Source of the DNA: Acidimicrobiales bacterium
GTDB lineage: Bacteria > Actinomycetota > Acidimicrobiia > Acidimicrobiales > Bog-793
Direction: 5' to 3'
Length of the DNA stretch: 64,000 nt
NCBI GenBank assembly: GCA_050744865.1
Contig: JBOGHW010000036.1
Coordinates: 74,785 to 138,784, forward strand
This document shows, one piece after another, positions 1-64,000 of the stretch (positions are counted from its first letter, which is position 1; each line of letters opens with the position of its first letter). The translations under genes were made by a program, and so were the position numbers. Under the pieces are notes generated by a model that saw nothing but the letters and a program-made list of their open reading frames with translations, was not told where the DNA came from and did not search any database.

Positions 1-1084
1 GGAGAGCGAAGCGCCGAGCCTGGCTCACAGACACGTAGACGTCCTTGGAGCTCGGAAGGTACCCGGTCGTCCGGAGGAAGCCGTAGCCCTCGTCGCGCAG
101 GTCCATCAATCCCTTTACGGGGACGAGCTCGCCGCTCCAGGTGGCGTCGTCGCGGCCGGCTCCCTGAACTTCGCGGTCACCGCGGTCCCGGCCTCGGCGG
201 CGGCGGCTCCGACGGTTGCCAAGCTCGCCCTGGGTGCCGCTCTGGCCCTGGAACTGCCCTCCCTGACTGGCTCCTCCCTGGCCCTGGCCACCGCTGGCGC
301 TGTTCCCGGGGTTGCCTCCTCCCTGGCGCTGTTGGCGTGTCTGAATCCCCTGGCCCGACTCGCTGGCTTCGCGACGCCCGCCAGCCTGGTTCTGTCCCCG
401 TCCCGTCCCGTTGCTGCCGATCGAGGTGCCGCCCGGGCTGGCCACATCGGCCGACCCGTCTATGTCGGTACCGGCCTGGCGGACAACTCGGATCGGTGCC
501 GAAGTCCCAGAGGCTGCCGGCGCGCCGCCCTGATCGGGGGCCTCGCCGGTGGCATCGCGGCTTCCCTGGGTGCCCGTCGCGTCGCTGCCGTCCTGGCTGT
601 CCTGGCTGTCGCTAGCGGGGGCCACTTCGGCGGTGCTAACCGCAGACTGCTTGGCTCTGGTGGTCCGCCCGGCCGTCTTGCGGGGCGCGGGTCCGGGACC
701 GTCGGCAGCAGAGCCGGCCTTGGCGGCCTCGCCACCGTTGGGCCGATGCCCCTGCTCGGCGGCGCCGTCGAGACTCAGCTGCCCGCCCGCTTCGGCTGCG
801 TCCTCGCTCTTCGGCTTGGCGCGCGTTCGCCGCGTCCTCGGCTTGGCCCCTTCTCCATCGTTCCCGCCGCTGCCGTCGCCGTTGCTCGAGGCGGTCGCCG
901 AGCCTCCGTTGGAGGATGGCCCTTGACCACTTACTTCAACGCCGGCGGCACGAAGGATCTGGTCGACGAGGTCGGCCTTCTTCGTCCGGGCGACTGGTTC
1001 GAGCGACATCGCGGTGGCGATGGCTCTGAGCTCATCGCGCTCCTTGCGCTCCAATATCGAGCGCTCGAGCTGCTCTCCGCTCAT
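1..1084 (-). CDS. rho: Transcription termination factor Rho, N-terminal part (gene continues past left edge)
   Basis: Absent from the ORF track because it is open at the window edge. Reverse translation from ATG (cat 1082-1084) gives MSGEQLERSILERKERDELRAIATAMSLEPVARTKKADLVDQILRAAG (Rho N-terminal domain). A long G/S/Q/R-rich insertion typical of actinobacterial Rho follows, then RRSRRRRGRDRGDRE...GELVPVKGLMDLRDEGYGFLRTTGYLPSSKDVYVSVSQARRFAL (RNA-binding domain). Synteny with thrC-hom-lysA-argS. Confidence 0.85.
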   Translation of the reverse strand, partial: MSGEQLERSILERKERDELRAIATAMSLEPVARTKKADLVDQILRAAGVEVSGQGPSSNGGSATASSNGDGSGGNDGEGAKPRTRRTRAKPKSEDAAEAGGQLSLDGAAEQGHRPNGGEAAKAGSAADGPGPAPRKTAGRTTRAKQSAVSTAEVAPASDSQDSQDGSDATGTQGSRDATGEAPDQGGAPAASGTSAPIRVVRQAGTDIDGSADVASPGGTSIGSNGTGRGQNQAGGRREASESGQGIQTRQQRQGGGNPGNSASGGQGQGGASQGGQFQGQSGTQGELGNRRSRRRRGRDRGDREVQGAGRDDATWSGELVPVKGLMDLRDEGYGFLRTTGYLPSSKDVYVSVSQARRFAL

Positions 1085-1584
1085 CGAGTTCCTCTCTGTT
1101 TGAGACTCGTTCTGCTTGATTCGGTTGGTGTTGCTGTGCTGCGAGACACCGAGCCCGGCTCTGATCAGGCTGACGCCTACAGATAACCAGTGCCCGTCGG
1201 GTTAAAGGGCTATTCGGTATCCGGTTGTCCACCTTCGGGACCGTCCCAGCGCCTGCCTCTCATCTGGTGATCGAGTGGTTCGGGCTGCTCCGGGTTCAAA
1301 GGGCGCTTCGTGCCTTCGCGGCGCGTGCTCGGAAGGAAGCGTTCAGGACGGGTGGGGACGGCTCCGACGATTCCCCCCGCCTCAGCGGCCGCCTCCGATT
1401 ACCCCGGTTGGACCGCTTTCACGACGAGCGAAGGCACTCTTACTCTAGTGCCGAACAGAGGAGCCGGGCAACACCTCCCGAACCACCTCTCGGGCACTGG
1501 TAACACGATACAGCCTCGAGCGGTGCTCGCGGCGTCGCCGGCGCCTCTGTAGCCCTCAGCCGGCAACGGGCACAAGAGCGGGCG

Positions 1585-2733
1585 TCAGAGCTCGATGGCG
1601 CCGAGCACCGACTCCAGGTCTGCGCTGACCACTTCCGGCACGGCGACTTTCTGGATCGCCAGCTCAGGGTCCTTCAAGCCGTGGCCGGTCAGCACGCAGA
1701 CGACGCGTGACCCTTCGGGGACGCCGGACTTGATGAGGCCGGCCACCGAGGCGGCTGAGGCGGCCTCGCAGAAGACCGATTCCTCGCGGGCCAACAACCC
1801 GTAAGCCTCCAGGATCTCCTCATCGGTGACTGCTGCGATGGCGCCCCCTGACTCGCTGGCCGCCGCTGTCGCGCTGAACCACGACGCCGGCTTACCGATG
1901 CGGATGGCGGTGGCAAGGGTGACGGGAGACTCGACTGGATGGCCGAGCACGATGGGCGCCGCGCCGGCAGCTTGATAGCCGAGCATCCGCGGCAGCTTCG
2001 TCGCCCTCCCTGCTTCCTTGTACTGACAGTAACCGCGCCAGTAGGCAGATATATTCCCCGCATTCCCGACGGGTACGCAGTGGACGTCCGGCGCGTCGCC
2101 GAGAACGTCGACGACCTCGAAGGCTGCGGTCATCTGCCCGGCGATGCGGTGAGGGTTGATCGAGTTGACCACGGTTACCGGCGCCCGCCGGGGCAGCTCG
2201 CGGACGAGGTCGAGAGCAGCGTCGAAGTTGCCACGAACGGGCAGCACCTGGGCCCCGTGCAGCAGCGCCTGCGCCAGCTTGCCGAGGGCGATCTGTCCCT
2301 CGGGTATCAGCACGACGCAAGCGAGACCGGCTCGCGCCGCGTAAGCGGCGGCCGAGGCCGAGGTGTTGCCCGTGGAAGCGCAGACGACAGCCGAGGCCCC
2401 TTCCTCTGCCGCTTTCGAGACCGCAAGCGTCATGCCCCGGTCCTTGAACGAGCCGGTCGGGTTGGCGCCCTCGATCTTCAGCCATACTTCGGCCTGCAGC
2501 CGCTCGGACAACCGGGGCGCCGGGAGAAGAGGTGTGGCGCCCTCGTGAAGCGTCACTACGGGTGTCTCGTCGGAGACGGGCAGGAATGCCCTGTACTCCT
2601 CGATCACGCCCCGCCACGAACGCCAAGCGAGTCCCTGTCCTGGCGGTGAGCCCGGCCCCGGCGGTGGGGCCGACCCTGGCGGTGGGGCCGACCCTGGCGG
2701 TGGGGCTGGGTCCACCCGCTCCTCGCCGCTCAT
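1585..2733 (-). CDS. thrC: Threonine synthase
   Basis: 382-aa ORF with PLP-lysine motif GSFKDRGMT and [20 protein letters not shown] start/stop overlap with hom at 2730-2733. The N-terminus carries a PPPGSA tandem repeat. Confidence 0.95.
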
Positions 2734-4073
2734 GCAGTCTCCGGGCCGATGACCCGTAGTACCGAACCAAGCCGTTTCACAGACTCGAGGTCTCCGAAAG
2801 ACTCGAGCGTCGCCTGCAGGTCCGCCTCCAGCGCGGTGTGAGTGATGAACACAAGCCGCGCCTCGTCGCCGAGCCCGACCTGTTCCATCGACCTGATCGA
2901 CACGTTGTGGTCTCCCAGGGCCGCCGCCACCGAGGCGAGCACGCCCGGCCGGTCGAGGACGTCGAGCACCAGGTAATACTGCCCTCTGAGCTCGGAAATG
3001 GCATGCAGGTCGGGGGATCTCAGACGAACGGGTCGGGCGCGCCCGCCCTCCAGGGTGTGATGGGCTGCGTCGATCACGTCGCCGAGGACGGCGCTGGCGG
3101 TCGGCAAGCCGCCGGCTCCGCGGCCGTACACCATTAACTCGCCGGCTGCGTCGCCCTCGACGAACACGGCGTTGAACGAGCCGCGCACCGAGGCAAGCGG
3201 GTGCTCCTTCGGCACCATCGCCGGGTGGACGCGTACCGACACCGAGGGTGCCCCCTCCAGGTCGCCACGAAGACGGCCGACCCGTTCGGCGATCGCCAGT
3301 AGTTTGACTTCGTAGCCGAGCTTGTGGGCGAAGGCGATGTCGCTCGCCTCGATACCGGTGATTCCTTCCCGATAGACGTCGACCGACCGGACGTCGGCGT
3401 CGAAGGCGATCCCGGCGAGGATGGCAGCTTTGGCAGCGGCGTCGTAGCCCTCCACGTCAGCAGTGGCGTCCGCTTCGGCATACCCGAGATGCTGGGCCGC
3501 CGCCAGCGCTTCGTCGTACCCGAGCCCCTCGTCGCTCATACGTGTGAGCATGTAGTTCGTCGTGCCGTTGACGATCCCGGTCAGCCTGACGATGTTCTCG
3601 CCGGCGAGCGACTCGCCGAGCAGGCGAACGAGCGGGATGGCGCCGGCGACCGACGCTTCGAACAGCAGATCGACGCCGGCTGTCTCTGCAGCCAGCGCCA
3701 GCTCGGCGACACTGGAAGACAGCAGCTCCTTGTTGGCCGATATCACCGGCTTCTTCTGGGCCAGTGCCTCGAGGATCACCGTGCGGGCAGGCTCGACACC
3801 GCCCATCAGCTCCACGACGATGTCCACGTCCTTGTCGGCGACGACGGCGTGGGGGTCGTTGCAGGCGCGTCGAGCCCAGCTCCCGGGCTCGATTCCGGGC
3901 CGAGGCACCTCCAGGTCGCGCACGGCGATCCTCGTCACCTCCAGGTCGATCCCGGTTCGGCTGCGGATGGCGTCGCTGCCCGAGTCGACGAGCGCCACGA
4001 AGGCAGCGCCCACGTTGCCGCAACCGAGAACGCCGACGCGCAGCGGGCCGTCGGGGTGTGGCACGCCCACCAA
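2730..4073 (-). CDS. hom: Homoserine dehydrogenase
   Basis: 447-aa ORF with N-terminal Rossmann motif [13 protein letters not shown], catalytic region ([21 protein letters not shown]) and a C-terminal ACT domain ([28 protein letters not shown]). TTG/GTG start. Confidence 0.95.
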
Positions 4074-4079
4074 ACTACG

Positions 4080-6884
4080 TCAAGGCTGGATCCCGGTCAG
4101 CACGAGATCAGCGGCTTGGGCCATCGACAAGGCGTTGCCAACCCTTAGCTCGTCCCGGAAGGCCTCGGCGCCCATCTCGTCGCCCAGCCGGGCGAAGTCG
4201 GCTGCCCGCAGGGTCTCCTCGACATCGCTCCACCGGTAGTGCCCGGCGTCGATGGCACTTCTCACGGCCACTTCGGCAGCCCCGTGCAGGCGGGCTCCCG
4301 TCACGAAGTCGCCCTGGGCCGTGGCGCAGCAGGCGGCGGCAAATATGAAGCTGCACATTTCCTGGTGCAATCCGAGCCGCTTGCCGCTGACGAGCCCGGT
4401 TCGGATGACCGAGGCAGCCTCGGCCACGTCGCCTTCAGCCATCAGCAGGGTACTGAAGTCCGAACGAAAGATGTAGAGCAGCGCAGACGACCCTGTCAGG
4501 ATTGCCGTGGCGATCGCTTCTTCCACGTACCCCCGCGCTTGGGTGAGGTTCCCCTCGACGGCCTCGACTCCGAAAAGCGAGTACAGCTGGCCGGCCTCGA
4601 ACATCGCGTCACCGGTCCGGCGGAAGCATGCGAGAGACTCGAGGTGCAGTTGTCGCCTCTCCGCGTTCGTCTCGACGGCGATCGCCTCTGCGCCAAGGCA
4701 CTCGCCGAGCAGCTGGGAGTCTCCGATCTGGCGGGCGAGTGCCACAGATTGCCGCGCCATCACACGGCATTCGTCGTCGTCGCGCCGCATCTTGGCGAAT
4801 CCCGCCAGCAGCGCCAAGGCCCTGGCTTCGAGCGGCTGGGCCGCCAACTGGCGACCCAGCAGAAGCGCCCTGACCGCAAGTTGGTGGGCATGCTGCCTGG
4901 CCGATGCGTCGGTCTGACCGAGGATGTTCTCCTCCAACAGAGCGCCGGCGAGGAGCGCCTCGGCCTGCAGGCGGCTCTGCGTGCTGGGGAGCCTCTCGAT
5001 CGCGGAGAGCAAGGGTGCCAGGACGTCGGCGTGGCCTCTGCTCAGGAGGTAGCGGTGCAAGGCCGACCCCAACCTCACCACGCCCTGAGCTCCTTCGGCA
5101 GCATCGGAAGCTCCCGCCATATGCCACAGCGCAGCCCGCAGGTTGTCCCACTCCGTATCGAGGTGCTTCAGCCAGTCGATCTCGGCCTTGCCTGTCTGCT
5201 GGCGGGCGCCTGTCTCGGCCAGGTCGAGGTAGAAGGCCGCGTGGCGGTCGCGAGCTTGCAGGACTTCCGCTTCTCCCCCTGACTTCAGCAGATCTTGCGA
5301 GCAGTATTGCCGGATGGTCTCGAGCAACCTATAGCGGACGTCGCCAGCCGAGCGGTCGGCCACCACCAGGCTCTTGTCGACGAGCGAGCCCAAAAGGTCC
5401 GCCACGTCGAAGACGTCGATCTCGCCCACGACACAGACGGCCTCGGCGCCCTCCAGCTCGAAACCCCCCACGAATACCGACAACCGCCTGAGGACGTCCT
5501 TCTCCTTGCCGTGGAGCAGGTCGAAGGACCAGTCCACCATCGCCTGCAGCGTCTGCTGGCGGGGCAGGGCGTTGCGGCTACCGCCCGTCAGGAGCCGGAA
5601 GCGCTGGTCGAGCCTGTCGTGCAGGTGCGTGAGGGACATGGCCGACAGGCGCGCTGCAGCCAGCTCGAGGGCCAGCGGGATGCCGTCCAGGCGGCGGCAG
5701 ATCGAGGCGACCATGGCGGCGTCCATCTCGTCGAGAACGAAGCCGGGATCCTGTGCCCCGGCACGTTCGACAAAGAGGCGGACTGCGTCGGAGCCGTCCA
5801 GGTCGGCGACGGTGTCGGAGTCCTGAGGCGGCAAAGAGAGAGACGGCACCCGGTACACCCGCTCCCCGTCGACGCCGAGCGGCTCTCGCGACGTTGCGAG
5901 GATGCTCACCTTCGGGCAGCGCCTGCTGACGAGGTCCACGAATTTGGCGCTGGCGTCGATGAGGTGCTCGCAGTTGTCCAGCACCAGGAGCAACTCCTGG
6001 TCGCTCAGGGCTTCGACGACCGCAGCCACCCCGCCGGCCTGGTCCTTCAGGCCGACAGCCAGGGCCACGGCGGCCGGAAGGTGCTCGGGATCCGAGACAG
6101 TAGCCAGCTCGACCAAAAAGACTCCACGACCGCCGAGGACGTCGGCTGCGGCGTGAAGGGCGAGGCGCGTCTTGCCGGAACCGCCAGCTCCCGTCAGCGT
6201 CACCAGCCGTGAGGTCGCCACCAGCTGTCCGACGGCAACCAGTTCCTCGTTGCGGCCGACAAAGGGGCTGAGGAGGATCGGCAGGTTGTTGGGTAGCTCC
6301 GGATTGTCGAGAGACCGCAGCGGGGGGAACTCCGAGACGAGCGAAGTAGCCTCGAGCTGGAAGACTTGCTCGGCTCGGCCCAGATCCTTCAGTCGGTGCA
6401 CGCCCATGTCCCTCAGCGCGGCGCCGCCGGGAAGCGTGGGCGCAAGGAGCTCGGCAGTCGCTCCGGAGATGAGAACCTGCCCACCATGGGCGACGGCCTC
6501 GAGCCTGGCGGTCCGATTCACGACCGGACCGAAGTAGTCGCCCTCCCGCTCCTCGCACACGCCGGTGTGGAGGGCCATCCGCACCTTGATCGGCCGCTGA
6601 GTCGGCCACTGTTCGGCCGCCAGGCCACGCTGTGACGCCAGCACCGCCGCGACGGCTGCCTGGGGAGTCGAAAACGCTGCGCAGAAGGCGTCGCCGACCG
6701 TCTTGAAGACGTACCCTCCTGCGTCGGTGATGGCGCCACGCAGGAGCTCGTCGTGGCGGCGGAGAGCCGTACCCATTGCCTCGGGCTCTGCCTCCCAGAG
6801 CCGAGTCGAGCCCTCGACATCGGTGAACAAGAGCGTGACGGTGCCCGACGGGATCTCTCGGGTCTCTGCCACCCTCAGAACCAT
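4080..6884 (-). CDS. Class III adenylate/guanylate cyclase fused to P-loop (STAND-like) NTPase and TPR-like repeats
   Basis: ORF 4080..7124 trimmed to ATG 6884 because the upstream part overlaps lysA. Cyclase motifs TLLFTDVEGSTRLWE, FKTVGDAFCAAF, YFGPVVNRTARLE. P-loop LTGAGGSGKTRLAL and Walker B-like LLLVLDNCEHL. Long helical-repeat C-terminus with no LuxR-type HTH visible. Confidence 0.85.
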   Translation of the reverse strand: MVLRVAETREIPSGTVTLLFTDVEGSTRLWEAEPEAMGTALRRHDELLRGAITDAGGYVFKTVGDAFCAAFSTPQAAVAAVLASQRGLAAEQWPTQRPIKVRMALHTGVCEEREGDYFGPVVNRTARLEAVAHGGQVLISGATAELLAPTLPGGAALRDMGVHRLKDLGRAEQVFQLEATSLVSEFPPLRSLDNPELPNNLPILLSPFVGRNEELVAVGQLVATSRLVTLTGAGGSGKTRLALHAAADVLGGRGVFLVELATVSDPEHLPAAVALAVGLKDQAGGVAAVVEALSDQELLLVLDNCEHLIDASAKFVDLVSRRCPKVSILATSREPLGVDGERVYRVPSLSLPPQDSDTVADLDGSDAVRLFVERAGAQDPGFVLDEMDAAMVASICRRLDGIPLALELAAARLSAMSLTHLHDRLDQRFRLLTGGSRNALPRQQTLQAMVDWSFDLLHGKEKDVLRRLSVFVGGFELEGAEAVCVVGEIDVFDVADLLGSLVDKSLVVADRSAGDVRYRLLETIRQYCSQDLLKSGGEAEVLQARDRHAAFYLDLAETGARQQTGKAEIDWLKHLDTEWDNLRAALWHMAGASDAAEGAQGVVRLGSALHRYLLSRGHADVLAPLLSAIERLPSTQSRLQAEALLAGALLEENILGQTDASARQHAHQLAVRALLLGRQLAAQPLEARALALLAGFAKMRRDDDECRVMARQSVALARQIGDSQLLGECLGAEAIAVETNAERRQLHLESLACFRRTGDAMFEAGQLYSLFGVEAVEGNLTQARGYVEEAIATAILTGSSALLYIFRSDFSTLLMAEGDVAEAASVIRTGLVSGKRLGLHQEMCSFIFAAACCATAQGDFVTGARLHGAAEVAVRSAIDAGHYRWSDVEETLRAADFARLGDEMGAEAFRDELRVGNALSMAQAADLVLTGIQP

Positions 6885-6915
6885 AGGGCTTGAACCGCCC
6901 GGCCTAGGCGTATCG

Positions 6916-8214
6916 TCAGGCGTCCAGGCGCAGAAGATCCTCGACGGTCTCGCGCCGCACGACGATGCGAGCCTGCCCGCCGCCCACGAAGACCACGGGT
7001 GGCCGGCACGCACGGTTGTAGTTGGAGGCCATCGCCCACCCGTAGGCGCCGGTGACAGGCGTGGACAGGACGTCCCCCACTCGGATGTCGCCCGGTACCC
7101 GGCCGTCGGCCACCAGGACGTCACCGGACTCGCAGTGCTTGCCGACGATACGGACGGCCATAGGGCGCTCGGCCTCTGGCGAGCGGGGAAGAAACGCCTC
7201 GTACCCGCTGCCGTACAGCACCGGACGGGGGTTCTCGCTCATACCCCCGTCCACGGCCACATAAGTGCGGACCTCGGGCAGGACCTTGATTGTGCCGACG
7301 GTGTACAGGGTGAGGCCGGCGACGGCGACGATGGAGCGGCCTGGCTCGGCGCTCACGCGGACTTCGGCCGGGAGGCGGGCGACTTGGCAGGCCGTGCGCA
7401 CGACGGCGGCCCATTCGGCCATGGAGGGCGCCGTCTCGCTGTTGAGGTATGCCACCCCCAGCCCACCACCGATACAGCACTCCTGCAGGCCGTGGCGGAC
7501 CAGGAAAGGCGCCAGCACGCTCACCACCTGGGCGTACACGTCGACCCGGAAGATCTGGCTGCCGACGTGCGAGTGGGCGCCCGCCAGGCGCAGGCCAGGG
7601 ATGGCCCGCAGCATGTCGACGGCTTGGTCGGCGGCGCCGCCCGCCAGGCTGAAGCCGAACTTAGAGTCCTCCTGCCCGGTCATCACGTACTGGTGGGTGT
7701 GCGCCTCGACGCCGGGCGTGACGCGTACGAGCGCCTCCAGGCCGCCGAGCGACCCGGCGTCACCCAGCTCGGCCAGGCGCCGTACTTCGTCGAACGAGTC
7801 CACGACGATCCGGCCGACACCGGCCTGCAGCGCAGTTTTGATTTCCGCCGTCGACTTGTTGTTGCCGTGAAACACGAGCTGGTCGCCAGGCACGCCGGCC
7901 GCCAGGGCCACGGCCAGCTCGCCTCCAGTCGAGACGTCGAGCAACATCCCCTCATCGGCCGCCAAGGCGGCCATTGCCTTACAGAGAAACGCCTTCGTCC
8001 CGTAGGCAACCGTACCCCCGAAGTTTGCGACGGCTTCCCGGCACCGCACCCGCAAGTGCTCTTCGTCGTACACGAAGGCAGGCGTGCCCACTTCGTGGGC
8101 GAGCTCGACGAGGTCGACTCCGCCTACCGAGAGGGCACCAGACGGTGCCAGCGCTGCGGTGACTGGGAGCAGGTGGCGTGCCAAAGGCGCCTCGGAGGCC
8201 CCGACGTCCCCCAT
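6916..8214 (-). CDS. lysA: Diaminopimelate decarboxylase
   Basis: 432-aa ORF with motifs AYGTKAFLCKAM (PLP lysine), GGGLGVAY, EPGRSIVA and HCESGD. Immediately downstream of argS, as in other actinobacteria. Confidence 0.95.
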   Translation of the reverse strand: MGDVGASEAPLARHLLPVTAALAPSGALSVGGVDLVELAHEVGTPAFVYDEEHLRVRCREAVANFGGTVAYGTKAFLCKAMAALAADEGMLLDVSTGGELAVALAAGVPGDQLVFHGNNKSTAEIKTALQAGVGRIVVDSFDEVRRLAELGDAGSLGGLEALVRVTPGVEAHTHQYVMTGQEDSKFGFSLAGGAADQAVDMLRAIPGLRLAGAHSHVGSQIFRVDVYAQVVSVLAPFLVRHGLQECCIGGGLGVAYLNSETAPSMAEWAAVVRTACQVARLPAEVRVSAEPGRSIVAVAGLTLYTVGTIKVLPEVRTYVAVDGGMSENPRPVLYGSGYEAFLPRSPEAERPMAVRIVGKHCESGDVLVADGRVPGDIRVGDVLSTPVTGAYGWAMASNYNRACRPPVVFVGGGQARIVVRRETVEDLLRLDA

Positions 8215-8215
8215 C

Positions 8216-9826
8216 TCACATCTGGTCCGGGGCTTCTACACCGAGGATGTCGAGCCCAATTGCCAGCCCGACGCGGGTCGCCTCCACGAGCCACAGTCGC
8301 GCTTGTGTCAGTTCAGCTGACACACCGTCGCCCATCACGTAGCACTCGTGGTAGAAGCCGTGGAAGGAGGCGGCAAGCGAACGCACCCAATTCGTCACTT
8401 TGTAAGGAGCCCGGTCGACGGTGGCTTCCCGGACCACTCTCGGCAGCTCCACCATGTCGCGCAGCAGGTCGAGCTCCTTGGCGTGGAGCAGCAAGGCCAA
8501 GTCCACCTGCTCGATCGGCTTGCGCTCGATCCCGCGCTCGGTGGCGACCCGCCCGATGGAAGCGATCCGGGCATGGGCGTACTTCACGTACCAGACTGGG
8601 CTCTCTGCCGACTGAGCCTTGACGGCGTCCAGATCGATGGTCACTGCCTGGTCGATGGACGACACCAGTGACAAGAACCTCGTCGCGTCGGCGCCGATCT
8701 CCTCGATAAGGCTGTCCAAGCGCACGTAGTTCCCGGCTCGCTTGGACATCCTGGCGCCGACGAGCGAGATCATCTGACCGATCTCCACCTCGAGACGGCC
8801 CGGGTCGACCCCGAGCGCCTGCATGCCGGCCTTCAGGCTGGCGACTTGCCCGTGGGTGTCGGCGCCAAAGACGTCGATGACGCGATCGAACCCGCGCTCG
8901 AGGAACTTGTTGCGGTGATATGCCAGATCACCGCCGAGGTAGGTGAAGTCGCCGTTCGACCTGACGAGAACGCGGTCCCGAGTGTCGCCGAACGTCGTGG
9001 CACGGAACCAGACTGCTCCGTCCTCGTCGTAGGCGTGGCCGAGACGGCGCAGCTCTTCGATCACCTCTGCGACCTTGCCGCTCTCCTCGATCGAAGCTTG
9101 CGAGTACCACTCGTCGAAGCCGATGTTCAGCATGTCGAGCGTCTGCTTGATGTTGTCGAGGATCCGCTCCGCTGCAAAGCGTCCCGCTTCGGTCACATCC
9201 TCGGGGCCGGCGTACTCGGCCGCGATGACGCCCACGTACTCACCTTGGTAACCGTCGTCGGACACCTCGTCTCCCCGGCGGCGCGAGAGGACGCTGTCGC
9301 CGAGGAGCCGGATCTGGTTGCCGGTGTCGTTGATGTAGAACTCGCGCGTCACGTCGTGCCCGGTCCTGGTCAAGAGCCTGGCGAGAGCGTCGCCGTACGC
9401 CCCGAACCATCCGTTGCCGACGTGGAGCGGGCCTGTCGGGTTAGCCGACACGAACTCCACTTGGACCCGCTCGCCGCCGCCCAGCGGCGGGGCGGCGTAG
9501 CCGTCCTCGCCCTCTGCAATCACTTCGGAGAGCACCTCGTGGAGCCAGCTCGGATTGAGCCGGAAGTTCACAAAGCCCGGGCCAGCGACCTCGACAGCCT
9601 CCACATGGCGGGGCTTGTCCCGGTTGAGGGCGTCGGCCAACTGCCTGGCGAGTTCAGGCGGCTGCTTCCCGAAACGCTTGGCTTGGGCAAGGGCCACGTT
9701 GCTCGACCAGTCGCCGTGCTCGAGTCGCTGGGGCCGCTCCAGGCGCACGCCAGCGGCGTCGCAATCCACGCCAAGGTCCCGCAGGGCTCCTGAGATGGAC
9801 TGGGCAAGGCTGTCGATGATCGTCAT
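8216..9826 (-). CDS. argS: Arginine--tRNA ligase
   Basis: ORF 8216..10156 trimmed to ATG 9826 (MTIIDSLAQSISGAL...), because the upstream 110 codons read antisense through a tRNA gene (VLYPLSYEG artefact). HIGH-type motif ANPTGPLHVGNG and KMSKS-type motif ARMSKRAGN. Confidence 0.93.
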   Translation of the reverse strand: MTIIDSLAQSISGALRDLGVDCDAAGVRLERPQRLEHGDWSSNVALAQAKRFGKQPPELARQLADALNRDKPRHVEAVEVAGPGFVNFRLNPSWLHEVLSEVIAEGEDGYAAPPLGGGERVQVEFVSANPTGPLHVGNGWFGAYGDALARLLTRTGHDVTREFYINDTGNQIRLLGDSVLSRRRGDEVSDDGYQGEYVGVIAAEYAGPEDVTEAGRFAAERILDNIKQTLDMLNIGFDEWYSQASIEESGKVAEVIEELRRLGHAYDEDGAVWFRATTFGDTRDRVLVRSNGDFTYLGGDLAYHRNKFLERGFDRVIDVFGADTHGQVASLKAGMQALGVDPGRLEVEIGQMISLVGARMSKRAGNYVRLDSLIEEIGADATRFLSLVSSIDQAVTIDLDAVKAQSAESPVWYVKYAHARIASIGRVATERGIERKPIEQVDLALLLHAKELDLLRDMVELPRVVREATVDRAPYKVTNWVRSLAASFHGFYHECYVMGDGVSAELTQARLWLVEATRVGLAIGLDILGVEAPDQM

Positions 9827-9946
9827 GACAGACTGAGGATGGCCGAACCTCAGGTAGCATGCAAGCGGGCGCCGGAAGCGCCGGCCTGCCAGCCCGGTGT
9901 ACCGTGCCGGTCCGGCTCGCACCGTGCCTCCCAACGGGCGCTCCAA

Positions 9947-10018
9947 GCCCTCGTAGCTCAGCGGATAGAGCACCGGCCTCCGGAGCCGGGTGCGCAGGTT
10001 CAAGTCCTGCCGAGGGCG
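9947..10018 (+). tRNA. tRNA-Arg (anticodon CCG)
   Basis: Manual cloverleaf. Acceptor GCCCTCG/CGAGGGC, D arm GCTC-AGCGGATA-GAGC, anticodon arm CCGGC-CTCCGGA-GCCGG (CCG at 9980-9982), T arm GCAGG-TTCAAGT-CCTGC, discriminator G. CCA is not encoded. Confidence 0.9.
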
Positions 10019-11431
10019 CTTGCTTGCGCAAGACCGATTCCCGGTCACGCACGGACGGCCGCCGATCCCCCGAGTCCAGCTGCGGCGCAGGTCCTCCTCG
10101 GCGGTCGCTGCTTCTTCGACGACAGTTTTGGCGGGGCCAGACTGCACTGGGAACACGCGTTTCGCCTATTTCGCGAATCGGGGGATCTTCGGGCCGCGGC
10201 GCGCACGGCAGCGGATCTGGCTGGACTGCACTGGAGAGTCTGGGGGCACCGCTCGGTCAGCCAGGGCTGGGTCGATCGGGGCCTGCGTCTGGCGGGTCAA
10301 TGTGGCCCGTGTGTCGAGGAGGGCTATCTGGCTCTGGCCGTCCCAGCCTGCGACCGGTCCGACGTGGAGACGGTGGCGCGCGAGGCCGAAGCGGCCCTGT
10401 CGCTGGCGGTGGAGTTCTCCGATCACGTCTTGGAGGTCAGAGCCCTGTCCGAGTGGGGTTTCGCCCTGGTGGCGCAGGGTCACCTGGCAGAAGGGTTCGC
10501 TCGCCTCGACGAGGCGATGGCGGCCGTCACCGGGGGCGAGATCGCCGACGTGAGCCAGGCCGGCAAGTGCTATTGCACCATGCTCTCGGCTTGTGACCGC
10601 TCCGGGGAGGTTCGCCGCGCCGAGGAGTGGACAGCGGTGGTGTCGCAATACGTCGCCGGTTACGAGGGCAAACCGCGGATCGTCGCCACGCATTGCCGTG
10701 GGGTTTACGCGTCGGTGCTCTCTAGAGTCGGCCGTTGGACCGAGGCCGAGAAAGCGATGTTGGAGGCGCTCGCCCCGGAAGCCTCTCAGGCCCTGAACCA
10801 CCGGGCGGAGACCACGGCCCGCCTGGCCGAGTTGTGGCTCTGGCAGGGACGGCTGTCCGAGGTCGAAGCACTGCTGGCTCAATTCGAAGATTGCCTGGAC
10901 TGCTGCGCCCCCTTGGCGCGCCTGCATTTGGCGCGGGTTGAACCGGCGGTGGCGGTGGCGGTGATTCAGCGCGGGCTGGACGAACAGGTCGGCGACCGCG
11001 TCCGCGCCGCGTCACTGCTGGGATTGCTGGTTCAGGCCGGCCTCGCGGCGGCGCAACCGGAGGCCGCTCGTGCGGCGGCCGAAAAGCTTGCCGCGATAGC
11101 CGGCGAGTCGGACGCCCCACTGCTGCGGGTCGACGCGGCGCTGGCCGGAGCGCGGGTGGCTGCGGCAGATGGAGACCTCCCACGCGCCATCGGCCTCCTG
11201 GAAGCGGCCCAGCGGATACTGGACGAAGCCGAGGAGAACCCGCTGGTGGCAGGATTGGTGCACCTGGAGCTGGCGCAGGTTTGCGCGGGCGTCGACCCCG
11301 CCACTGCGGTCAGCGAGGCCAGGGCGGCGCTGGCCGTGTTCGAGCGGCTGGGGGTGGACCGAGAAGCGGATCGGGCGGCCGCACTCTTGCGCAGCCTCGG
11401 CGAGCCGTTCCAGGTCCCTCCACCGAAGTAG
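10019..11431 (+). CDS. TPR/helical-repeat protein with unresolved start, possibly a 5'-truncated regulator remnant
   Basis: The frame is open from 9839 but its first part contains tRNA-Arg on the same strand. After the tRNA no in-frame ATG/GTG/TTG occurs until GTG 10364, although repeat-like sequence (HWEHAFRLFRESGDLRAAARTAADLAGLHW) lies upstream of it. Codon third-position bias supports coding. No NTPase or HTH domain is present. Confidence 0.45.
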   Translation, partial: LACARPIPGHARTAADPPSPAAAQVLLGGRCFFDDSFGGARLHWEHAFRLFRESGDLRAAARTAADLAGLHWRVWGHRSVSQGWVDRGLRLAGQCGPCVEEGYLALAVPACDRSDVETVAREAEAALSLAVEFSDHVLEVRALSEWGFALVAQGHLAEGFARLDEAMAAVTGGEIADVSQAGKCYCTMLSACDRSGEVRRAEEWTAVVSQYVAGYEGKPRIVATHCRGVYASVLSRVGRWTEAEKAMLEALAPEASQALNHRAETTARLAELWLWQGRLSEVEALLAQFEDCLDCCAPLARLHLARVEPAVAVAVIQRGLDEQVGDRVRAASLLGLLVQAGLAAAQPEAARAAAEKLAAIAGESDAPLLRVDAALAGARVAAADGDLPRAIGLLEAAQRILDEAEENPLVAGLVHLELAQVCAGVDPATAVSEARAALAVFERLGVDREADRAAALLRSLGEPFQVPPPK

Positions 11432-11590
11432 ATGAGCTGACGCGACGCAGCGTCCCAGGTCATCATGCTCCATGGACGTCCTCGCCTGGTCCTGGCAGCG
11501 GCTCGTTGAACGCCGCGTCGACCATCTCGACCCGCATCGGCTCCATGACGGTCAAGTAGCCTTGGCCTGTCCAGCTGTCGGGGGTACACC

Positions 11591-12295
11591 GTGGAGCCAT
11601 TGCCGGAGGACTGGGAGCGAGCAGTAGCAGTCGTCGCTCACCCCGACGATCTCGAGTACGGGATGGCCAGTGCCGTGGCCCGCTTCACACGACAGGGCAA
11701 GCAGGTGTCCTACGTCCTGGTCACCAGAGGAGAGGCTGGTATCGACGGCCTGGCTCCCGGGCAGTGCGGACCCTTACGCGAAGAGGAGCAGCGGCGCAGC
11801 GCCGCAGCAGTCGGCGTCGAGCACGTCGAATTCCTCAGCCATCCCGACGGCTCGGTGGAGTACGGGCTGAAGCTGCGTCGGGATGTGGCCGGAGCACTGC
11901 GTCGGCTACGTCCCCAGGTGGTGTTCGGTCAGCACTTCGATCTGACCTGGGATGGAAGCGATGCGGTCAACCACGCCGATCACCGGGCGGTTGGCCTGGC
12001 GACGCTGGATGCCTGCCGCGACGCGGCCAACCGCTGGCTCTTTCCCGAGGCGGGCGAGCCCTGGAGGGGTGTCACCGCCGTCTACATCGCCGGAGGTGAG
12101 ACCACCGCTTCCCATTTTGTCGATGTGAGCGACACCATCGCCTTAGGCGTGGCCTCGCTATCTGAACACCGGGCATACCTCGACGGGCTGGGCAGCGAGT
12201 TCGACCCCGATCAGTTCCTTCGGGAAACGGCCCGGCACGGGGGCACGGCAGCAGGCTGCGAGTACGCCGTCTTGCTGCGGTCGTTCCGCCCATAA
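11591..12295 (+). CDS. PIG-L (LmbE-like) family deacetylase
   Basis: 234-aa ORF with GTG start. Family motif VVAHPDDLEYG near the N-terminus, and a later HADH motif. Confidence 0.85.
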   Translation: MEPLPEDWERAVAVVAHPDDLEYGMASAVARFTRQGKQVSYVLVTRGEAGIDGLAPGQCGPLREEEQRRSAAAVGVEHVEFLSHPDGSVEYGLKLRRDVAGALRRLRPQVVFGQHFDLTWDGSDAVNHADHRAVGLATLDACRDAANRWLFPEAGEPWRGVTAVYIAGGETTASHFVDVSDTIALGVASLSEHRAYLDGLGSEFDPDQFLRETARHGGTAAGCEYAVLLRSFRP

Positions 12296-12408
12296 CTACC
12301 AGCGCACAACGCAGCCAAGGCCGGCAGAGGACCACCTATGCGCGGTCCACTGGAGTGACAGCGAAGTGGTGGAAGGGGCGTGCTGTTGCCTCGGCGAGCG
12401 TCAGTCCC

Positions 12409-13077
12409 TCAGCGCACGGTGGCTGTGGACCTGACCACTTTGTCGTGAAGGGTCTGGTTGCGGGGGTCCCAGATTGGCCAGAGCACCGACAGCAGCGCCA
12501 GGAACGGCACCACGGACATCGCCAGGAACACGACGCTCCGTACTGCCGCTCGGGCCAGGCCGATCGGGTACTGGTGGGTGTCGACGTCGGCGATCCCGAT
12601 CTGGAGGAGCCTCATCCCTACTGTCTGGCCGGATCCGGACCCGATCAGCAGCGTGAGGTAGGCGATGTTGAACACTACGGCCACGACAAAACCGGCCCTT
12701 CGGAACGCAAGGACGAAGGCGATGCCGGCTACGAAGAAGATCACCGAGTCGACGATCGAGGCGAACATCCGCGACAACCAACCGGCGAGCTCGTACCTCG
12801 ACGCCTGGCGCTGCTGGCTGTAAGGGGCACCGGCCATAGGCGGTGGGTAGCTCGCCGGATAACCCGACGGTGGGTAGCCGGGCGGTGGTGAGCCCGGAGG
12901 TGGCGGCGCCGATGGATACTGCGGGAAGTAGTCGGGCGGGGGTCGCGTGGGCGGAGGGTACGCCTGGGCGGGCGTCGGGTAGGGCGGAGGTGCGCCACCA
13001 GCCGTCGGGTCTCCCGCTGGCGGCGGCGTAGACGGCTGTCCCTGGCCCGAATACCCGGTCTCCTCCCAATCCGGCAC
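12409..13077 (-). CDS. RDD family membrane protein with Pro-rich N-terminal region
   Basis: 222-aa ORF. The N-terminal ~90 aa are P/Y/G-rich. They are followed by TM helices and the terminal signature WDPRNQTLHDKVVRS typical of RDD domains. Confidence 0.8.
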   Translation of the reverse strand: MPDWEETGYSGQGQPSTPPPAGDPTAGGAPPPYPTPAQAYPPPTRPPPDYFPQYPSAPPPPGSPPPGYPPSGYPASYPPPMAGAPYSQQRQASRYELAGWLSRMFASIVDSVIFFVAGIAFVLAFRRAGFVVAVVFNIAYLTLLIGSGSGQTVGMRLLQIGIADVDTHQYPIGLARAAVRSVVFLAMSVVPFLALLSVLWPIWDPRNQTLHDKVVRSTATVR

Positions 13078-13215
13078 GGCCGCTCCCCTCGCGTCTCGTC
13101 ATGCTGGCTAGCGGAGTCGTAGCCTAGACGGGCAGCTGAGTCGGCGCCGATGGCGACCGGCATCGGCCGGCGCGCCATAATCTGGGCACTACAGGTCCTA
13201 CGACGAGGAGGGCAA

Positions 13216-13566
13216 GTGGCAGAGCTGCAACTGGACGGCGACGAGCTGGTGCTGCACCTGTCAGGAGCCGAGAAGCTCGAGGCGGTCCACGGCGACCTTC
13301 GGGCACCGCTGTCCGCGATGCTCGGCGCCGAAGTGGTCGACGACGCCCACGAGGCGGCGGACCACGGCTTCAAAGTCGGGACGCGCGTCCCCGGAGTGGC
13401 CGAGGTAGCCACCGTGCGGACCGAGGGCAAGAAGATCTTCGTTGCAGTCCACCGCGATACGCCGAGGGGCGTGCGGGTCCTGTTCGAAGGGGTGTCCTTC
13501 GACGAGTGGATAGTCGGCTGCGCTGATCCAGAGGCGGTGGTGGCAGGACTGCCGAAGCGGAGCTGA
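13216..13566 (+). CDS. Conserved hypothetical protein next to the XPB locus
   Basis: ORF 13150..13566 trimmed to GTG 13216, which is preceded by GAGGAGGG (13205-13212). No recognisable motif. Its position beside the XPB pair matches the mycobacterial arrangement as I recall it. Confidence 0.6.
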   Translation: MAELQLDGDELVLHLSGAEKLEAVHGDLRAPLSAMLGAEVVDDAHEAADHGFKVGTRVPGVAEVATVRTEGKKIFVAVHRDTPRGVRVLFEGVSFDEWIVGCADPEAVVAGLPKRS

Positions 13567-13586
13567 CGCCTCGGCTTGCCGGCCGC

Positions 13587-15257
13587 TCAGTCGGTCGCGC
13601 GACGAGGCGCCTGCGCCAGAACGTCGGCGGCGTCGACAATGGTGTAGCTGTATCCCTGTTCCGCCAAGAAACGCTGCCTCCGCAAAGCGAACTCCTGGTC
13701 GTTCGTGTCCCGGGAGACGATCGCATAGAAGTGCGCCTGACGGCCGTCGAGCTTGGGCCGCAGTACCCGGCCGAGGCGCTGCGCCTCTTCCTGCCGGCTC
13801 CCGAAAGCGCCTGAGACCTGGATGGCTACGGAGGCCTCGGGCAGGTCTATCGAGAAGTTGGCGACCTTGGAGACCACGAGCACAGGCAGTTCCCCGCTGC
13901 GGAAGGCGGCATAGAGGCGTTCCCGCTCTCGGATGGCTGTCTTGCCGGTCAGCACCGGGGCGCCCAGCCGCTCGCCGAGCACCGCCAGTTGCTCCAAGTA
14001 CTGGCCGATGACGAGGGTCGGCTCGCCCGCCGCTACAGCGCCTCGGCAGAGAGCTTCGACGACGGCGAGCTTGGACAGCGCCGTCGAGCCGAGGCGATAC
14101 CGCTCCTCGGGCTCTCCGAGCGCATAGGCCATCCGCTCGGCGTCCGTAAGCGTCACGCGAACCTCTGTACAGACCGCAGGCGCGATCCAGCCCTGGGCTT
14201 CGACGTCGCGCCATGGCGCATCGAAGCGTTTCGGGCCTATAAGGCTGAAGACGTCCCCTTCGCGCCCGTCCTCGCGCACGAGAGTCGCCGTCAGCCCGAG
14301 GCGGCGGCGGCTCTGGATATCGGCTGCCATGCGGAATACGGGAGCCGGCAACAGGTGCACCTCGTCGTAGACCACGAGCCCCCAGTCCTCGGCAGAGAGC
14401 AGTTCCATGTGGGCGTGCAAGTTGCCGCGCCGCGTGGCGACGATCTGGTAAGTGGCGATCGTGACCGGCCTCATCTCCTTGCGCTCACCGGAGTACTCGC
14501 CGATCTCGTTCTCCGTGAGGGTCGTGCGCGAGAGCAGCTCGGCCCGCCACTGCCTGCTGGCAACAGTGTTGGTGACGAGGATCAGCGTCCGGGCGCCGGT
14601 GCGGATCATCGCCCCGATGCCGACGAGGGTCTTGCCGGCACCGCAAGGCAGCACGATGACGCCGCTGCCGGAGGCGTGGAAGGCTGCTACGGCCTGGCTC
14701 TGGTATGGCCTGAGGTCAAACGCCCCTGGACGGCTCACAATCTCGTGCGCCGTGCCGTCGACATAGCCCGCCCTGTCCTCGGCAGGCCAGCCGAGCTTGA
14801 TCAAAGCCTGCTTCAAGCGACCCCGCTCACCGCGGTAGACCCCCACGGTGTCGGCGTCGATGCGGGGCCCGAGCAACGGTGCGACGGCCTTGGCGCGGAC
14901 TACCTCTTCCAGCACAGCTCTGTCAGAAGCGATGAGGACGAGGCCATGGCGCTCGTCGTTGACCAGCGTGAGGCGGCCGAACCTGTTCATGGTGTCCTGG
15001 ATCTGTGCCAGGAGGGAGTCGGGCAGCGGGAAGCGCGACCACTCCCGGAGCGATTCTGTCACTTGTTGTGCCAGTAGCCCGGAGGCGCGGGCGTTCCAGA
15101 GGCCGAGGGGGGTGATGCGGTATGTGTGGATGTGCTCGGGCGAGCGCTCGAGCTCGGCGAAGGCGGCAATGGCGTTCCTGCATGCTTCTGAGTCAGGGTG
15201 GCCGACCTCGAGCAGGAGCGTCTGGTCGGACTGCACGATGAGCGGCCCGTCGTTCAT
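13587..15257 (-). CDS. XPB/ERCC3-type DNA helicase (superfamily 2)
   Basis: 556-aa ORF. N-terminal damage-recognition-like region (PLIVQSDQTLLLEVGHPD...HTYRITPLGLWNA), Walker A VLPCGAGKT and motif II VVYDEVHLLP. ATGA overlap with the upstream gene. Confidence 0.9.
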   Translation of the reverse strand: MNDGPLIVQSDQTLLLEVGHPDSEACRNAIAAFAELERSPEHIHTYRITPLGLWNARASGLLAQQVTESLREWSRFPLPDSLLAQIQDTMNRFGRLTLVNDERHGLVLIASDRAVLEEVVRAKAVAPLLGPRIDADTVGVYRGERGRLKQALIKLGWPAEDRAGYVDGTAHEIVSRPGAFDLRPYQSQAVAAFHASGSGVIVLPCGAGKTLVGIGAMIRTGARTLILVTNTVASRQWRAELLSRTTLTENEIGEYSGERKEMRPVTIATYQIVATRRGNLHAHMELLSAEDWGLVVYDEVHLLPAPVFRMAADIQSRRRLGLTATLVREDGREGDVFSLIGPKRFDAPWRDVEAQGWIAPAVCTEVRVTLTDAERMAYALGEPEERYRLGSTALSKLAVVEALCRGAVAAGEPTLVIGQYLEQLAVLGERLGAPVLTGKTAIRERERLYAAFRSGELPVLVVSKVANFSIDLPEASVAIQVSGAFGSRQEEAQRLGRVLRPKLDGRQAHFYAIVSRDTNDQEFALRRQRFLAEQGYSYTIVDAADVLAQAPRRATD

Positions 15258-17869
15258 AGGAGATCCTCTTCCTCGGACGTGAGTACCCGCACCCAGCTGA
15301 CAGTGGTAATCGGCGAAGCAAGCACGACGATGTCGCCGGAGCTTCGGCCGCCAAAGCCCCCGTCGACGTCGTCGTCAAAGTCGCCATTGGAGTCCCAGTC
15401 GAAGTCCCCGTCGAAGCCCTGGTCGAATTGGGCGACGTCCACGAGGTCGACGAGCTCGTCGTCGAGGCCAGCCACGTAAGCGTTGAGCTCTGTCGTCCCG
15501 CTCCCGAGCGCTAGAGACACCCGAACTACCCAGTCCGCGTCGCAGGCGCGGGTGAGAACGGTGCGGAGCTCCTCTTGTGTCCGGAAGATCTCGGCAGGCC
15601 GCTCCCATGACCCGGCCGAAGCGGCGGACCTTGCCGGGGTTGCCTTGCGCGATGTGGGGGCTGCAACGGCTCTGTCGGCGCTTGCCACCAGGCGCCTGGC
15701 GACCTCGCTCACGCGGTGTGGCTCGATCGCGGCCCCCATGCTCGCACGCGCAGGCTCCTGCCTGGCCCTGGGCCGGCTCGCCCGCTTGACGATCACCGCG
15801 CCGTCCCTCCCCTCTTGGGCGGCCAGATAACCCGCGGCGTGGAGGGTGTCGAGCAACTGGGCGGGGGCCGCATCCGACACCAGCACGGTCGGCGCGATCT
15901 GCCGTGGCGCCAATTTGGCAATCTTCTTGTTGTTGGCCACGTCGGCCAGCAAGGCGGGATCGTCGCTACGCACAAATGACTTCGCCGTCCCGACGCGGAT
16001 CGTGCCGTAACGCCGCGCCACGTCTGCGATGAGGTAAGAGAGTGGTTGCGGCACGGGCGTCTTGGAATGTTGCAGCAGCCACTCGGCGATCTCCTCGGCA
16101 GTAAGACCGCTTTCGAGACCCCGGCGGATCGAGGCTTCGCTGAACCTGTAGAGCGACCCACCTCCGACGGACTCGGTGTCAGCTACCAGGTCGAGTCGCT
16201 CGCGGCACGCCCTGGCTGGTTCCCCAGGCACGAAGGCAGTCAGGTCACCCTGCAGCACCAACTCGGTCGACTCAGGCCCGAAGCGGGCGAGCAGCCAGTC
16301 GCCGGCTGCCTGCCACTGACCCGCCGCCGCCATCCGCCCGAGGTGGCTGAGTGAAAGGTCGAAGGCCAAGCCGAGTGTCCTGGCATCGTCGAGGACATAT
16401 TCGGCCTGCTGGGAACTCGGAAAGCTCAGGTCGTTCATGGATGGTGGGACTGACCATTCGACAGCCCTCACGAGGTCGGACATGTCGGCCGAGCAGCCTT
16501 GGGGAAGGCCGGCGAGACCATCCAGCAACGCCCGCCGGTGACGGGCCGCCGCCCGGGAGCCGAACATGCCCGCCAGTGGAGGGAGCAACTTGCCGGACGA
16601 GTCGACCGACCTGGCGGCCGACGGGCTCTCCGGCGAGTCGAGCCAGGCGGCAGTGAGCTTGGCCCAGCGCTCGGCCGCGGTGAGCACCAACCAGGCGTCG
16701 CAGCCATGGGTAGCCAGCAGCTTCGAGCTGCCGTCGGCGTTCAACTCGAGCGCCACGAGCCCGGCCAGATGGGCGTACTCGATCAACTCAGCGACGTCGT
16801 ACTCGGATCGGCCGACGACATCTGCGAGCCGGCGGACCTCTCGGATCCCGATACCGCCCGCCTTGAGCCCCTGCGCGGGATGGGTGCTGAGGCTCTCGAG
16901 CAGGGCACCCAGCGTGGCGACGATGTCGCCGGCAGCTTCGGATGCCAGGTCGTCCAGCCCTGCAACCTCGGACGCCCGTGTGCCGATCGGAGGAGGGGAC
17001 GGCGTCACGCCGGGGAACAGCTTGCCGTCCCGCAGTGCCAGCGACACCTCTCGGGGCATGCAGCATGAATAGGCAGAGTTGGCAATCACGAGCCCGTGAC
17101 TGGCGAGCCAGCCGACCGGATCGTCCGGGTTCGACCGAGCCGAGCGGTAGAGATCCCAGTGGCTATGCGACACGACTGGGCGTCCCACGGCAAGCGAACG
17201 GGCAAGAGCCGCTGCGCGCGGTGGCGCCGACTTCACGAGACTCCGTACCCGGTCGTGGTCAGCGAGGGCGGCGCCAATCGCGTCCACGAGCGTCTCCCTG
17301 GTGCCCGAGCCTGCCAAGCCGGTGCCCCATGACTTGGCCAGCAGCCTCATGTCGTCCTTGCTTAGGTCCCTCAGGAGGCGGACTGCCGGGGGGCCAAGGC
17401 TGGCCGGGGTGTTGAGCGTGCCGACTGTAGGGTTGAGGCGGATCCAGCCATCCGCCCTCAGCAGCAGAGCACGATCCTCCAGCTTGACCAGCGCCGCCTC
17501 TATCTCGCTGTCCCTTGCGCCGTTGCCGATTAGGTCCTCGAAGCTGGTTCCCGCAAGCCAGGCGACGTCCCCGCTCGCGCGGTCGTTCTTCACCAGGACC
17601 AGCGTTTCGAGCACGCTGACTGCGAAGTGGTCCAGCGATCGGATGCAACTGGTGATATCGGCGACAGACATCAACCTCGCCTGCAAGTCTTCGAAGTGGC
17701 GGGGTGCCGGCTCCATCAGCCCAGGCCGGTAGGTCAGGATGGCGGCAATCTGCTCCACATTCAGCCCGCTCAGCAGCTGGGCGAACGTGGTCCTGTCGTC
17801 AGAGACGTTGGACCACCAGAGCTTCGGATCAGCCTGCGTGCCCAGCACCAACGTCATCTGGGTAGCCAC
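15254..17869 (-). CDS. Helicase-associated protein (partner of actinobacterial XPB)
   Basis: 871-aa ORF whose stop overlaps the XPB start (ATGA at 15254-15257). Acidic D/F/G-rich C-terminal tail. No catalytic motif recognised; the call rests on conserved pairing with XPB. Confidence 0.7.
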   Translation of the reverse strand: MATQMTLVLGTQADPKLWWSNVSDDRTTFAQLLSGLNVEQIAAILTYRPGLMEPAPRHFEDLQARLMSVADITSCIRSLDHFAVSVLETLVLVKNDRASGDVAWLAGTSFEDLIGNGARDSEIEAALVKLEDRALLLRADGWIRLNPTVGTLNTPASLGPPAVRLLRDLSKDDMRLLAKSWGTGLAGSGTRETLVDAIGAALADHDRVRSLVKSAPPRAAALARSLAVGRPVVSHSHWDLYRSARSNPDDPVGWLASHGLVIANSAYSCCMPREVSLALRDGKLFPGVTPSPPPIGTRASEVAGLDDLASEAAGDIVATLGALLESLSTHPAQGLKAGGIGIREVRRLADVVGRSEYDVAELIEYAHLAGLVALELNADGSSKLLATHGCDAWLVLTAAERWAKLTAAWLDSPESPSAARSVDSSGKLLPPLAGMFGSRAAARHRRALLDGLAGLPQGCSADMSDLVRAVEWSVPPSMNDLSFPSSQQAEYVLDDARTLGLAFDLSLSHLGRMAAAGQWQAAGDWLLARFGPESTELVLQGDLTAFVPGEPARACRERLDLVADTESVGGGSLYRFSEASIRRGLESGLTAEEIAEWLLQHSKTPVPQPLSYLIADVARRYGTIRVGTAKSFVRSDDPALLADVANNKKIAKLAPRQIAPTVLVSDAAPAQLLDTLHAAGYLAAQEGRDGAVIVKRASRPRARQEPARASMGAAIEPHRVSEVARRLVASADRAVAAPTSRKATPARSAASAGSWERPAEIFRTQEELRTVLTRACDADWVVRVSLALGSGTTELNAYVAGLDDELVDLVDVAQFDQGFDGDFDWDSNGDFDDDVDGGFGGRSSGDIVVLASPITTVSWVRVLTSEEEDLL

Positions 17870-17992
17870 CGCTCAGCGTCTCCTCACACTCCCGGCTCCC
17901 CTCAAGTGGAGCCCTCGGGCGGATGGTAGCCACGTTTGCCATCGCCTCTCGCGGATGCCCGGTGAGCTGCCGCGAGTCGCCTACGTAGGGGC

Positions 17993-18052
17993 AGGTGGGC
18001 CGTCTCACGCGCCTAACGCGCCCCGAGAAACGTACGTCCGGCGCCCCACCTG
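17993..18052 (+). repeat. Palindromic intergenic repeat, copy A
   Basis: AGGTGGGCCGTCTCACGCGCCTAACGCGCCCCGAGAAACGTACGTCCGGCGCCCCACCTG. Shares its 5' and 3' halves with copies B, C and D. Confidence 0.85.
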
Positions 18053-18105
18053 CCTTCCCACCACCAGCCCACCACCAGCCCACACCAGGAGTACTCTCAC
18101 TACTG

Positions 18106-19035
18106 GTGGCAGCGATCAGCGACTCCGTGGCAAGTGACTTCGAGTCGAGCCACCAGCCAGAGCGGCAACGGTGGTGGGCGAGAGACTCGCTGATCGTCGC
18201 AGCCCTGACCGGCGTGCTCGTACCGCTGGTGATCGTCACTGCATGGATCCCGGTCCGCTCGAGGCTTCCGAACACGGACCTCGCTCTCGTCCTGGTGGGA
18301 GCCATAGGTGCCATCGGCGCGCTCCGTCACCGCGAGGCTGTCGTGCTGGCGGCCGTGTCCGGCGCCCTGTGGTTCGAGTTCTTCGACACGGTCCCTTACG
18401 AGCGCTGGGCCATTGCCCGCAATCCTGACGTCGAGACGACCGTCGTCCTGGCCGTTGTGTCGCTGCTCGGCGGCGAGCTGGTTCTGCGTGCGGGCCGCTA
18501 CCGGCGCGCCTCGCGGGACGACGAGGAGAACCTCACCAACGTCCGCCAGGCTGCGGAGCTTGTCGCCAGCGGCGAGGAGCTGGTGCATGTCATCGCGTCG
18601 GTGGCCGGCCAGCTGGCACGACTCCTCGCTCTGGACAGTTGCGAATTCGAAGCAATGCCTGCCGACCCCGCGCTCCCCCAGGTGAGCAGGCTCGGCATCA
18701 TCGAGGACGTCGCCCCGCTCGGACCGTGCCCACACGTCCGGGCTGACATGGCCGAGATGCCCGTCATAGTGCAGGGCGAGCCGCTCGGTTACTTCGTCCT
18801 CAAGTTCGGGACCACCGGCGTCCCCTCGTGCGAGCGGTTGAGGGTTGGGGTGACGCTCGGTGACCACGTGGGGGCTGCGTTTCTCGCGCAGGCTCCGCCG
18901 CCGCCGCCCAAGGCGCCCGAGCCTCGCCTGAGGGTCGTCAAGCGCAGGTTTGGCGAGCCCGCCGGCGCCGAGTTGAGCGGGAGCGCTCAGGAAACTGCCG
19001 GCTTCTCCTCCCAGCTGGGCAGGATGATCTCGTAG
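18106..19035 (+). CDS. DUF4118-type membrane sensor module plus GAF-like domain, no kinase
   Basis: ORF 17995.. trimmed to GTG 18106 (AGGAG at 18087-18091), because the upstream part is the palindromic repeat. Membrane region LPNTDLALVLVGAIGAIGAL...ALWFEFFDTVPYERW resembles the KdpD DUF4118 module. A soluble C-terminal domain follows, with no HisKA/HATPase. Confidence 0.6.
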   Translation: MAAISDSVASDFESSHQPERQRWWARDSLIVAALTGVLVPLVIVTAWIPVRSRLPNTDLALVLVGAIGAIGALRHREAVVLAAVSGALWFEFFDTVPYERWAIARNPDVETTVVLAVVSLLGGELVLRAGRYRRASRDDEENLTNVRQAAELVASGEELVHVIASVAGQLARLLALDSCEFEAMPADPALPQVSRLGIIEDVAPLGPCPHVRADMAEMPVIVQGEPLGYFVLKFGTTGVPSCERLRVGVTLGDHVGAAFLAQAPPPPPKAPEPRLRVVKRRFGEPAGAELSGSAQETAGFSSQLGRMIS

Positions 19036-21383
19036 CCAGGATTGATCATCGCCAACTGACCGTCGTGCTTGCCGACCATGCCTTCGGCGACCACAGTGGC
19101 GCCGACCGAGATGCCGGCCACCTGGCGCCGCCCGAGGAACACCACGTTGATCGCCCCGCTCTCATCCACGACGGTGCACTCGAGGCTGTGGACGCCCGAC
19201 CAAGGCTGGACTCTCATGGACCGGACCCGGCCGTGGATGCGGCCGCGGCTCCGGTAGACCAGCTCTCCAATTGAGGTGACGCCTTCCATGCGGGCCATCT
19301 TGGTCGATGAACCCGGCTGGCGCACGGCATGCTTGTCCATCTCTTTCCGGCGCTCGTTCGTATCCCGTGCGGCGGCGGCCCGCTGCCTCGACCGCAGCAG
19401 CTTGCCCACGTCGAATGCCGCGATGGTCGCACTGACGTGAGGCAGGCCCGCCACCGCCGTCACGATGCGGTCGGCGGTGTTGGCGTGCAGCAACCGGTTG
19501 AACACCCCGGCATAGATCCTTCGCGGCAGTACCAACGTGACCTCTGTGCGGCCGTCAGAGGCCAGGTCGGCTGCCATCTTCGTCACCGCTCTGACGATGC
19601 GCCTGTCCTGGCACTCGACGAGCTCGAGAGGGATGCGCCAGCGATTGACCCCGATCCAGTGGCGGGCCATCTTCTCTGCGCGGGCACGGTCGGTGACGAA
19701 GTGGACGGCGCGGGCCTCCCCGGAGGGGTCGAGCGACCGCGCCAGCTGGATGGCGCGTGCCGTTGCGAGGTCGAGGCTGTCGACCAGGACGACCACGACG
19801 TGGTCGCGAAGCACGGGCGAGTCGGCGGCAGTGGTATCGGCATCCTCGGCGAGTACCTGGCGTTCCTCGGTGTACCGGCGGTTCGTCCGCGTCAACAACC
19901 AGACGATCAGCGGGATGCACAGGACCACCAGCCAGGCCCCTCGGCTGAACTCGGTCACGACGAAGATCGTGGTGACCACGAAGCTGGCGACGCAGGCCGC
20001 CATCGCCATCGTCAGGTCGCGCCGGCGATGGGCGTGGGGGTGGGTGAGGTGGTACTTCGTCATCCCGGCGCCGGCCATGGTGAAGCCGGTGAACACCGTG
20101 CAGGCGTAGAGCGGTATCAGGCTGGCGACTTCGGCGCGTGTGACGACGAGGAGCGCTATCGAGGCAACGGTGAGGGCGCAGATGCCGTTGGAGTAGACAA
20201 GGCGGTGGCCCCTTGTGCGAAGAGTCCGCGGCAGGTACGAGTCCTCGGCGATGAAGTTCATGAGGAGCGGGAAGCCGTTGTAGCTCGTGTTGGCGCCGAG
20301 GACGAGGATGAGAGCCGTGCTGAACTGCAGCGAGTAAAAGGCCAGTCTCCCGAGCGGGCCGGGCCCGAACACCGCTTGGCCGATCTCGGAAAGAATAGTG
20401 GGCGTGCCTGACACGAACGGTACGGCATGCGTCAGGGCGGCGAAGGCCGACACCCCAAGAAACATCAGCCCGAGTATCGACGCCATCATCACCAGCGTGC
20501 GGCGGGCGTTTCTCACTGCCGGCTCACGGAAGACCGGGACAGCGTTCGAGATCGCCTCCATGCCTGTCATCGCCGAGCCACCGTTGGCGAAGCCGCGCAA
20601 GAACAAGAATATGGGGAGGCCGAGCAGCAGCCCGGTTCCTTCGACCCCGACGGCGATGTGACCGGGGGCCACGAGAGGGAATCGGTGAAGATGACCGTCG
20701 GCCACCAGCCTGGCCAAGCCGACGACAAGCAAGAACCCCATGTTCGCCAAGAACCAGTACGTGGGCAAGGCGAAGATGCGCCCCGCCTCGCGGATCCCTC
20801 GCAGGTTCCCGTACGTCAGCAGGAGTACGAAGCCGATCGCCAGCTCGACCGGGTAAGGCGACAGGGCCGGGAAGGCGGAGATGACGGCGTCCACGCCGGC
20901 GGCGATCGAGACCGCAACGGTCAGCGTGTAGCTAAGCAAGAGAGCGGCACCGGGGATCTGGGCGACGGCAAAGCCGAAGTTCTCCCTACTCACCACGTAC
21001 GACCCGCCCGACACCGGGTAGGCCTTGACGACTTGCCGGTAGCAGACGCACACCAGGCCCAGAACCAGCAGCAGCATCAGGGTGACGGGCGTGATCAGGG
21101 CGAAGGCGGCCAGGCCGGCCGCCGGGACCAGGATCCGCAGGATCGACTCGGTGGCGTAGGCAGCCGACGACATGACGTCGGACGAGAGCACTGCCAGAGC
21201 CGTGGGCTTGCCGAGACGTTCCGAGTGGAGGTCGTCGTTGTTGAGGGGAGGGCCAAGCAGGGCCCGCTTGAGCTTGTACCCCGTCGTCTCGGGAACATCT
21301 GCCAAGCCGTGCTTGGGTGCCTGCGGAGACTCGCGCCAGATCGGCTCAGCTGTCATGGTCGAGTCCATCCCGCCTTGGCACAA
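18987..21383 (-). CDS. APC-family permease fused to a regulatory linker domain and a C-terminal OB-fold domain
   Basis: 798-aa ORF with ~12 TM helices of the amino acid/polyamine/organocation type, then a soluble domain (DHVVVVLVDSLDLATARAIQLARSL...). The C-terminal ~110 aa (GRIHGRVRSMRVQPWSGVHSLECTVVDESGAINVVFLGRRQVAGISVGATVVAEGMVGKHDGQLAMINPGYEII) match the actinobacterial stand-alone OB-fold protein family. Confidence 0.8.
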   Translation of the reverse strand: MCQGGMDSTMTAEPIWRESPQAPKHGLADVPETTGYKLKRALLGPPLNNDDLHSERLGKPTALAVLSSDVMSSAAYATESILRILVPAAGLAAFALITPVTLMLLLVLGLVCVCYRQVVKAYPVSGGSYVVSRENFGFAVAQIPGAALLLSYTLTVAVSIAAGVDAVISAFPALSPYPVELAIGFVLLLTYGNLRGIREAGRIFALPTYWFLANMGFLLVVGLARLVADGHLHRFPLVAPGHIAVGVEGTGLLLGLPIFLFLRGFANGGSAMTGMEAISNAVPVFREPAVRNARRTLVMMASILGLMFLGVSAFAALTHAVPFVSGTPTILSEIGQAVFGPGPLGRLAFYSLQFSTALILVLGANTSYNGFPLLMNFIAEDSYLPRTLRTRGHRLVYSNGICALTVASIALLVVTRAEVASLIPLYACTVFTGFTMAGAGMTKYHLTHPHAHRRRDLTMAMAACVASFVVTTIFVVTEFSRGAWLVVLCIPLIVWLLTRTNRRYTEERQVLAEDADTTAADSPVLRDHVVVVLVDSLDLATARAIQLARSLDPSGEARAVHFVTDRARAEKMARHWIGVNRWRIPLELVECQDRRIVRAVTKMAADLASDGRTEVTLVLPRRIYAGVFNRLLHANTADRIVTAVAGLPHVSATIAAFDVGKLLRSRQRAAAARDTNERRKEMDKHAVRQPGSSTKMARMEGVTSIGELVYRSRGRIHGRVRSMRVQPWSGVHSLECTVVDESGAINVVFLGRRQVAGISVGATVVAEGMVGKHDGQLAMINPGYEIILPSWEEKPAVS

Positions 21384-21446
21384 GCTCGGACGATAGTGCT
21401 GGGCGTGGCCCGTGGCGTGGCCCCTGGAGGGACGGCGTGGAATCTT

Positions 21447-22421
21447 CTAGCGGATCTCCCGCCAGTGCAGCGCCCCGAGTGCCAGTAGCCCCGCCGCCGC
21501 CGCCATCGCTACGAGCTCGAGCGTGGCCAAGGGGGCAGCACCGCCGTTGCCGAGCGAGCTCGGCCACAGGACGACGGTGAAGTTGGATTGCGTGAGCTCG
21601 GACGACACCAGGCTCCTCGTCACGACTCCGACCGCACCTGTGAAGCCGGCGTAGGCGAGATGAGGCTGCAGCGCCACGAATGCCCGGTCGAGCAGCACGA
21701 AGGCGCCGGCACCCCCGACGGCTCCGAGGGTCGAGCGCACGAGCAACCCGCCGGCCACCGTCACGGCGATCATCACGGCTGGTGTGAGCAGGCCGGCAGC
21801 GATGGTCCAGCCCCAAGCCGGTAGGGCTGCTCCCGACCACGGCGCCCCGGAAGGCGCCGGCAAGGGGCGGATCGCCTGCAGCAGGCGTCCGGTGGCGACG
21901 CTGCACACGGCGCACACGAGAATGGCTCCGAGCGTCACGGCGTAGGCGCCGCCGAGCTTGCCGGCGACTACCCGCCCGCGCCGTTGCTGCTGGATGATCG
22001 ATGCCTTGAGGCCGCCGCTGCGCAGCTCGGTGTCGACTGCGATACTGCCGAGGCTCATCGCCACGCCGACGCCGACGGCGGTGGCGAACATGCCCAGGGT
22101 GAACACGAGCTCACCCAGCGGTGAGATCCCGAGCCAACCGGCGCGGGCAGCCCGCTCGTCGTCGACGATCTGGCCTGAGAGCGCCGCTCGGTAGGCGTCC
22201 GCCTGCTTGGCGGTGCAGGCGACGGCGTGACCCGGGCTCCCCGTGGTGCACGGCATCCCAAGCAGTCTCCGGTACTCCTCGATGCCGGTGGCAAACTGGT
22301 AGCTGACGCCTTGGCTGTGCCACTGGACGAAGACCATGAAGGCAACGGCCATCCCGGTCACCACCCACACTCCGCGTGACCGGCTGAGCTTGAGCAGCTC
22401 TGCCCTTAGCAACAGCACCAC
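21447..22421 (-). CDS. ABC-2 type transporter permease
   Basis: ORF 21447..22502 trimmed to GTG 22421, one nt after the ATPase stop (TAG 22423-22425). Starts VVLLLRAELLKLSRSRG, typical of ABC-2 permeases, with multiple TM helices. Confidence 0.75.
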   Translation of the reverse strand: MVLLLRAELLKLSRSRGVWVVTGMAVAFMVFVQWHSQGVSYQFATGIEEYRRLLGMPCTTGSPGHAVACTAKQADAYRAALSGQIVDDERAARAGWLGISPLGELVFTLGMFATAVGVGVAMSLGSIAVDTELRSGGLKASIIQQQRRGRVVAGKLGGAYAVTLGAILVCAVCSVATGRLLQAIRPLPAPSGAPWSGAALPAWGWTIAAGLLTPAVMIAVTVAGGLLVRSTLGAVGGAGAFVLLDRAFVALQPHLAYAGFTGAVGVVTRSLVSSELTQSNFTVVLWPSSLGNGGAAPLATLELVAMAAAAGLLALGALHWREIR

Positions 22422-22422
22422 G

Positions 22423-23334
22423 CTAGACCGCTTCCTCTCCTTGGCAGGCTCCCGAGTCGGCCAGCCTGAAGAACAGCTCCTCGAGATTGGAACGCTTGAC
22501 ACGCACGTCCGACGGAACGATGCCCCCGCCAGTCAGGACCTCGAGCAAGCGCTGGAGAGGGACGCCCTCGCACCTGACGGTGCCACCGGTCGGGCTTGCC
22601 TCGGCTCCAAGCCCGGCGGCCGCCAGTAGCTGCACGGCTTCGCCCGGCCTTTCGACGACCAGCTCGATCACCTCACCTCGCGCCGGGAGGTCGGCTGGTG
22701 GCCCGCAGTACTGCGGTCGCCCCCGGTCCAACAAGACCAGCGTCCCGGCCAGGTCCTCGACCTCGCGGAGGTCGTGGCTCGACCACAGGATCGTGCGGCC
22801 TTCGTCGCTGAGCGAGGCGATGAGCTCTCGCATGTCACGGATGCCGACTGTGTCCATGCCGGACGTCGGCTCGTCGAGAATCAGGAGGTTGGCTTCTCCC
22901 AGCAGCACCGAGGCGACGGCTAGGCGTTGCCTCATTCCCGTCGAGTACGCCGACAGGCGCGTGGAGCCGGCGTGGAGGCCAACTCTTGCCATCGCACGCT
23001 TGGCCTCTGCCAGCCCGACGGCCAGCCCAGCGGTCCAGGCGAGAACCCGAAGGTTGTCGGGACCACTGAGCTGACCGTAGAGACCTGGGCCGTCGATGAG
23101 CGCCGCCAGCTTGGCACCCGGTGCTGCCTGAGCGCTGACCGGTGTGATCGAAAAGGAGCCCGAACTAGCTTTGGCCAGACCGGCCAAGATCCGGAACAGC
23201 GTCGTCTTGCCCGCTCCGTTGGGGCCGACGACGGCCACAACGCTTCCGCCTCCTGCCTCGAAGCTGACGTCCTCGAGCACGATCCTCGAGCGATACGCCT
23301 TTCCGAGCTGCGACACCGAGATTGTCACGCTCAT
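22423..23334 (-). CDS. ABC transporter ATP-binding protein (ABC-2/DrrA-like)
   Basis: 303-aa ORF with Walker A GPNGAGKTT, signature-like YSTGMRQRLAV and Walker B LLILDEPTSGMD. Confidence 0.92.
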   Translation of the reverse strand: MSVTISVSQLGKAYRSRIVLEDVSFEAGGGSVVAVVGPNGAGKTTLFRILAGLAKASSGSFSITPVSAQAAPGAKLAALIDGPGLYGQLSGPDNLRVLAWTAGLAVGLAEAKRAMARVGLHAGSTRLSAYSTGMRQRLAVASVLLGEANLLILDEPTSGMDTVGIRDMRELIASLSDEGRTILWSSHDLREVEDLAGTLVLLDRGRPQYCGPPADLPARGEVIELVVERPGEAVQLLAAAGLGAEASPTGGTVRCEGVPLQRLLEVLTGGGIVPSDVRVKRSNLEELFFRLADSGACQGEEAV

Positions 23335-23356
23335 CGACTGTGTCGTCTCGTCCCGG

Positions 23357-23791
23357 CTAGTTCTTGCAGCTGAAGACGGTGCCGCCAGTCGTGAGGACCT
23401 GGTGGGTCTTCAGATAGTTGCGGGCGTAGAACTCGTAGGTCCCGCCACTGCAGTTGAACACTCCCTCTTGTACGACCGAGATCGCTACGTGATTGCCCGA
23501 GTCCCACGAGTTGTCCGTCGTCCACCCGTACCAGTGGTGCGTCTCGTAGTTCTCGATGACTCGGACGACCGAGTTCGCGTCGTCGGACATGTAGGTGGCG
23601 GCCCAGGCGAATGCCTGGCCGTTCACGATGAGCGGAGGGTTCGACTGCTCACCACAGACGCTGTCCTTCGAGATGCAGTGGACGACGTTCTTCGTCGACG
23701 AGAGTGAAGATGCAAAAGCACCGGGCACACCAAGGACGAAGCCCGTCGATAGTCCGACGGCGGCAATGACCGCCACGTTACGGAGTTTCAT
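23357..23791 (-). CDS. Small secreted protein, 4 Cys in the mature part, no recognisable family
   Basis: 144-aa ORF with a Sec signal peptide MKLRNVAVIAAVGLSTGFVLGVPGAFA/SS. The ~116-aa mature part is rich in N/Y/W/T, with Cys at HCISKDSVC, FNCSGG and FSCKN. RBS GGGAGA upstream. It ends 22 nt before the ABC ATPase gene. Confidence 0.7.
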   Translation of the reverse strand: MKLRNVAVIAAVGLSTGFVLGVPGAFASSLSSTKNVVHCISKDSVCGEQSNPPLIVNGQAFAWAATYMSDDANSVVRVIENYETHHWYGWTTDNSWDSGNHVAISVVQEGVFNCSGGTYEFYARNYLKTHQVLTTGGTVFSCKN

Positions 23792-23898
23792 ATCATCTCC
23801 CTGTATCTGTTGTACTTTGGCGGGAGCAAGTTAGCCGAGGCGGCCGAGGCGGTCAAGCCGCTGTGCGATCCCCCGGCCCGGCCCTGCGGCGAACGTCG

Positions 23899-24474
23899 CT
23901 AGCCAGGCTTGGAGGCGCAGGTCACGAGGTGGTCGTCGACAACCCCGACAGACTGCAGGTACGAGTAGACGATCGTCGAGCCCACGAACGTGAAGCCACG
24001 ACGCTTCAAGTCCTTGCTCACCTGGTCGGAGAGCTCTGACCGGGCGAGGACGTCGCTCATCGTCGTCGGTCGGTTGACAATCGGCGCGCCCCCTACGTAG
24101 GCCCAAAGGTAGGCGCCGAACGAGCCCCACTCCTCGGCAACTTCGAGGTAAGCCTGCGCGTTCCTCACAACCGAGCGCAGCTTGAGACGGTTGCGGACGA
24201 TTCCGGGATTCTCAAGCAGTGACGCCATCTTGACGTCGTCGTACCGGGAGGCACGAGACGGGTCGAACCCGTCGAGTGCTTGCCGGTAGTTCTCGCGCTT
24301 GGCGAGTATCGTCGCCCATGAGAGCCCGGCCTGTGCGCCCTCGAGGATGAGCATCTCGAACAGGTGCCTCTCGTCGCGTGACGGCTTGCCCCACTCGTGG
24401 TCGTGGTAGGCGCGCATCGCTTCGCTGCTTTCGGCCCAAGGGCACCTGTCGACCCGCGTCACAGCCTGCTGCAT
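23899..24474 (-). CDS. tag: DNA-3-methyladenine glycosylase I
   Basis: ORF 23899..24567 trimmed to ATG 24474 (MQQAVTRVDRCPW...). Motifs RCPWAESSEAMRAYHDHEWG and FEMLILEGAQAGLSWATIL. Confidence 0.9.
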   Translation of the reverse strand: MQQAVTRVDRCPWAESSEAMRAYHDHEWGKPSRDERHLFEMLILEGAQAGLSWATILAKRENYRQALDGFDPSRASRYDDVKMASLLENPGIVRNRLKLRSVVRNAQAYLEVAEEWGSFGAYLWAYVGGAPIVNRPTTMSDVLARSELSDQVSKDLKRRGFTFVGSTIVYSYLQSVGVVDDHLVTCASKPG

Positions 24475-24479
24475 CGGCT

Positions 24480-26198
24480 TCAGCTCGGCGAAGCGTCGCT
24501 CGGAGACGGTGGCCCCGGCTCCGACGTAGGCGGCGGGGCGGCGGGCTCGTCCGGGCGCGGGGGCCATGAAGGCACTCCCTGGTAAGAGCTAACGGCGCGT
24601 TGCTGCTGGCCGGCGGGCCAGGGCGACGGCCGTGGCGGTCGGTACGGTGGCGGACCCGATTGGGCCGGTGCGTGACCGGCCGATCGCGGTGGGTAGCCCG
24701 AGGGCGGGGGTGGCGGGCCTGCCCCCGGAGGGTACGGGTACTGCGCGTAGGGGTGCTGGGCGTACGGGTGCTGGGCGTACGGGTACTGCGGGTACGGGGA
24801 CGGAGGGTACGGCTGCCGCGGGCCTCCCTGCGGCTGGCCAGGCGGGATCGGCCTGCCCCACTGGTCGGCCTGGATTTGCTGGACCATCACGGAGTCTCCC
24901 CTGAACACAGAGCTCTCGCTCACCTGGCTCTCGATCATGGGAGCGAACAACGTGTACCCGAGAAACAAGACCGCCGAGACAATCTGCACGACGATCCACA
25001 ACGTGCGCGGGCCGCTCGCCGACCAGTCGTTGGTGGCATGGATCAGTGCCCCGAACAGGTAGCCAAAGAGGAACAAGGGGATCCGGTGCTTGCGATATTT
25101 CATCCCCAACCCGATGAAGAAACAGGCGATCCCCGCCCACTCGGCGTGCTGCAGTCCGTCGGTGAAGATGCGCATGCTGAACAGCAGCACGTACTCGACG
25201 ATGAAGTGGGTACCGGGAGCGATGCCGAACAGGTTCTCGTCATTCTGCTGGTAGAGCGCGGCTTCCCGGGCACCGAAGGCGAGCCCGGCGATCGTCCCGA
25301 GGAACATGCAACTGCGGACGGCCAGCGTGCGGCTCAGGAAGAAGCCCAACCCGAGAATCGTCAGCAGAACGGCGCCGTCCTTGGTCGCTTCCTCCGCCAG
25401 CCCGGGCCCGATGAACGAGATGAACCAGTCACCAGCGTGCGTCGTCAAACTCGGAACGGCCCCGTACCACCATTGCAGCGGGCCGGCCATGAAGATGAGC
25501 ACGATCACCGACACGACGGCGCCATAGACGACCAAGGTGCGCGGGGCGTCCTCAGGTTTGATGAGGTGCCAGAACACGACGATCCACAGTGGTGCCGTGT
25601 AGATGGCGTACACCCAGCCCAGAGTCTGGACGTTCGTCGTGTTCCAGAACATCGTCACGAAGATGACGGGCAACAGCGCATAGAAAAGGAAGATCGCTCG
25701 GTAGCCGGCGTGCCAGCCCGAGCTCTCGATCCACGCCCGCCAAGGGAACAGGATCGCCAGTGCTTTCTTGAGATTGCTGGCCCCGGCGCCGGCGAACAGC
25801 GTGTTGCCAGTGGGGCGGTTGCCGACGAGCGGGCTGAGGCTTGCCATCGGTCCGGGGACTCGGCCCGAGCCTGCCGGGCCGAGCCCGACCGGAGCGGCGG
25901 GGCGGGCGGCGGCAACTACGCAGATCTCGACCCACGGCCCACCAGGCGTCGCGAGATGGACCCGCTGGAAGGCTCCGAGGTGCAGCCGCGAGACGGCCTG
26001 GCCGTCCAGGAAAGTACGGCCTGTGCTCAGGTCTTCGAGCACCCAGTTCCCGTCCACCACGCGCGCTACGGCGTGCGCGCGCGACACCATGGGGTCGCTC
26101 AGGAGCACGCTGCTGCCCTCACGGCGGCCGATCGTCACGACGTCTGACTCCGTGAACACGTAGCTGGCCTGGGCCGTGGCTATCTCGAGGCGGAGCAT
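24480..26198 (-). CDS. FHA domain fused to PrsW-family intramembrane protease, with Pro/Tyr-rich tail
   Basis: 572-aa ORF. N-terminal FHA (VVTIGRREGSSVLLSDPMVSRAHAVARVVDGNWVLEDLSTGRTFLDG). Polytopic region with PrsW motifs GLAEEATKDG, GLAFGAREAALY and ALIHATNDW. C-terminal tail YPQYPYAQHPYAQHPYAQYPYPPG... Confidence 0.85.
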   Translation of the reverse strand: MLRLEIATAQASYVFTESDVVTIGRREGSSVLLSDPMVSRAHAVARVVDGNWVLEDLSTGRTFLDGQAVSRLHLGAFQRVHLATPGGPWVEICVVAAARPAAPVGLGPAGSGRVPGPMASLSPLVGNRPTGNTLFAGAGASNLKKALAILFPWRAWIESSGWHAGYRAIFLFYALLPVIFVTMFWNTTNVQTLGWVYAIYTAPLWIVVFWHLIKPEDAPRTLVVYGAVVSVIVLIFMAGPLQWWYGAVPSLTTHAGDWFISFIGPGLAEEATKDGAVLLTILGLGFFLSRTLAVRSCMFLGTIAGLAFGAREAALYQQNDENLFGIAPGTHFIVEYVLLFSMRIFTDGLQHAEWAGIACFFIGLGMKYRKHRIPLFLFGYLFGALIHATNDWSASGPRTLWIVVQIVSAVLFLGYTLFAPMIESQVSESSVFRGDSVMVQQIQADQWGRPIPPGQPQGGPRQPYPPSPYPQYPYAQHPYAQHPYAQYPYPPGAGPPPPPSGYPPRSAGHAPAQSGPPPYRPPRPSPWPAGQQQRAVSSYQGVPSWPPRPDEPAAPPPTSEPGPPSPSDASPS

Positions 26199-26394
26199 GA
26201 GCCTCCTTGCTGGGGGCCGGACCCGGAGCCCGTGGCGCGGCCGATACCTGGCGGGCCCAGTCTGGCACGGGCTCCGGGAGCACTCTACCGGCCGTCATAG
26301 ACTCCCGCCGATGCGGCTGCTTTGGCGTGGTTCCTGGATGGAGGTACCCGGATGTCACGTTCCCGAGCAGGCCGTACTCGTCGTCGTGGAAGCG

Positions 26395-27945
26395 ATGGTC
26401 CCGTTGCGCAAGCTCCACAACGCGTCCGGGCGGGAGGCGAGGCGGCCGTATTTGAAGGTGGTGACGTTTCTTGCCGGCGACGGGCCGAGGCGGACGCTAC
26501 GCAAAGTGCGAGCCAAGCGCGACGAGCCCCTCTACACGGGCGACCTTCACGTGGCTGCCCTCCTAGGGCATGCGCCCGGGTCTGGCGAGCGACTCGTGGC
26601 ACTTGGTTGCCGCGTCCCCCCGGGTACCCAGCAAGTCGCGGTGCATCGGCAGCTCGTGCACGGCGTGGGCGAGGACTACTCGGTTGACGACCTCATACAG
26701 GTCGCCGGACGCCTCACGGCCGACGGGCAGCTGATCGACAGTCTGGGTCGCCAGAACTACTTGTACTCGGGCACGGCTCCGCCAGTAGAGCTGCTCAAGC
26801 TTCTGGACGAGGCCGTGACGACCGGACAGGGCGACCGGCCGGTTCCACCTACGCCCTACGGCGTAGTACGGCCGCCGAAAGGCCCCGACGTGGCTGCAAG
26901 CACCGTCCTGCGGTGGAGCAAGCGGCCGAATCCACAAGGCACATTGGCCGCGGTGCTCGGTGCCGGCGACTACGCACGCACCGAGATTCTTCCGGCTCTG
27001 GCGGCCGCCGGCATCGGCCTCTACTCGGTGGCCGATCGCGAACCGCAGATCGCAGCCATGGCGGGACGGGCTGCGAAGGCGGTCTTGGCAAGCACGGACT
27101 CCGAGCAGGCAATCGCCGAGCTCCCACGTCAGGGCCTAGTCGTCGTCGCGACCACTCACGACTCTCATACGGACTTGGCCTGCGTCGCAGCAGGAGCCGG
27201 CCACCGGGTCTTCCTCGAGAAGCCACCTACTGTCACAGCTTCTGACGTGGCTCGCCTCACCTCGGCGATGCGGCAGTTCGAAGGAAGGATCGAAGTCGGC
27301 TTCAACAGGCGGTACCACCCCATAGTCCGGCGGGCGGCTGCCAGGCTGAGATCCGAGACAGGACCGGTCTCGGTCGTTTGCACGGTCAAAGAGCTCTCGC
27401 TGCAGCCCGACCACTGGTACTTGTGGCCCAATCAGGGGACAAGGATCACTGGCAACTTGTGTCACTGGATCGACTTGGCTGTGTTTCTGATGGAAGACCG
27501 GCCGCTGCCCGTCACCTTGACCCTTTCGCCGCGGCCGCCCGGCCGCCAGTCCGACGACGAGGAGCGGGTCCTGACAGTCACCTTCGAAGACGGTTCTCTG
27601 CTGACCATCCTGGCCACCAGCCGCGGCGACGACATCCGTGGCGTGCAGGAGCAGATAGAGGTTCGGCGCGGCAGGGCAACTGTCACCATCGATGACCTCC
27701 GGCGGATGCGCGTGCGATCAGAGGGCATCGACCGGCATACGCGAACAGCCTTTCGGGACAAGGCTCACGCCCGCATGTACGCCGAGGCCCTGGGCCGCGT
27801 CGTCCGAGACGAGCCGGCCGTCTACCCGGTCCGGGACATGATCGTCGTGTCCGCCATCCAGATCGGAGCCAGCGAGCTGGCCCGCAGCGGGGAAGGTGCC
27901 GGCGAGTTACCGGCCTGGATGGCCTCATTGCTCACAGCCGGTTAG
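26395..27945 (+). CDS. Gfo/Idh/MocA-family oxidoreductase with an extra N-terminal domain
   Basis: ORF 26176.. trimmed to ATG 26395; the start is uncertain. Rossmann region AAVLGAGDYARTEILPAL and the family motif RVFLEKPPTVT...EVGFNRRYHP. Confidence 0.7.
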   Translation: MVPLRKLHNASGREARRPYLKVVTFLAGDGPRRTLRKVRAKRDEPLYTGDLHVAALLGHAPGSGERLVALGCRVPPGTQQVAVHRQLVHGVGEDYSVDDLIQVAGRLTADGQLIDSLGRQNYLYSGTAPPVELLKLLDEAVTTGQGDRPVPPTPYGVVRPPKGPDVAASTVLRWSKRPNPQGTLAAVLGAGDYARTEILPALAAAGIGLYSVADREPQIAAMAGRAAKAVLASTDSEQAIAELPRQGLVVVATTHDSHTDLACVAAGAGHRVFLEKPPTVTASDVARLTSAMRQFEGRIEVGFNRRYHPIVRRAAARLRSETGPVSVVCTVKELSLQPDHWYLWPNQGTRITGNLCHWIDLAVFLMEDRPLPVTLTLSPRPPGRQSDDEERVLTVTFEDGSLLTILATSRGDDIRGVQEQIEVRRGRATVTIDDLRRMRVRSEGIDRHTRTAFRDKAHARMYAEALGRVVRDEPAVYPVRDMIVVSAIQIGASELARSGEGAGELPAWMASLLTAG

Positions 27946-28014
27946 AGCCGTGCCTGCCGAAAGGTCACCGGGCTACCTAGAACGCCATCTAGAGCCACCT
28001 AGAGCCCCCTAGAG
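27943..28014. repeat. Phased TAGAG(CC) short direct repeats in a convergent intergenic region
   Basis: TTAGAGCCG (27942), CTAGAACGCC (27977), CTAGAGCCAC (27989), CTAGAGCCCC (27999), CTAGAGAAGG (28009). The last three are spaced 10 nt apart. The first and last contain the stop codons of the flanking genes. Confidence 0.7.
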
Positions 28015-29145
28015 AAGGCGCTCGCTCGCCAGATCCGCACCGTCGCGCAGGGAGCGGAGCTTCGCCCACACCACTGAAGGGGCGATATCGCCTATCCCGG
28101 CCGATGTGTCGAACCCACAGTCCGTCCCGGCGATCACCCGCCTCGGGCCACCGACAGCCCGGCTGATCCGCTCCAGGCGGTCCGCTACGACTCGCGGGTG
28201 CTCCACGTAGTTGCTCGTCGTGTCGATCACTCCGGCCACGAGCATCATGTGGTCCGGCAGCGGCTTGCGCTCGAAGCACTCGTACTCGTGCTCGTGACGG
28301 GCGTTCGCCATCGGGAGGACGAGGGCACCGACATTGGCCTCGTAGAGCGAGCTCAAGATGTCGTCCAGCGCGACGTCAAAAGAGTGTGGTCCTTCGTAGT
28401 TCCCCCAACACACGTGGAGACGCACCCGCGCCGGGTCGATCCCGGCAAGGGCGGTGTTGAGCGCCCCGATGACAAGCTCGACCCAGGCTATGAAGTCGGG
28501 CAAGGGCCTATCCGCGAAGCTGACGTGGCGCTCGAGGGCCAGATCGGGCCCGTCGATCTGCAGGAGCAGGCCCCGCTCGGCGATGTGGTGGTACTCGAGG
28601 CTTAGAGCCGCCGCCACCGCCTGCACGTACTCGCCGAGCGTGCCGTAGAACTGGTTCTCCATGGCAGCCGCAACGATGCCCGGCGATGCCGAGGTCATGA
28701 ACGTGTCGGCGAACCGAGCACCCACGACCAAGTCGCACTCGTCGTCGACTTCGGCCATATCGAGGTAGCTGACAGGACCGACGGCAGCGGGCGTGGCCCG
28801 CAGGTTGACTTGGGCACGCTCGGCGCGCCGTGCAGCCAGGGTGGCGAAGTCGGGATGCGCCCTGATGTCCGCCATCGGCTGGCGGTGGCCCGTCCCGCCG
28901 AAGCCGGACATCCGGTGCTGCACGTAGGTGAAGAAGCTCTCCCGCGCCTGCTCGCCGTCGTTGCCGATGTCGATGCCGGCGGCAAGCTGGGCTTCGATGG
29001 CAGCGTTGGTGGCTGCCACCACCTCGGTGCGGAGCTCGTCCGGGTCCACGACCTCACCTCGGCTGCGGCGACCGTGCAGCTTGGCCAGTGCCGCTGGTCT
29101 CGGCAGGCTGCCGGTGTGGGTCGTGAGGATGCGGGACGAGCTCAA
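28009..29145 (-). CDS. Cobalamin-independent methionine synthase II (MetE C-terminal-like) family protein
   Basis: 378-aa ORF. The N-terminus MSSSRILTTHTGSLPRP and the overall pattern are typical of the MetE-like UROD-fold family. Confidence 0.8.
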   Translation of the reverse strand: MSSSRILTTHTGSLPRPAALAKLHGRRSRGEVVDPDELRTEVVAATNAAIEAQLAAGIDIGNDGEQARESFFTYVQHRMSGFGGTGHRQPMADIRAHPDFATLAARRAERAQVNLRATPAAVGPVSYLDMAEVDDECDLVVGARFADTFMTSASPGIVAAAMENQFYGTLGEYVQAVAAALSLEYHHIAERGLLLQIDGPDLALERHVSFADRPLPDFIAWVELVIGALNTALAGIDPARVRLHVCWGNYEGPHSFDVALDDILSSLYEANVGALVLPMANARHEHEYECFERKPLPDHMMLVAGVIDTTSNYVEHPRVVADRLERISRAVGGPRRVIAGTDCGFDTSAGIGDIAPSVVWAKLRSLRDGADLASERLL

Positions 29146-29200
29146 CGTGGCTCCTTAGGCTCGGTCGAGTCGGTGCCGACCCTAGGCGCCGGCACCGGCC

Positions 29201-29259
29201 AGGTGGGCCGTTTCACGCGCCGAATTGGGTCCAGCAACGTACGTCCGGCGGCCCACCTG
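29201..29259 (+). repeat. Palindromic intergenic repeat, copy B
   Basis: AGGTGGGCCGTTTCACGCGCCGAATTGGGTCCAGCAACGTACGTCCGGCGGCCCACCTG. The 10-nt termini are perfect inverted repeats. Confidence 0.85.
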
Positions 29260-29365
29260 CGCAAAGCCCCGGTTGGCGGGCCAGCATCTGCCAGGCGGGC
29301 GGGCGATCGACGCCCCGCACGCGCACGCACGCACGGGCACCGGCGTGGAGGGCAAACTGGTCGCC

Positions 29366-30016
29366 ATGGCCGACGAGCAACCGGAGCTCCTAGTAACCGA
29401 CGCCGGCGCCTGGCGGGCCTGGCTCGACGCCAACTTCGACGATCCTGTGGGGGTGTGGCTCGTGCTCGCCAAGAAGGGTGCCGTGCAGCCGACCAGCCTC
29501 AAGTACGAGGAGGCGCTCGAGGAGGCACTCTGCTACGGCTGGATCGACGGGCTCCTCCACACTCGCGACGACAGGACCTACAGCCAGCGGTTCACCCCCC
29601 GCAGACGAGCCAGCAAGTGGTCGCAGTCCAACGTGGAGCGCATCGGCCGGCTCACCCGCCAAGGACGGATGCAGCCGTCGGGCTTGGCCGAGGTCGAGCG
29701 GGCCAAGGAAGACGGCCGCTGGGAGGCCGCCTACCCGGGTCGGACCAAGATCGACGTGCCGGCGGATCTGGAGGCAGCCCTGGCCGCTGAGCCCGCCGCC
29801 CAGGCGCTGTTTGCCAGGCTGGACGGCACCAACCGTTACTCCGTGCTCGTCCGCCTCCACAACACCAAGGCACGGTCCAGGCCCAAGCAGATCGAGCGCA
29901 CCGTTGCGATGCTGGCGCGAGGCGAGACGTTCTACCCGCTGCCAACACCGCCGACGCCGACCCCACCGGTCCCACCGGCTCGGTCCGACAACCGGAGCCC
30001 GCAGGAACCGACTTGA
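29366..30016 (+). CDS. YdeI/OmpD-associated family protein
   Basis: ORF 29225.. trimmed to ATG 29366, because the upstream part is the palindromic repeat. Motifs AWRAWLDANFDDPVGVWLVLAKKG and EEALCYGWIDG...FTPRRRASKWSQSNV. Confidence 0.8.
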   Translation: MADEQPELLVTDAGAWRAWLDANFDDPVGVWLVLAKKGAVQPTSLKYEEALEEALCYGWIDGLLHTRDDRTYSQRFTPRRRASKWSQSNVERIGRLTRQGRMQPSGLAEVERAKEDGRWEAAYPGRTKIDVPADLEAALAAEPAAQALFARLDGTNRYSVLVRLHNTKARSRPKQIERTVAMLARGETFYPLPTPPTPTPPVPPARSDNRSPQEPT

Positions 30017-30031
30017 GGGAGGCCCGAGTGG

Positions 30032-31474
30032 CTACGGGCGCTGGACCATCGACTCGAACAGGATGGCGCCCGTGGCATCGTCTCTCACCAGGAAGAGAAA
30101 CGGTCGGTTGAACTCCAACTCCTGCACCTGCACTATCCGCGTGGAGCTCGGTTCAACGCCCACTCCCGTTGCCGCAGCGGCCTTGGTACCGAGTGGAGTG
30201 ACCTGGAGGTAAGCGCGCTGCTCCACGGCCTCGACCTGCAACCCGATCTGGGTCGTGATGCCTCTGAAGTCGGCCCCAGGGCTAAAGGCGTCGCTCATGC
30301 CCATGTTCGAGAGCACGGAGTTGAGACGGTTGTCCGCCGTGATGGTGAACTCAGGCAGGGTCACGCGAACCGGGCGGTTCTGAAGGGCACTCACAATCCC
30401 TGTCAGCGAGGAGGGTGTCATCGAGTGGACGTAACCGGCCAGGCTCCCTGTGGTGGGCATCACGACCAGTGCGCTCATCTTCTTGCCGGCGTAGGGAATC
30501 TCGGCAGCCTCGTATCCATTGCCGAGGACGTAGGGGAGCGACACGGGGTGGTCGCCGCCAGCGACTGACGACTGGATGGTCGGTAGGTCGCTCGTCGACC
30601 CGTCGGCGAAGTGGAAGGGCGCGCTCAGCTCCGAGAAGGCATGCGCCCAGTGCGCTTGGAAGTACACGGCGTCGGCCAGTACGAGCGCTGTCTGGGCGGT
30701 CAGCGCTCCCGGAGAGAAGAGCTGCTTGATCAGGCCTTGCGTCTCGTGGGCAGTCCACTGGTTGATCGAGGCGAGCGCACCTGGGAGGTCGCCGCTGAAG
30801 TCGACCTGCCACACGCCGGCACCGAACTCACTGGACATCGCCCTCACGAAGCCCGGCTCCACGTCAAGGTTGTCCTCCACCCACACGGCATTGGCGATGT
30901 CGAGCTGGGCCTCAGCCCCAAGATGCGCACCAGTACGAGAAGTCTCGTCGGTGAGCAACGTGGACAAGGCGTCCCAGCCCGCCGCCTGCACGCTCGGGGG
31001 GACTCCTGCGGCGTCCAGCGTGTCTGCGATGCCTTGGGCCGTCGACCCCTTGGCGCCGAGCTCGAGCATCGTCAGCGCCGTCGACAGACTGGAAGGCGAC
31101 GCCAGGAGATTGCCCGCTCCGCCGCCGGAGGACAGCTGGTCGAGCAACTGCAAAGAGAAACCGACCTCTTCGCTGGAGACCTCCTTCCTCTCTGCTGGGG
31201 ACGGGGCAGCCGCCCGCGCCACGACGGCAGTCAGCTCCTCGGCCGATCCGACGTGTGCGGTGACTCCGACGTGACCGGCTTGTGCCACGACCGACGGCTG
31301 GGTGGTCGGACGAGCAAAGATCACGATGCCGAGCACCAGCGCCACCACCACAGCGATGGAGCCGGCCGCCGTCACCAGCCAGTGGCGGCGTAGCTCGGTG
31401 CTTCGGGCCTTGGCCCGACTCAGCAAGGCCTCGGGGCTCGCCGGAGTGTAAGTGGCATGGGTCTGGTCAGGCAT
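30032..31474 (-). CDS. Membrane-anchored serpin (short cytoplasmic N-terminus, one TM helix, serpin domain)
   Basis: ORF 30032..31576 trimmed to ATG 31474, which overlaps the sigma stop by 8 nt. TM helix LVTAAGSIAVVVALVLGIVIF. Serpin motifs LLASPSSLSTALTMLELGAKGSTAQ, reactive-centre hinge GTKAAAATGVGVEPSSTR (30131-30190), and NRPFLFLVRDDATGAILFESMV. Confidence 0.88.
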   Translation of the reverse strand: MPDQTHATYTPASPEALLSRAKARSTELRRHWLVTAAGSIAVVVALVLGIVIFARPTTQPSVVAQAGHVGVTAHVGSAEELTAVVARAAAPSPAERKEVSSEEVGFSLQLLDQLSSGGGAGNLLASPSSLSTALTMLELGAKGSTAQGIADTLDAAGVPPSVQAAGWDALSTLLTDETSRTGAHLGAEAQLDIANAVWVEDNLDVEPGFVRAMSSEFGAGVWQVDFSGDLPGALASINQWTAHETQGLIKQLFSPGALTAQTALVLADAVYFQAHWAHAFSELSAPFHFADGSTSDLPTIQSSVAGGDHPVSLPYVLGNGYEAAEIPYAGKKMSALVVMPTTGSLAGYVHSMTPSSLTGIVSALQNRPVRVTLPEFTITADNRLNSVLSNMGMSDAFSPGADFRGITTQIGLQVEAVEQRAYLQVTPLGTKAAAATGVGVEPSSTRIVQVQELEFNRPFLFLVRDDATGAILFESMVQRP

Positions 31475-31958
31475 GGAGCTCACGTACCGAGCCTTCCTCG
31501 AAGTCTGGGCCCAAGCTCGACCGGAGCGAGGCCAGGGCGCGGTGAAGGTGGGTCTTGACAGTGCCGGCCGAGACACCCAGTGCAGACGCGACGTCGGGCT
31601 CGGAGAGGTCGCAGATGTAGCGGAGGACGACTGTTTCTCGTTGACGTCGCGGCAGATGTGCCAAAGCGGCCGCCAGGGCCCGCCGCAAGACGACTGCGTC
31701 CGCCTCGTCTCCGGCCTGCGTCGGGACTGGCAAGAGCGGGTGGCGACCGAGGTGCCGCAACGCTTCGCGGGAGGCGACTTTCAGCAGCCAGGCGTCCCGC
31801 CACTCGAGCGACCCAACCCTTGCCCAACGGGCGTGTGCCTTGGCCATGGCCTCGACGGCGACATCCTCGGCCGTCCACGGGTCGCCCGTGACGCGGCGCG
31901 CTACCCCGATGGTCCGCGGCAACATCCTGGCGAAGAACTCCTCAAACGTCTCGGCCAT
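31467..31958 (-). CDS. ECF-type RNA polymerase sigma-70 family factor
   Basis: 163-aa ORF with region 2 (VARRVTGDPWTAEDVAVEAMAKAHARW) and region 4 HTH (RETVVLRYICDLSEPDVASALGVSAGTVKTHLHRALASLR). Confidence 0.9.
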   Translation of the reverse strand: MAETFEEFFARMLPRTIGVARRVTGDPWTAEDVAVEAMAKAHARWARVGSLEWRDAWLLKVASREALRHLGRHPLLPVPTQAGDEADAVVLRRALAAALAHLPRRQRETVVLRYICDLSEPDVASALGVSAGTVKTHLHRALASLRSSLGPDFEEGSVRELHA

Positions 31959-32026
31959 CAGTGAAGTAAAGCCTCCGCACGGCCTGTTTGGTTGACACGG
32001 GCATCAGGTGCCGCCAGGAAATTAGG

Positions 32027-33004
32027 ATGCGGGCGATGAAGGCAGCCGTCTATTACCAGACCGGAGACCCCAGCGTCTTCAGCTACGAGGACGTCCCCGA
32101 TCCTGTTGTCTCGAGCGATCACGTCCTGGTCAAGGTCGAGGCTGTGAGCATCGAGGGTGGCGACACCCTCAGTCACAGCCGCGGTGACCTGTTCGCCGTC
32201 CCGCACATCGTGGGATACCAGTGCGCGGGCACCGTGGTGGGGATCGGGCCCAAGGTGGTCGGCCTCGCAGCCGGCGATCGCGTCGTGACCACAGGTCTCG
32301 ACGGATCGCACGCCGAGTTGCGAGCCGTGCCCGAGGGCTTCTGCTGGAAGCTGCCCGAGTCGGTGAGCACCGAAGAAGGAGCCTGTATTCCGGTCGCCTA
32401 CGGCACGGCCCATGACTGCCTCTTCGAGTTCGGCCACCTGGAACAAGAGCAGTCGGTGCTCATCCAAGCCGGCGCCAGCGGGGTAGGGATTGCCGCCATC
32501 CAGATGGCCAAGCAAGCCGGCGCCCGCGTGCTGGCCACTGCTTCTCGGGACGACAAGCTGGAGCGGCTGAAGGCGCTCGGGCTCGACGCCGGCATCAACT
32601 ACACGACCTCCGACATGGTGAGCGAGGTCCGGCGACTCACTGCCGGCCAGGGCGTCAACCTCGTACTCGAGTCTCTCGGCGGCACCAACCTGCAAGCCAG
32701 CCTCAACTGCCTGGCTTACAGGGGCCGTTGCGTGTCGATCGGGGACGCCGGGCGTCCCGGCACGACTTCGATCGACACGTCGGTGATGCGCCCCAACAAC
32801 TTGACTCTCACCGGCTACTTCCTCGGGATGGAGCTCTTCATGGGCCAGCGCGCCCGCCAGATGATAGCCGGCCTCCTCGATGAGCTGGCTGCCGGAAAGC
32901 TCCGGGTGTTGATCGACAAGCGGTTCCCTCTCTCCGAGGCGGCCGCCGCCCACTCCTACATCGAGGGGCGGGAGGCGTTCGGTCGCGTGCTGCTCATACC
33001 GTAG
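32027..33004 (+). CDS. Zinc-type alcohol dehydrogenase / NADPH:quinone oxidoreductase family protein
   Basis: ORF trimmed to ATG 32027 (alternative start 32036, MKAAVYY...). MDR-family pattern with nucleotide-binding motif QAGASGVGIAAIQMAKQAGARVLATAS. Confidence 0.88.
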   Translation: MRAMKAAVYYQTGDPSVFSYEDVPDPVVSSDHVLVKVEAVSIEGGDTLSHSRGDLFAVPHIVGYQCAGTVVGIGPKVVGLAAGDRVVTTGLDGSHAELRAVPEGFCWKLPESVSTEEGACIPVAYGTAHDCLFEFGHLEQEQSVLIQAGASGVGIAAIQMAKQAGARVLATASRDDKLERLKALGLDAGINYTTSDMVSEVRRLTAGQGVNLVLESLGGTNLQASLNCLAYRGRCVSIGDAGRPGTTSIDTSVMRPNNLTLTGYFLGMELFMGQRARQMIAGLLDELAAGKLRVLIDKRFPLSEAAAAHSYIEGREAFGRVLLIP

Positions 33005-33048
33005 GCCCGGCCCGTCGGCGTCCCCGGTGGGCCAGGTCGAGCACAGGC

Positions 33049-34281
33049 TCAGTTGCCGAAGTCCCAGCCTTCGCCTTTGGCGAACTGGCCGAGGACATTC
33101 TTGGCGATCAGGATGCGGTGAACCTCGTCGGGCCCGTCAGCCAAGCGCAACGTGCGGGCGCCGAGGTACATGGCAGCCAGCGGCAGGTCGTTCGACACCC
33201 CGGCGGCGCCCCAGACCTGTATCGCGCGGTCCACGACCCTGGAGTAGGCGTTCGGCACGAAGACCTTGATGGCCGAGATCTCGGTCCGTGCCCCTTGCAG
33301 GCCGTGGTCTATCCGCTCAGCCGCGTGCAGAGTCATGAGCCTGGCAGCCTGGATGTCGATGTAGCTGTCGGCAATGAACCCTTGGATGAATTGCTTGTCC
33401 TGCAGCAGCCCACCGTGCACCTCGCGCGAGCGCGCCCGCTCGACCATGAGGTCGAACGCCCGCCACATCTGGCCGACGGAGTTCATGCAGTGGTAGATGC
33501 GGCCGGCTCCGAGCCTGTCCTGAGCGGCCTGGTGGCCCTCACCCACGTTGCCGAGAGCGTTCTCGATCGGCACCCGCACGTCGGTGTACTTCACCTCGCA
33601 ATGGTCCGATTCGCGGCGGCCCCAGATCCCTATTCCGCGTACGATCTCGACACCCTCGGTGGCCGTCGGCACGATTATCTGCACCATCGGACCCGTCCGA
33701 GAGGGTTCGGCGCCGGCCTCGCCCACGCGGCACATGACGATGAAGAAGTCGGCGGCAAGGCCGTTGGACGTGAACCACTTGTGCCCGTTTATGACCCAAT
33801 ATTCGCCGTCGGCGACGGCCGAAGTCGTGAGCGACCTCGGGTCAGAGCCAGGGTTCTGTGGTTCTGTCATCGAGTAGCCCGACTCCATCGTCCCGTCGAT
33901 GAGCGGCAACAACCACTGCTCTTTCTGCGCCTCGGTACCGTATTTCACGAGGATCGACTGGTTGCCCGAGTTCGGCGCCACCACGCCGAAGAGGGACGCT
34001 GCCCCCATCGCATACGCCAGCACTTCGTTCATGTAGGCATGGGCTAGGAAGTCGAGGCCCATGCCCCCGTACTCCTTGGGGAGGTGCGGTGCCCACAGGC
34101 CGGCCTTCTTCACCTTGGCCTTGATGTCCTCCCTCAGCTGGCGCGCCTCGTCGGAGCTGCGCGAGCCCCAGAGCCGCCTCTCATTGGGGAGGATGTCCTC
34201 GTTGACGATCTCGGCTGTCCGCTGGCGGATGTCGTTGATCCGGTCGTCGAGAGCCGGCACCGGCTTGCAGTTCATGGCCAT
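33049..34281 (-). CDS. Acyl-CoA dehydrogenase family protein
   Basis: 410-aa ORF with motif YSMTEPQNPGSDP, a beta-barrel middle domain and a C-terminal helical domain ending IAKNVL. Confidence 0.9.
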   Translation of the reverse strand: MAMNCKPVPALDDRINDIRQRTAEIVNEDILPNERRLWGSRSSDEARQLREDIKAKVKKAGLWAPHLPKEYGGMGLDFLAHAYMNEVLAYAMGAASLFGVVAPNSGNQSILVKYGTEAQKEQWLLPLIDGTMESGYSMTEPQNPGSDPRSLTTSAVADGEYWVINGHKWFTSNGLAADFFIVMCRVGEAGAEPSRTGPMVQIIVPTATEGVEIVRGIGIWGRRESDHCEVKYTDVRVPIENALGNVGEGHQAAQDRLGAGRIYHCMNSVGQMWRAFDLMVERARSREVHGGLLQDKQFIQGFIADSYIDIQAARLMTLHAAERIDHGLQGARTEISAIKVFVPNAYSRVVDRAIQVWGAAGVSNDLPLAAMYLGARTLRLADGPDEVHRILIAKNVLGQFAKGEGWDFGN

Positions 34282-34335
34282 AGCTGGACTCTACGGTCAT
34301 CTTTGGCGGGACGGCGCTCGGAGTCGCCGGGGTGC

Positions 34336-35247
34336 TCAGCTGGCCGGGATCGGCGCGGCCGCAGGCAGGTCCTTCAGCTGTGCGGTCGCAGCCACGACTC
34401 CGGGCGAGTCGCAGACGCTGGCCGGACGCCCGCCGTCGACGGCGCAGATGGCCGCCGTCAGGTAATTGGCGTTGGCATCGATCTCCCGTGCCACCGGGCT
34501 GCTCGGGTTCGACAGATCGTCGGCGATCTGGATCCGGGTGAGCCCGGCGAGGTACTGAGGGTTGTCCCAGTTCGGCAAGCCACCGGTGTAGCGGTTGCCG
34601 ATGTACAAGAACGGGATGCTCACGCCCGGGTTCCATGCGCCGAGGATCGTGTCCTGCTCGGCGGTCGGGTCCTCCAGCGGTTGACGCGACACCGTCTCCA
34701 CCTCAACCGGCGAGAAGCTGATGTACGGGCTCGTGTAGGTCGACCCGGCGAAGCTGAATGTCTGCGTGTTCGGGTACACGTCGGTCGGGTCCGACGCCGA
34801 GGCAACAACGCCTGAGAATGTGCCGAAGCGATCGAGCGCCAGGAGCAGCGACCAACGTTCCGTGGCGCAGTAGGGGCAAAACAGCGCCCCCACGAACAAG
34901 AACACCGGCTTCCCGTCGACCTCGGCGAGCTGGGCCGAACTTGGCGTCTTGATGACGTTGACAGGGTTGACACCGGTGTACTGGGACGCCGGCTGCCCTC
35001 CGATCCCGACGGTGTCCAACACCGAGGCAGGCACAGCGGCGATCTTGGCGAGGGCCGGAGCCAGGTCGCCGGGAACCGTTGATGTCGTGGCACCGGCAGC
35101 GGGCGCCGCGGTGGGCGCCGTAGTCGCCCGCGGCCCTTGCTTCGATGCCCCGGAGGTAACGGCGATCAGCACGATGGCCAGCACGATGGCCAGCACCGCG
35201 GAGCCGGAGGCAATGCCGATCTTGGTGGTGGACGCCCGGTTTGCCAT
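34336..35247 (-). CDS. DUF929-family membrane-anchored thioredoxin-like protein
   Basis: 303-aa ORF with an N-terminal TM anchor (GSAVLAIVLAIVLIAV) and the characteristic FVGALFCPYCATERWSLLLALDRFGTF motif. Confidence 0.8.
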   Translation of the reverse strand: MANRASTTKIGIASGSAVLAIVLAIVLIAVTSGASKQGPRATTAPTAAPAAGATTSTVPGDLAPALAKIAAVPASVLDTVGIGGQPASQYTGVNPVNVIKTPSSAQLAEVDGKPVFLFVGALFCPYCATERWSLLLALDRFGTFSGVVASASDPTDVYPNTQTFSFAGSTYTSPYISFSPVEVETVSRQPLEDPTAEQDTILGAWNPGVSIPFLYIGNRYTGGLPNWDNPQYLAGLTRIQIADDLSNPSSPVAREIDANANYLTAAICAVDGGRPASVCDSPGVVAATAQLKDLPAAAPIPAS

Positions 35248-35400
35248 GAGACGAGAGAGTTTGCCAGCTCACAAGGCGGGCGTGAACGCGGCCAAGTTAC
35301 CCGGCGGTAGCCGAGGGTGCCGCCACCGGCTATTGTCGGAAGCTCCGGTCGCGGGGGGAAGACGGCCGGATCACGATTCAGTTCATTGGGGGTTGTTGCT

Positions 35401-36186
35401 ATGCAAACGAAGTGGAAGATCCGGATGGGCGCGCTTGGCGTTCTGGCCGCTGCGGCGGCCATGGCTGCCGGCTCGAGCCCGGCCATGGCGGCGGCATCAG
35501 GCCATGGCGCCGGCGTAAGCGTCCGCACTGCTACGGCGCACGCCGTTCACCACGGCGCCCACAGCATCCAGACGTCGTCCAACTGGTCCGGCTATGCCGA
35601 GACGGGCTCGGGGTACACCTCGATAGCCGGCGACTGGACGGTGCCGACCAGCAAGGGCAAGGGGGGCAACAAGTACCAGGCAGAGTGGCTCGGTATCGAC
35701 GGCGACGGCAACCAGCACCTCATCCAGACAGGAACGCAGGTCGACGAAAGCGGAGGTTCGGCGAGCTACGGGGCATGGTGGGAGATCCTCCCGGCGGCCG
35801 AGACGCCGATCAACGAGCCCGTGTCTCCCGGTGACCAGATCGAGGCGTCGATCGTGAAACAGAGCTCCGGCAAGTGGCTCATCACCCTCGAGGACGTCGG
35901 CCGCTGGACATTCACGATCACCAAGAGCTACTCCGGCCCCGGCGCCAGCGCCGAGTGGATCGTCGAAGCTCCCGAGGTGGGCGGCTCCATCGCCAGCATG
36001 AACCATACGAGCAAGGTCACCTTTGACGACCTGACGGTGAACGGCGCCAACCCGGAGCTCGTCTACGCGACCGACGCCATCGCTTGCAAGCAGGACAAGA
36101 AGATCGTCGAGTCGCCCTCAGAGCCTACTGGCGGCAATTCGTTCGCTATGGCCTATGGGGCCAAGACACCCAAGGCACCCGCCTAG
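35401..36186 (+). CDS. Secreted peptidase G1 (eqolisin / peptidase A4) family protein
   Basis: ORF trimmed to ATG 35401. Signal peptide ending PAMAAA. Hallmark motifs SSNWSGYAE, AGDWTVP, AEWLGIDG, SASYGAWWEILP, GASAEWIVEAP. Confidence 0.85.
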   Translation: MQTKWKIRMGALGVLAAAAAMAAGSSPAMAAASGHGAGVSVRTATAHAVHHGAHSIQTSSNWSGYAETGSGYTSIAGDWTVPTSKGKGGNKYQAEWLGIDGDGNQHLIQTGTQVDESGGSASYGAWWEILPAAETPINEPVSPGDQIEASIVKQSSGKWLITLEDVGRWTFTITKSYSGPGASAEWIVEAPEVGGSIASMNHTSKVTFDDLTVNGANPELVYATDAIACKQDKKIVESPSEPTGGNSFAMAYGAKTPKAPA

Positions 36187-36299
36187 TGGACCTCTCGCCT
36201 CGGCTTTGACCTGGGCAAACAAGGCTTGGCCGGTTGGCCGGCCGGTCCCTCCTAGCGGAGTGGGGTCGGCCGGCCCGGCCCGGCCCGGGCTGCTGGCTG

Positions 36300-37100
36300 T
36301 TAGTAGCTGGTGACCGTCTTGGTCGTACCGATGACGATCGACGGGTGGACGGAGGGATTCATCCAATCGAGCGCGGCGTCCAGGTCGGCCAGCGGGAGGC
36401 TCACGCAACCGGCCGTCGGACCGCCGATATCCGCGTGCAGGAAGATGGCCGACCCACGCCCAGGAGTCCTGCGCGGGTTGTAGTTGATGACAGCAAAGGA
36501 TGGGTAAGCGACGGTCTCTTGCCAGAGTCGTTCCGAGGACCCGTTGTTGAACGGTGGGTTCGTGTCCGAACAGGGGACGTGGACGAACTCGTTGTACCGC
36601 GACGAGCTCGAATCCTCGTCCCACCAGTCGCCGCAAGCAAGACGATGGTAGGTGTACTGGACACCCGGGTTGGCGGCGTTGCCGTACATCGTCGCCTGGA
36701 ACCCGTAGATGCCGGCCGGCGTCGTGCCGTCACCCTCGTGCTTGTCGATGCTGATGCCGTTGTAGCCGACGCGGGCGGTCCACGGCCCTGCTGCCCGCTT
36801 CCAGCAGGAACCGTCCAACTGGAACGTGGTCAGCGTGGCCGAGGTGTCCGAGGACGCGCCCACCACCACGAAGATCAACTGCTTGCCCACCTTGTGCTTC
36901 AAGCGTGAAGCCAGCGTCGACGGGCAGCTGGACTTGGCCTGCAGGGGGCGCTCTGCGCGGCGCGTCATCGCCGTGCCACGACTCTCTTGCGCCATCGCGT
37001 TCACCGTGCCGGCCGCCGGCGCCCGGTCCGACACCGTCGCGCACGAAGCTGCAGCCAGGCAGACCAGGAGCAAGCAGACGGCGATGGAGGCGCGGCGCAT
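36300..37100 (-). CDS. L,D-transpeptidase family lipoprotein
   Basis: ORF trimmed to ATG 37100. Lipobox LAAASC. Catalytic motif GSAIFLHADIGGPTAGCVSL (His...Gly-Cys). Confidence 0.85.
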   Translation of the reverse strand: MRRASIAVCLLLVCLAAASCATVSDRAPAAGTVNAMAQESRGTAMTRRAERPLQAKSSCPSTLASRLKHKVGKQLIFVVVGASSDTSATLTTFQLDGSCWKRAAGPWTARVGYNGISIDKHEGDGTTPAGIYGFQATMYGNAANPGVQYTYHRLACGDWWDEDSSSSRYNEFVHVPCSDTNPPFNNGSSERLWQETVAYPSFAVINYNPRRTPGRGSAIFLHADIGGPTAGCVSLPLADLDAALDWMNPSVHPSIVIGTTKTVTSY

Positions 37101-37207
37101 CGGGTAATGGGACTCCTGACTGTCCATCCCAGTGAAGCACGTTGCCCCGAGTGGTCGCCAGCCTCTCGGAAGCAGGATCGTCGCGGCAATGGCTACGGTC
37201 TACATCC

Positions 37208-38032
37208 GTGCCGGCCCGTTGTGCACAGAGCCCGACCAAGCTGCTGGCGTGTCTGGCCGTAGCTGCAACGCTGGCCGCCTGCGGCACTGCCACGCCTGCC
37301 GGAGGGCGCCACGCATCGGTCCCCGCCTCGGCGCACGCGGCACCAGGTACCAGAAGGGCGACGACCTCGATCTCCACCTCGACCTCCACCTCGACTTCCA
37401 CTTCGACTTCGACTTCGACTTCGACGCCGACTTCAAGCACGACGATGCCCCCTGGCGCACATCCGGCGTTCGCCTGGTCCGTCGCCACCGTCACCGCCGC
37501 CGATGTGCCCTATACCTGGCGCCCGGGATGCCCGGTCGGCCCTGCCCAGCTGCGGATGCTGACGATGTCGTTCTGGGGCTTCGACTCGCAGGCCCACACA
37601 GGGACCATGGTGGTCAACGCCGCGGTCGTGGCCGACGTGGTCACGGTCTTCAAGACGCTCTACGACGACAAGTTCCCCATCCTTTCGATGGTTCCAGAGG
37701 ACCATTTCAAGGGCCACGACCCGCTCTCGATGGCGGCCGACAATACCTCCGGTTTCAACTGCCGGCTGGCCGTCGCCGACGGTCCGCCTGAGTGGTCGGT
37801 GCATGCCTACGGCGAAGCGATCGACGTGAACCCGGCCCAGAACCCCTACGTCTTCAACGGTGTCGCCCAGCCGGCCGCCGGCGCCGTATACATGAACCGC
37901 TCAGACGTCCGTCCCGGCATGGCCTACTGGGGAGGCGAGCTCGTCGACGCCTTCGCCTCAGTGGGTTGGTACTGGGGCGGTCGCTGGACGGGCGGCCCGG
38001 ATTACCAGCACTTCTCGCTGACTGGAGGCTGA
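37208..38032 (+). CDS. M15-family (VanY/D-Ala-D-Ala carboxypeptidase-like) lipoprotein with a (Thr-Ser)n linker
   Basis: Start uncertain (TTG 37142 or GTG 37208). Lipobox LAAC. TSISTSTSTSTSTSTSTSTSTSTPTSS linker. Zinc-ligand motifs SVHAYGEAIDVN and DYQHFS. Confidence 0.82.
   Translation: MPARCAQSPTKLLACLAVAATLAACGTATPAGGRHASVPASAHAAPGTRRATTSISTSTSTSTSTSTSTSTSTPTSSTTMPPGAHPAFAWSVATVTAADVPYTWRPGCPVGPAQLRMLTMSFWGFDSQAHTGTMVVNAAVVADVVTVFKTLYDDKFPILSMVPEDHFKGHDPLSMAADNTSGFNCRLAVADGPPEWSVHAYGEAIDVNPAQNPYVFNGVAQPAAGAVYMNRSDVRPGMAYWGGELVDAFASVGWYWGGRWTGGPDYQHFSLTGG
37364..37436 (+). repeat. Hexanucleotide (CGACYT/CCACCT) microsatellite encoding a (Thr-Ser)n linker inside the M15 peptidase gene
   Basis: acctcgatctccacctcgacctccacctcgacttccacttcgacttcgacttcgacttcgacgccgacttc. 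Confidence 0.85.
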
Positions 38033-38040
38033 CACGAGCG

Positions 38041-38403
38041 TCATCCGCGGCGGAGGCGATCGATCTGTCGCCGGTCGCGCTTAGTGGGCCGCCCACTGGC
38101 CGGATCCCGGAACAGCGGCGGCACAGCCTCTTCACGCGGAGGCGGTGGCGGGCTGTAGTCGACGAAACACCCAGCGGCCACCGCCGCCCCCACCCTCTTC
38201 TCCACAAGCTGAGCCACCTCGACCACCCGCTCCCGGCCGCCCGCCAACGCCGTCACCCTGTCGCCCAGGTGTATTGGCGTTGCGGGCTTGGCCGACGATC
38301 GATTGACACTGACGTGCCCGCCGCGGCACGCGTGGGTTGCATCAGACCGCGTCTTATAGAGCCTGATGGACCACAACCACTTGTCGACTCGCACGCTGTC
38401 CAT
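38041..38403 (-). CDS. S4-domain RNA-binding protein (Hsp15-like)
   Basis: 120-aa ORF starting VRVDKWLWSIRLYKTRSDATHACRGGHVSVN, an S4 fold signature. Confidence 0.85.
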   Translation of the reverse strand: MDSVRVDKWLWSIRLYKTRSDATHACRGGHVSVNRSSAKPATPIHLGDRVTALAGGRERVVEVAQLVEKRVGAAVAAGCFVDYSPPPPPREEAVPPLFRDPASGRPTKRDRRQIDRLRRG

Positions 38404-38525
38404 GCCGACACTGTTGTAGCGCGCTGGGCGGCTCAGTGGCTAAGGCTGCCTCGGTGCAGGTTGGCGGGCCGCGGCGGCAGCGGCGGCGGCGGCGGCGACA
38501 GCGGCAGCGTATGCGCGGCCTCAGC

Positions 38526-38664
38526 GGCGGCGTATCGGAAGCTGAGGAGCTGAGCTCCCGCCTAGAGGGAGATTCTCTCCTCGGGTTGGCGGCGGGTGGC
38601 GGCGTATCGGAAGCTGAGGAGCTGAGCTCCCGCCTAGAGGGAGATACTCTCCTCGGGTTGGCGG
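38526..38664. repeat. 72-bp direct repeat x2 in a divergent intergenic region
   Basis: GGCGGCGTATCGGAAGCTGAGGAGCTGAGCTCCCGCCTAGAGGGAGAT(T/A)CTCTCCTCGGGTTGGCGG occurs at 38526 and 38598 with one mismatch. Each copy contains small hairpins (GGAGC-TGA-GCTCC). Confidence 0.9.
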
Positions 38665-38765
38665 GTTGGCGGTTGGCGGGTTGGCGGTTGGCGGTTGGCG
38701 GGCCGGCGGCGGTCGGCGGGCGGCGGTTGGCGGTTGGCGGGCCGGCGGCGGTTGGCGGGCGGCGC
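38652..38765 (+). repeat. G-rich GGTTGGC/GGCGGGC heptad-like tract (strand-asymmetric)
   Basis: CTCGGGTTGGCGGGTTGGCGGTTGGCGGGTTGGCGGTTGGCGGTTGGCGGGCCGGCGGCGGTCGGCGGGCGGCGGTTGGCGGTTGGCGGGCCGGCGGCGGTTGGCGGGCGGCG. It has seven or more GGG runs on the plus strand and ends ~50 nt before the S53 peptidase start. Confidence 0.85.
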
Positions 38766-38816
38766 CTCAGATCCAAGAGTAGAAACGACACCAACTTCGG
38801 CAAAGGAGTAGCACCA

Positions 38817-40604
38817 ATGAACAGGCCGCACCCGCGCACCCTCCCTGCTTGCCTGGCCACAGCGCTTGTCCTGGCGCTTGCCGCAACCTACCTATTCACG
38901 CCGGCCCAAGCGGCACGAGCGGGCAACGCGCCCGCTGCCGGACGAACGGCGGCGATCTCGCCGCCCAGCTCGTTCCTGCCAGGCCGCGTAAGTGGCCTCC
39001 CGATGCTCACAGCAGCGGCGCTGAGGGACATCACCCCTGCCGAGGCAGCTCCTACGCCGCTCCCATCACCGCAAAGTCAGGTGAGCGTGTTGACAGCGGT
39101 CCTCAAGAAGATGGAGAAGAACTACTCGACCTATGCGGGTTACGAGCCGGGTCCTGTCGACATCCTCGACTACGGGATAGGCAAGCTCTGGTTGCAAGGG
39201 ATTGACGGCGCCGGCACGACTATCGCGGTGATCGAGGGTTGGGACGACCCGGACATCGCCCACACTGTGGCCGGCTACGACCACGTATTCGGCTTGCCGA
39301 ACCCGCAGATTCAGACGATCTACCCCTCCGGCAACGGCAAGCTGCCGGCCAAGTGCCCGGCCGGGATGGTCGTTCTCGGCAGCTACGGGTCTTGCGAAGG
39401 CTGGGAGGGCGAGCTGACCCTCGACGTCCTGACAGCCCACCTCATCGCTCCGTACGCCAAGATCCTGATCTCGGTCACTCCTGCCGACAGCGAGGTGAAC
39501 GGCGACCCGGCGAGCAACGTAGCCCCGCCGGAGATGATGGAAGCGCTGGAGGCGATCAGCTCGGCACACCTTGCCAACGTCATATCCATCAGCGACGGCA
39601 CCGGGGAGAGCACCTACAGCTACGGGGATGCCGAGATCGCCGCCCAGGACCCCGGAGAGCTCGCTGCCGCAGCGGCCGGGATCCCGGTGCTCGTGGCCAC
39701 GGGAGACTGCGGCGTCGTGCAGAACCTGGCAGTCGCAAACGGGCAGTGCGAGGATGTCTCCACCGGGCCGGACACCGCCGCATGGGACGACTCCCCCTGG
39801 GTGACCGCGGTTGGGGGCAGCGAGCCCGACCTCAGCTCGACAGGCAAACGGCTCGGACCCGACCCGCTCTGGCACGTCGACAACGTCTATTCAGAGGGTG
39901 CCGGCTACTCATCGGTGTTCAAGCGTCCGAGTTACCAGGACGCCGTGGCGTCGATAACCAACAGTGGCATGCGCTCGGTTCCCGACATCACGATGGACGC
40001 CTCGAACGGCACCTCGGAGGCTGCTCCGATGCTGGCCGGCGTCCTGGCCCTGGCAACCCAGGTCAACAAAGGAAACATCGGCCCCATCAACCCGGCGTTG
40101 TACTCCGCGCTCGGCCCGCACGGTGCGGCTGACGGCATCATCGATGTAGTCAGCGGCAACGACTCGGCCGAGACAGCGGCGGGGAAGGTGACCGTGCCCG
40201 GCTTCACCGCAACCAAAGGCTTCGACGTGGCGAGTGGGTGGGGGACCGTCTTCGCTCCGCGCTTCGTCGCAAGCCTCGTGGCTGCGACCAAGGCTGCTCA
40301 ACAGGAGAAGCCTGCACGCGCCGAGGCGGCGGCCGATCTGGCAGAGCTTCGCCATGACATCACGCTGTCGCCGAACAACGTGGCGGCAGGCGGAGTCTCA
40401 TATTTGCTGGCCAGCGGCTTCCTTCCCGGCCACCCGGTAAAGCTCATGATTGGTGGCACCGCGGTGGCGACGTTGACGGCCACGGCCCTAGGGACTGTCG
40501 CCTACATGATCGACCCGGCTCTCCTCAAACTTGCGAGTGGCGCGCACCTGGTGACGTTGCACAGCATGCTCGTCAACGTCACGGCTTCCTTCAAGAGCAG
40601 TTGA
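38817..40604 (+). CDS. Secreted S8/S53 peptidase with sedolisin-type catalytic motifs
   Basis: ORF 38436.. trimmed to ATG 38817 (AAAGGAG at 38802-38808), because the upstream part is non-coding repeat. Signal peptide ending AQAARA. Motifs GELTLDV (Glu/Asp), ATGDCG (oxyanion Asp) and NGTSEAAP (Ser). Confidence 0.82.
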   Translation: MNRPHPRTLPACLATALVLALAATYLFTPAQAARAGNAPAAGRTAAISPPSSFLPGRVSGLPMLTAAALRDITPAEAAPTPLPSPQSQVSVLTAVLKKMEKNYSTYAGYEPGPVDILDYGIGKLWLQGIDGAGTTIAVIEGWDDPDIAHTVAGYDHVFGLPNPQIQTIYPSGNGKLPAKCPAGMVVLGSYGSCEGWEGELTLDVLTAHLIAPYAKILISVTPADSEVNGDPASNVAPPEMMEALEAISSAHLANVISISDGTGESTYSYGDAEIAAQDPGELAAAAAGIPVLVATGDCGVVQNLAVANGQCEDVSTGPDTAAWDDSPWVTAVGGSEPDLSSTGKRLGPDPLWHVDNVYSEGAGYSSVFKRPSYQDAVASITNSGMRSVPDITMDASNGTSEAAPMLAGVLALATQVNKGNIGPINPALYSALGPHGAADGIIDVVSGNDSAETAAGKVTVPGFTATKGFDVASGWGTVFAPRFVASLVAATKAAQQEKPARAEAAADLAELRHDITLSPNNVAAGGVSYLLASGFLPGHPVKLMIGGTAVATLTATALGTVAYMIDPALLKLASGAHLVTLHSMLVNVTASFKSS

Positions 40605-40629
40605 CCACCGAAAGGACGGCACACTGGGC

Positions 40630-40652
40630 AATGGTTCGGTCACCGAACCATT
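40630..40652. promoter_or_regulatory. Perfect 23-bp palindrome AATGGTTCGGT-C-ACCGAACCATT (candidate MarR operator or terminator stem)
   Basis: 11-nt perfect inverted arms around one central base. It lies 26 nt after the S53 peptidase stop and ~150 nt before the MarR GTG start. Confidence 0.5.
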
Positions 40653-40800
40653 ATCGCTATGCTGGGCCCCGTGCCGACCCGAGCCAGGACCGCCCGATCT
40701 CCAGCTCCCGAGAGAGCGGGCGCCGATCCCCGCGCCTGACCCAGGCCCGACCACAGGGGCTACGACGCCGCGCCCGGTCCCAGCCGCGCTGCCGACCGCG

Positions 40801-41340
40801 GTGCCGACCACGGGGGAGGCGGCCATCGTGGCGGTCCGCGCCCTGGCGCGGGCGGCGCGCCTGATCGAGCGGGCGTCGGAGGAGCTGAACTTCGCCCACT
40901 ACCGCGTGCTGGCGGCCGTCGCCTCGGGAGACGAACGCGCCTCACGGGTCGCCGCTCGGCTGGCGCTCGGCAAGCCCACAGTGAGCGCCGCGGTCGAGTC
41001 CCTGTGCCAGCGCGGGCTGCTCTCCCGAAGCGGTCTGGCAAGCGACCAGCGGGTGGCCACCCTGAGATTGACTGCCGAGGGCGAGGCCGTCCTGCAGCGG
41101 GTCGAGGCTGCCATGACCTCCGTGCTCGGCGACATCTTCAGCCGCACCCCCGACGCCGACCAAGTGCTGCAGTCACTCGCGTGGCTCGGCACCGCCATCG
41201 ACGAGCGACGAGCCGCTCACCACGCCGGACGGCGCACCCAGCCGGAGCGGCCGGGCGAGCCAGGACAGCCGGAGCAGCCGGGCGAGCCAGGGCGGCCGGG
41301 CGAGCCAGGGCGGCCGGGCGAGCCAGGACAGCCGGGGTGA
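40801..41340 (+). CDS. MarR-family transcriptional regulator with a C-terminal PGEPG repeat tail
   Basis: 179-aa ORF with GTG start. Winged HTH ASRVAARLALGKPTVSAAVESLCQRGLLSR. Tail [32 protein letters not shown]. Confidence 0.85.
   Translation: MPTTGEAAIVAVRALARAARLIERASEELNFAHYRVLAAVASGDERASRVAARLALGKPTVSAAVESLCQRGLLSRSGLASDQRVATLRLTAEGEAVLQRVEAAMTSVLGDIFSRTPDADQVLQSLAWLGTAIDERRAAHHAGRRTQPERPGEPGQPEQPGEPGRPGEPGRPGEPGQPG
41241..41337 (+). repeat. 18-bp tandem repeat (CCGGGCGAGCCAGGRCRG) encoding the PGEPG tail of MarR
   Basis: Units at 41251, 41278, 41296 and 41314, plus partial units. The repeat ends at the GTGA overlap with the ABC exporter start. Confidence 0.85.
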
Positions 41341-44300
41341 GCGAGCAGGCCAAGGCGCCAGGATGGGTCCGTCGGCTCTGGGGACACATGCTCCGCCACA
41401 AGCGGGACGTCGCGCTCAGCTTGTGCGGCGCAGTCCTTGGCAGCGCCTGCCTGACGCTGGTGCCTCTCGTCGAGCGCCAGATAGTCGACGGTGTCATACT
41501 CACACACTCGTCGGCCCTCTGGCCCTGGATCACCCTCCTACTCGTACTCGGAGCAGGCGCTTTCGGCGGCGCCTACCTTCGCCGCTTCCGGGGCGGCCGG
41601 GTCGCCCTCGCAGTTCAATACGACCTGCGCAACGACATGCACGACCACTTGCAGGCAATGGACTTCGAGAACCTCGACAGGATGCCGACCGGCCAGCTGG
41701 TCGCCCGCGCCAACTCCGACTCCACGTTGGTGCAAGGGCTCCTGAGCTTCTTCCCGATCATGAGCGGCAACGTCCTGTTGATGTTCCTCTCGCTCGGCGT
41801 CATGGTCTACCTCTCGCCCCTGCTCGCGATCGTGAGCCTGGTCGTCGTGCCGGCCCTGCTCGTCGTGTCCTACAGGATGCGCTGGCGAATCTTCCCGGCC
41901 ACCTGGGACGGCCAGCAACGAGAAGGGGACGTCGCACAGATCGTGGACGAGGACGTCAACGGGGTGCGTGTGGTCAAGGCCTTCGGGCAGGAGCACCGCG
42001 AGCTGGAGCGAGTGGCCGGCGCCGCGGCGGTCCTGTACGGCTCCCAGATGAGAGCCGTCCGCCTGCAGTCCCGCTACCAGCCGGTTCTCGAAGCCATCCC
42101 TGTCGTCGGCCAAGTTGCGATCCTGGCTCTGGGCGGTTGGCTGGCTCTCCGCCATGAGATAACGCTCGGCACGTTCCTCGCCTTCTCGACTTACATCGCC
42201 CAGCTCATGGCTCCGGCCCGCCAACTGGCAGGCGTGCTCACCATCGGCCAGCAAGCAAGGGCTGGGATCGAGCGCATCTTCCAGCTTCTCGACTTGAAGC
42301 CGGCCGTCCGCGACCGGGACGACGCCATCGAGCTGGCCGAGCTGCGGGGGGAAGTCGACTTCGAGGGTGTCCACTTCGCCTACGGGGAGGGACACCCAGT
42401 CCTGCAAGGGGTCGATCTGCACATCGACGCCGGCGAGCATGTCGCCCTCGTCGGGGCGAGCGGGAGCGGGAAGTCGACGGTGGCAACGCTGGTGTCGCGG
42501 TTCTATGACCCGAACCAAGGGGCAGTCCTCGTGGACGGGCTCGACGTGCGCGACGTGTCGCTCGCTTCGCTGCGGCGACAGGTCGGCATGGTCTTCGAGG
42601 AGAGCTTCCTGTTCTCCGAGTCGGTGCGGGCCAACATCGCCTACAGCCGTCCGGACGCCACCGACACAGAGGTCGAGGCAGCCGCGCGGGCTGCCCAGGC
42701 CCACGAGTTCATCGAGGCGCTTCCTCGCCGATACGACACCGTCGTCGGCGAGCGGGGGCTAACCCTGTCCGGTGGGCAGCGGCAGCGCATCTGCCTCGCC
42801 CGGGCGATCCTCTCGGACCCGCGCATCTTGATCCTCGACGACGCCACGAGCGCAGTCGACTCCCGGATCGAAGAGTGCATCCACGACGCCCTCCGCTCGG
42901 TCATGGCCAACAGGACGATGATCCTGGTCGCCCACCGCCGCTCGACGCTGCACTTGGCCGACCGGATAGTCCTCGTGGAAGGCGGACGGGTTCTGGAGCA
43001 GGGCACGCACGAGTACCTCCTCTCCACGAGCGCTGCCTACCGGATGCTGCTGTCGGGGCTCGAAGAGGGCGAAGCCCAGGAAGTCGGCGACAACATCGAG
43101 TCGCTTGCCACGATCGCCTCACGAGTGCAGGCCGGCGGCACGACCGAGGCAGCCTGGGCAGGCGGCAGCAAAGGCGACCGGGCCAGCGCCAGGCAAGCCA
43201 CGATGGAGTCAGTGCGTGCGCCGAGCATCGGAGCCGGGCTGGGCGGCGGGGGCGGCGGCTGGCGCCGCAACCTGGCGCCGACCCCTGAGCTGTTGGCACG
43301 CGTCGACGCCCTCCCGCCTGTGAAGGACTTCCCCACCGTCGATCTGGCCGCCGAGTCTCGCCACGACAAGGCCTTCAGCTTGCGCAGGCTGGTCTACGAG
43401 TTCCGCAAGCCCTTGCTGGTCGGGCTCGTCCTCGTGGTGCTCGACGCGCTGGCGTCGCTGTCCGGTCCTGTGCTCGTCAAAGTTGGTATCGACAGCGGGG
43501 TGTCAGCCGGATCCGAAGGCGTGCTGTTCGCGGCCTCAGGTGTCTACCTTCTCATAACGCTGCTCGATCTCGTCGACGAGATCGGCGAGACGTTCATCAC
43601 CGGTCGCGTCGCCCAACGCGTCATGATGTCGCTCCGCATCCGCATCTGGGCCCAGCTGCAGCGGTTGTCGCTCGACTACTACGAGCGCGAGATGGCCGGG
43701 CGGATCATGACGCGGATGACCACCGACGTCGACCAGTTCGAGTCTCTCATCGAGAACGGCTTGCTGTCGGCTCTTGTGTCAATAGTCACGTTCGTCGGCG
43801 TCGGCGTCGCCCTCGTGCTCATCAACCCCGAGCTAGGGCTGTGCACGTTGACAGTCGTGGTGCCACTTGCGGCTGCCACCGTCGTCTTCCGCCGCAAGGC
43901 CGCACGCTTGTACGACCTGTCGCGTGAGCGGATAGCCATCGTCAACGCCGACTTCCAGGAGAGCCTCTCCGGCGTCCGCGAGTCTCAAGCTTTCGTGCAC
44001 GAGAGCTGGACGCGACAGCGCTTCCACCGGCTGGGCGGCGACTACCTCGAGTCCCGTGTCGCCGCCCAGCGCCTCGTCGCCGTCTACTTTCCCTACGTCC
44101 AGTTCCTTTCGGCGGCAGCCGACGCCATCGTGCTCGGGGTGGGTGCCGGGCTCATCGCCCGTGGCGACCTGCAGGCTGGTGCCCTTATCGCCTTCATCCT
44201 CTACATCGACTTGTTCTTCTCGCCCATCCAGCAGCTGTCCCAGGTCTTCGACGCTTGGCAGCAGACCCGCGTCTCGGTGTCCCGCATCTCCGAGCTGATG

Positions 44301-45203
44301 CAATTCGACACCCTGACGCCTCCGGCCGCCGACCCTGTACCGATCGACCGGCTGCAAGGTGGCGTCAGTCTGCAGGCCGTCCGCTTCGCCTACCCGTCTG
44401 CGCCGGGCTTCGGTGCCCCGGGCGGTGCCGGCGGCAGGCCGACCGAGCGCCGCGGACCGGCGGACGCCAGGCGCTTGCAAGCCGCCGACGCCGTAGCGGC
44501 CAAGCCACCGGAGGCGCTGCGGGGCATCGACTTGGACGTCCGGCCCGGCGAGACCGTCGCCCTCGTCGGGGAGACAGGGGCGGGAAAGTCGACGGTGATG
44601 AAGCTGGTCGCTCGTTTCTATGACCCTGGAGAGGGACATGTCCGCATCGACGACCACGATCTGCGCACCCTCGACCTGCCGTCGTTCAAGCGCCAGCTCG
44701 GCTACGTGCCGCAGGAAGCGTTCCTGTTCTCCGGGTCGATACGCGACAACATCGCCTACGGACGGCCCCTCGCCTCCGACGCCGAGGTGGAGGGCGCCGC
44801 CCGTTCCGTCGGTGCCCACGACTTCGTGGCGGAATTGCCGGGCGGCTACTTGCACGAGCTGACCGAACGCGGCCGGTCCCTATCGGCGGGACAACGCCAA
44901 TTGATAGCCCTCGCCCGGGCCGAGCTCGTCGATCCGGCCATCCTCCTGCTCGACGAAGCAACTTCGAACCTCGACCTCGTCACCGAGGCGCGCGTCTCAG
45001 CTGCCATGCAGAAGGTCTCACGAGGCAGGACGACGATCCTCATCGCCCACCGGCTCCAGACAGCTCGCCAGGCCCACCGGATCGTCGTGCTCGACCACGG
45101 CCAGGTCGTCGAGGTTGGGTCGCACGAGGAGCTTCTCGCCGCCGCTGGGGCCTACGCCTCGATGTGGGAAGCCTTCGACCTCGTGGGCAGCCGGGCAAGT
45201 TGA
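41337..45203 (+). CDS. Fused full-length ABC exporter (TMD-NBD-TMD-NBD)
   Basis: ORF 41004.. trimmed to GTG 41337, overlapping the MarR stop (GTGA). Two type-I exporter TMDs. NBD1 has [17 protein letters not shown] and [15 protein letters not shown]2 has [17 protein letters not shown] and [12 protein letters not shown]. Confidence 0.92.
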
Positions 45204-45250
45204 GCGGCTGCCGGGCCTGAGCTGCCTAGCCTGAGCTGCGGCGCCGGGCG

Positions 45251-45309
45251 AGGTGGGCCGCCGGACGTACGTTGCCAGGCGCAATTCGGCGCGTGAGACG
45301 GCCCACCTG
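45251..45309 (-). repeat. Palindromic intergenic repeat, copy C (inverted orientation)
   Basis: The reverse complement reads AGGTGGGCCGTCTCACGCGCCGAATTGCGCCTGGCAACGTACGTCCGGCGGCCCACCT. It abuts the 36-bp tandem array. Confidence 0.85.
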
Positions 45310-45310
45310 G

Positions 45311-45605
45311 GCTCCGGGTCCGCATCGGGCCTGGCAGCCGGCCTGAGCTCCGGGTCCGCACCGGGTCTGGCAGCGGGCCTGGGCTCCGGGTCCGCATCGG
45401 GCCTGGCAGCCGGCCTGAGCTCCGGGTCCGCATCGGGTCTGGCAGCGGGCCTGGGCTCCGGATCCGCATCGGGCCTGGCAGCCGGCCTGAGCTCCGGGTC
45501 CGCATCGGGTCTGGCAGCCGGCCTGAGCTCCGGGTCCGCATCGGGTCTGGCAGCGGGCCTGGGCTCCGGGTCCGCACCAGGTCCCGCACCGGTCTGGCAG
45601 CGGGC
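45311..45605. repeat. 36-bp tandem repeat, about 8 units, non-coding
   Basis: The unit GCTCCGGGTCCGCATCGGG(C/T)CTGGCAGC(C/G)GGCCTG(A/G) starts at 45311, 45347, 45383, 45419, 45455, 45491 and 45527, with a degenerate unit at 45563. Two alternating variants. Located in the convergent intergenic region between the ABC exporter and GNAT genes. Confidence 0.9.
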
Positions 45606-45678
45606 AAGGTGCGCCGCCCGAGCTCCCCACCGGCTTCAAGACGACCGGCCGGCCGGTCGTGCCCTTCCGCCTGCGGCC

Positions 45679-46695
45679 TCAGAGGGTAAGCACGTGGCGG
45701 ATCATGGTCCGCCCGTACCCGTCGACGAGACGACCTACTTCCACAGCCCCGACAGCACCGGCGACCCGCAGGGAAGCCAGGTTGCCGGGCTCGACGACGA
45801 TGACGGCGGTCCGAGTCGCCGTGTGCTCACGAAGGAACTGCTGGAGGAGGCGCACGGCACGGCTCACGTAGCCCTTGCCCCGGAAGGAGGGGTGGGAGCA
45901 GTACGAGATGTTCGCCTCGCCCGGCAGGCCGTACCTGTTGGCCAGGTCGCAGTCCACGTATGCGACGTAGTCGGCTTCCAGCGCGTCGACGGAGAACGAC
46001 CATTTCGGGCCGCTCCCGAACGAGCCGTGGGAGGCCTGCAGGTGACGCAGTTGGTGACGTTGCTGCTCGTCCGGGCTCATCGCTTCCCACAGTTCACGGT
46101 CGCCCGGGTTCCGGAGCCGGTCCATCTGCTCGGTGTCGATGGCGTCGAGGTGCATGCCGAGGTCAGTGGCGCGCTGCCGCCGTATCGTCACCACGCCGTC
46201 GCTGTAGCTGAGCGGGGGCACGTCCCGCTTGAAGTAGAGCTGGTCGCCGATGCTTCCCGCCTCTTCGAAACGTGCCCTGCCTCCCACCCCGACCGACGCC
46301 CCGTTCCGTGGGTCGACAAGAAGCGTCGCTGTCTCGAACGCAGTGCTCGACGCCAGATGGTGCATCAGCAACTGCAGCGACCGCGTCGCGTAGCCGTTGC
46401 CGCGGTAGGGCGCGAAGACGTTGTAGCCGATGTTTACCTCCCCGGCCTGGAGCCATTCCCGGTCGACGTCGTAGTCCACCCAGCCGGCGATATCGTCACC
46501 CACTAGGACACAAGCCGACGGTTGAGGCTGCGCGCTGCCCGGACCGAGCCAGCGGTGGAACTCGCTGTCGCGCCCCGCCACAAGTGCCGGGACGTCGCCG
46601 GGCTCGCCTTGCCTGATCGTGACGACCCCGTCGGTCGTCGGACGGACTGGCGACAGCATCGGTGCGCTGTGGCGATGGAGGCTCCCCTCAGGCAT
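45679..46695 (-). CDS. Tandem GNAT-family N-acetyltransferase
   Basis: 338-aa ORF with two acetyltransferase repeats (NIGYNVFAPYRGNGYATRSLQLLMHH and NISYCSHPSFRGKGYVSRAVRLLQQF). Confidence 0.8.
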   Translation of the reverse strand: MPEGSLHRHSAPMLSPVRPTTDGVVTIRQGEPGDVPALVAGRDSEFHRWLGPGSAQPQPSACVLVGDDIAGWVDYDVDREWLQAGEVNIGYNVFAPYRGNGYATRSLQLLMHHLASSTAFETATLLVDPRNGASVGVGGRARFEEAGSIGDQLYFKRDVPPLSYSDGVVTIRRQRATDLGMHLDAIDTEQMDRLRNPGDRELWEAMSPDEQQRHQLRHLQASHGSFGSGPKWSFSVDALEADYVAYVDCDLANRYGLPGEANISYCSHPSFRGKGYVSRAVRLLQQFLREHTATRTAVIVVEPGNLASLRVAGAVGAVEVGRLVDGYGRTMIRHVLTL

Positions 46696-46757
46696 GCGCC
46701 TGCGACGCTACCGGGTGGGTCCGCGTCCGCGACGCCGGTGCGAGCCAGACTTGAGCC

Positions 46758-47714
46758 GTGATCATCTTGCTGGCTCGCGTGTTCAAGGCGAGGCATCGCC
46801 GCCACGCCGCGGTCACGCTGCTGGCTGCGTTTCTGGGATTCATGTTCCTAGGGGCATGGCTGTTTGACCTGACCCAGCACATCCCGTTCACGTCCGGCCT
46901 GTATTGGGCCATCACCACCGCTTCCACTGTCGGCTACGGCGACATCACACCGCACAACGCCTCGGGCAGATTCATCGCCTCGGCAGTCATGCTCACTTGC
47001 ATCCCTTTGCTCGCAGCCACCTTCGCCCTCCTGACGGGCGCCGCCGCGGCATCAGGACTACGAAAGGTTCTCAACATGGCCACCGAGTTCCCGCAAGGGT
47101 CGTACCGCCTCGTCGTCGGTTGGCATCCGACGGTGCCGACGATCCTCGACGAGCTGGTGAAAGCCAAGGACGCCGTCGTGCTCGTCGCTGACGTCGACCC
47201 TACGACGGTTCGCGACGAAGTCCACGTCGTCCGGGGAGACCCGACGACGCCGGCCGCGCTGCGCAAGGCCCGCCCCGACGGCGCGCTCCATGCCCTCGTC
47301 ACGGGAGCGAGCGACGGGGACGTCCTCGTCAGCTCGGTCTTACTCCACGAGCAGGCTCCTCAGCTCTCGGTCTCCGCCCTCGTTCACTCGTCCACCGTCA
47401 GCGAAGCCCTGAGCGAGCTGGGCGTCGCCGAGACCATGTCGGCTGACGACCTGGTCGCCCACACACTGGCCAAGAGCCTCGAGACGCCGCACGCCGGCCG
47501 CTTGCTGCTCAAGCTCGTCGGCGGCGAGGACCACAAGCTGGTGGAGATCGACGCCGCCGCGGCCGAAGTCGGCCAAGCCCTTAGCCAGGTGCGCGACGAT
47601 CACAAGGGTCTTGTCCTCGGCCTGGTGCGCAGCGGTGGCGTGTCGCTCGGCATCGGCGACGACCCCGTCATCGCCTCGGGGGACAAGCTGCTCGTGGCCG
47701 AACCGTTCGGCTAG
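46758..47714 (+). CDS. Potassium channel with RCK/TrkA-N domain
   Basis: 318-aa ORF with GTG start, two TM helices flanking the selectivity filter TTASTVGYGDITP, and a cytoplasmic RCK-like domain. Confidence 0.88.
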   Translation: MIILLARVFKARHRRHAAVTLLAAFLGFMFLGAWLFDLTQHIPFTSGLYWAITTASTVGYGDITPHNASGRFIASAVMLTCIPLLAATFALLTGAAAASGLRKVLNMATEFPQGSYRLVVGWHPTVPTILDELVKAKDAVVLVADVDPTTVRDEVHVVRGDPTTPAALRKARPDGALHALVTGASDGDVLVSSVLLHEQAPQLSVSALVHSSTVSEALSELGVAETMSADDLVAHTLAKSLETPHAGRLLLKLVGGEDHKLVEIDAAAAEVGQALSQVRDDHKGLVLGLVRSGGVSLGIGDDPVIASGDKLLVAEPFG

Positions 47715-47760
47715 CCCTCGGCTAGCCCGCCGTTCGCCTTCGGCGGGCTATAACGCCCCC

Positions 47761-48693
47761 ATGGAACTGCGGATCTTCACCGAACCCCAACAGGGCGCCT
47801 CGTACGACGAGCTGTTGGCAGTGGCTCGAGTGACCGAGGAGGAGGGCTTCGCGGCCTTCTTCCGCTCCGATCACTACCTGAAGATGGGCTCGGTGAGCGG
47901 GCTCCCGGGGCCGACCGACGCCTGGATCACGCTGGCCGGCCTGGCCCGCGACACCACACGTATCCGCTTGGGGACGTTGTTGACGGCGGGGACGTTTCGC
48001 CTGCCTGGCCCTCTGGCCATCGCAGTTGCCGAAGTAGACGCCATGAGCGGCGGCCGCGTGGAGCTAGGGCTCGGAGCCGGCTGGTACGAGCAGGAGCATG
48101 CGGCCTACGGGATACCGTTTCCCTCGCTGGCAACGAGGTTCGAGCGCCTGGAGGAACAGCTCGCCATCGTGACAGGCCTCTGGGAGACGCCGGCAGGTGG
48201 CACGTTCGACTTCCAAGGACGCCACTTCCAGCTGTCCGCCAGCCCGGCCCTTCCCAAGCCCGTCCAGTCGCCCCGTCCCCCGATCGTGGTGGGCGGCCAT
48301 GGCCCCCGCCGCACGCCTCGGCTGGCGGCTCAGTTCGCCGACGAGTACAACGTGCCGTTCGCATCGGCCGAGACCTGCCAGCGCCAGTACCGGCTCGTCG
48401 ACGAGGCCTGCGAGCGGGGAGGCCGTGACCCGGCGACCGTGGTCAAGTCTGCAGCCCTCGTCGTCTGCTGCGGAACCGACGCCGCCGAGGTTAGCCACCG
48501 CGCCGAGCGGATCGGGCGCCAGGTGGAAGAGCTACGGGCCAGCGGCCTGGCCGGCACGCCGCAGGAGGTGGCCGAGAAGCTGGCCGCCTACGGCTCCGTG
48601 GGCGTCACCCGGGTCTACCTGCAGATCCTCGACCTCGACGACCTCGAGCACCTCCGCCTGGTGTCGCACGAGGTCGTGCCGCTCTTAGCCTGA
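47761..48693 (+). CDS. LLM-class (luciferase-like) F420-dependent oxidoreductase
   Basis: ORF trimmed to ATG 47761. Motifs MELRIFTEPQQGASYDELL...FRSDHY and GRVELGLGAGWYEQEH. Confidence 0.85.
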   Translation: MELRIFTEPQQGASYDELLAVARVTEEEGFAAFFRSDHYLKMGSVSGLPGPTDAWITLAGLARDTTRIRLGTLLTAGTFRLPGPLAIAVAEVDAMSGGRVELGLGAGWYEQEHAAYGIPFPSLATRFERLEEQLAIVTGLWETPAGGTFDFQGRHFQLSASPALPKPVQSPRPPIVVGGHGPRRTPRLAAQFADEYNVPFASAETCQRQYRLVDEACERGGRDPATVVKSAALVVCCGTDAAEVSHRAERIGRQVEELRASGLAGTPQEVAEKLAAYGSVGVTRVYLQILDLDDLEHLRLVSHEVVPLLA

Positions 48694-48751
48694 AGGAGCC
48701 AAACTCCCGCCGGCGGTGAAAAGAAGCCCGATCGCGTCATAGCTGCACTTG

Positions 48752-49540
48752 ATGCAACGTTACACTGACGGCACGATGGAGATGGCTAAGGACGTGGTCC
48801 TCGAGACCCTGGCGACCGAAGAGTGCTGCCATGCAGGCAGTGACGGCGAAGGCCCCGACCGGGCACTCGTTTGCGGGCGGCGCGACCGGAAGAAGCACGC
48901 CACTCGGCAGGCCCTCCGCAGCGCCGCCCTTCACCTCGTAGCCGAGCGAGGCTTCGCCCACGTGACGGTCGAGGACATCGCCGAAGCTGCAGACGTCTCC
49001 ACGAGAACCTTCTTCAACTACTTCCCGTCCAAGGAGTCCGCTGTCATCGGTGTCGACCCCGACCGTATCGAGGAGATCCGCCTCAACCTGCTCGCCAGGG
49101 CGCCGGCGGAGTCGCCCGTGCAAGCGTTGAGCCGGGTGATCGTAGAGTACGCAGCCGCTATCGACGCCGAGATGGACGACCTCGGCGAGGGACGAGAGGC
49201 GTGGTTCAGGCGCCTGTCCATCGTTCGAGAGGACCCGGACTTGATGGGCGCCTACGCCAGGCACGTCACCGGCGTCGAGCGGGGAGTCGCTGTAGCCCTG
49301 GCCGAGCGACTGGGGAAGGACCCTGCCGACGACCCGTATCCGGCCCTGGTGACGGCCGCCGTCTTCGCCGCCGCCCGCGTCGCCGCCCTTTACTGGAGTG
49401 CGACCGGCGGCAGTGATTCGCTCACCCGCCTGACCGAAGCCGCCGTCGACAGCTTGGCCAATGGCCTGGCCGATGACCCCAGGTTTGCCGTCGACAACAC
49501 AGGCGACGGATCACGCCACGACCCGAGGAGAACCAGATGA
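48752..49540 (+). CDS. TetR-family transcriptional regulator
   Basis: HTH motif FAHVTVEDIAEAADVSTRTFFNYFPSKE. The stop overlaps the MFS start (ATGA at 49537-49540). The exact start is uncertain. Confidence 0.88.
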   Translation: MQRYTDGTMEMAKDVVLETLATEECCHAGSDGEGPDRALVCGRRDRKKHATRQALRSAALHLVAERGFAHVTVEDIAEAADVSTRTFFNYFPSKESAVIGVDPDRIEEIRLNLLARAPAESPVQALSRVIVEYAAAIDAEMDDLGEGREAWFRRLSIVREDPDLMGAYARHVTGVERGVAVALAERLGKDPADDPYPALVTAAVFAAARVAALYWSATGGSDSLTRLTEAAVDSLANGLADDPRFAVDNTGDGSRHDPRRTR

Positions 49541-51258
49541 TGGAGAAGACCGAGCTAGCCGAGGGGGTGCCGATCCCCGATCTCAGTCACCGCCGCGTGC
49601 TCATCATCATGAGCGCCCTGATGCTCGGGATGCTCCTGGCGGCTCTCGACCAGACGATCGTATCCACCGCCCTTCCGACCATCGTCGCCGATCTCGGAGG
49701 CGCTTCGCACCTGTCCTGGGTGGTGGTTGCCTACCTTCTGGCTGCCACCGTGTCGACTCCGCTGTGGGGCAAGCTGGGTGACCAGTACGGACGGAAGTTC
49801 TTCTTCCAGACCTCCATCGTCATCTTCCTCGCAGGGTCCATCTGCTCCGGTTTCAGCCACTCCATGCTGGAGCTCATCGCCTTCCGTTCCATCCAGGGAA
49901 TCGGTGGTGGCGGGTTGATGGTCGGGACCCAGGCGATCGTGGGAGACATCGTGTCGCCCCGCGACCGGGGTCGCTACCAGGGTCTGTTCGGCGCCGTTTT
50001 CGGTGTGGCGAGCATCGCCGGGCCTCTCCTCGGCGGTGTCTTCGTCGAGCAGCTGTCGTGGCGCTGGATCTTCTACATCAACGTCCCGATCGGAATAGTC
50101 GCCCTCGCCGTCATCGCCAGTCAGGTCCCAGGCCACCTTCGCCGGGTCCCGCACGTCATCGACTACCTGGGCGCCAGCATCCTGATCCTTGCAGCAGGTG
50201 CACTGGTGCTGTTCACGAGCCTCGGCGGGACCACCTACCCGTGGGGCTCGCCGACAATCGTCGGTCTCGGAGTGGCCGGTGGCATCTTCGTGGTCGTGTT
50301 CGCCCTCGTGGAGCGCCGCGCCACCGAGCCAGTGCTCCCGCTGCACTTGTTCAAGAACAGGACGTTCTGGGTAACGAGCGTGGTCGGTTTCATCGTCGGC
50401 TTCGCGATGTTCGGCTCGATCACCTACCTGCCGGCGTTCTTCCAGATCGTGCACGGCGAGTCGCCGACCATCTCAGGGCTGCAACTGCTGCCGCTCATGG
50501 CAGGCATGCTCGTCGTGTCCATCGCCTCGGGTCAGATCATCAGTCACACCGGCCGCTACCGGGCCTTCCCGATCGCCGGGACCGCCCTCATCACCATCGG
50601 CCTCCTGCTGATGTCGAAGATGGGCGTGACCACGAGCGGCCGCACCGAGGCGCTGTACATGCTCGTCCTCGGACTCGGACTCGGTGCTGTGATGCAGGTC
50701 CTCGTGCTGATCGTCCAGAACGCCGTGCCGTACGGCGAGCTCGGGGTCGCTACCTCAGGTGCGACATTCTTCAGGTCCATCGGGGGATCTTTCGGGGCCG
50801 CCATATTCGGCGCCATCTTCTCCAACGTGCTCGTCGGCGACCTCATCAGGCACCTCGGCCATGCCAGGCTGCCTGCCGGGCTGACACCGGCCGACATCAC
50901 GCCGGCCAGCCTCGGTCAACTGTCGCCGGCGGCGCTGCACGGTCTTGTCGCCGCATACGCCGAGTCGATCCAGACTGTGTTCGTGATCGCGGCTCCCGTC
51001 GGCATCCTGGCGTTCGCCGGGGCGTGGCTGATCCCCCACGTCGAGCTGAGGCTGGGCGTCTCGAGCCATGCCAGTCCAGACGCCTCAGCTGCGGAGGCCG
51101 AGGCGGTCCCCGTTGCCAGCTCAGCCAGCTCGGTCGAGCCCGTCGACTCGGTCGATTCGGTCGGACGGCACGTAGGCGGCCCGCGCGGCCCGCTCAGAGG
51201 CGCCCGGCGACCCAGCCGGGTTCACCGCGGCGAGCGGGGCGACCGAGTGCTCGACTGA
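49537..51258 (+). CDS. MFS transporter, DHA2 (14-TM EmrB/QacA-like) type
   Basis: 573-aa ORF with motifs LDQTIVSTALPTI, GKLGDQYGRK, and about 14 hydrophobic segments. Confidence 0.9.
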   Translation: MMEKTELAEGVPIPDLSHRRVLIIMSALMLGMLLAALDQTIVSTALPTIVADLGGASHLSWVVVAYLLAATVSTPLWGKLGDQYGRKFFFQTSIVIFLAGSICSGFSHSMLELIAFRSIQGIGGGGLMVGTQAIVGDIVSPRDRGRYQGLFGAVFGVASIAGPLLGGVFVEQLSWRWIFYINVPIGIVALAVIASQVPGHLRRVPHVIDYLGASILILAAGALVLFTSLGGTTYPWGSPTIVGLGVAGGIFVVVFALVERRATEPVLPLHLFKNRTFWVTSVVGFIVGFAMFGSITYLPAFFQIVHGESPTISGLQLLPLMAGMLVVSIASGQIISHTGRYRAFPIAGTALITIGLLLMSKMGVTTSGRTEALYMLVLGLGLGAVMQVLVLIVQNAVPYGELGVATSGATFFRSIGGSFGAAIFGAIFSNVLVGDLIRHLGHARLPAGLTPADITPASLGQLSPAALHGLVAAYAESIQTVFVIAAPVGILAFAGAWLIPHVELRLGVSSHASPDASAAEAEAVPVASSASSVEPVDSVDSVGRHVGGPRGPLRGARRPSRVHRGERGDRVLD

Positions 51259-51281
51259 GGCACCCGGCGGCTCCCGGGCCA

Positions 51282-51340
51282 AGGTGGGCCGGCTCACGCG
51301 CCGAATTCGCCTAAGAAACGTACGTCCCGCTCCCCACCTG
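51282..51340 (+). repeat. Palindromic intergenic repeat, copy D
   Basis: AGGTGGGCCGGCTCACGCGCCGAATTCGCCTAAGAAACGTACGTCCCGCTCCCCACCTG, between the MFS gene and the large S8/S53 peptidase gene. Confidence 0.85.
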
Positions 51341-51519
51341 AGCCCCCCTCCCGGCATTCCCGCCGGAAGGCTCAACGACCGCCTCGATCCGAAGCCGGTT
51401 TGCCGCCGCCCGGTCGTCCGGCGCCGATCGTGACGTGGCAGCTTGCCGACAATGACGCCCCCTGTCCAGCCGCGCTACCCTGCTCGATTACGAGGTCACT
51501 CATGCCTGGGAGGATGGTC

Positions 51520-54500
51520 ATGCATTTGCGAAGGACAAGGACGTTGTTCGCGACGGCGGCAGTCTCGTTCGTCGTGGCGGGGATAACTCTTCCCTCGACG
51601 ACAGCGCTGGCACGAACGTCGTCCAAGGGCGCGCCTGACGAGACGATGATCGTCATGCTGCGCAACCAGAATCCCGGCCTGAGCGGCTCCGGCGAGCGGG
51701 GGCGGGCCGTGCGGGCAGAACAGGCCCCGTTTCTCGCCCAACTTCACGCCTCGGGAGCCACCAATGTCGTCTCGCTGAGCGCTCCGAACGCGCTCATCGC
51801 CAAGATGTCGTCTGGCGAGGCCGCCTCACTTGCCGCCAACAGCGCTGTGAAGCAAGTCGTGCCGAACTCGATCATCCCGGGCCCGGTACTGCCGACGCTC
51901 TCGTCGTCCCCGCTCGGCGCGTCCAGCACGCACGGGACCAGCACGACGCCGGCCGGCGTCTGCGGCACGTCGTCTTCACCCCAGCTCGACCCAGAGGCTC
52001 TCGCCAACATCAACGCTACGGCAGCTCAGAACGCCGGCTTCGACGGGGCCGGGGTGCAGGTTGGCTTCATGGCTGACGGCATCGACACGTCCGACCCGGA
52101 CTTCCTGCGCAATTCGGCCTATGCGACGGCATCGTCGAAGACCGGGGCGCACGTCATCAACAACTACGAGGACTTCTCGAGCGACGGTATTGACGCCCCG
52201 ACCGCCGGCGGTGAGGCCTTCCTCGACGCCAGCTCCATCGTCGCACAAGGGAACCACAAGTACGACCTCTCCAACTTCGTCGCCCCGAACGTGCCGCTCC
52301 CGAAGGGCTGCGACATCAAGCTCGTCGGTGTCGCCCCCGGAGCCAGCCTCGACGCACTCAAGATCTTCGGCCAGAACAACGACACGACGACCGCTGGCTT
52401 CTTGCAGGCGATCAACTGGGCAGTCGCCAACGGAGTGCAGGTCCTCAACCAGTCCTTCGGTGGAAACGACTTCCCGGAGACCGCCTTGGATGTCATCTAC
52501 GACGGCGACAACGCGGCCGTAGCGGCCGGCGTGACCGTCGTGGCCAGCTCGGGAGACGCCGGTTCCACGGGCACGATCGGCTCACCTGCGACTGACCCGA
52601 AGGTGATCAGCGTGGGCGCCACGACGACGTTCCGTGCCTTCGAGCAGACCGGCTTCGGCGGCTCGACCTACTCCAAGGCGAACGGCAAGTACGTCGACAA
52701 CAACGTGTCCTCCTTCTCGTCTGGTGGTTTCAACCAGCCCGGCAACACCGTCGACCTCGTCGCCCCTGGCGACTGGAACTGGGCCTTGTGCGACGCCAAC
52801 CTGGCGATGTACTCAGAGTGCACCAACTTCAAGGGGACGGCAGCCAACATCGAGTTCACGGGCGGCACGAGCGAGGCCGCCCCGTTGACGGCCGGCGCGG
52901 CTGCCGACGTCATCCAGGCCTACTCCGAGAGCCACCACGGCACGGACCCCACGCCGGCGATGGTGAAGCAGATCCTCATGAGCTCCGCCACAGACATCGA
53001 CGCCCCAGCCGACCAGCAGGGCGCCGGGCTCCTCAACGTGCTCGCAGCCGTCAAGCTGGCCCAGTCGATGCCGGCCACCACCGTCGCCTCTCCTTCCGGC
53101 GGCGTCACGGTGAGCCCCAACCAGATCAACGTCGTGCAACCGCAAATGGACACGACGACCAAGACGATCTCGGTGAGCAACCACGGGACGAGCGCCGTGA
53201 CGGTGGACCTGTCCACGAGGGACCTCACCCACACCGTGGCGACCTCGTCCGGCTCGTTCTGCATGCAACCCGGCGCGGCTGCCCCCGGCTGTCCGGCCAA
53301 CACAGGTGTCATGCAGATTTGGAGCGACGCCTCGGAGGTCTACGAGGCCGTGAAGTTCACCGTCCCGAAGACCACAGGCGTGGCGCGCCTCGACCTCGCC
53401 TCCGACTACACCAACACCGACCAGGCCTCGCTCGTGCACGTAGCCGTCTTCGAGCCAGGCGGCACGCAGGCCGGCTACTCGGATCCCCAAGGCCTCGGTG
53501 ATTACAACGATGTACAGGTGGCCAACCCGCCAGCCGGCACGTGGACGGCGGTCTTCTTCACGTTGAAGAACGGGACGGTCCCCGGGGAGACAGGCTCGAG
53601 CGGCACGATCCAGTGGGCCGCCACGACTTCGGAGTACAGGCCTGCCGGCAAGATCAGCCCTGCCAAGCTCGTCCTCGGCCCCGCTGGCTCGGCGACGGCA
53701 ACCAAGACTGCCAGCTTGATGCTGACCAGCACGAAGGCCGCTGGCGACACGGCCGAGTCCGTAGTCGTGGCTACCCCGGGCGCCCAGACGACGATCCCGG
53801 TCACGGTGCGCACGATGGTGACCGTCACTTCCTCCGGGGGCACCTTCACCGGCGTCATCACCGGCGGCAACGGTCGCCCCGGAGCACCGGGCCAGACCAA
53901 CACGTATGCCTTCGCCGTGCCCAAGGGCGAGCGTGACATCGACGCCTCGGTGGCGCTCGCCACCGACCCCGGCGAAGAGCTGGTGGCTTATCTGGTCAAC
54001 CCGGACGGTCAGTCTCCCGGCTACTCGTCCAACATCTCGACCGACAACTTCCTCAACCCCACGGCCACACCCTGGCTGGACGTCTACGCCGCCTATCCGA
54101 AGCCCGGGTTGTGGGAGCTGGTCGTAGAGACCCTGAATCCCGTGACAGGCTTCGAGCTCGACGAGCCCTTCCATGGCTCCATCCAGTTCAACCAGGTGTC
54201 TGTGACCAGCAACGTCCCACGGGGGACTTCGCTCAAACCCGGGACCTACCAGTACCGCCTCACAGTCAACAACACGGGCATCGCGCCTGAGGCGTACTTC
54301 GTCGATCCCCGTCTCAACGCCAACGAGACGGTGAGCCTCGCCAACCAGGATCCGGGTGCAACTCCCTCCGACATGACCCTCCCGCTCCCCGCCAGCGAGG
54401 AAGGGCTCCCCTACTACTACGTGCCGCCGGAGACGAGCGAGCTCGAGGCCGGCATCTCGAGCACGGTACCTGTGTCGTTCGACAGCTCCTTCTTCCCCGG

Positions 54501-54963
54501 TGATCCCGACATCTCCCCCTCGGTCAGCGAGCAGGGGGTAGTCGGAACGGTCAAGGGAGACTCGGCGAGCCTCACCTACACCCAGAACGGCCTGACTCCC
54601 GGACTCTGGGATCTCAACCCCGCCGAGGTCGGGCCGTTCCCGGCATCAGGTGCGCCGACAGTCAGGGCCAGCGCCTACTTCAAGGCAGTCACCAGGGCGT
54701 TCGACCCGTCAGTGGTCTCTTCCACCGGCGACCTCTGGTCGCTGGCCAATGGGGTGGCAGGGCCAGGCTTCAACCCGATTTATGTACCGGCCGGCGAGAG
54801 CACGTCGATCGTGATCCAGATCACCGTGAAAGGTGCGACCGGGTCGACCGTGTCCGGCAGGCTGTTCGTCGAGGACTACACCCTCGGCGCCCTCGTCGGT
54901 GTGGAGGACCCCGACGGCGACGTCCTGGCCGCCGTGCCGTTCAGCTACAAAGTGGCCGGCTAG
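51520..54963 (+). CDS. Large secreted S8/S53 peptidase with sedolisin-type motifs and long beta-rich C-terminal extension
   Basis: ORF 51400.. trimmed to ATG 51520. Signal peptide ending TTALA. Motifs GEAFLDASS, SSGDAGSTG and GGTSEAAPLTAG, followed by ~650 aa of extra domains. Confidence 0.85.
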   Translation: MHLRRTRTLFATAAVSFVVAGITLPSTTALARTSSKGAPDETMIVMLRNQNPGLSGSGERGRAVRAEQAPFLAQLHASGATNVVSLSAPNALIAKMSSGEAASLAANSAVKQVVPNSIIPGPVLPTLSSSPLGASSTHGTSTTPAGVCGTSSSPQLDPEALANINATAAQNAGFDGAGVQVGFMADGIDTSDPDFLRNSAYATASSKTGAHVINNYEDFSSDGIDAPTAGGEAFLDASSIVAQGNHKYDLSNFVAPNVPLPKGCDIKLVGVAPGASLDALKIFGQNNDTTTAGFLQAINWAVANGVQVLNQSFGGNDFPETALDVIYDGDNAAVAAGVTVVASSGDAGSTGTIGSPATDPKVISVGATTTFRAFEQTGFGGSTYSKANGKYVDNNVSSFSSGGFNQPGNTVDLVAPGDWNWALCDANLAMYSECTNFKGTAANIEFTGGTSEAAPLTAGAAADVIQAYSESHHGTDPTPAMVKQILMSSATDIDAPADQQGAGLLNVLAAVKLAQSMPATTVASPSGGVTVSPNQINVVQPQMDTTTKTISVSNHGTSAVTVDLSTRDLTHTVATSSGSFCMQPGAAAPGCPANTGVMQIWSDASEVYEAVKFTVPKTTGVARLDLASDYTNTDQASLVHVAVFEPGGTQAGYSDPQGLGDYNDVQVANPPAGTWTAVFFTLKNGTVPGETGSSGTIQWAATTSEYRPAGKISPAKLVLGPAGSATATKTASLMLTSTKAAGDTAESVVVATPGAQTTIPVTVRTMVTVTSSGGTFTGVITGGNGRPGAPGQTNTYAFAVPKGERDIDASVALATDPGEELVAYLVNPDGQSPGYSSNISTDNFLNPTATPWLDVYAAYPKPGLWELVVETLNPVTGFELDEPFHGSIQFNQVSVTSNVPRGTSLKPGTYQYRLTVNNTGIAPEAYFVDPRLNANETVSLANQDPGATPSDMTLPLPASEEGLPYYYVPPETSELEAGISSTVPVSFDSSFFPGDPDISPSVSEQGVVGTVKGDSASLTYTQNGLTPGLWDLNPAEVGPFPASGAPTVRASAYFKAVTRAFDPSVVSSTGDLWSLANGVAGPGFNPIYVPAGESTSIVIQITVKGATGSTVSGRLFVEDYTLGALVGVEDPDGDVLAAVPFSYKVAG

Positions 54964-54977
54964 CAGCAAGTCCCAAG

Positions 54978-55016
54978 GCAACCGGGAGGCAGCACAGCAC
55001 GCTGTCTCCCGGTTGC
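54978..55016 (+). terminator. Hairpin after the large S8/S53 peptidase gene
   Basis: GCAACCGGGAG-(17 nt)-CTCCCGGTTGC, an 11-bp perfect stem starting 15 nt after the TAG stop. No U-tract follows. Confidence 0.5.
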
Positions 55017-55039
55017 AGTCGTCTACGGGAGGCACTGTC

Positions 55040-55405
55040 ATGGTGACCATCGAGGACGTGCGGGAGCTTGCCTCCCAGCTGCCCCGCTCCTACGAAGCCC
55101 TTGTGCGGGACCGGGTGAAGTGGCGGGTCGGCCGCATCGTCTACCTGGCGTTCTCGAGGGACGAGAGACAGATGGGGTTCGGCTTCGCCAAGGAGGAGCG
55201 CGAGGCGATAGTGGCTGCGTTTCCCGGCAAGTTCCTCATGCCCGGCAAGGCCGACCTCCGATACAACTGGCTGGAAGTACGCCTCGACGCCATCGACAAG
55301 GCCGAGATGCGTGAGCTGGTGCTGGACGCTTGGTGCATGTGCGTCCCCAAGAAGGTGGCCGACGCCTACTTCGCCGCCGGTGGAGACGCCGGCGCAGATA
55401 CCTAA
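55040..55405 (+). CDS. MmcQ/YjbR-family protein
   Basis: ORF trimmed to ATG 55040. 121 aa, starting MVTIEDVRELASQLPRSYEALV..., typical of the family. Confidence 0.75.
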   Translation: MVTIEDVRELASQLPRSYEALVRDRVKWRVGRIVYLAFSRDERQMGFGFAKEEREAIVAAFPGKFLMPGKADLRYNWLEVRLDAIDKAEMRELVLDAWCMCVPKKVADAYFAAGGDAGADT

Positions 55406-55567
55406 ACTGCCAGTGCCACAGCGAAGGCCCCCATCGCCCAATGCGAAGGCCCTAGACGGCACGGCCGAGACGGCATGGCCGAGCATGGCCGAGACGGCGA
55501 CCAGGGTACTGGCCACCCCGGGCACCTCGACCCCGCCCGTGAGCTGATCGGCTGCGATGATCGCGGT

Positions 55568-56500
55568 ATGACGACAGCTCACGGGACTCACGACTACTTC
55601 GACGATCCGCGCAACGCCGGCATCCTCATCTCGGTGAACGGCAAGCTCGTGGCCAGGCAAGACGCCGTCGTCAGCGTCTTCGACGCCGGCTTCGTGCTCG
55701 GCGATGGCGTCTGGGAGGGGTTGCGGGTCGTGTCGGGACACCCGGTGTTTCTCGAGCAGCACCTCGACCGCCTGTTCGAGGGTGCGGCCGCAATAGCACT
55801 CGACGTCGGGCTGACCCGCCAACAGCTCACGGCCGAGCTTTACAGGACGCTGGCGGCCAATGAGATGACCGACGGCGTGCACATCCGCCTCATGGTCACA
55901 CGCGGCCCTAAGTCCACGCCCTACCAGGATCCCCGAATGTCGGCCGGGCGGGCGACCGTCGTTGTCATCGCCGAGTACAAGGCACCCCTGCCGGCGACAG
56001 GCGCTCGCGGTCTCTCGCTCTTCACGGTTCACGTCCGCAGGCCGGGCCCGGACACCCTTGATCCGAAGATCAACTCGCACAGCAAGCTGAACGACATCGT
56101 CGCCTGCATCCAGGCCTACACCGCTGGTGCCGACGAGGCCTTGATGCTGGACCAGCGTGGCTTCGTAGCCACCTGCAACTCGACCCATTTCTTCGTCGTG
56201 CGCAAGGGAGAGGTCTGGACCTCGACGGGCGAATACTGTCTCGGCGGCATCACGAGGAGCAATGTGCTCGCCGTCTGCTCGCAGGCCGGCATCACTGCAC
56301 GCGAGCGCAGCTTCAGCCTCACCGACGTCTACGGAGCCGACGAAGCCTTCGTGACGGGGACGTTCGCCGGCCTCGTGCACGTCCACACCGTCGACAGCCG
56401 CCGCATCGGGAGCGGAGAGCGAGGACCCGTGGTCGAACGGCTGCAGTCGCTCTACGCCGATCTCGTCCGGCACGACGTCGACGGCCGAGCGGCGCCGTGA
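55568..56500 (+). CDS. Class IV (branched-chain/D-amino-acid type) aminotransferase
   Basis: ORF trimmed to ATG 55568. Motifs VSVFDAGFVLGDGVWEGLRV and NSTHFFVVRKGEVWTSTGEYCLGGITRSNVL. Confidence 0.85.
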   Translation: MTTAHGTHDYFDDPRNAGILISVNGKLVARQDAVVSVFDAGFVLGDGVWEGLRVVSGHPVFLEQHLDRLFEGAAAIALDVGLTRQQLTAELYRTLAANEMTDGVHIRLMVTRGPKSTPYQDPRMSAGRATVVVIAEYKAPLPATGARGLSLFTVHVRRPGPDTLDPKINSHSKLNDIVACIQAYTAGADEALMLDQRGFVATCNSTHFFVVRKGEVWTSTGEYCLGGITRSNVLAVCSQAGITARERSFSLTDVYGADEAFVTGTFAGLVHVHTVDSRRIGSGERGPVVERLQSLYADLVRHDVDGRAAP

Positions 56501-57210
56501 CCGCCGGCGTGCGCCTGGCGGTCTGGTCTGGCCCGCGCAACATCTCCACGGCGCTCATGCGTGCTTGGGAGAACCGGGACGACTGCAGAGTCGTCGACGA
56601 ACCCTTCTACGCCTACTACCTGAACGAGACCGGGCTTGGACACCCAGGGCGCGACGAGGTGATCGCCGCCGGCACGACGGACTGGCGGGCAGTGGTCGCC
56701 GACCTCACGTCGCCCGTTGATGGCATCTACTACCAGAAACACATGGCCCACCATCTCCTCCCCCAGCTGCCCCGTGGCTGGATCGCCTCGCTCACCAACG
56801 TCTTGCTGATCCGCGACCCCACCGAGGTGCTGGCCTCCTACGTGCGATCGCGGCCCGATGTCACAGACTCGGACATCGGCCTCGTCCAGCAGGCCGAGCT
56901 GTTCGAGCAACTCGGAGCCCGCTTGCCCGTGCTCGACGCAGCCGACTTCCTGGCACGACCGGACCTCTACGTCCGTTGGCTCTGTGACCTAGTCGGGGTC
57001 GAGTTCACCGACCGTATGCTCCGATGGCCTGCCGGGCCTCGTGACACAGACGGCGTTTGGGCGCGCTACTGGTACGGCGCCGTGCAAGCGTCCACGGGCT
57101 TTGTGCCCTACGCTCGGCGGCAGGTCGAGCTGGCAGGAGCCGCCGCCGAGGTGTCCGAACGGCTCCGGCCGTACTACGAGAAGCTCTACTCGGCGCGCCT
57201 GGTTCTGTGA
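56497..57210 (+). CDS. Sulfotransferase-like (P-loop fold) family protein, function unknown
   Basis: 237-aa ORF. The GTG start overlaps the aminotransferase stop (GTGA). N-terminus VWSGPRNISTALMRAWENR. The family assignment is from memory of similar proteins and is weak. Confidence 0.55.
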   Translation: MTAGVRLAVWSGPRNISTALMRAWENRDDCRVVDEPFYAYYLNETGLGHPGRDEVIAAGTTDWRAVVADLTSPVDGIYYQKHMAHHLLPQLPRGWIASLTNVLLIRDPTEVLASYVRSRPDVTDSDIGLVQQAELFEQLGARLPVLDAADFLARPDLYVRWLCDLVGVEFTDRMLRWPAGPRDTDGVWARYWYGAVQASTGFVPYARRQVELAGAAAEVSERLRPYYEKLYSARLVL

Positions 57211-57268
57211 TAGGTGCGCGTTCCACGGTGACTACGCTGGCTGCGCCGTCGAAGCACAGAGGAGCGGT

Positions 57269-58213
57269 ATGGAAGCAAGAGCTGACACAGCAGCTGCCAT
57301 TGCGGGATCCATCGACGTCCAGCCACTGACGGGCTGTATCGGCGCCGTGCTGGGTGGCGTCGACCTGGCTTGCCTTCGAGGCGGTGATGTCGCCTCGATC
57401 AGGGCAGCGCTGCTTGCGCATCGAGTGGTGTTCTTCCGGGACCAGGAACTCGACTCCGACTCGCAGATCGCCTTCGCCAGGCAGCTCGGACCGCTCACTC
57501 GCGGCCACCCGACGCTGTCGCCGGCCACCGAGCACCCCGAGGTCCACGAGCTCGATTCGGCGCAGGGCTCGCAGGCCGACTACTGGCACACGGACGTGAC
57601 GTTCGTGGAACGCCCGCCTGCCATATCGGTGCTGCGGGCCGTCACGTTGCCCTCTCACGGCGGCGACACGCTCTGGGCAAGCACCGTGGCCGGCTTCAAA
57701 AGTTTGCGGCCTGAGCTGCGGGAGCTCGCCGAGAAGCTCGATGCCCTGCATACCAATATCCACGACTACGCCACCGCGGCGGCTCCTGCGCCAAGCGCGA
57801 CCGCCGACCCGGCCCACGCGGCGCACGTCGCAGAGTTCCGGTCGCAACGCTTCGAGACAGTCCACCCCGTCGTGCGTGTCCATCCTGAGACCGGCGAGCC
57901 GGCCCTGCTGCTGGGTGGGTTCGCCTCCCGGATCCTGCATTACCGCGACAGCCTGTCGCAGGACCTCCTGCGGGCGTTCTCGAGCCAAGTCACCAGCCCG
58001 GACCACTGCGTGCGGTGGAGTTGGCGTCCCGGCGACGTCGCCATGTGGGACAACCGCTCCACGCAGCACTACGCCGTGTTCGACTACGCACCGCAACGGC
58101 GGCAGATGCAGCGCGTGACAGTGGCCGGCGAGGTACCCGTAGCTGTGGACGGTCGACCGAGCGTCTCCCTGGCGGGCGACGCCAGCGCATACCTGCCGGA
58201 GACGTCGTCCTGA
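57269..58213 (+). CDS. TauD/TfdA-family Fe(II)/2-oxoglutarate dioxygenase
   Basis: ORF trimmed to ATG 57269 (GAGGAG at 57259-57264). Motifs WHTDVTF (His-x-Asp), GGDTLWAS and WDNRSTQHYA. Confidence 0.88.
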   Translation: MEARADTAAAIAGSIDVQPLTGCIGAVLGGVDLACLRGGDVASIRAALLAHRVVFFRDQELDSDSQIAFARQLGPLTRGHPTLSPATEHPEVHELDSAQGSQADYWHTDVTFVERPPAISVLRAVTLPSHGGDTLWASTVAGFKSLRPELRELAEKLDALHTNIHDYATAAAPAPSATADPAHAAHVAEFRSQRFETVHPVVRVHPETGEPALLLGGFASRILHYRDSLSQDLLRAFSSQVTSPDHCVRWSWRPGDVAMWDNRSTQHYAVFDYAPQRRQMQRVTVAGEVPVAVDGRPSVSLAGDASAYLPETSS

Positions 58214-58288
58214 CCACGGATCGGCAGGGCTGCGGGCGCCTCCGCGACAGAGCCATCCGGCCCTTGGTTGCGTCCTTCGAAGCAAACC

Positions 58289-58315
58289 CGCTCGCAAGTG
58301 AAAGACTTGTGAGCG
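58289..58315 (+). terminator. Hairpin downstream of the TauD-family gene
   Basis: CGCTCGCAAGT-GAAAG-ACTTGTGAGCG, an 11-bp stem with one G-U pair, 76 nt after the stop. No U-tract follows. Confidence 0.4.
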
Positions 58316-58466
58316 TGACCGGCACCATTCCGTCTTCGCCCACCCTAAGCCGGCTCGGCGCGCCGGCGCCGCCAGCCCGGACTGCCACACACCTGAGTCG
58401 TTAGCCATCTGCCCGCCAGCCTACGGACAGAAGACAAATGCCCCACGAGACGCCCGAACACACCCG

Positions 58467-59624
58467 ATGACAGATAGCCGCGACTCCGCCTTCCGGGAAG
58501 CCCTGGCGCAGCACGCCCGGTCACTGGACATACTCATCAACGGGAGCGCCGACATCTGCGCGGCTATCACCAGCGACACCGCCCAAGCGATCGGCAACCT
58601 GGACTACGACTTGGCAGACGACTCGGAGTCGGGATTCGAGGAGATCGTCGACACGGCGAGAATGCGGCTCGAAGTCAACCTCGACTACCGCAAGAGCTAT
58701 GCGGACAGCATCTTCGCCAGCGCCGGCAAGACGTTCCCTTTGCACGTCCAGCAACACGAGCAGAGCGTGCTGACCAACCTCCGCAAGTCGGCTCGGGCCC
58801 TTGGCCCGGATCACCCGAGCGTGCGTGTGCTGGCCGGCTTCTCGTACCCCACGGAGTCTCAGCTCGCCATGGCGACAACCCTGGACGCCGAGCTCTGGCT
58901 CTACCTTCAGGAGTCCGCTGCCAAGCTCGGACCGGACCACCCGAAGATCCGTTCTCTTCTCAGCACAGCCTCCTCGGCACGCGCCGGCGCCGCCATGTCG
59001 GCCGGGCTGGACAACACCGTGTGGCAGTTCATCCAGCAGACCGCCGACGAGTTGGGGCCCGAGCACTCCAAGCTACGGTCCATTCTGGCGGCAGCGTCGG
59101 CCACCCAGAGCGCCGACGCGATGTCTGCGGCGCTGAACAAGAAAGTGTGGATCGCGGCACGGGACGTGGCGAGGGAGCTCGGCCTGTCTCACTATCGCCT
59201 CCGGCAGGTCCTAAGTGCCGCCTCGACGCCTGAGGTGGCCGACGTCATGCTGGGCCTGTTGTACAGGCAGGGCGGATCTGACTCGATGCCCCGCATCGCC
59301 CATGAGTTCTTTGCCGCACGAGAGCGCCGCTACGTGCAGGAAGTCACCCAATCTGCTGCTGCCAACAACCCGCACTCCGAGTGGCTGATGCGGGAGGACC
59401 CGGAGTCGGTTGCGGCAGTCATCCAGATGGTGAAGAAGATCCGCCGGGACGGTGCGAGCCTGGGGAACCAGGTGAGCGACTCGGTTGTGTACGTCACCTT
59501 CTACCGGATCGCCGACTACGAGGACGGGCACGCCGACGGTGGCCAGCGAGCCCACCGCACACGGCCGTTCCAGATTCTGGCTGCCCTCATGGGCGGGAGC
59601 CGCAACGGCAAGCTGCCGTTCTGA
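58467..59624 (+). CDS. Hypothetical protein with four tandem ~42-aa HTH-like repeats
   Basis: 385-aa ORF. Repeats have the pattern [W/L]x7-AxxLGxxHxx[I/L/V]RxxLxxAS (ARALGPDHPSVRVL, AAKLGPDHPKIRSLL, ADELGPEHSKLRSIL, ARELGLSHYRLRQVL). No known family recognised. Confidence 0.6.
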   Translation: MTDSRDSAFREALAQHARSLDILINGSADICAAITSDTAQAIGNLDYDLADDSESGFEEIVDTARMRLEVNLDYRKSYADSIFASAGKTFPLHVQQHEQSVLTNLRKSARALGPDHPSVRVLAGFSYPTESQLAMATTLDAELWLYLQESAAKLGPDHPKIRSLLSTASSARAGAAMSAGLDNTVWQFIQQTADELGPEHSKLRSILAAASATQSADAMSAALNKKVWIAARDVARELGLSHYRLRQVLSAASTPEVADVMLGLLYRQGGSDSMPRIAHEFFAARERRYVQEVTQSAAANNPHSEWLMREDPESVAAVIQMVKKIRRDGASLGNQVSDSVVYVTFYRIADYEDGHADGGQRAHRTRPFQILAALMGGSRNGKLPF

Positions 59625-59646
59625 ACCTCTGGACCGTGGAGCCGGG

Positions 59647-60684
59647 TCAGGCGCCGCCCAAGGACTGATACTCGGCGAGGATGTCGGCTCCGCTGGTGTG
59701 CTTGCCGCACCAGAACTCGACCTCACCGAGCGCGGCACGGCTCCCTTCCTGGCGGGCCGGCCCAAGGCTCTGCCGTAGCAGTGGGTCCCAGATACGCTCG
59801 ATCATCTCGGTGCCGGCATACGTACTGCCGTCGGCCCCGAGCCAGGTGCGGTCCCTCATCTCCGACAGTGCCGTACGCAGATAGCCGACATGTGGCGTCT
59901 CGTCGGCCCGGATGAACGAGACCAGGCGGGCCGCCTCACCCTCGCCGCCGACGAGATCGGTGTCGGACATCCAGTCCTCGGCCCATGCGAAAGTGTGGAA
60001 GGCCGAGATCTCGATGAACAGGACGCGGATCATGAGGGAGACCATCATCTCCAGCTCGGCGGCGATGGCGTCAGGGAGCAACCGCTCGGCCTCGGCAGCC
60101 GGCTTGCGCCGGCCGAAGCCCATGCGCTCGAGCATGGCGCTGATGTCGAGGTCTTCGCAGGATCGCTCGAAGGCGATGTCCCGCGCCGCGAACCACATGT
60201 CCTTGTGCCCGGCTTCCTCTTCCCATCCGGCCTCGTCGCGGCCATGGGCTTCGAACAGGCCCCCGCCGAGATGGTCGATGGCGGTGCCGCGCACGTCCTC
60301 GACGAAGTGGCGCTGCAAGCCCTTCGGCTTCAAGAGCCGGATGTTGGCTCCGTATCCCTCGATGGTGCCTATGCGGGTGAGCGTCGCCATCAGCGGCTCA
60401 GGGACGCCTGCACCGATGAGGAACCGCGCTTGCTCAGAGCTGGGAGACGAGCGCGCCCACCTCTCGAGAGGCACGTCTATCAGCTCGGTCGAGAACAGCT
60501 CGCAGTTCTCACGGCCCCAGGCGGCGATGGCTTGCGTGCGGAACTTCGTCCGTGGTGAAACGTAACGGCCGCCGCCGTCGAAGCCCCCATGGCACCTGAC
60601 GCCCCCGGCGATGAGCGGCTCGACCACCGAAGGGCCGGCGAGCAGCTCGGCTTCGCTGAACTCCAGCTGCGACGTACCCAACAT
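59647..60684 (-). CDS. Hypothetical protein, possible ferritin-like/di-iron fold (weak)
   Basis: 345-aa ORF with a strong RBS (GAGGAG) before ATG 60684. Several E/ExxH-type spacings (TIEGYG, EEAGH, EISAFH, DETPH). No firm family assignment. Confidence 0.55.
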   Translation of the reverse strand: MLGTSQLEFSEAELLAGPSVVEPLIAGGVRCHGGFDGGGRYVSPRTKFRTQAIAAWGRENCELFSTELIDVPLERWARSSPSSEQARFLIGAGVPEPLMATLTRIGTIEGYGANIRLLKPKGLQRHFVEDVRGTAIDHLGGGLFEAHGRDEAGWEEEAGHKDMWFAARDIAFERSCEDLDISAMLERMGFGRRKPAAEAERLLPDAIAAELEMMVSLMIRVLFIEISAFHTFAWAEDWMSDTDLVGGEGEAARLVSFIRADETPHVGYLRTALSEMRDRTWLGADGSTYAGTEMIERIWDPLLRQSLGPARQEGSRAALGEVEFWCGKHTSGADILAEYQSLGGA

Positions 60685-60757
60685 CGCTCCTCTCGGCTAG
60701 CGCTTCCTGCTGGGCAAAAGGCTACAGCGACCGGCGCGGCGGCCTTCTCGCGGCGGC

Positions 60758-62584
60758 TCAGACCAGGCTCTCCCGCCACGCAAGGTGGAGAGCGGCGTAC
60801 TGGCCGGTGCCTTCGGCCAGCAGCACGGCGGGCGAGCCGTCCTCGACGATCTCGCCGGCATCCAGGACTAGCACCCTGTCGGCGATCTCCACCGTAGACA
60901 GGCGGTGGGCGATGATTACCGCCGTCCGCCTGTGTAGGACCGTCTTCAGAGCCGACTGCACCAGCCGTTCCATCGGGGCGTCGAGCGACGAGCTCGCCTC
61001 GTCGAGAACCAACACGGCGGGATCGGCCAGGAAGGCACGGGCGAGAGCCACGAGCTGGCGCTGGCCGGCCGACAGGCGCGAGCCACCCTTGCCGACGTCG
61101 CTGTCGTAGCCGGCACCGAGGGCGCCGACGAACGTGCCGACTCCCACGACGTTGCCCGCCGCCTCAACCTGCTGGCGATCCGCCGAGGGCGAGCCAAAGG
61201 AAATGTTGTCTGCCACACTGCCAGAGAACATGAAGCTCTCCTGGGTGACCATGGCGACGGCCCGATGGAGCGCTTCGTCCCCGAGGTCCCGCAGGCTCAT
61301 GCCATCGACGAGGACATCGCCTTCGAGCGGATCATAGAAACGAGCCAACAACCGCGCCACCGTGCTCTTCCCAGCCCCCGTCTCGCCCAGGAGAGCGACG
61401 GTCTGGCCGGCCGGGACGTGAAGATCCAAGTGGGAGAGCACGTCGCTGCCCGCCCTGTACCCGAAGCGCACGCTGCAGAAGTCGACGGCGCCGGCAAGGC
61501 CCTCCACCGGCAGCGAGGCGCCTGCCGGCGGCATGGGCACGCCCGGCTGCTCGTCGAGCACGCCGGCCAGCTTCTCGAAGCCGGCCGCGGCTGCCTGGAA
61601 GGAGTCGTAGAACTGGCTCACCTCCGCCAAAGGTTGGAAGAAGCGCTGCAGGTACAACACGAAGGCGGCCAACACGCCGACCTGCATCTGGTGGTTGATG
61701 ACGCGATCCCCGCCATACAGCAGGACTGCCGCCGTCGTCACGTTGCCGACGAGCACGATGCCGGGCCAGTAGATACCGAGCAACTGGAACGAACGGCTCA
61801 TCGTGCGGCGGTAGTTCTCGGACAGGTCGGAGAAGATTTCGTCGTTTCTCGGCTGTCGCCGGAAGGCGTGGACGGCCCTGATGCCTCGCAGCGACTCGGT
61901 GAAGTGGACGATCACCTGCGCGATCGAGTTGCGGGTGTTGCGGTAGGCGACGGTCGAGTGCCGCTGGTACCAGCGACTGAGGAACCACAACGGGATCATG
62001 CCGCTCAGGCACACAAGACCGAGGGGCCAATCGAGCACGATCAGGATGACACCCACCCCGACGACAGACAGCACGGAGTTCACGAGAGTGTCAAGCCCGA
62101 GGCTGAACATGTCGTTGATCGACTCGAAGTCCGACGTCAGCCTGGAGATCATGCGCCCTGTCGTGTAGCGCTCGTGGAAAGCCAGGCTGAGCCGTTGGAA
62201 GTGCTCGAAGACCTGCTCGCGCAGATGGAGCAGGACCGCCTGGGCGACCCAGCCCGATCCGGAGACGAATACCCTGTAGAGCATCGCCTGCAGCACAGCG
62301 CAAGCGACTATGCCCCCCGTGCAAAGCGAGAGCGGCAAGTAGTCATGGCTCCGGGCGCCGCTGATCCCCCTGTCGATGCCGAGGCCGACCAAGTAGGGGA
62401 TCGCCGTGGCGGCGGCGTTCGAGACGAGCACCGCCAGGCCGATCAGCCAGAGCACCCGGCGGTGTGGCGCCACAAGCGACCCGAGCAGGCGGCGCGTCCG
62501 GCGGCGAAGCAGCGACGTCCAGGCGGATGGGACCTCTTCGACATCCTCGGCGGCGATGCCTCTCCAGGCTTCGATCGTGCTCAC
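60758..62584 (-). CDS. ABC exporter half-transporter (TMD-NBD)
   Basis: 608-aa ORF with a type-I exporter TMD, Walker [10 protein letters not shown], signature LSAGQRQL and Walker B VLVLDEASSSLD. The start overlaps the upstream partner's stop. Confidence 0.92.
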   Translation of the reverse strand: MSTIEAWRGIAAEDVEEVPSAWTSLLRRRTRRLLGSLVAPHRRVLWLIGLAVLVSNAAATAIPYLVGLGIDRGISGARSHDYLPLSLCTGGIVACAVLQAMLYRVFVSGSGWVAQAVLLHLREQVFEHFQRLSLAFHERYTTGRMISRLTSDFESINDMFSLGLDTLVNSVLSVVGVGVILIVLDWPLGLVCLSGMIPLWFLSRWYQRHSTVAYRNTRNSIAQVIVHFTESLRGIRAVHAFRRQPRNDEIFSDLSENYRRTMSRSFQLLGIYWPGIVLVGNVTTAAVLLYGGDRVINHQMQVGVLAAFVLYLQRFFQPLAEVSQFYDSFQAAAAGFEKLAGVLDEQPGVPMPPAGASLPVEGLAGAVDFCSVRFGYRAGSDVLSHLDLHVPAGQTVALLGETGAGKSTVARLLARFYDPLEGDVLVDGMSLRDLGDEALHRAVAMVTQESFMFSGSVADNISFGSPSADRQQVEAAGNVVGVGTFVGALGAGYDSDVGKGGSRLSAGQRQLVALARAFLADPAVLVLDEASSSLDAPMERLVQSALKTVLHRRTAVIIAHRLSTVEIADRVLVLDAGEIVEDGSPAVLLAEGTGQYAALHLAWRESLV

Positions 62585-64000
62585 GAAGCCAGCTCCGAGT
62601 CCTCGAAGTCGACCGAGAGAACCGAGGCGTAGTCCGGCCGCTGCATGAGCTCGTGGTGCGTGCCGACGGCGACCAGCACGCCGTCCTGCAAGAGGGCGAC
62701 GCGGTCGGCCAGCGCCACGGTGGACGGCCGGTGGACCACCAGCAGGCTCGTGGTGTCCCGCAGCACGCTCGCAAGGCTCTCCTCGACCAACGCCTCGGTG
62801 TGCACGTCGAGCGCCGAGAGCGGGTCGTCGAGTACCAGGACGGCGGGCCGGGCCACGACGGCGCGTGCCAGGGCGAGGCGCTGGCGCTGGCCACCTGAGA
62901 GCGAGAGGCCCTGCTCGCCGATGCGGGTGTCGAGGCCCCAGGGAAGGTCGTAGACGTAGGCCGCCTGCGCAAGCTCGAGTGCGGCGGCGACATCTTCCTC
63001 CGAGGCGTCGGGTCGGCCGAGCGTGAGGTTCTCGCGCACGCTCATCGAGAAGAGCACGGGGTCCTCGAACACCAGGGCTACGTGGCGGCGGAGGGACTCC
63101 ATAGTCATGTCGCGGATGTCGATGCCGTCAAGGGTGATGCGTCCGGACGTGACGTCGTAGAGCCGGGCCGGCAACGACGCCAGCGTGCTCTTGCCGGATC
63201 CGGTGAGCCCGACGATGGCGAGCGTCTCACCGGGCTCGATGACGAGGTTGACGCCACGGAGTACCGCTGAGGCCATGCCGGGATAGGAGAAAGCGACATT
63301 CTCGAACGCGAGGCGACCGGCGGCTCGATCGACAGTACGGGCTGTCAGGGCGTCGGCCACGGACATCTCCGAGTCGAAGATCTCACAGACCCGGTCGGCC
63401 GCCGTCGCCGCCTCCTGGGCCATCGACAGGATCCAGCCGAGATCGATGATCGGGAACTGCAGGAGCACCAGGAGGGTCGTGAAGGCGACGATGGCGCCGA
63501 GCGTCATGGTCCCGTCGGCCACAGCGAGGCCACCGACGAGGACGGCGACCGCCATGGTGATGTTCGGGACCAGGGTCAACCAACCCCAAAAGCGTGCCCT
63601 CAGCTTCACCTCGGCCAGCGCCGAGACGCGCAGCGTGCGAGCGGCCTGGCCGAAGCGCTCCTGCATGAGCGGTCCACGCCCGAACGCCTTGACGATGCGC
63701 ATGCCTGTGGCGGCTTCCTCCGTGACGGTCGCCAGGTCGCCCTGCTGGTCCTGCACCCGCCGCGAGATCTGCGAGTACCCGGCCCCGAAACGCTTCGCCA
63801 GCACGATGACGGGCAGAGTCGTGACGAGGGCAAGGATGCCCAGAGGCAGGTAGATGGCCAGAAGTAGAACCATCACGGCCAAGTACTGGAGGCCGTCGAC
63901 GACAAAGAAGATCGCCCCGAAACCGAGGAACCGACGGATCGTTCCAAGATCGGTGGTCGTGCGGGAGAGGAGCTGCCCCGTCTGCCACCGGTCGTGGAAC
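62581..64000 (-). CDS. ABC exporter half-transporter (TMD-NBD), N-terminus beyond right edge
   Basis: The frame stays open to the window end, where the reverse translation reads FHDRWQTGQLLSRTTTDLGTIRRF. Walker A GLTGSGKST, signature LSGGQRQR and Walker B VLVLDDPLSALD. Confidence 0.9.
   Translation of the reverse strand, partial: FHDRWQTGQLLSRTTTDLGTIRRFLGFGAIFFVVDGLQYLAVMVLLLAIYLPLGILALVTTLPVIVLAKRFGAGYSQISRRVQDQQGDLATVTEEAATGMRIVKAFGRGPLMQERFGQAARTLRVSALAEVKLRARFWGWLTLVPNITMAVAVLVGGLAVADGTMTLGAIVAFTTLLVLLQFPIIDLGWILSMAQEAATAADRVCEIFDSEMSVADALTARTVDRAAGRLAFENVAFSYPGMASAVLRGVNLVIEPGETLAIVGLTGSGKSTLASLPARLYDVTSGRITLDGIDIRDMTMESLRRHVALVFEDPVLFSMSVRENLTLGRPDASEEDVAAALELAQAAYVYDLPWGLDTRIGEQGLSLSGGQRQRLALARAVVARPAVLVLDDPLSALDVHTEALVEESLASVLRDTTSLLVVHRPSTVALADRVALLQDGVLVAVGTHHELMQRPDYASVLSVDFEDSELAS

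What the first reader, a model, noticed from the sequence alone, without database searches (positions are those of the whole stretch)
30032..31958. ECF sigma factor translationally coupled to a membrane-anchored, inhibitory-type serpin in the anti-sigma position
The sigma gene stop (TGA 31467-31469) overlaps the ATG (31472-31474) of the next gene (ATGCCTGA), forming a two-gene operon isolated by divergent and convergent neighbours. The partner has three parts: a ~30-aa cytoplasmic N-terminus (..PEALLSRAKARSTELRRHW), one TM helix, and a complete extracytoplasmic serpin domain. The N-terminus and TM helix match the layout of the single-pass partners that follow actinobacterial SigE-type ECF sigma genes. 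The serpin's reactive-centre hinge (GTKAAAAT, small residues at P12-P9; 30131-30190) fits the inhibitory consensus. Serpins are suicide substrates that change conformation irreversibly when a target protease cleaves the loop. A serpin as the sensory domain of an anti-sigma-like protein would therefore be a plausible one-shot protease sensor feeding an ECF response. Alternatively it is a sigma-controlled surface protease inhibitor. I know of no characterised ECF group whose partner carries a serpin domain; this is from memory and needs checking. The same window encodes several secreted peptidases and a PrsW-type site-1-like protease.
Basis: partly seen in the sequence, partly recalled or inferred. 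Interest (0 to 1): 0.75.

Follow-up and report, generated by a model that had tools for sequence, protein, structure and literature searches.

The report
Sigma factor paired with membrane-anchored serpin
A soil actinobacterium encodes a small gene switch (an ECF sigma factor) directly coupled to a membrane protein that has a short inner tail linked to the sigma factor and an outer protease-trapping serpin domain. This looks like a previously undescribed way for a cell to display, and perhaps sense with, a protease inhibitor.

Summary
A 163-aa SigE-type ECF sigma gene (31467-31958, minus strand) overlaps by 8 nt the start of a 480-aa protein (30032-31474). That protein has a 32-aa cytoplasmic tail, one TM helix, a linker and a full inhibitory-type serpin.

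The pairing is not chance. 24 related loci from Acidimicrobiia and Actinomycetes keep sigma directly upstream, nearly always with start/stop overlap, behind a conserved ECF-type promoter. None of 127 serpins with ordinary secretion signals has a sigma.

Sigma homologues 47-60% identical carry the same tail motif (D/E-x-LL-x-R-x-K-x-R-S...RR) and TM helix, but fused to other ectodomains (DUF929, DUF4232, an unnamed Cys-rich domain).

In two lineages that deleted sigma, the serpin, TM helix and hinge stay intact but the tail decays. Tail-core identity is 0.41 against 0.83 for the serpin domain. With sigma present the values are 0.69 against 0.57.

The tail is therefore most likely a minimal anti-sigma element, and the serpin is one of several swappable ectodomains. 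The serpin also works without sigma.

Protease-triggered sigma release is plausible but untested. I found no paper describing this pairing. No PrsW-type protease was found among the roughly 40 large window ORFs scanned.

The parts
31967..31996 (-). ECF-type promoter GTCAAC-N19-CTTTA. The sigma ATG lies 8 nt after it, so the mRNA is probably leaderless.
   Evidence: This is the only match in the 64-kb window (0.02 expected). GTCAAC and the ATG are invariant at fixed spacing in 14 loci with different upstream genes. No sigma-70-type promoter is found in 29900-32100.
31467..31958 (-). ECF sigma factor gene, 163 aa, SigE-type. Region 2 is at 31743-31934 and region 4 at 31521-31682.
   Evidence: Pfam Sigma70_r2 and Sigma70_r4_2; NCBIfam TIGR02983 at 132.6 bits. 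119 homologues were found, named 'SigE family' by their sources.
31467..31474 (-). ATGCCTGA: the partner start codon overlaps the sigma stop codon (translational coupling).
   Evidence: Read directly from the sequence. An overlap of 4-35 nt is present in 19 of 21 sigma-bearing loci, and of 17-20 nt in L168 and the P0061 locus.
30032..31474 (-). Partner gene, 480 aa: tail, TM helix, linker and serpin.
31379..31474 (-). Cytoplasmic N-tail, res 1-32. The core motif PEALLSRAKARST is res 14-26 (31397-31435). This is the proposed sigma-binding element.
   Evidence: L17, L18 and R20 are invariant in 20/20 sigma-bearing relatives and are encoded by 3-4 synonymous codons. The motif is shared with DUF929, DUF4232 and unnamed-domain partners of homologous sigmas. 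It decays where sigma is deleted. AF2 predicts a helix over res 14-53, with pLDDT 86-93 when sigma is well folded.
31310..31378 (-). Single transmembrane helix, res 33-55, N-in.
   Evidence: The Kyte-Doolittle 19-mer maximum is 2.75 at res 36-54. The cytoplasmic flank carries +5/-1 charges and the outer flank none. No conserved AxA cleavage site follows it.
31163..31309 (-). Extracytoplasmic linker, res 56-104, with the conserved motif G-S-A-x-E-L-T-A (res 76-83, inside 31223-31258).
   Evidence: The motif is conserved across groups A and B, and also in lipoprotein-type relatives.
30035..31162 (-). Serpin domain, res 105-480.
   Evidence: Pfam PF00079, E = 4e-78, profile 5-369/370. The best solved relatives are 8gxv_A (1e-47), conserpin and PAI-1.
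30101..30196 (-). Reactive-centre loop. The hinge GTKAAAAT (P15-P8) is at 30167-30190. The canonical P1-P1' is Ser443-Ser444.
   Evidence: The loop aligns without gaps to 8gxv_A and to conserpin up to P1. Positions were counted. The hinge is conserved and the P4-P4' residues are variable among relatives.

Best explanation
This is a self-contained, autoregulated two-gene module.

**Transcription and coupling.** An ECF-type promoter (GTCAAC-N19-CTTTA) drives a probably leaderless mRNA. The mRNA encodes a SigE-type ECF sigma factor and, translationally coupled to it, a single-pass N-in membrane protein.

**The tail (inferred).** The partner's short cytoplasmic tail (core ...P-E-x-L-L-x-R-x-K-x-R-S...R-R, running as a helix into the membrane) is the element that binds and holds the sigma factor. 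It would be a minimal anti-sigma, closest in style to the class II two-helix clamps CnrY and NepR.

**The ectodomain.** It is a complete serpin with an inhibitory-type hinge, displayed on the cell surface as a protease trap.

**How it would work (inferred).** Extracellular serine proteases attack the serpin loop or the juxtamembrane linker. This destabilises the partner. Regulated proteolysis then frees sigma, and sigma re-induces its own operon. The cell thus replaces consumed surface inhibitor in proportion to protease attack.

**Shown here.**
- The anatomy.
- Conserved coupling and a conserved promoter.
- Modular reuse of the tail and TM helix with other ectodomains.
- Sigma-dependent conservation of the tail.
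- Autonomy of the serpin in sigma-less lineages.

**Inferred.**
- Sigma binding.
- Inhibition by the serpin.
- Protease-triggered release.
For: 1. **Adjacency.** 24 loci with tail-bearing serpins have sigma directly upstream on the same strand. They come from Acidimicrobiia, Jatrophihabitans and Pseudonocardiales. None of 127 serpin loci with lipobox or signal-peptide N-termini does.
2. **Coupling.** Start/stop overlap is present in 19 of 21 loci.
3. **Promoters.**
   - Group A has GTCAAC-N19-CTTTA with the ATG 8 nt downstream, invariant in 14 loci.
   - Group B has TGCAACC-N16-CGTGTCTTG.
4. **Modularity.** Sigmas 47-60% identical have overlapping +1 partners with the same tail motif and TM helix but other ectodomains. 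These are DUF929 (L167), DUF4232 (L170) and an unnamed Cys-rich domain (L169, L171). All sit behind the same promoter.
5. **Natural knock-outs.** In sigma-less lineages mean pairwise identity is 0.83 for the serpin, 0.69 for the TM helix, 0.72 for the linker, and only 0.41 for the tail core. With sigma present the values are 0.57, 0.51, 0.40 and 0.69. Three degenerate tails were used to predict loss of sigma, and all three predictions were correct.
6. **Selection acts on the protein.** The invariant residues L17, L18 and R20 use 3-4 synonymous codons.
7. **AF2 of sigma fused to partner residues 1-62.**
   - pLDDT 87.9 and pTM 0.77. The tail block rises from 61 to 93 once sigma has an alignment.
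   - The sigma conformation superposes best on anti-sigma-bound closed forms: CnrH-CnrY 4.7 A, RpoE-NepR 5.3 A.
   - RNAP-bound forms give 21-27 A.
8. **Hinge.** G-T-x-A-A-A-A-T is conserved, and the loop aligns ungapped with inhibitory serpins.
9. **Precedent.** The Bifidobacterium serpin is membrane-anchored. In B. breve it is induced by proteases through an adjacent two-component system (PMC8012564).
Against: - The tail is only about 32 aa with one predicted helix. That is shorter than any characterised anti-sigma domain.
- No known anti-sigma profile matches it.
- The sigma-less lineages keep an intact serpin. One member (P0025) still has a nearly intact tail. The serpin clearly functions without sigma, so the tail could have another role.
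- The AF2 run used an artificial covalent fusion with no alignment for the tail. No contact map was available, and AF2 may close free ECF sigmas anyway.
- No site-1 or site-2 protease and no target protease is conserved nearby. No PrsW was found in the window.
- Sigma and serpin distances correlate only weakly within group A (r = 0.17). The correlation is 0.93 in group B and 0.69 overall.
- P17 is Pro in group A instead of the usual Glu.
- How loop cleavage would be transmitted through a roughly 50-aa linker is unexplained.
Confidence: 0.5

Rival explanations
1. The tail and TM helix are the anti-sigma element, but the serpin is not the sensor. It is an effector fused to the anti-sigma. Sigma would be released by some other envelope cue, or simply titrated stoichiometrically. 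The fusion would only ensure that the inhibitor is made and anchored together with its regulator.
For: - The same tail and TM helix occur with unrelated ectodomains, so the release mechanism may be generic and independent of the ectodomain.
- The serpin stays intact without sigma.
- No protease partner is conserved nearby.
Against: In characterised single-pass anti-sigmas the ectodomain is usually the input domain, for example RsiV binding lysozyme (PMC5014341). A suicide-substrate domain that proteases attack by design is an obvious input.
Confidence: 0.27
2. The serpin is only a sigma-controlled surface protease inhibitor. It is the main regulon member, co-transcribed with its sigma. The N-terminus is merely a signal anchor, and sigma is regulated elsewhere.
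For: - The two genes form an operon behind a sigma-type promoter.
- No anti-sigma domain is recognised.
- The serpin persists without sigma.
- Membrane-anchored serpins exist in bifidobacteria (PMC8012564).
Against: - A plain signal anchor does not need a 20-aa motif that is the best-conserved part of the protein.
- A plain anchor would not be shared with non-serpin partners of homologous sigmas.
- A plain anchor would not decay exactly when sigma is lost, while the TM helix stays conserved.
Confidence: 0.17
3. The N-terminal 55 residues are a long cleaved Sec or Tat signal peptide (RR-H-W-L in the window protein), and the serpin is simply secreted.
For: Arg pairs precede the hydrophobic segment. 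Actinobacterial signal peptides can be long.
Against: - The hydrophobic segment is about 22 aa with a Kyte-Doolittle mean of 2.75, which is typical of a TM helix.
- No AxA-type site is conserved after it.
- The consensus RRHRLL does not fit the Tat pattern RR-x-hydrophobic-hydrophobic.
- Signal-peptide n-regions are not conserved motifs, and their conservation would not depend on a neighbouring sigma.
- Relatives that really are secreted use a lipobox or short signals and lack sigma.
Confidence: 0.05

Closest known systems
SigE-family (TIGR02983-type) actinobacterial ECF sigmas with single-pass +1 partners; clade ECF38/39/51/222 of Casas-Pastor et al. 2021 (PMC7826278)
   Same: - All the sigmas examined here have TIGR02983 as by far their best match, at 124-145 bits.
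- The +1 gene encodes a single-pass protein with a short cytoplasmic segment.
- The paper notes that putative anti-sigmas are similar across this clade.
   Different: - The window sigma scores just below the family cut-off.
- Its ECF group could not be assigned because no ECF-group models are on hand.
- I found no description of a serpin ectodomain. The paper's supplements were not available.
RsiV-sigmaV (Bacillus, Clostridioides): an anti-sigma whose ectodomain is a receptor for a hostile enzyme
   Same: The logic is the same. The ectodomain of a single-pass anti-sigma directly engages an attacking enzyme (lysozyme). This triggers regulated proteolysis, and the freed sigma induces resistance to that enzyme (PMC5014341, PMC4183432).
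   Different: - RsiV is a non-covalent receptor with a larger cytoplasmic anti-sigma domain.
- Here the ectodomain is itself an inhibitor that would consume the enzyme.
- The cytoplasmic part is about 32 aa.
- Nothing here has been tested experimentally.
Class II anti-sigma domains (CnrY-CnrH, NepR-EcfG)
   Same: - These are very short, helical sigma-binding elements that clamp a closed sigma (PMC6101532).
- CnrY is also single-pass.
- The AF2 model's sigma conformation superposes best on CnrH-CnrY (4cxf_A, 4.7 A) and RpoE-NepR (5uxx_C, 5.3 A).
   Different: - There is no sequence similarity.
- Group A tails have one predicted helix, not two.
- CnrY needs a separate periplasmic sensor (CnrX) and has no functional ectodomain (my own knowledge).
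Bifidobacterial serpin (BL0108 / B. breve ser operon)
   Same: - It is an actinobacterial serpin anchored in the membrane by its N-terminus and retained on cells.
- In B. breve it is autoregulated and induced by proteases through an adjacent signalling system (PMC8012564).
   Different: - The regulator is a two-component system or LacI-type control, not an ECF sigma.
- The serpin is not fused to a regulator-binding tail.
Prokaryotic inhibitory serpins with solved structures (8gxv_A; the engineered conserpin) and PAI-1
   Same: The domain is full length, the hinge G-T-x-A-A-A-A-T is the same, and the loop aligns without gaps.
   Different: - Those proteins are soluble.
- The window protein has a TM anchor, a 50-aa linker, Pro at P17 and a loop 5 residues longer than conserpin on the prime side.

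Membership tests
Serpin superfamily (PF00079, MEROPS I4) | Full-length serpin domain | tested here: met
   Pfam profile positions 5-369 of 370, E = 4e-78. 148 PDB serpins match at E <= 1e-20.
Inhibitory serpins | Hinge consensus: P15 Gly, P14 Thr/Ser, P12-P9 small residues (Ala/Gly/Ser) | tested here: met
   G429-T-K-A-A-A-A-T436. It is conserved in sigma-bearing and sigma-less relatives.
Inhibitory serpins | P17 Glu | tested here: not met
   P17 is Pro in the window protein and in group A. It is Glu in several group B members. Not strictly required for inhibition (my own knowledge).
Inhibitory serpins | Forms an SDS-stable covalent complex with a target protease | not testable with these tools
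   This needs biochemistry.
ECF (group 4) sigma factors | Only regions 2 and 4, about 160-200 aa | tested here: met
   Sigma70_r2 and Sigma70_r4_2 in 163 aa. The AF2 model matches ECF sigma structures.
SigE-fam_strep (TIGR02983) | Score at or above the curated cut-off of 141.55 bits | tested here: inconclusive
   The window sigma scores 132.6 bits, below the cut-off but 60 bits above the next family. The group B sigma of L011 scores 145.4, above the cut-off.
ECF sigma/anti-sigma operon | Anti-sigma gene adjacent to and co-transcribed with sigma, behind an autoregulated ECF-type promoter | tested here: met
   Overlap in 19/21 loci. Conserved -35 GTCAAC/GCAACC and -10 CSTTTA/CGTGTC. Autoregulation itself is inferred.
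ECF anti-sigma factors, class I domain (zf-HC2, RskA, RsdA and similar) | Recognisable three- or four-helix anti-sigma domain of about 80 aa | tested here: not met
   Pfam and NCBIfam find nothing outside the serpin. The tail is only 32 aa.
ECF anti-sigma factors, class II (CnrY/NepR-like) | Short two-helix clamp on a closed sigma | tested here: inconclusive
   One predicted helix, res 14-53. The closed sigma conformation is nearest to CnrH-CnrY and RpoE-NepR. Contacts could not be inspected.
ECF anti-sigma factors (any class) | Binds its sigma and blocks RNAP association | not testable with these tools
   Support is indirect only: sigma-dependent conservation of the tail and reuse of the tail with other ectodomains.
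RIP-controlled anti-sigma factors (RseA/RsiW/RsiV type) | Site-1 then site-2 (S2P) cleavage releases sigma | not testable with these tools
   No S2P or PrsW was found in the window ORFs scanned. The rest of the genome is unknown.
Cleaved Sec/Tat/lipoprotein signal peptide (rival) | Short n-region, h-region of 7-15 aa, AxA site or lipobox | tested here: not met
   The n-region is 32 aa and conserved. The hydrophobic segment is about 22 aa. There is no conserved cleavage motif. Relatives with a lipobox exist and lack sigma.

The most novel reading that the evidence does not exclude
The serpin ectodomain is the input device of the anti-sigma factor, acting as a one-shot suicide-substrate sensor. 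Attack by an extracellular serine protease on the reactive-centre loop causes covalent trapping and the irreversible stressed-to-relaxed transition. This marks the membrane protein for proteolysis and releases the ECF sigma, so the cell counts protease hits and replaces spent inhibitor. More broadly, the roughly 20-aa tail motif would define a new minimal class of ECF anti-sigma element used with interchangeable ectodomains in Acidimicrobiia.
Probability: 0.3. Interest if true: 0.85.

Novelty: new variant of a known kind. Interest (0 to 1): 0.7.

Why it matters
ECF sigma/anti-sigma pairs are a major bacterial route for sensing the outside world, but for most groups the input signal is unknown. 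Here the ectodomain has a known biochemical activity and a known class of ligand (serine proteases). That makes the input directly testable, which is rare.

If the serpin is the sensor, it would be the first signalling use of the serpin conformational switch in bacteria. It would also be a compact protease-inducible genetic switch.

If it is not the sensor, the module still shows three things:
- a minimal, portable tail-plus-TM element that appears to tie membrane proteins to a sigma factor;
- a natural deletion series that supports this link;
- a surface-anchored serpin family in abundant, uncultured peat and soil Acidimicrobiia, where extracellular proteases are ecologically important.

Tried and rejected
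2. **Mixed alignments of sigma-only and serpin-only rows.** MAFFT mis-aligned them, so they were not used.
3. **Single-sequence AF2 of the fusion.** Uninformative, pLDDT 51.
4. **Profile search with the 10-sequence tail alignment against 5.8 billion proteins.** No hit at E <= 0.1. The roughly 45-position profile has no statistical power at that database size, so this says nothing about distribution.
5. **Literature.** Searches for serpin with ECF, anti-sigma or sigma factor gave only coincidental co-mentions. The supplements of the ECF reclassification paper are not held, so I could not check whether serpin appears in any group's listed gene context.
6. **Other regulon members.** I searched the window for more copies of the promoter and found only the copy in front of sigma.
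7. **Amphipathicity of the tail helix.** Not different from shuffled sequence.
8. **PrsW.** Not found among the ORFs scanned.
9. **Predicting sigma status from tail integrity.** Correct for 6 of 7 look-ups. P0025 has a fairly intact tail but no sigma.
10. **Overlapping reading frames as the cause of tail conservation.** Rejected. The overlap covers only the first 3-6 codons.
Full report
**1. What is in the window**

On the minus strand, an ORF at 31467-31958 encodes a 163-aa protein.
- Pfam finds Sigma70_r2 (res 9-72) and Sigma70_r4_2 (res 93-145).
- The best NCBIfam model is TIGR02983 'SigE family' at 132.6 bits. The cut-off is 141.55, and the next family scores 71.

The sigma stop codon TGA (31469-31467) lies inside ATGCCTGA. 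The ATG of that string (31474-31472) starts a 480-aa ORF that ends at 30032.

In that protein Pfam finds one domain. Serpin covers res 105-479, profile positions 5-369 of 370, E = 4e-78. Upstream of the serpin domain:
- Residues 1-32 are polar and basic.
- Residues 33-55 are strongly hydrophobic. The Kyte-Doolittle 19-mer maximum is 2.75 at res 36-54.
- The charge balance is +5/-1 on the N-side and 0 on the C-side, which indicates an N-in single-pass anchor.
- Residues 56-104 form a linker.

The flanking genes are a divergent Zn-dependent dehydrogenase and a convergent YdeI/OmdA-type gene.

The window also holds a Peptidase_A4 (G1) gene and two S8-type genes. I found no PrsW-type protease among about 40 ORFs scanned.

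**2. The serpin**

phmmer against the PDB gives 148 serpins at E <= 1e-20. The best are 8gxv_A (1e-47), conserpin and PAI-1.
- The reactive-centre loop aligns without gaps to 8gxv_A.
- The hinge is G429-T-K-A-A-A-A-T436, with P15 Gly, P14 Thr and P12-P9 Ala. This is the inhibitory pattern.
- P17 is Pro rather than Glu.
- Counting from P15 gives P1-P1' = Ser443-Ser444. The loop is 5 residues longer than conserpin on the prime side.
- Among relatives the hinge is fixed (GT[TK]AAA[AV]TG). P4-P4' varies, with Thr, Ser or Ala typical at P1.

Inhibition itself cannot be tested here.

**3. The architecture is a family, and the sigma adjacency is conserved**

A protein search returned about 120 relatives. 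Most are 480-490 aa, align over the full length including tail and TM helix, and come from Acidimicrobiales metagenome-assembled genomes and peat or soil metagenomes. More distant members (36-43% identity) come from Jatrophihabitans and Pseudonocardiales.

I fetched 160 loci from genome and metagenome collections, plus 11 by exact-protein look-up. A sigma profile was built from the family. It also detected unrelated ECF sigmas elsewhere in these loci, so it is not blind to divergence. Results:

| Class of serpin locus | Loci | Sigma status |
|---|---|---|
| Tail-bearing, sigma intact | 24 | Sigma directly upstream, same strand |
| Tail-bearing, sigma lost | 17 | Only a remnant of sigma |
| Tail-bearing, at a contig end | 3 | Cannot be judged |
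| No tail | 127 | None has a sigma upstream |

- Of the 127 tail-less loci, 62 have a lipobox, 61 have other signal-peptide-like N-termini and 4 are cut by a contig end.
- Eleven more sigma/serpin pairs are inferred, because the sigma and serpin clusters share identical longest-contig lengths.
- In 19 of 21 loci examined, the partner start overlaps the sigma stop by 4-35 nt, usually behind a GGAGG inside the sigma 3' end.
- A neighbour-joining tree of the serpin domain puts all tail-bearing serpins in one clade. I call the Acidimicrobiia members 'group A' and the Actinomycetes and other members 'group B'.
- Sigma and serpin distances correlate overall (r = 0.69; 0.93 in group B; only 0.17 in group A).

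Apart from the pair itself, gene neighbourhoods differ from locus to locus. No protease gene is conserved beside it.

**4. A conserved promoter**

Upstream of every group A sigma lies GTCAAC, then 19 nt, then C(C/G)TTTA, then 8 nt, then the ATG.
- GTCAAC and the ATG are invariant at fixed spacing in 14 loci whose upstream genes differ.
- The window copy is at 31967-31996. It is the only match in 64 kb, against 0.02 expected by chance.
- The distance to the ATG and the lack of a Shine-Dalgarno sequence imply a leaderless transcript.
- Group B loci carry a textbook ECF promoter, TGCAACC-N16-CGTGTCTTG, followed by a Shine-Dalgarno sequence.
- No sigma-70-type promoter is detectable anywhere in 29900-32100, including in front of the serpin.

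Together with the 'AAC' -35 element typical of ECF promoters, this fits an autoregulated sigma-partner operon. Autoregulation itself is an inference.

**5. The tail and TM helix form a module shared with other ectodomains**

The sigma search gave orthologues at 66-87% identity and a tail of homologues at 45-64%. I looked up the genomic context of five of these homologues.

| Sigma (identity to window) | +1 partner |
|---|---|
| P0168 (63%) | Tail + TM + serpin |
| P0180 (60%) | DUF929 protein; reading frame extends upstream to a TTG overlapping the sigma stop; tail MEPSDFEQIDPATMDALLARTKSRSAKLQHH... |
| P0206 (51%) | ...SRDELLDRVVRRGRQLRQRRQ + TM + unnamed Cys-rich domain |
| P0224 (49%) | ...TRDALVQSVMARGRTLRRRR + TM + the same unnamed Cys-rich domain |
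| P0240 (47%) | A DUF4232 protein with a similar tail |

All five loci carry the GTCAAC promoter. The ten tails align on [D/E]-x-L-L-x-R-x-x-x-R-[S/G]-x-x-L-R-R. All these sigmas have TIGR02983 as their best model.

A conserved cytoplasmic segment and TM helix joined to interchangeable outer domains, always in the +1 position of homologous sigmas, is the signature of an anti-sigma family. The ECF reclassification paper notes that putative anti-sigmas are similar across the actinobacterial clade ECF222/51/38/39 (PMC7826278). I could not assign the ECF group.

**6. A natural deletion series**

*First lineage.* One sub-clade of group A has an aminotransferase gene upstream. It appears in many independent peat and bog assemblies: L002, L006, L007, L081-L088 and L161-L164. 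It retains only the last 20-41 codons of sigma, or nothing detectable.

*Second lineage.* L003 and L091, close relatives of the sigma-bearing L103, carry an in-frame internal deletion that removes roughly sigma residues 11-113.

The serpin gene is intact in all of them, with an unchanged hinge. Mean pairwise identities:

| Region | Sigma-less (10 proteins) | Sigma-bearing (20 proteins) |
|---|---|---|
| Serpin domain | 0.83 | 0.57 |
| Linker | 0.72 | 0.40 |
| TM helix | 0.69 | 0.51 |
| Tail core (res 14-26) | 0.41 | 0.69 |

The tail is thus the best-conserved segment when sigma is present and the worst-conserved when it is absent.
- L17, L18 and R20 are invariant in 20/20 sigma-bearing proteins.
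- In the sigma-less proteins they are replaced in different ways (HT, LV, PL, SA; R to W or Q).
- The invariant residues are encoded by 3-4 synonymous codons, so selection acts on the protein.
- The gene overlap covers only the first few codons and cannot explain the pattern.
- I predicted sigma status from tail integrity before looking. All 3 'degenerate' predictions were sigma-less and 3 of 4 'intact' predictions were sigma-bearing. The exception is P0025.

Caveat: the sigma-less set represents only two independent loss events, and no formal branch test was run.

This gives two conclusions. The tail is functionally tied to sigma, and the membrane-anchored serpin has a function that does not need sigma.

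**7. Structure prediction**

I therefore modelled a fusion of sigma with partner residues 1-62.
- Without an alignment the model was poor, pLDDT 51.
- With 94 sigma homologues as the alignment, and none for the tail, mean pLDDT was 87.9 and pTM 0.77.
- Partner residues 14-53 form one continuous helix.
- The block covering partner residues 18-27 rose from pLDDT 61 to 93.

Foldseek of this model against the PDB superposes the whole sigma as follows:

| Comparison structures | rmsd |
|---|---|
| CnrH-CnrY (4cxf_A; TM-score 0.62 over 150 columns) | 4.7 A |
| RpoE-NepR (5uxx_C) | 5.3 A |
| SigW-RsiW (5wuq; TM-score 0.60) | 7.1-7.6 A |
| RseA-, MucA- or RskA-bound sigmas | 12-13.5 A |
| RNAP-bound ECF sigmas | 21-27 A |

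CnrY and NepR are the short 'class II' two-helix clamps (PMC6101532). This fits a minimal clamp-like anti-sigma, but it is weak evidence:
- the fusion is artificial;
- no contact map or coordinates were available;
- AF2 may close free ECF sigmas regardless.

**8. How it most likely works**

*Shown:*
- a conserved, probably autoregulated, translationally coupled sigma-partner operon;
- an N-in single-pass partner;
- a tail whose conservation depends on sigma and which is reused with other ectodomains;
- an inhibitory-type serpin outside the membrane.

*Inferred:*
- The tail sequesters sigma at the membrane.
- Extracellular serine proteases attack the bait loop and are trapped, or cut the roughly 50-aa linker once the inhibitor is saturated.
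- The damaged partner is then removed by regulated proteolysis.
- Sigma is freed and re-induces the operon, replenishing the surface inhibitor.

Two known systems show that each half of this logic exists.
- RsiV is an anti-sigma whose ectodomain binds the attacking enzyme lysozyme and thereby triggers its own proteolysis (PMC5014341, PMC4183432).
- The Bifidobacterium serpin is membrane-anchored. In B. breve it is induced by proteases through an adjacent two-component system (PMC8012564).

The main alternative keeps the tail as anti-sigma but treats the serpin as a fused effector rather than the sensor. A second alternative treats the protein as only a sigma-controlled inhibitor. A cleaved signal peptide is unlikely.

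Serpins trap enzymes that form an acyl intermediate. The neighbouring G1 peptidase is therefore not a candidate target (established biochemistry). The S8 enzymes could be, but they are not conserved neighbours.

**9. Novelty**

Full-text searches combining serpin with ECF, anti-sigma or sigma factor found no description of such a pairing. All examples come from uncultured genomes, which may explain this.

ECF/anti-sigma modules with varied ectodomains are a known kind. A serpin ectodomain joined to a roughly 20-aa tail motif is a new variant of that kind.

**Scores.**
- Interest: 0.7.
- Probability that the serpin really is a one-shot protease sensor: about 0.3.

Noticed in passing
window 34336-35247 (-); L167 3476-4513: The window has a DUF929 protein with a plain N-terminal TM or signal segment and no sigma beside it. 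In L167 a DUF929 homologue carries the same tail motif as the serpin partner and sits in the +1 position of a sigma 60% identical to the window's. The gene caller had started it 58 codons too late.
   Followed up: partly
L169 3494-4321; L171 2997-3836: An unnamed extracytoplasmic domain of about 130 aa, rich in Cys and with no Pfam hit (motif C-x-NS-x-D-x-ACGP-x-x-W after a Thr/Ser/Pro-rich spacer). It recurs as the ectodomain of tail-bearing partners of two different sigma homologues.
   Followed up: no
window 31955-31996 (-) and 13 related loci: The sigma start codon sits 8 nt after the -10-like element in all group A loci. This implies a conserved leaderless transcript. Group B relatives instead have a Shine-Dalgarno leader.
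   Followed up: partly
window 38467-38764: A dense block of tandem repeats lies in the 5' part of the long ORF that carries a weak S8-type peptidase hit. It includes a 72-nt unit present 1.9 times at 98% identity, plus GGTTGGC-type 7-39-nt units. The real start of the peptidase is probably downstream, near MNRPHPRTLPAC.
   Followed up: partly
window 35317-36186 (+) and 36300-37127 (-): A secreted Peptidase_A4 (G1 glutamic peptidase) gene is divergent from the DUF929 gene. Next to it is a lipoprotein-type YkuD L,D-transpeptidase. YkuD genes also lie 1.5-3 kb from the serpin in L163-L165, but in a different arrangement.
   Followed up: no
window 41004-45203 (+): A 1399-aa ORF encodes two complete ABC exporter halves (two ABC_membrane and two ABC_tran domains) fused in one polypeptide.
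   Followed up: no
window 23357-23791 (-): A small (144-aa) secreted protein with a signal peptide and several Cys residues. It was not included in any family search. Its first-codon-position GC is unusually low for this window (0.52).
   Followed up: no
window 4080-7124 (-) and 24480-26198 (-): Two other signalling genes: a 1014-aa adenylate/guanylate cyclase fused to a STAND-type NTPase, and a 572-aa FHA-domain protein.
   Followed up: no
L003 3691-3840; L091 2691-2840: In two independent assemblies the sigma gene carries a clean in-frame internal deletion. The first roughly 10 codons are joined to the last roughly 50, while the promoter and the downstream serpin stay intact. How the serpin is transcribed there, if the promoter depends on the lost sigma, is unexplained.
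   Followed up: partly
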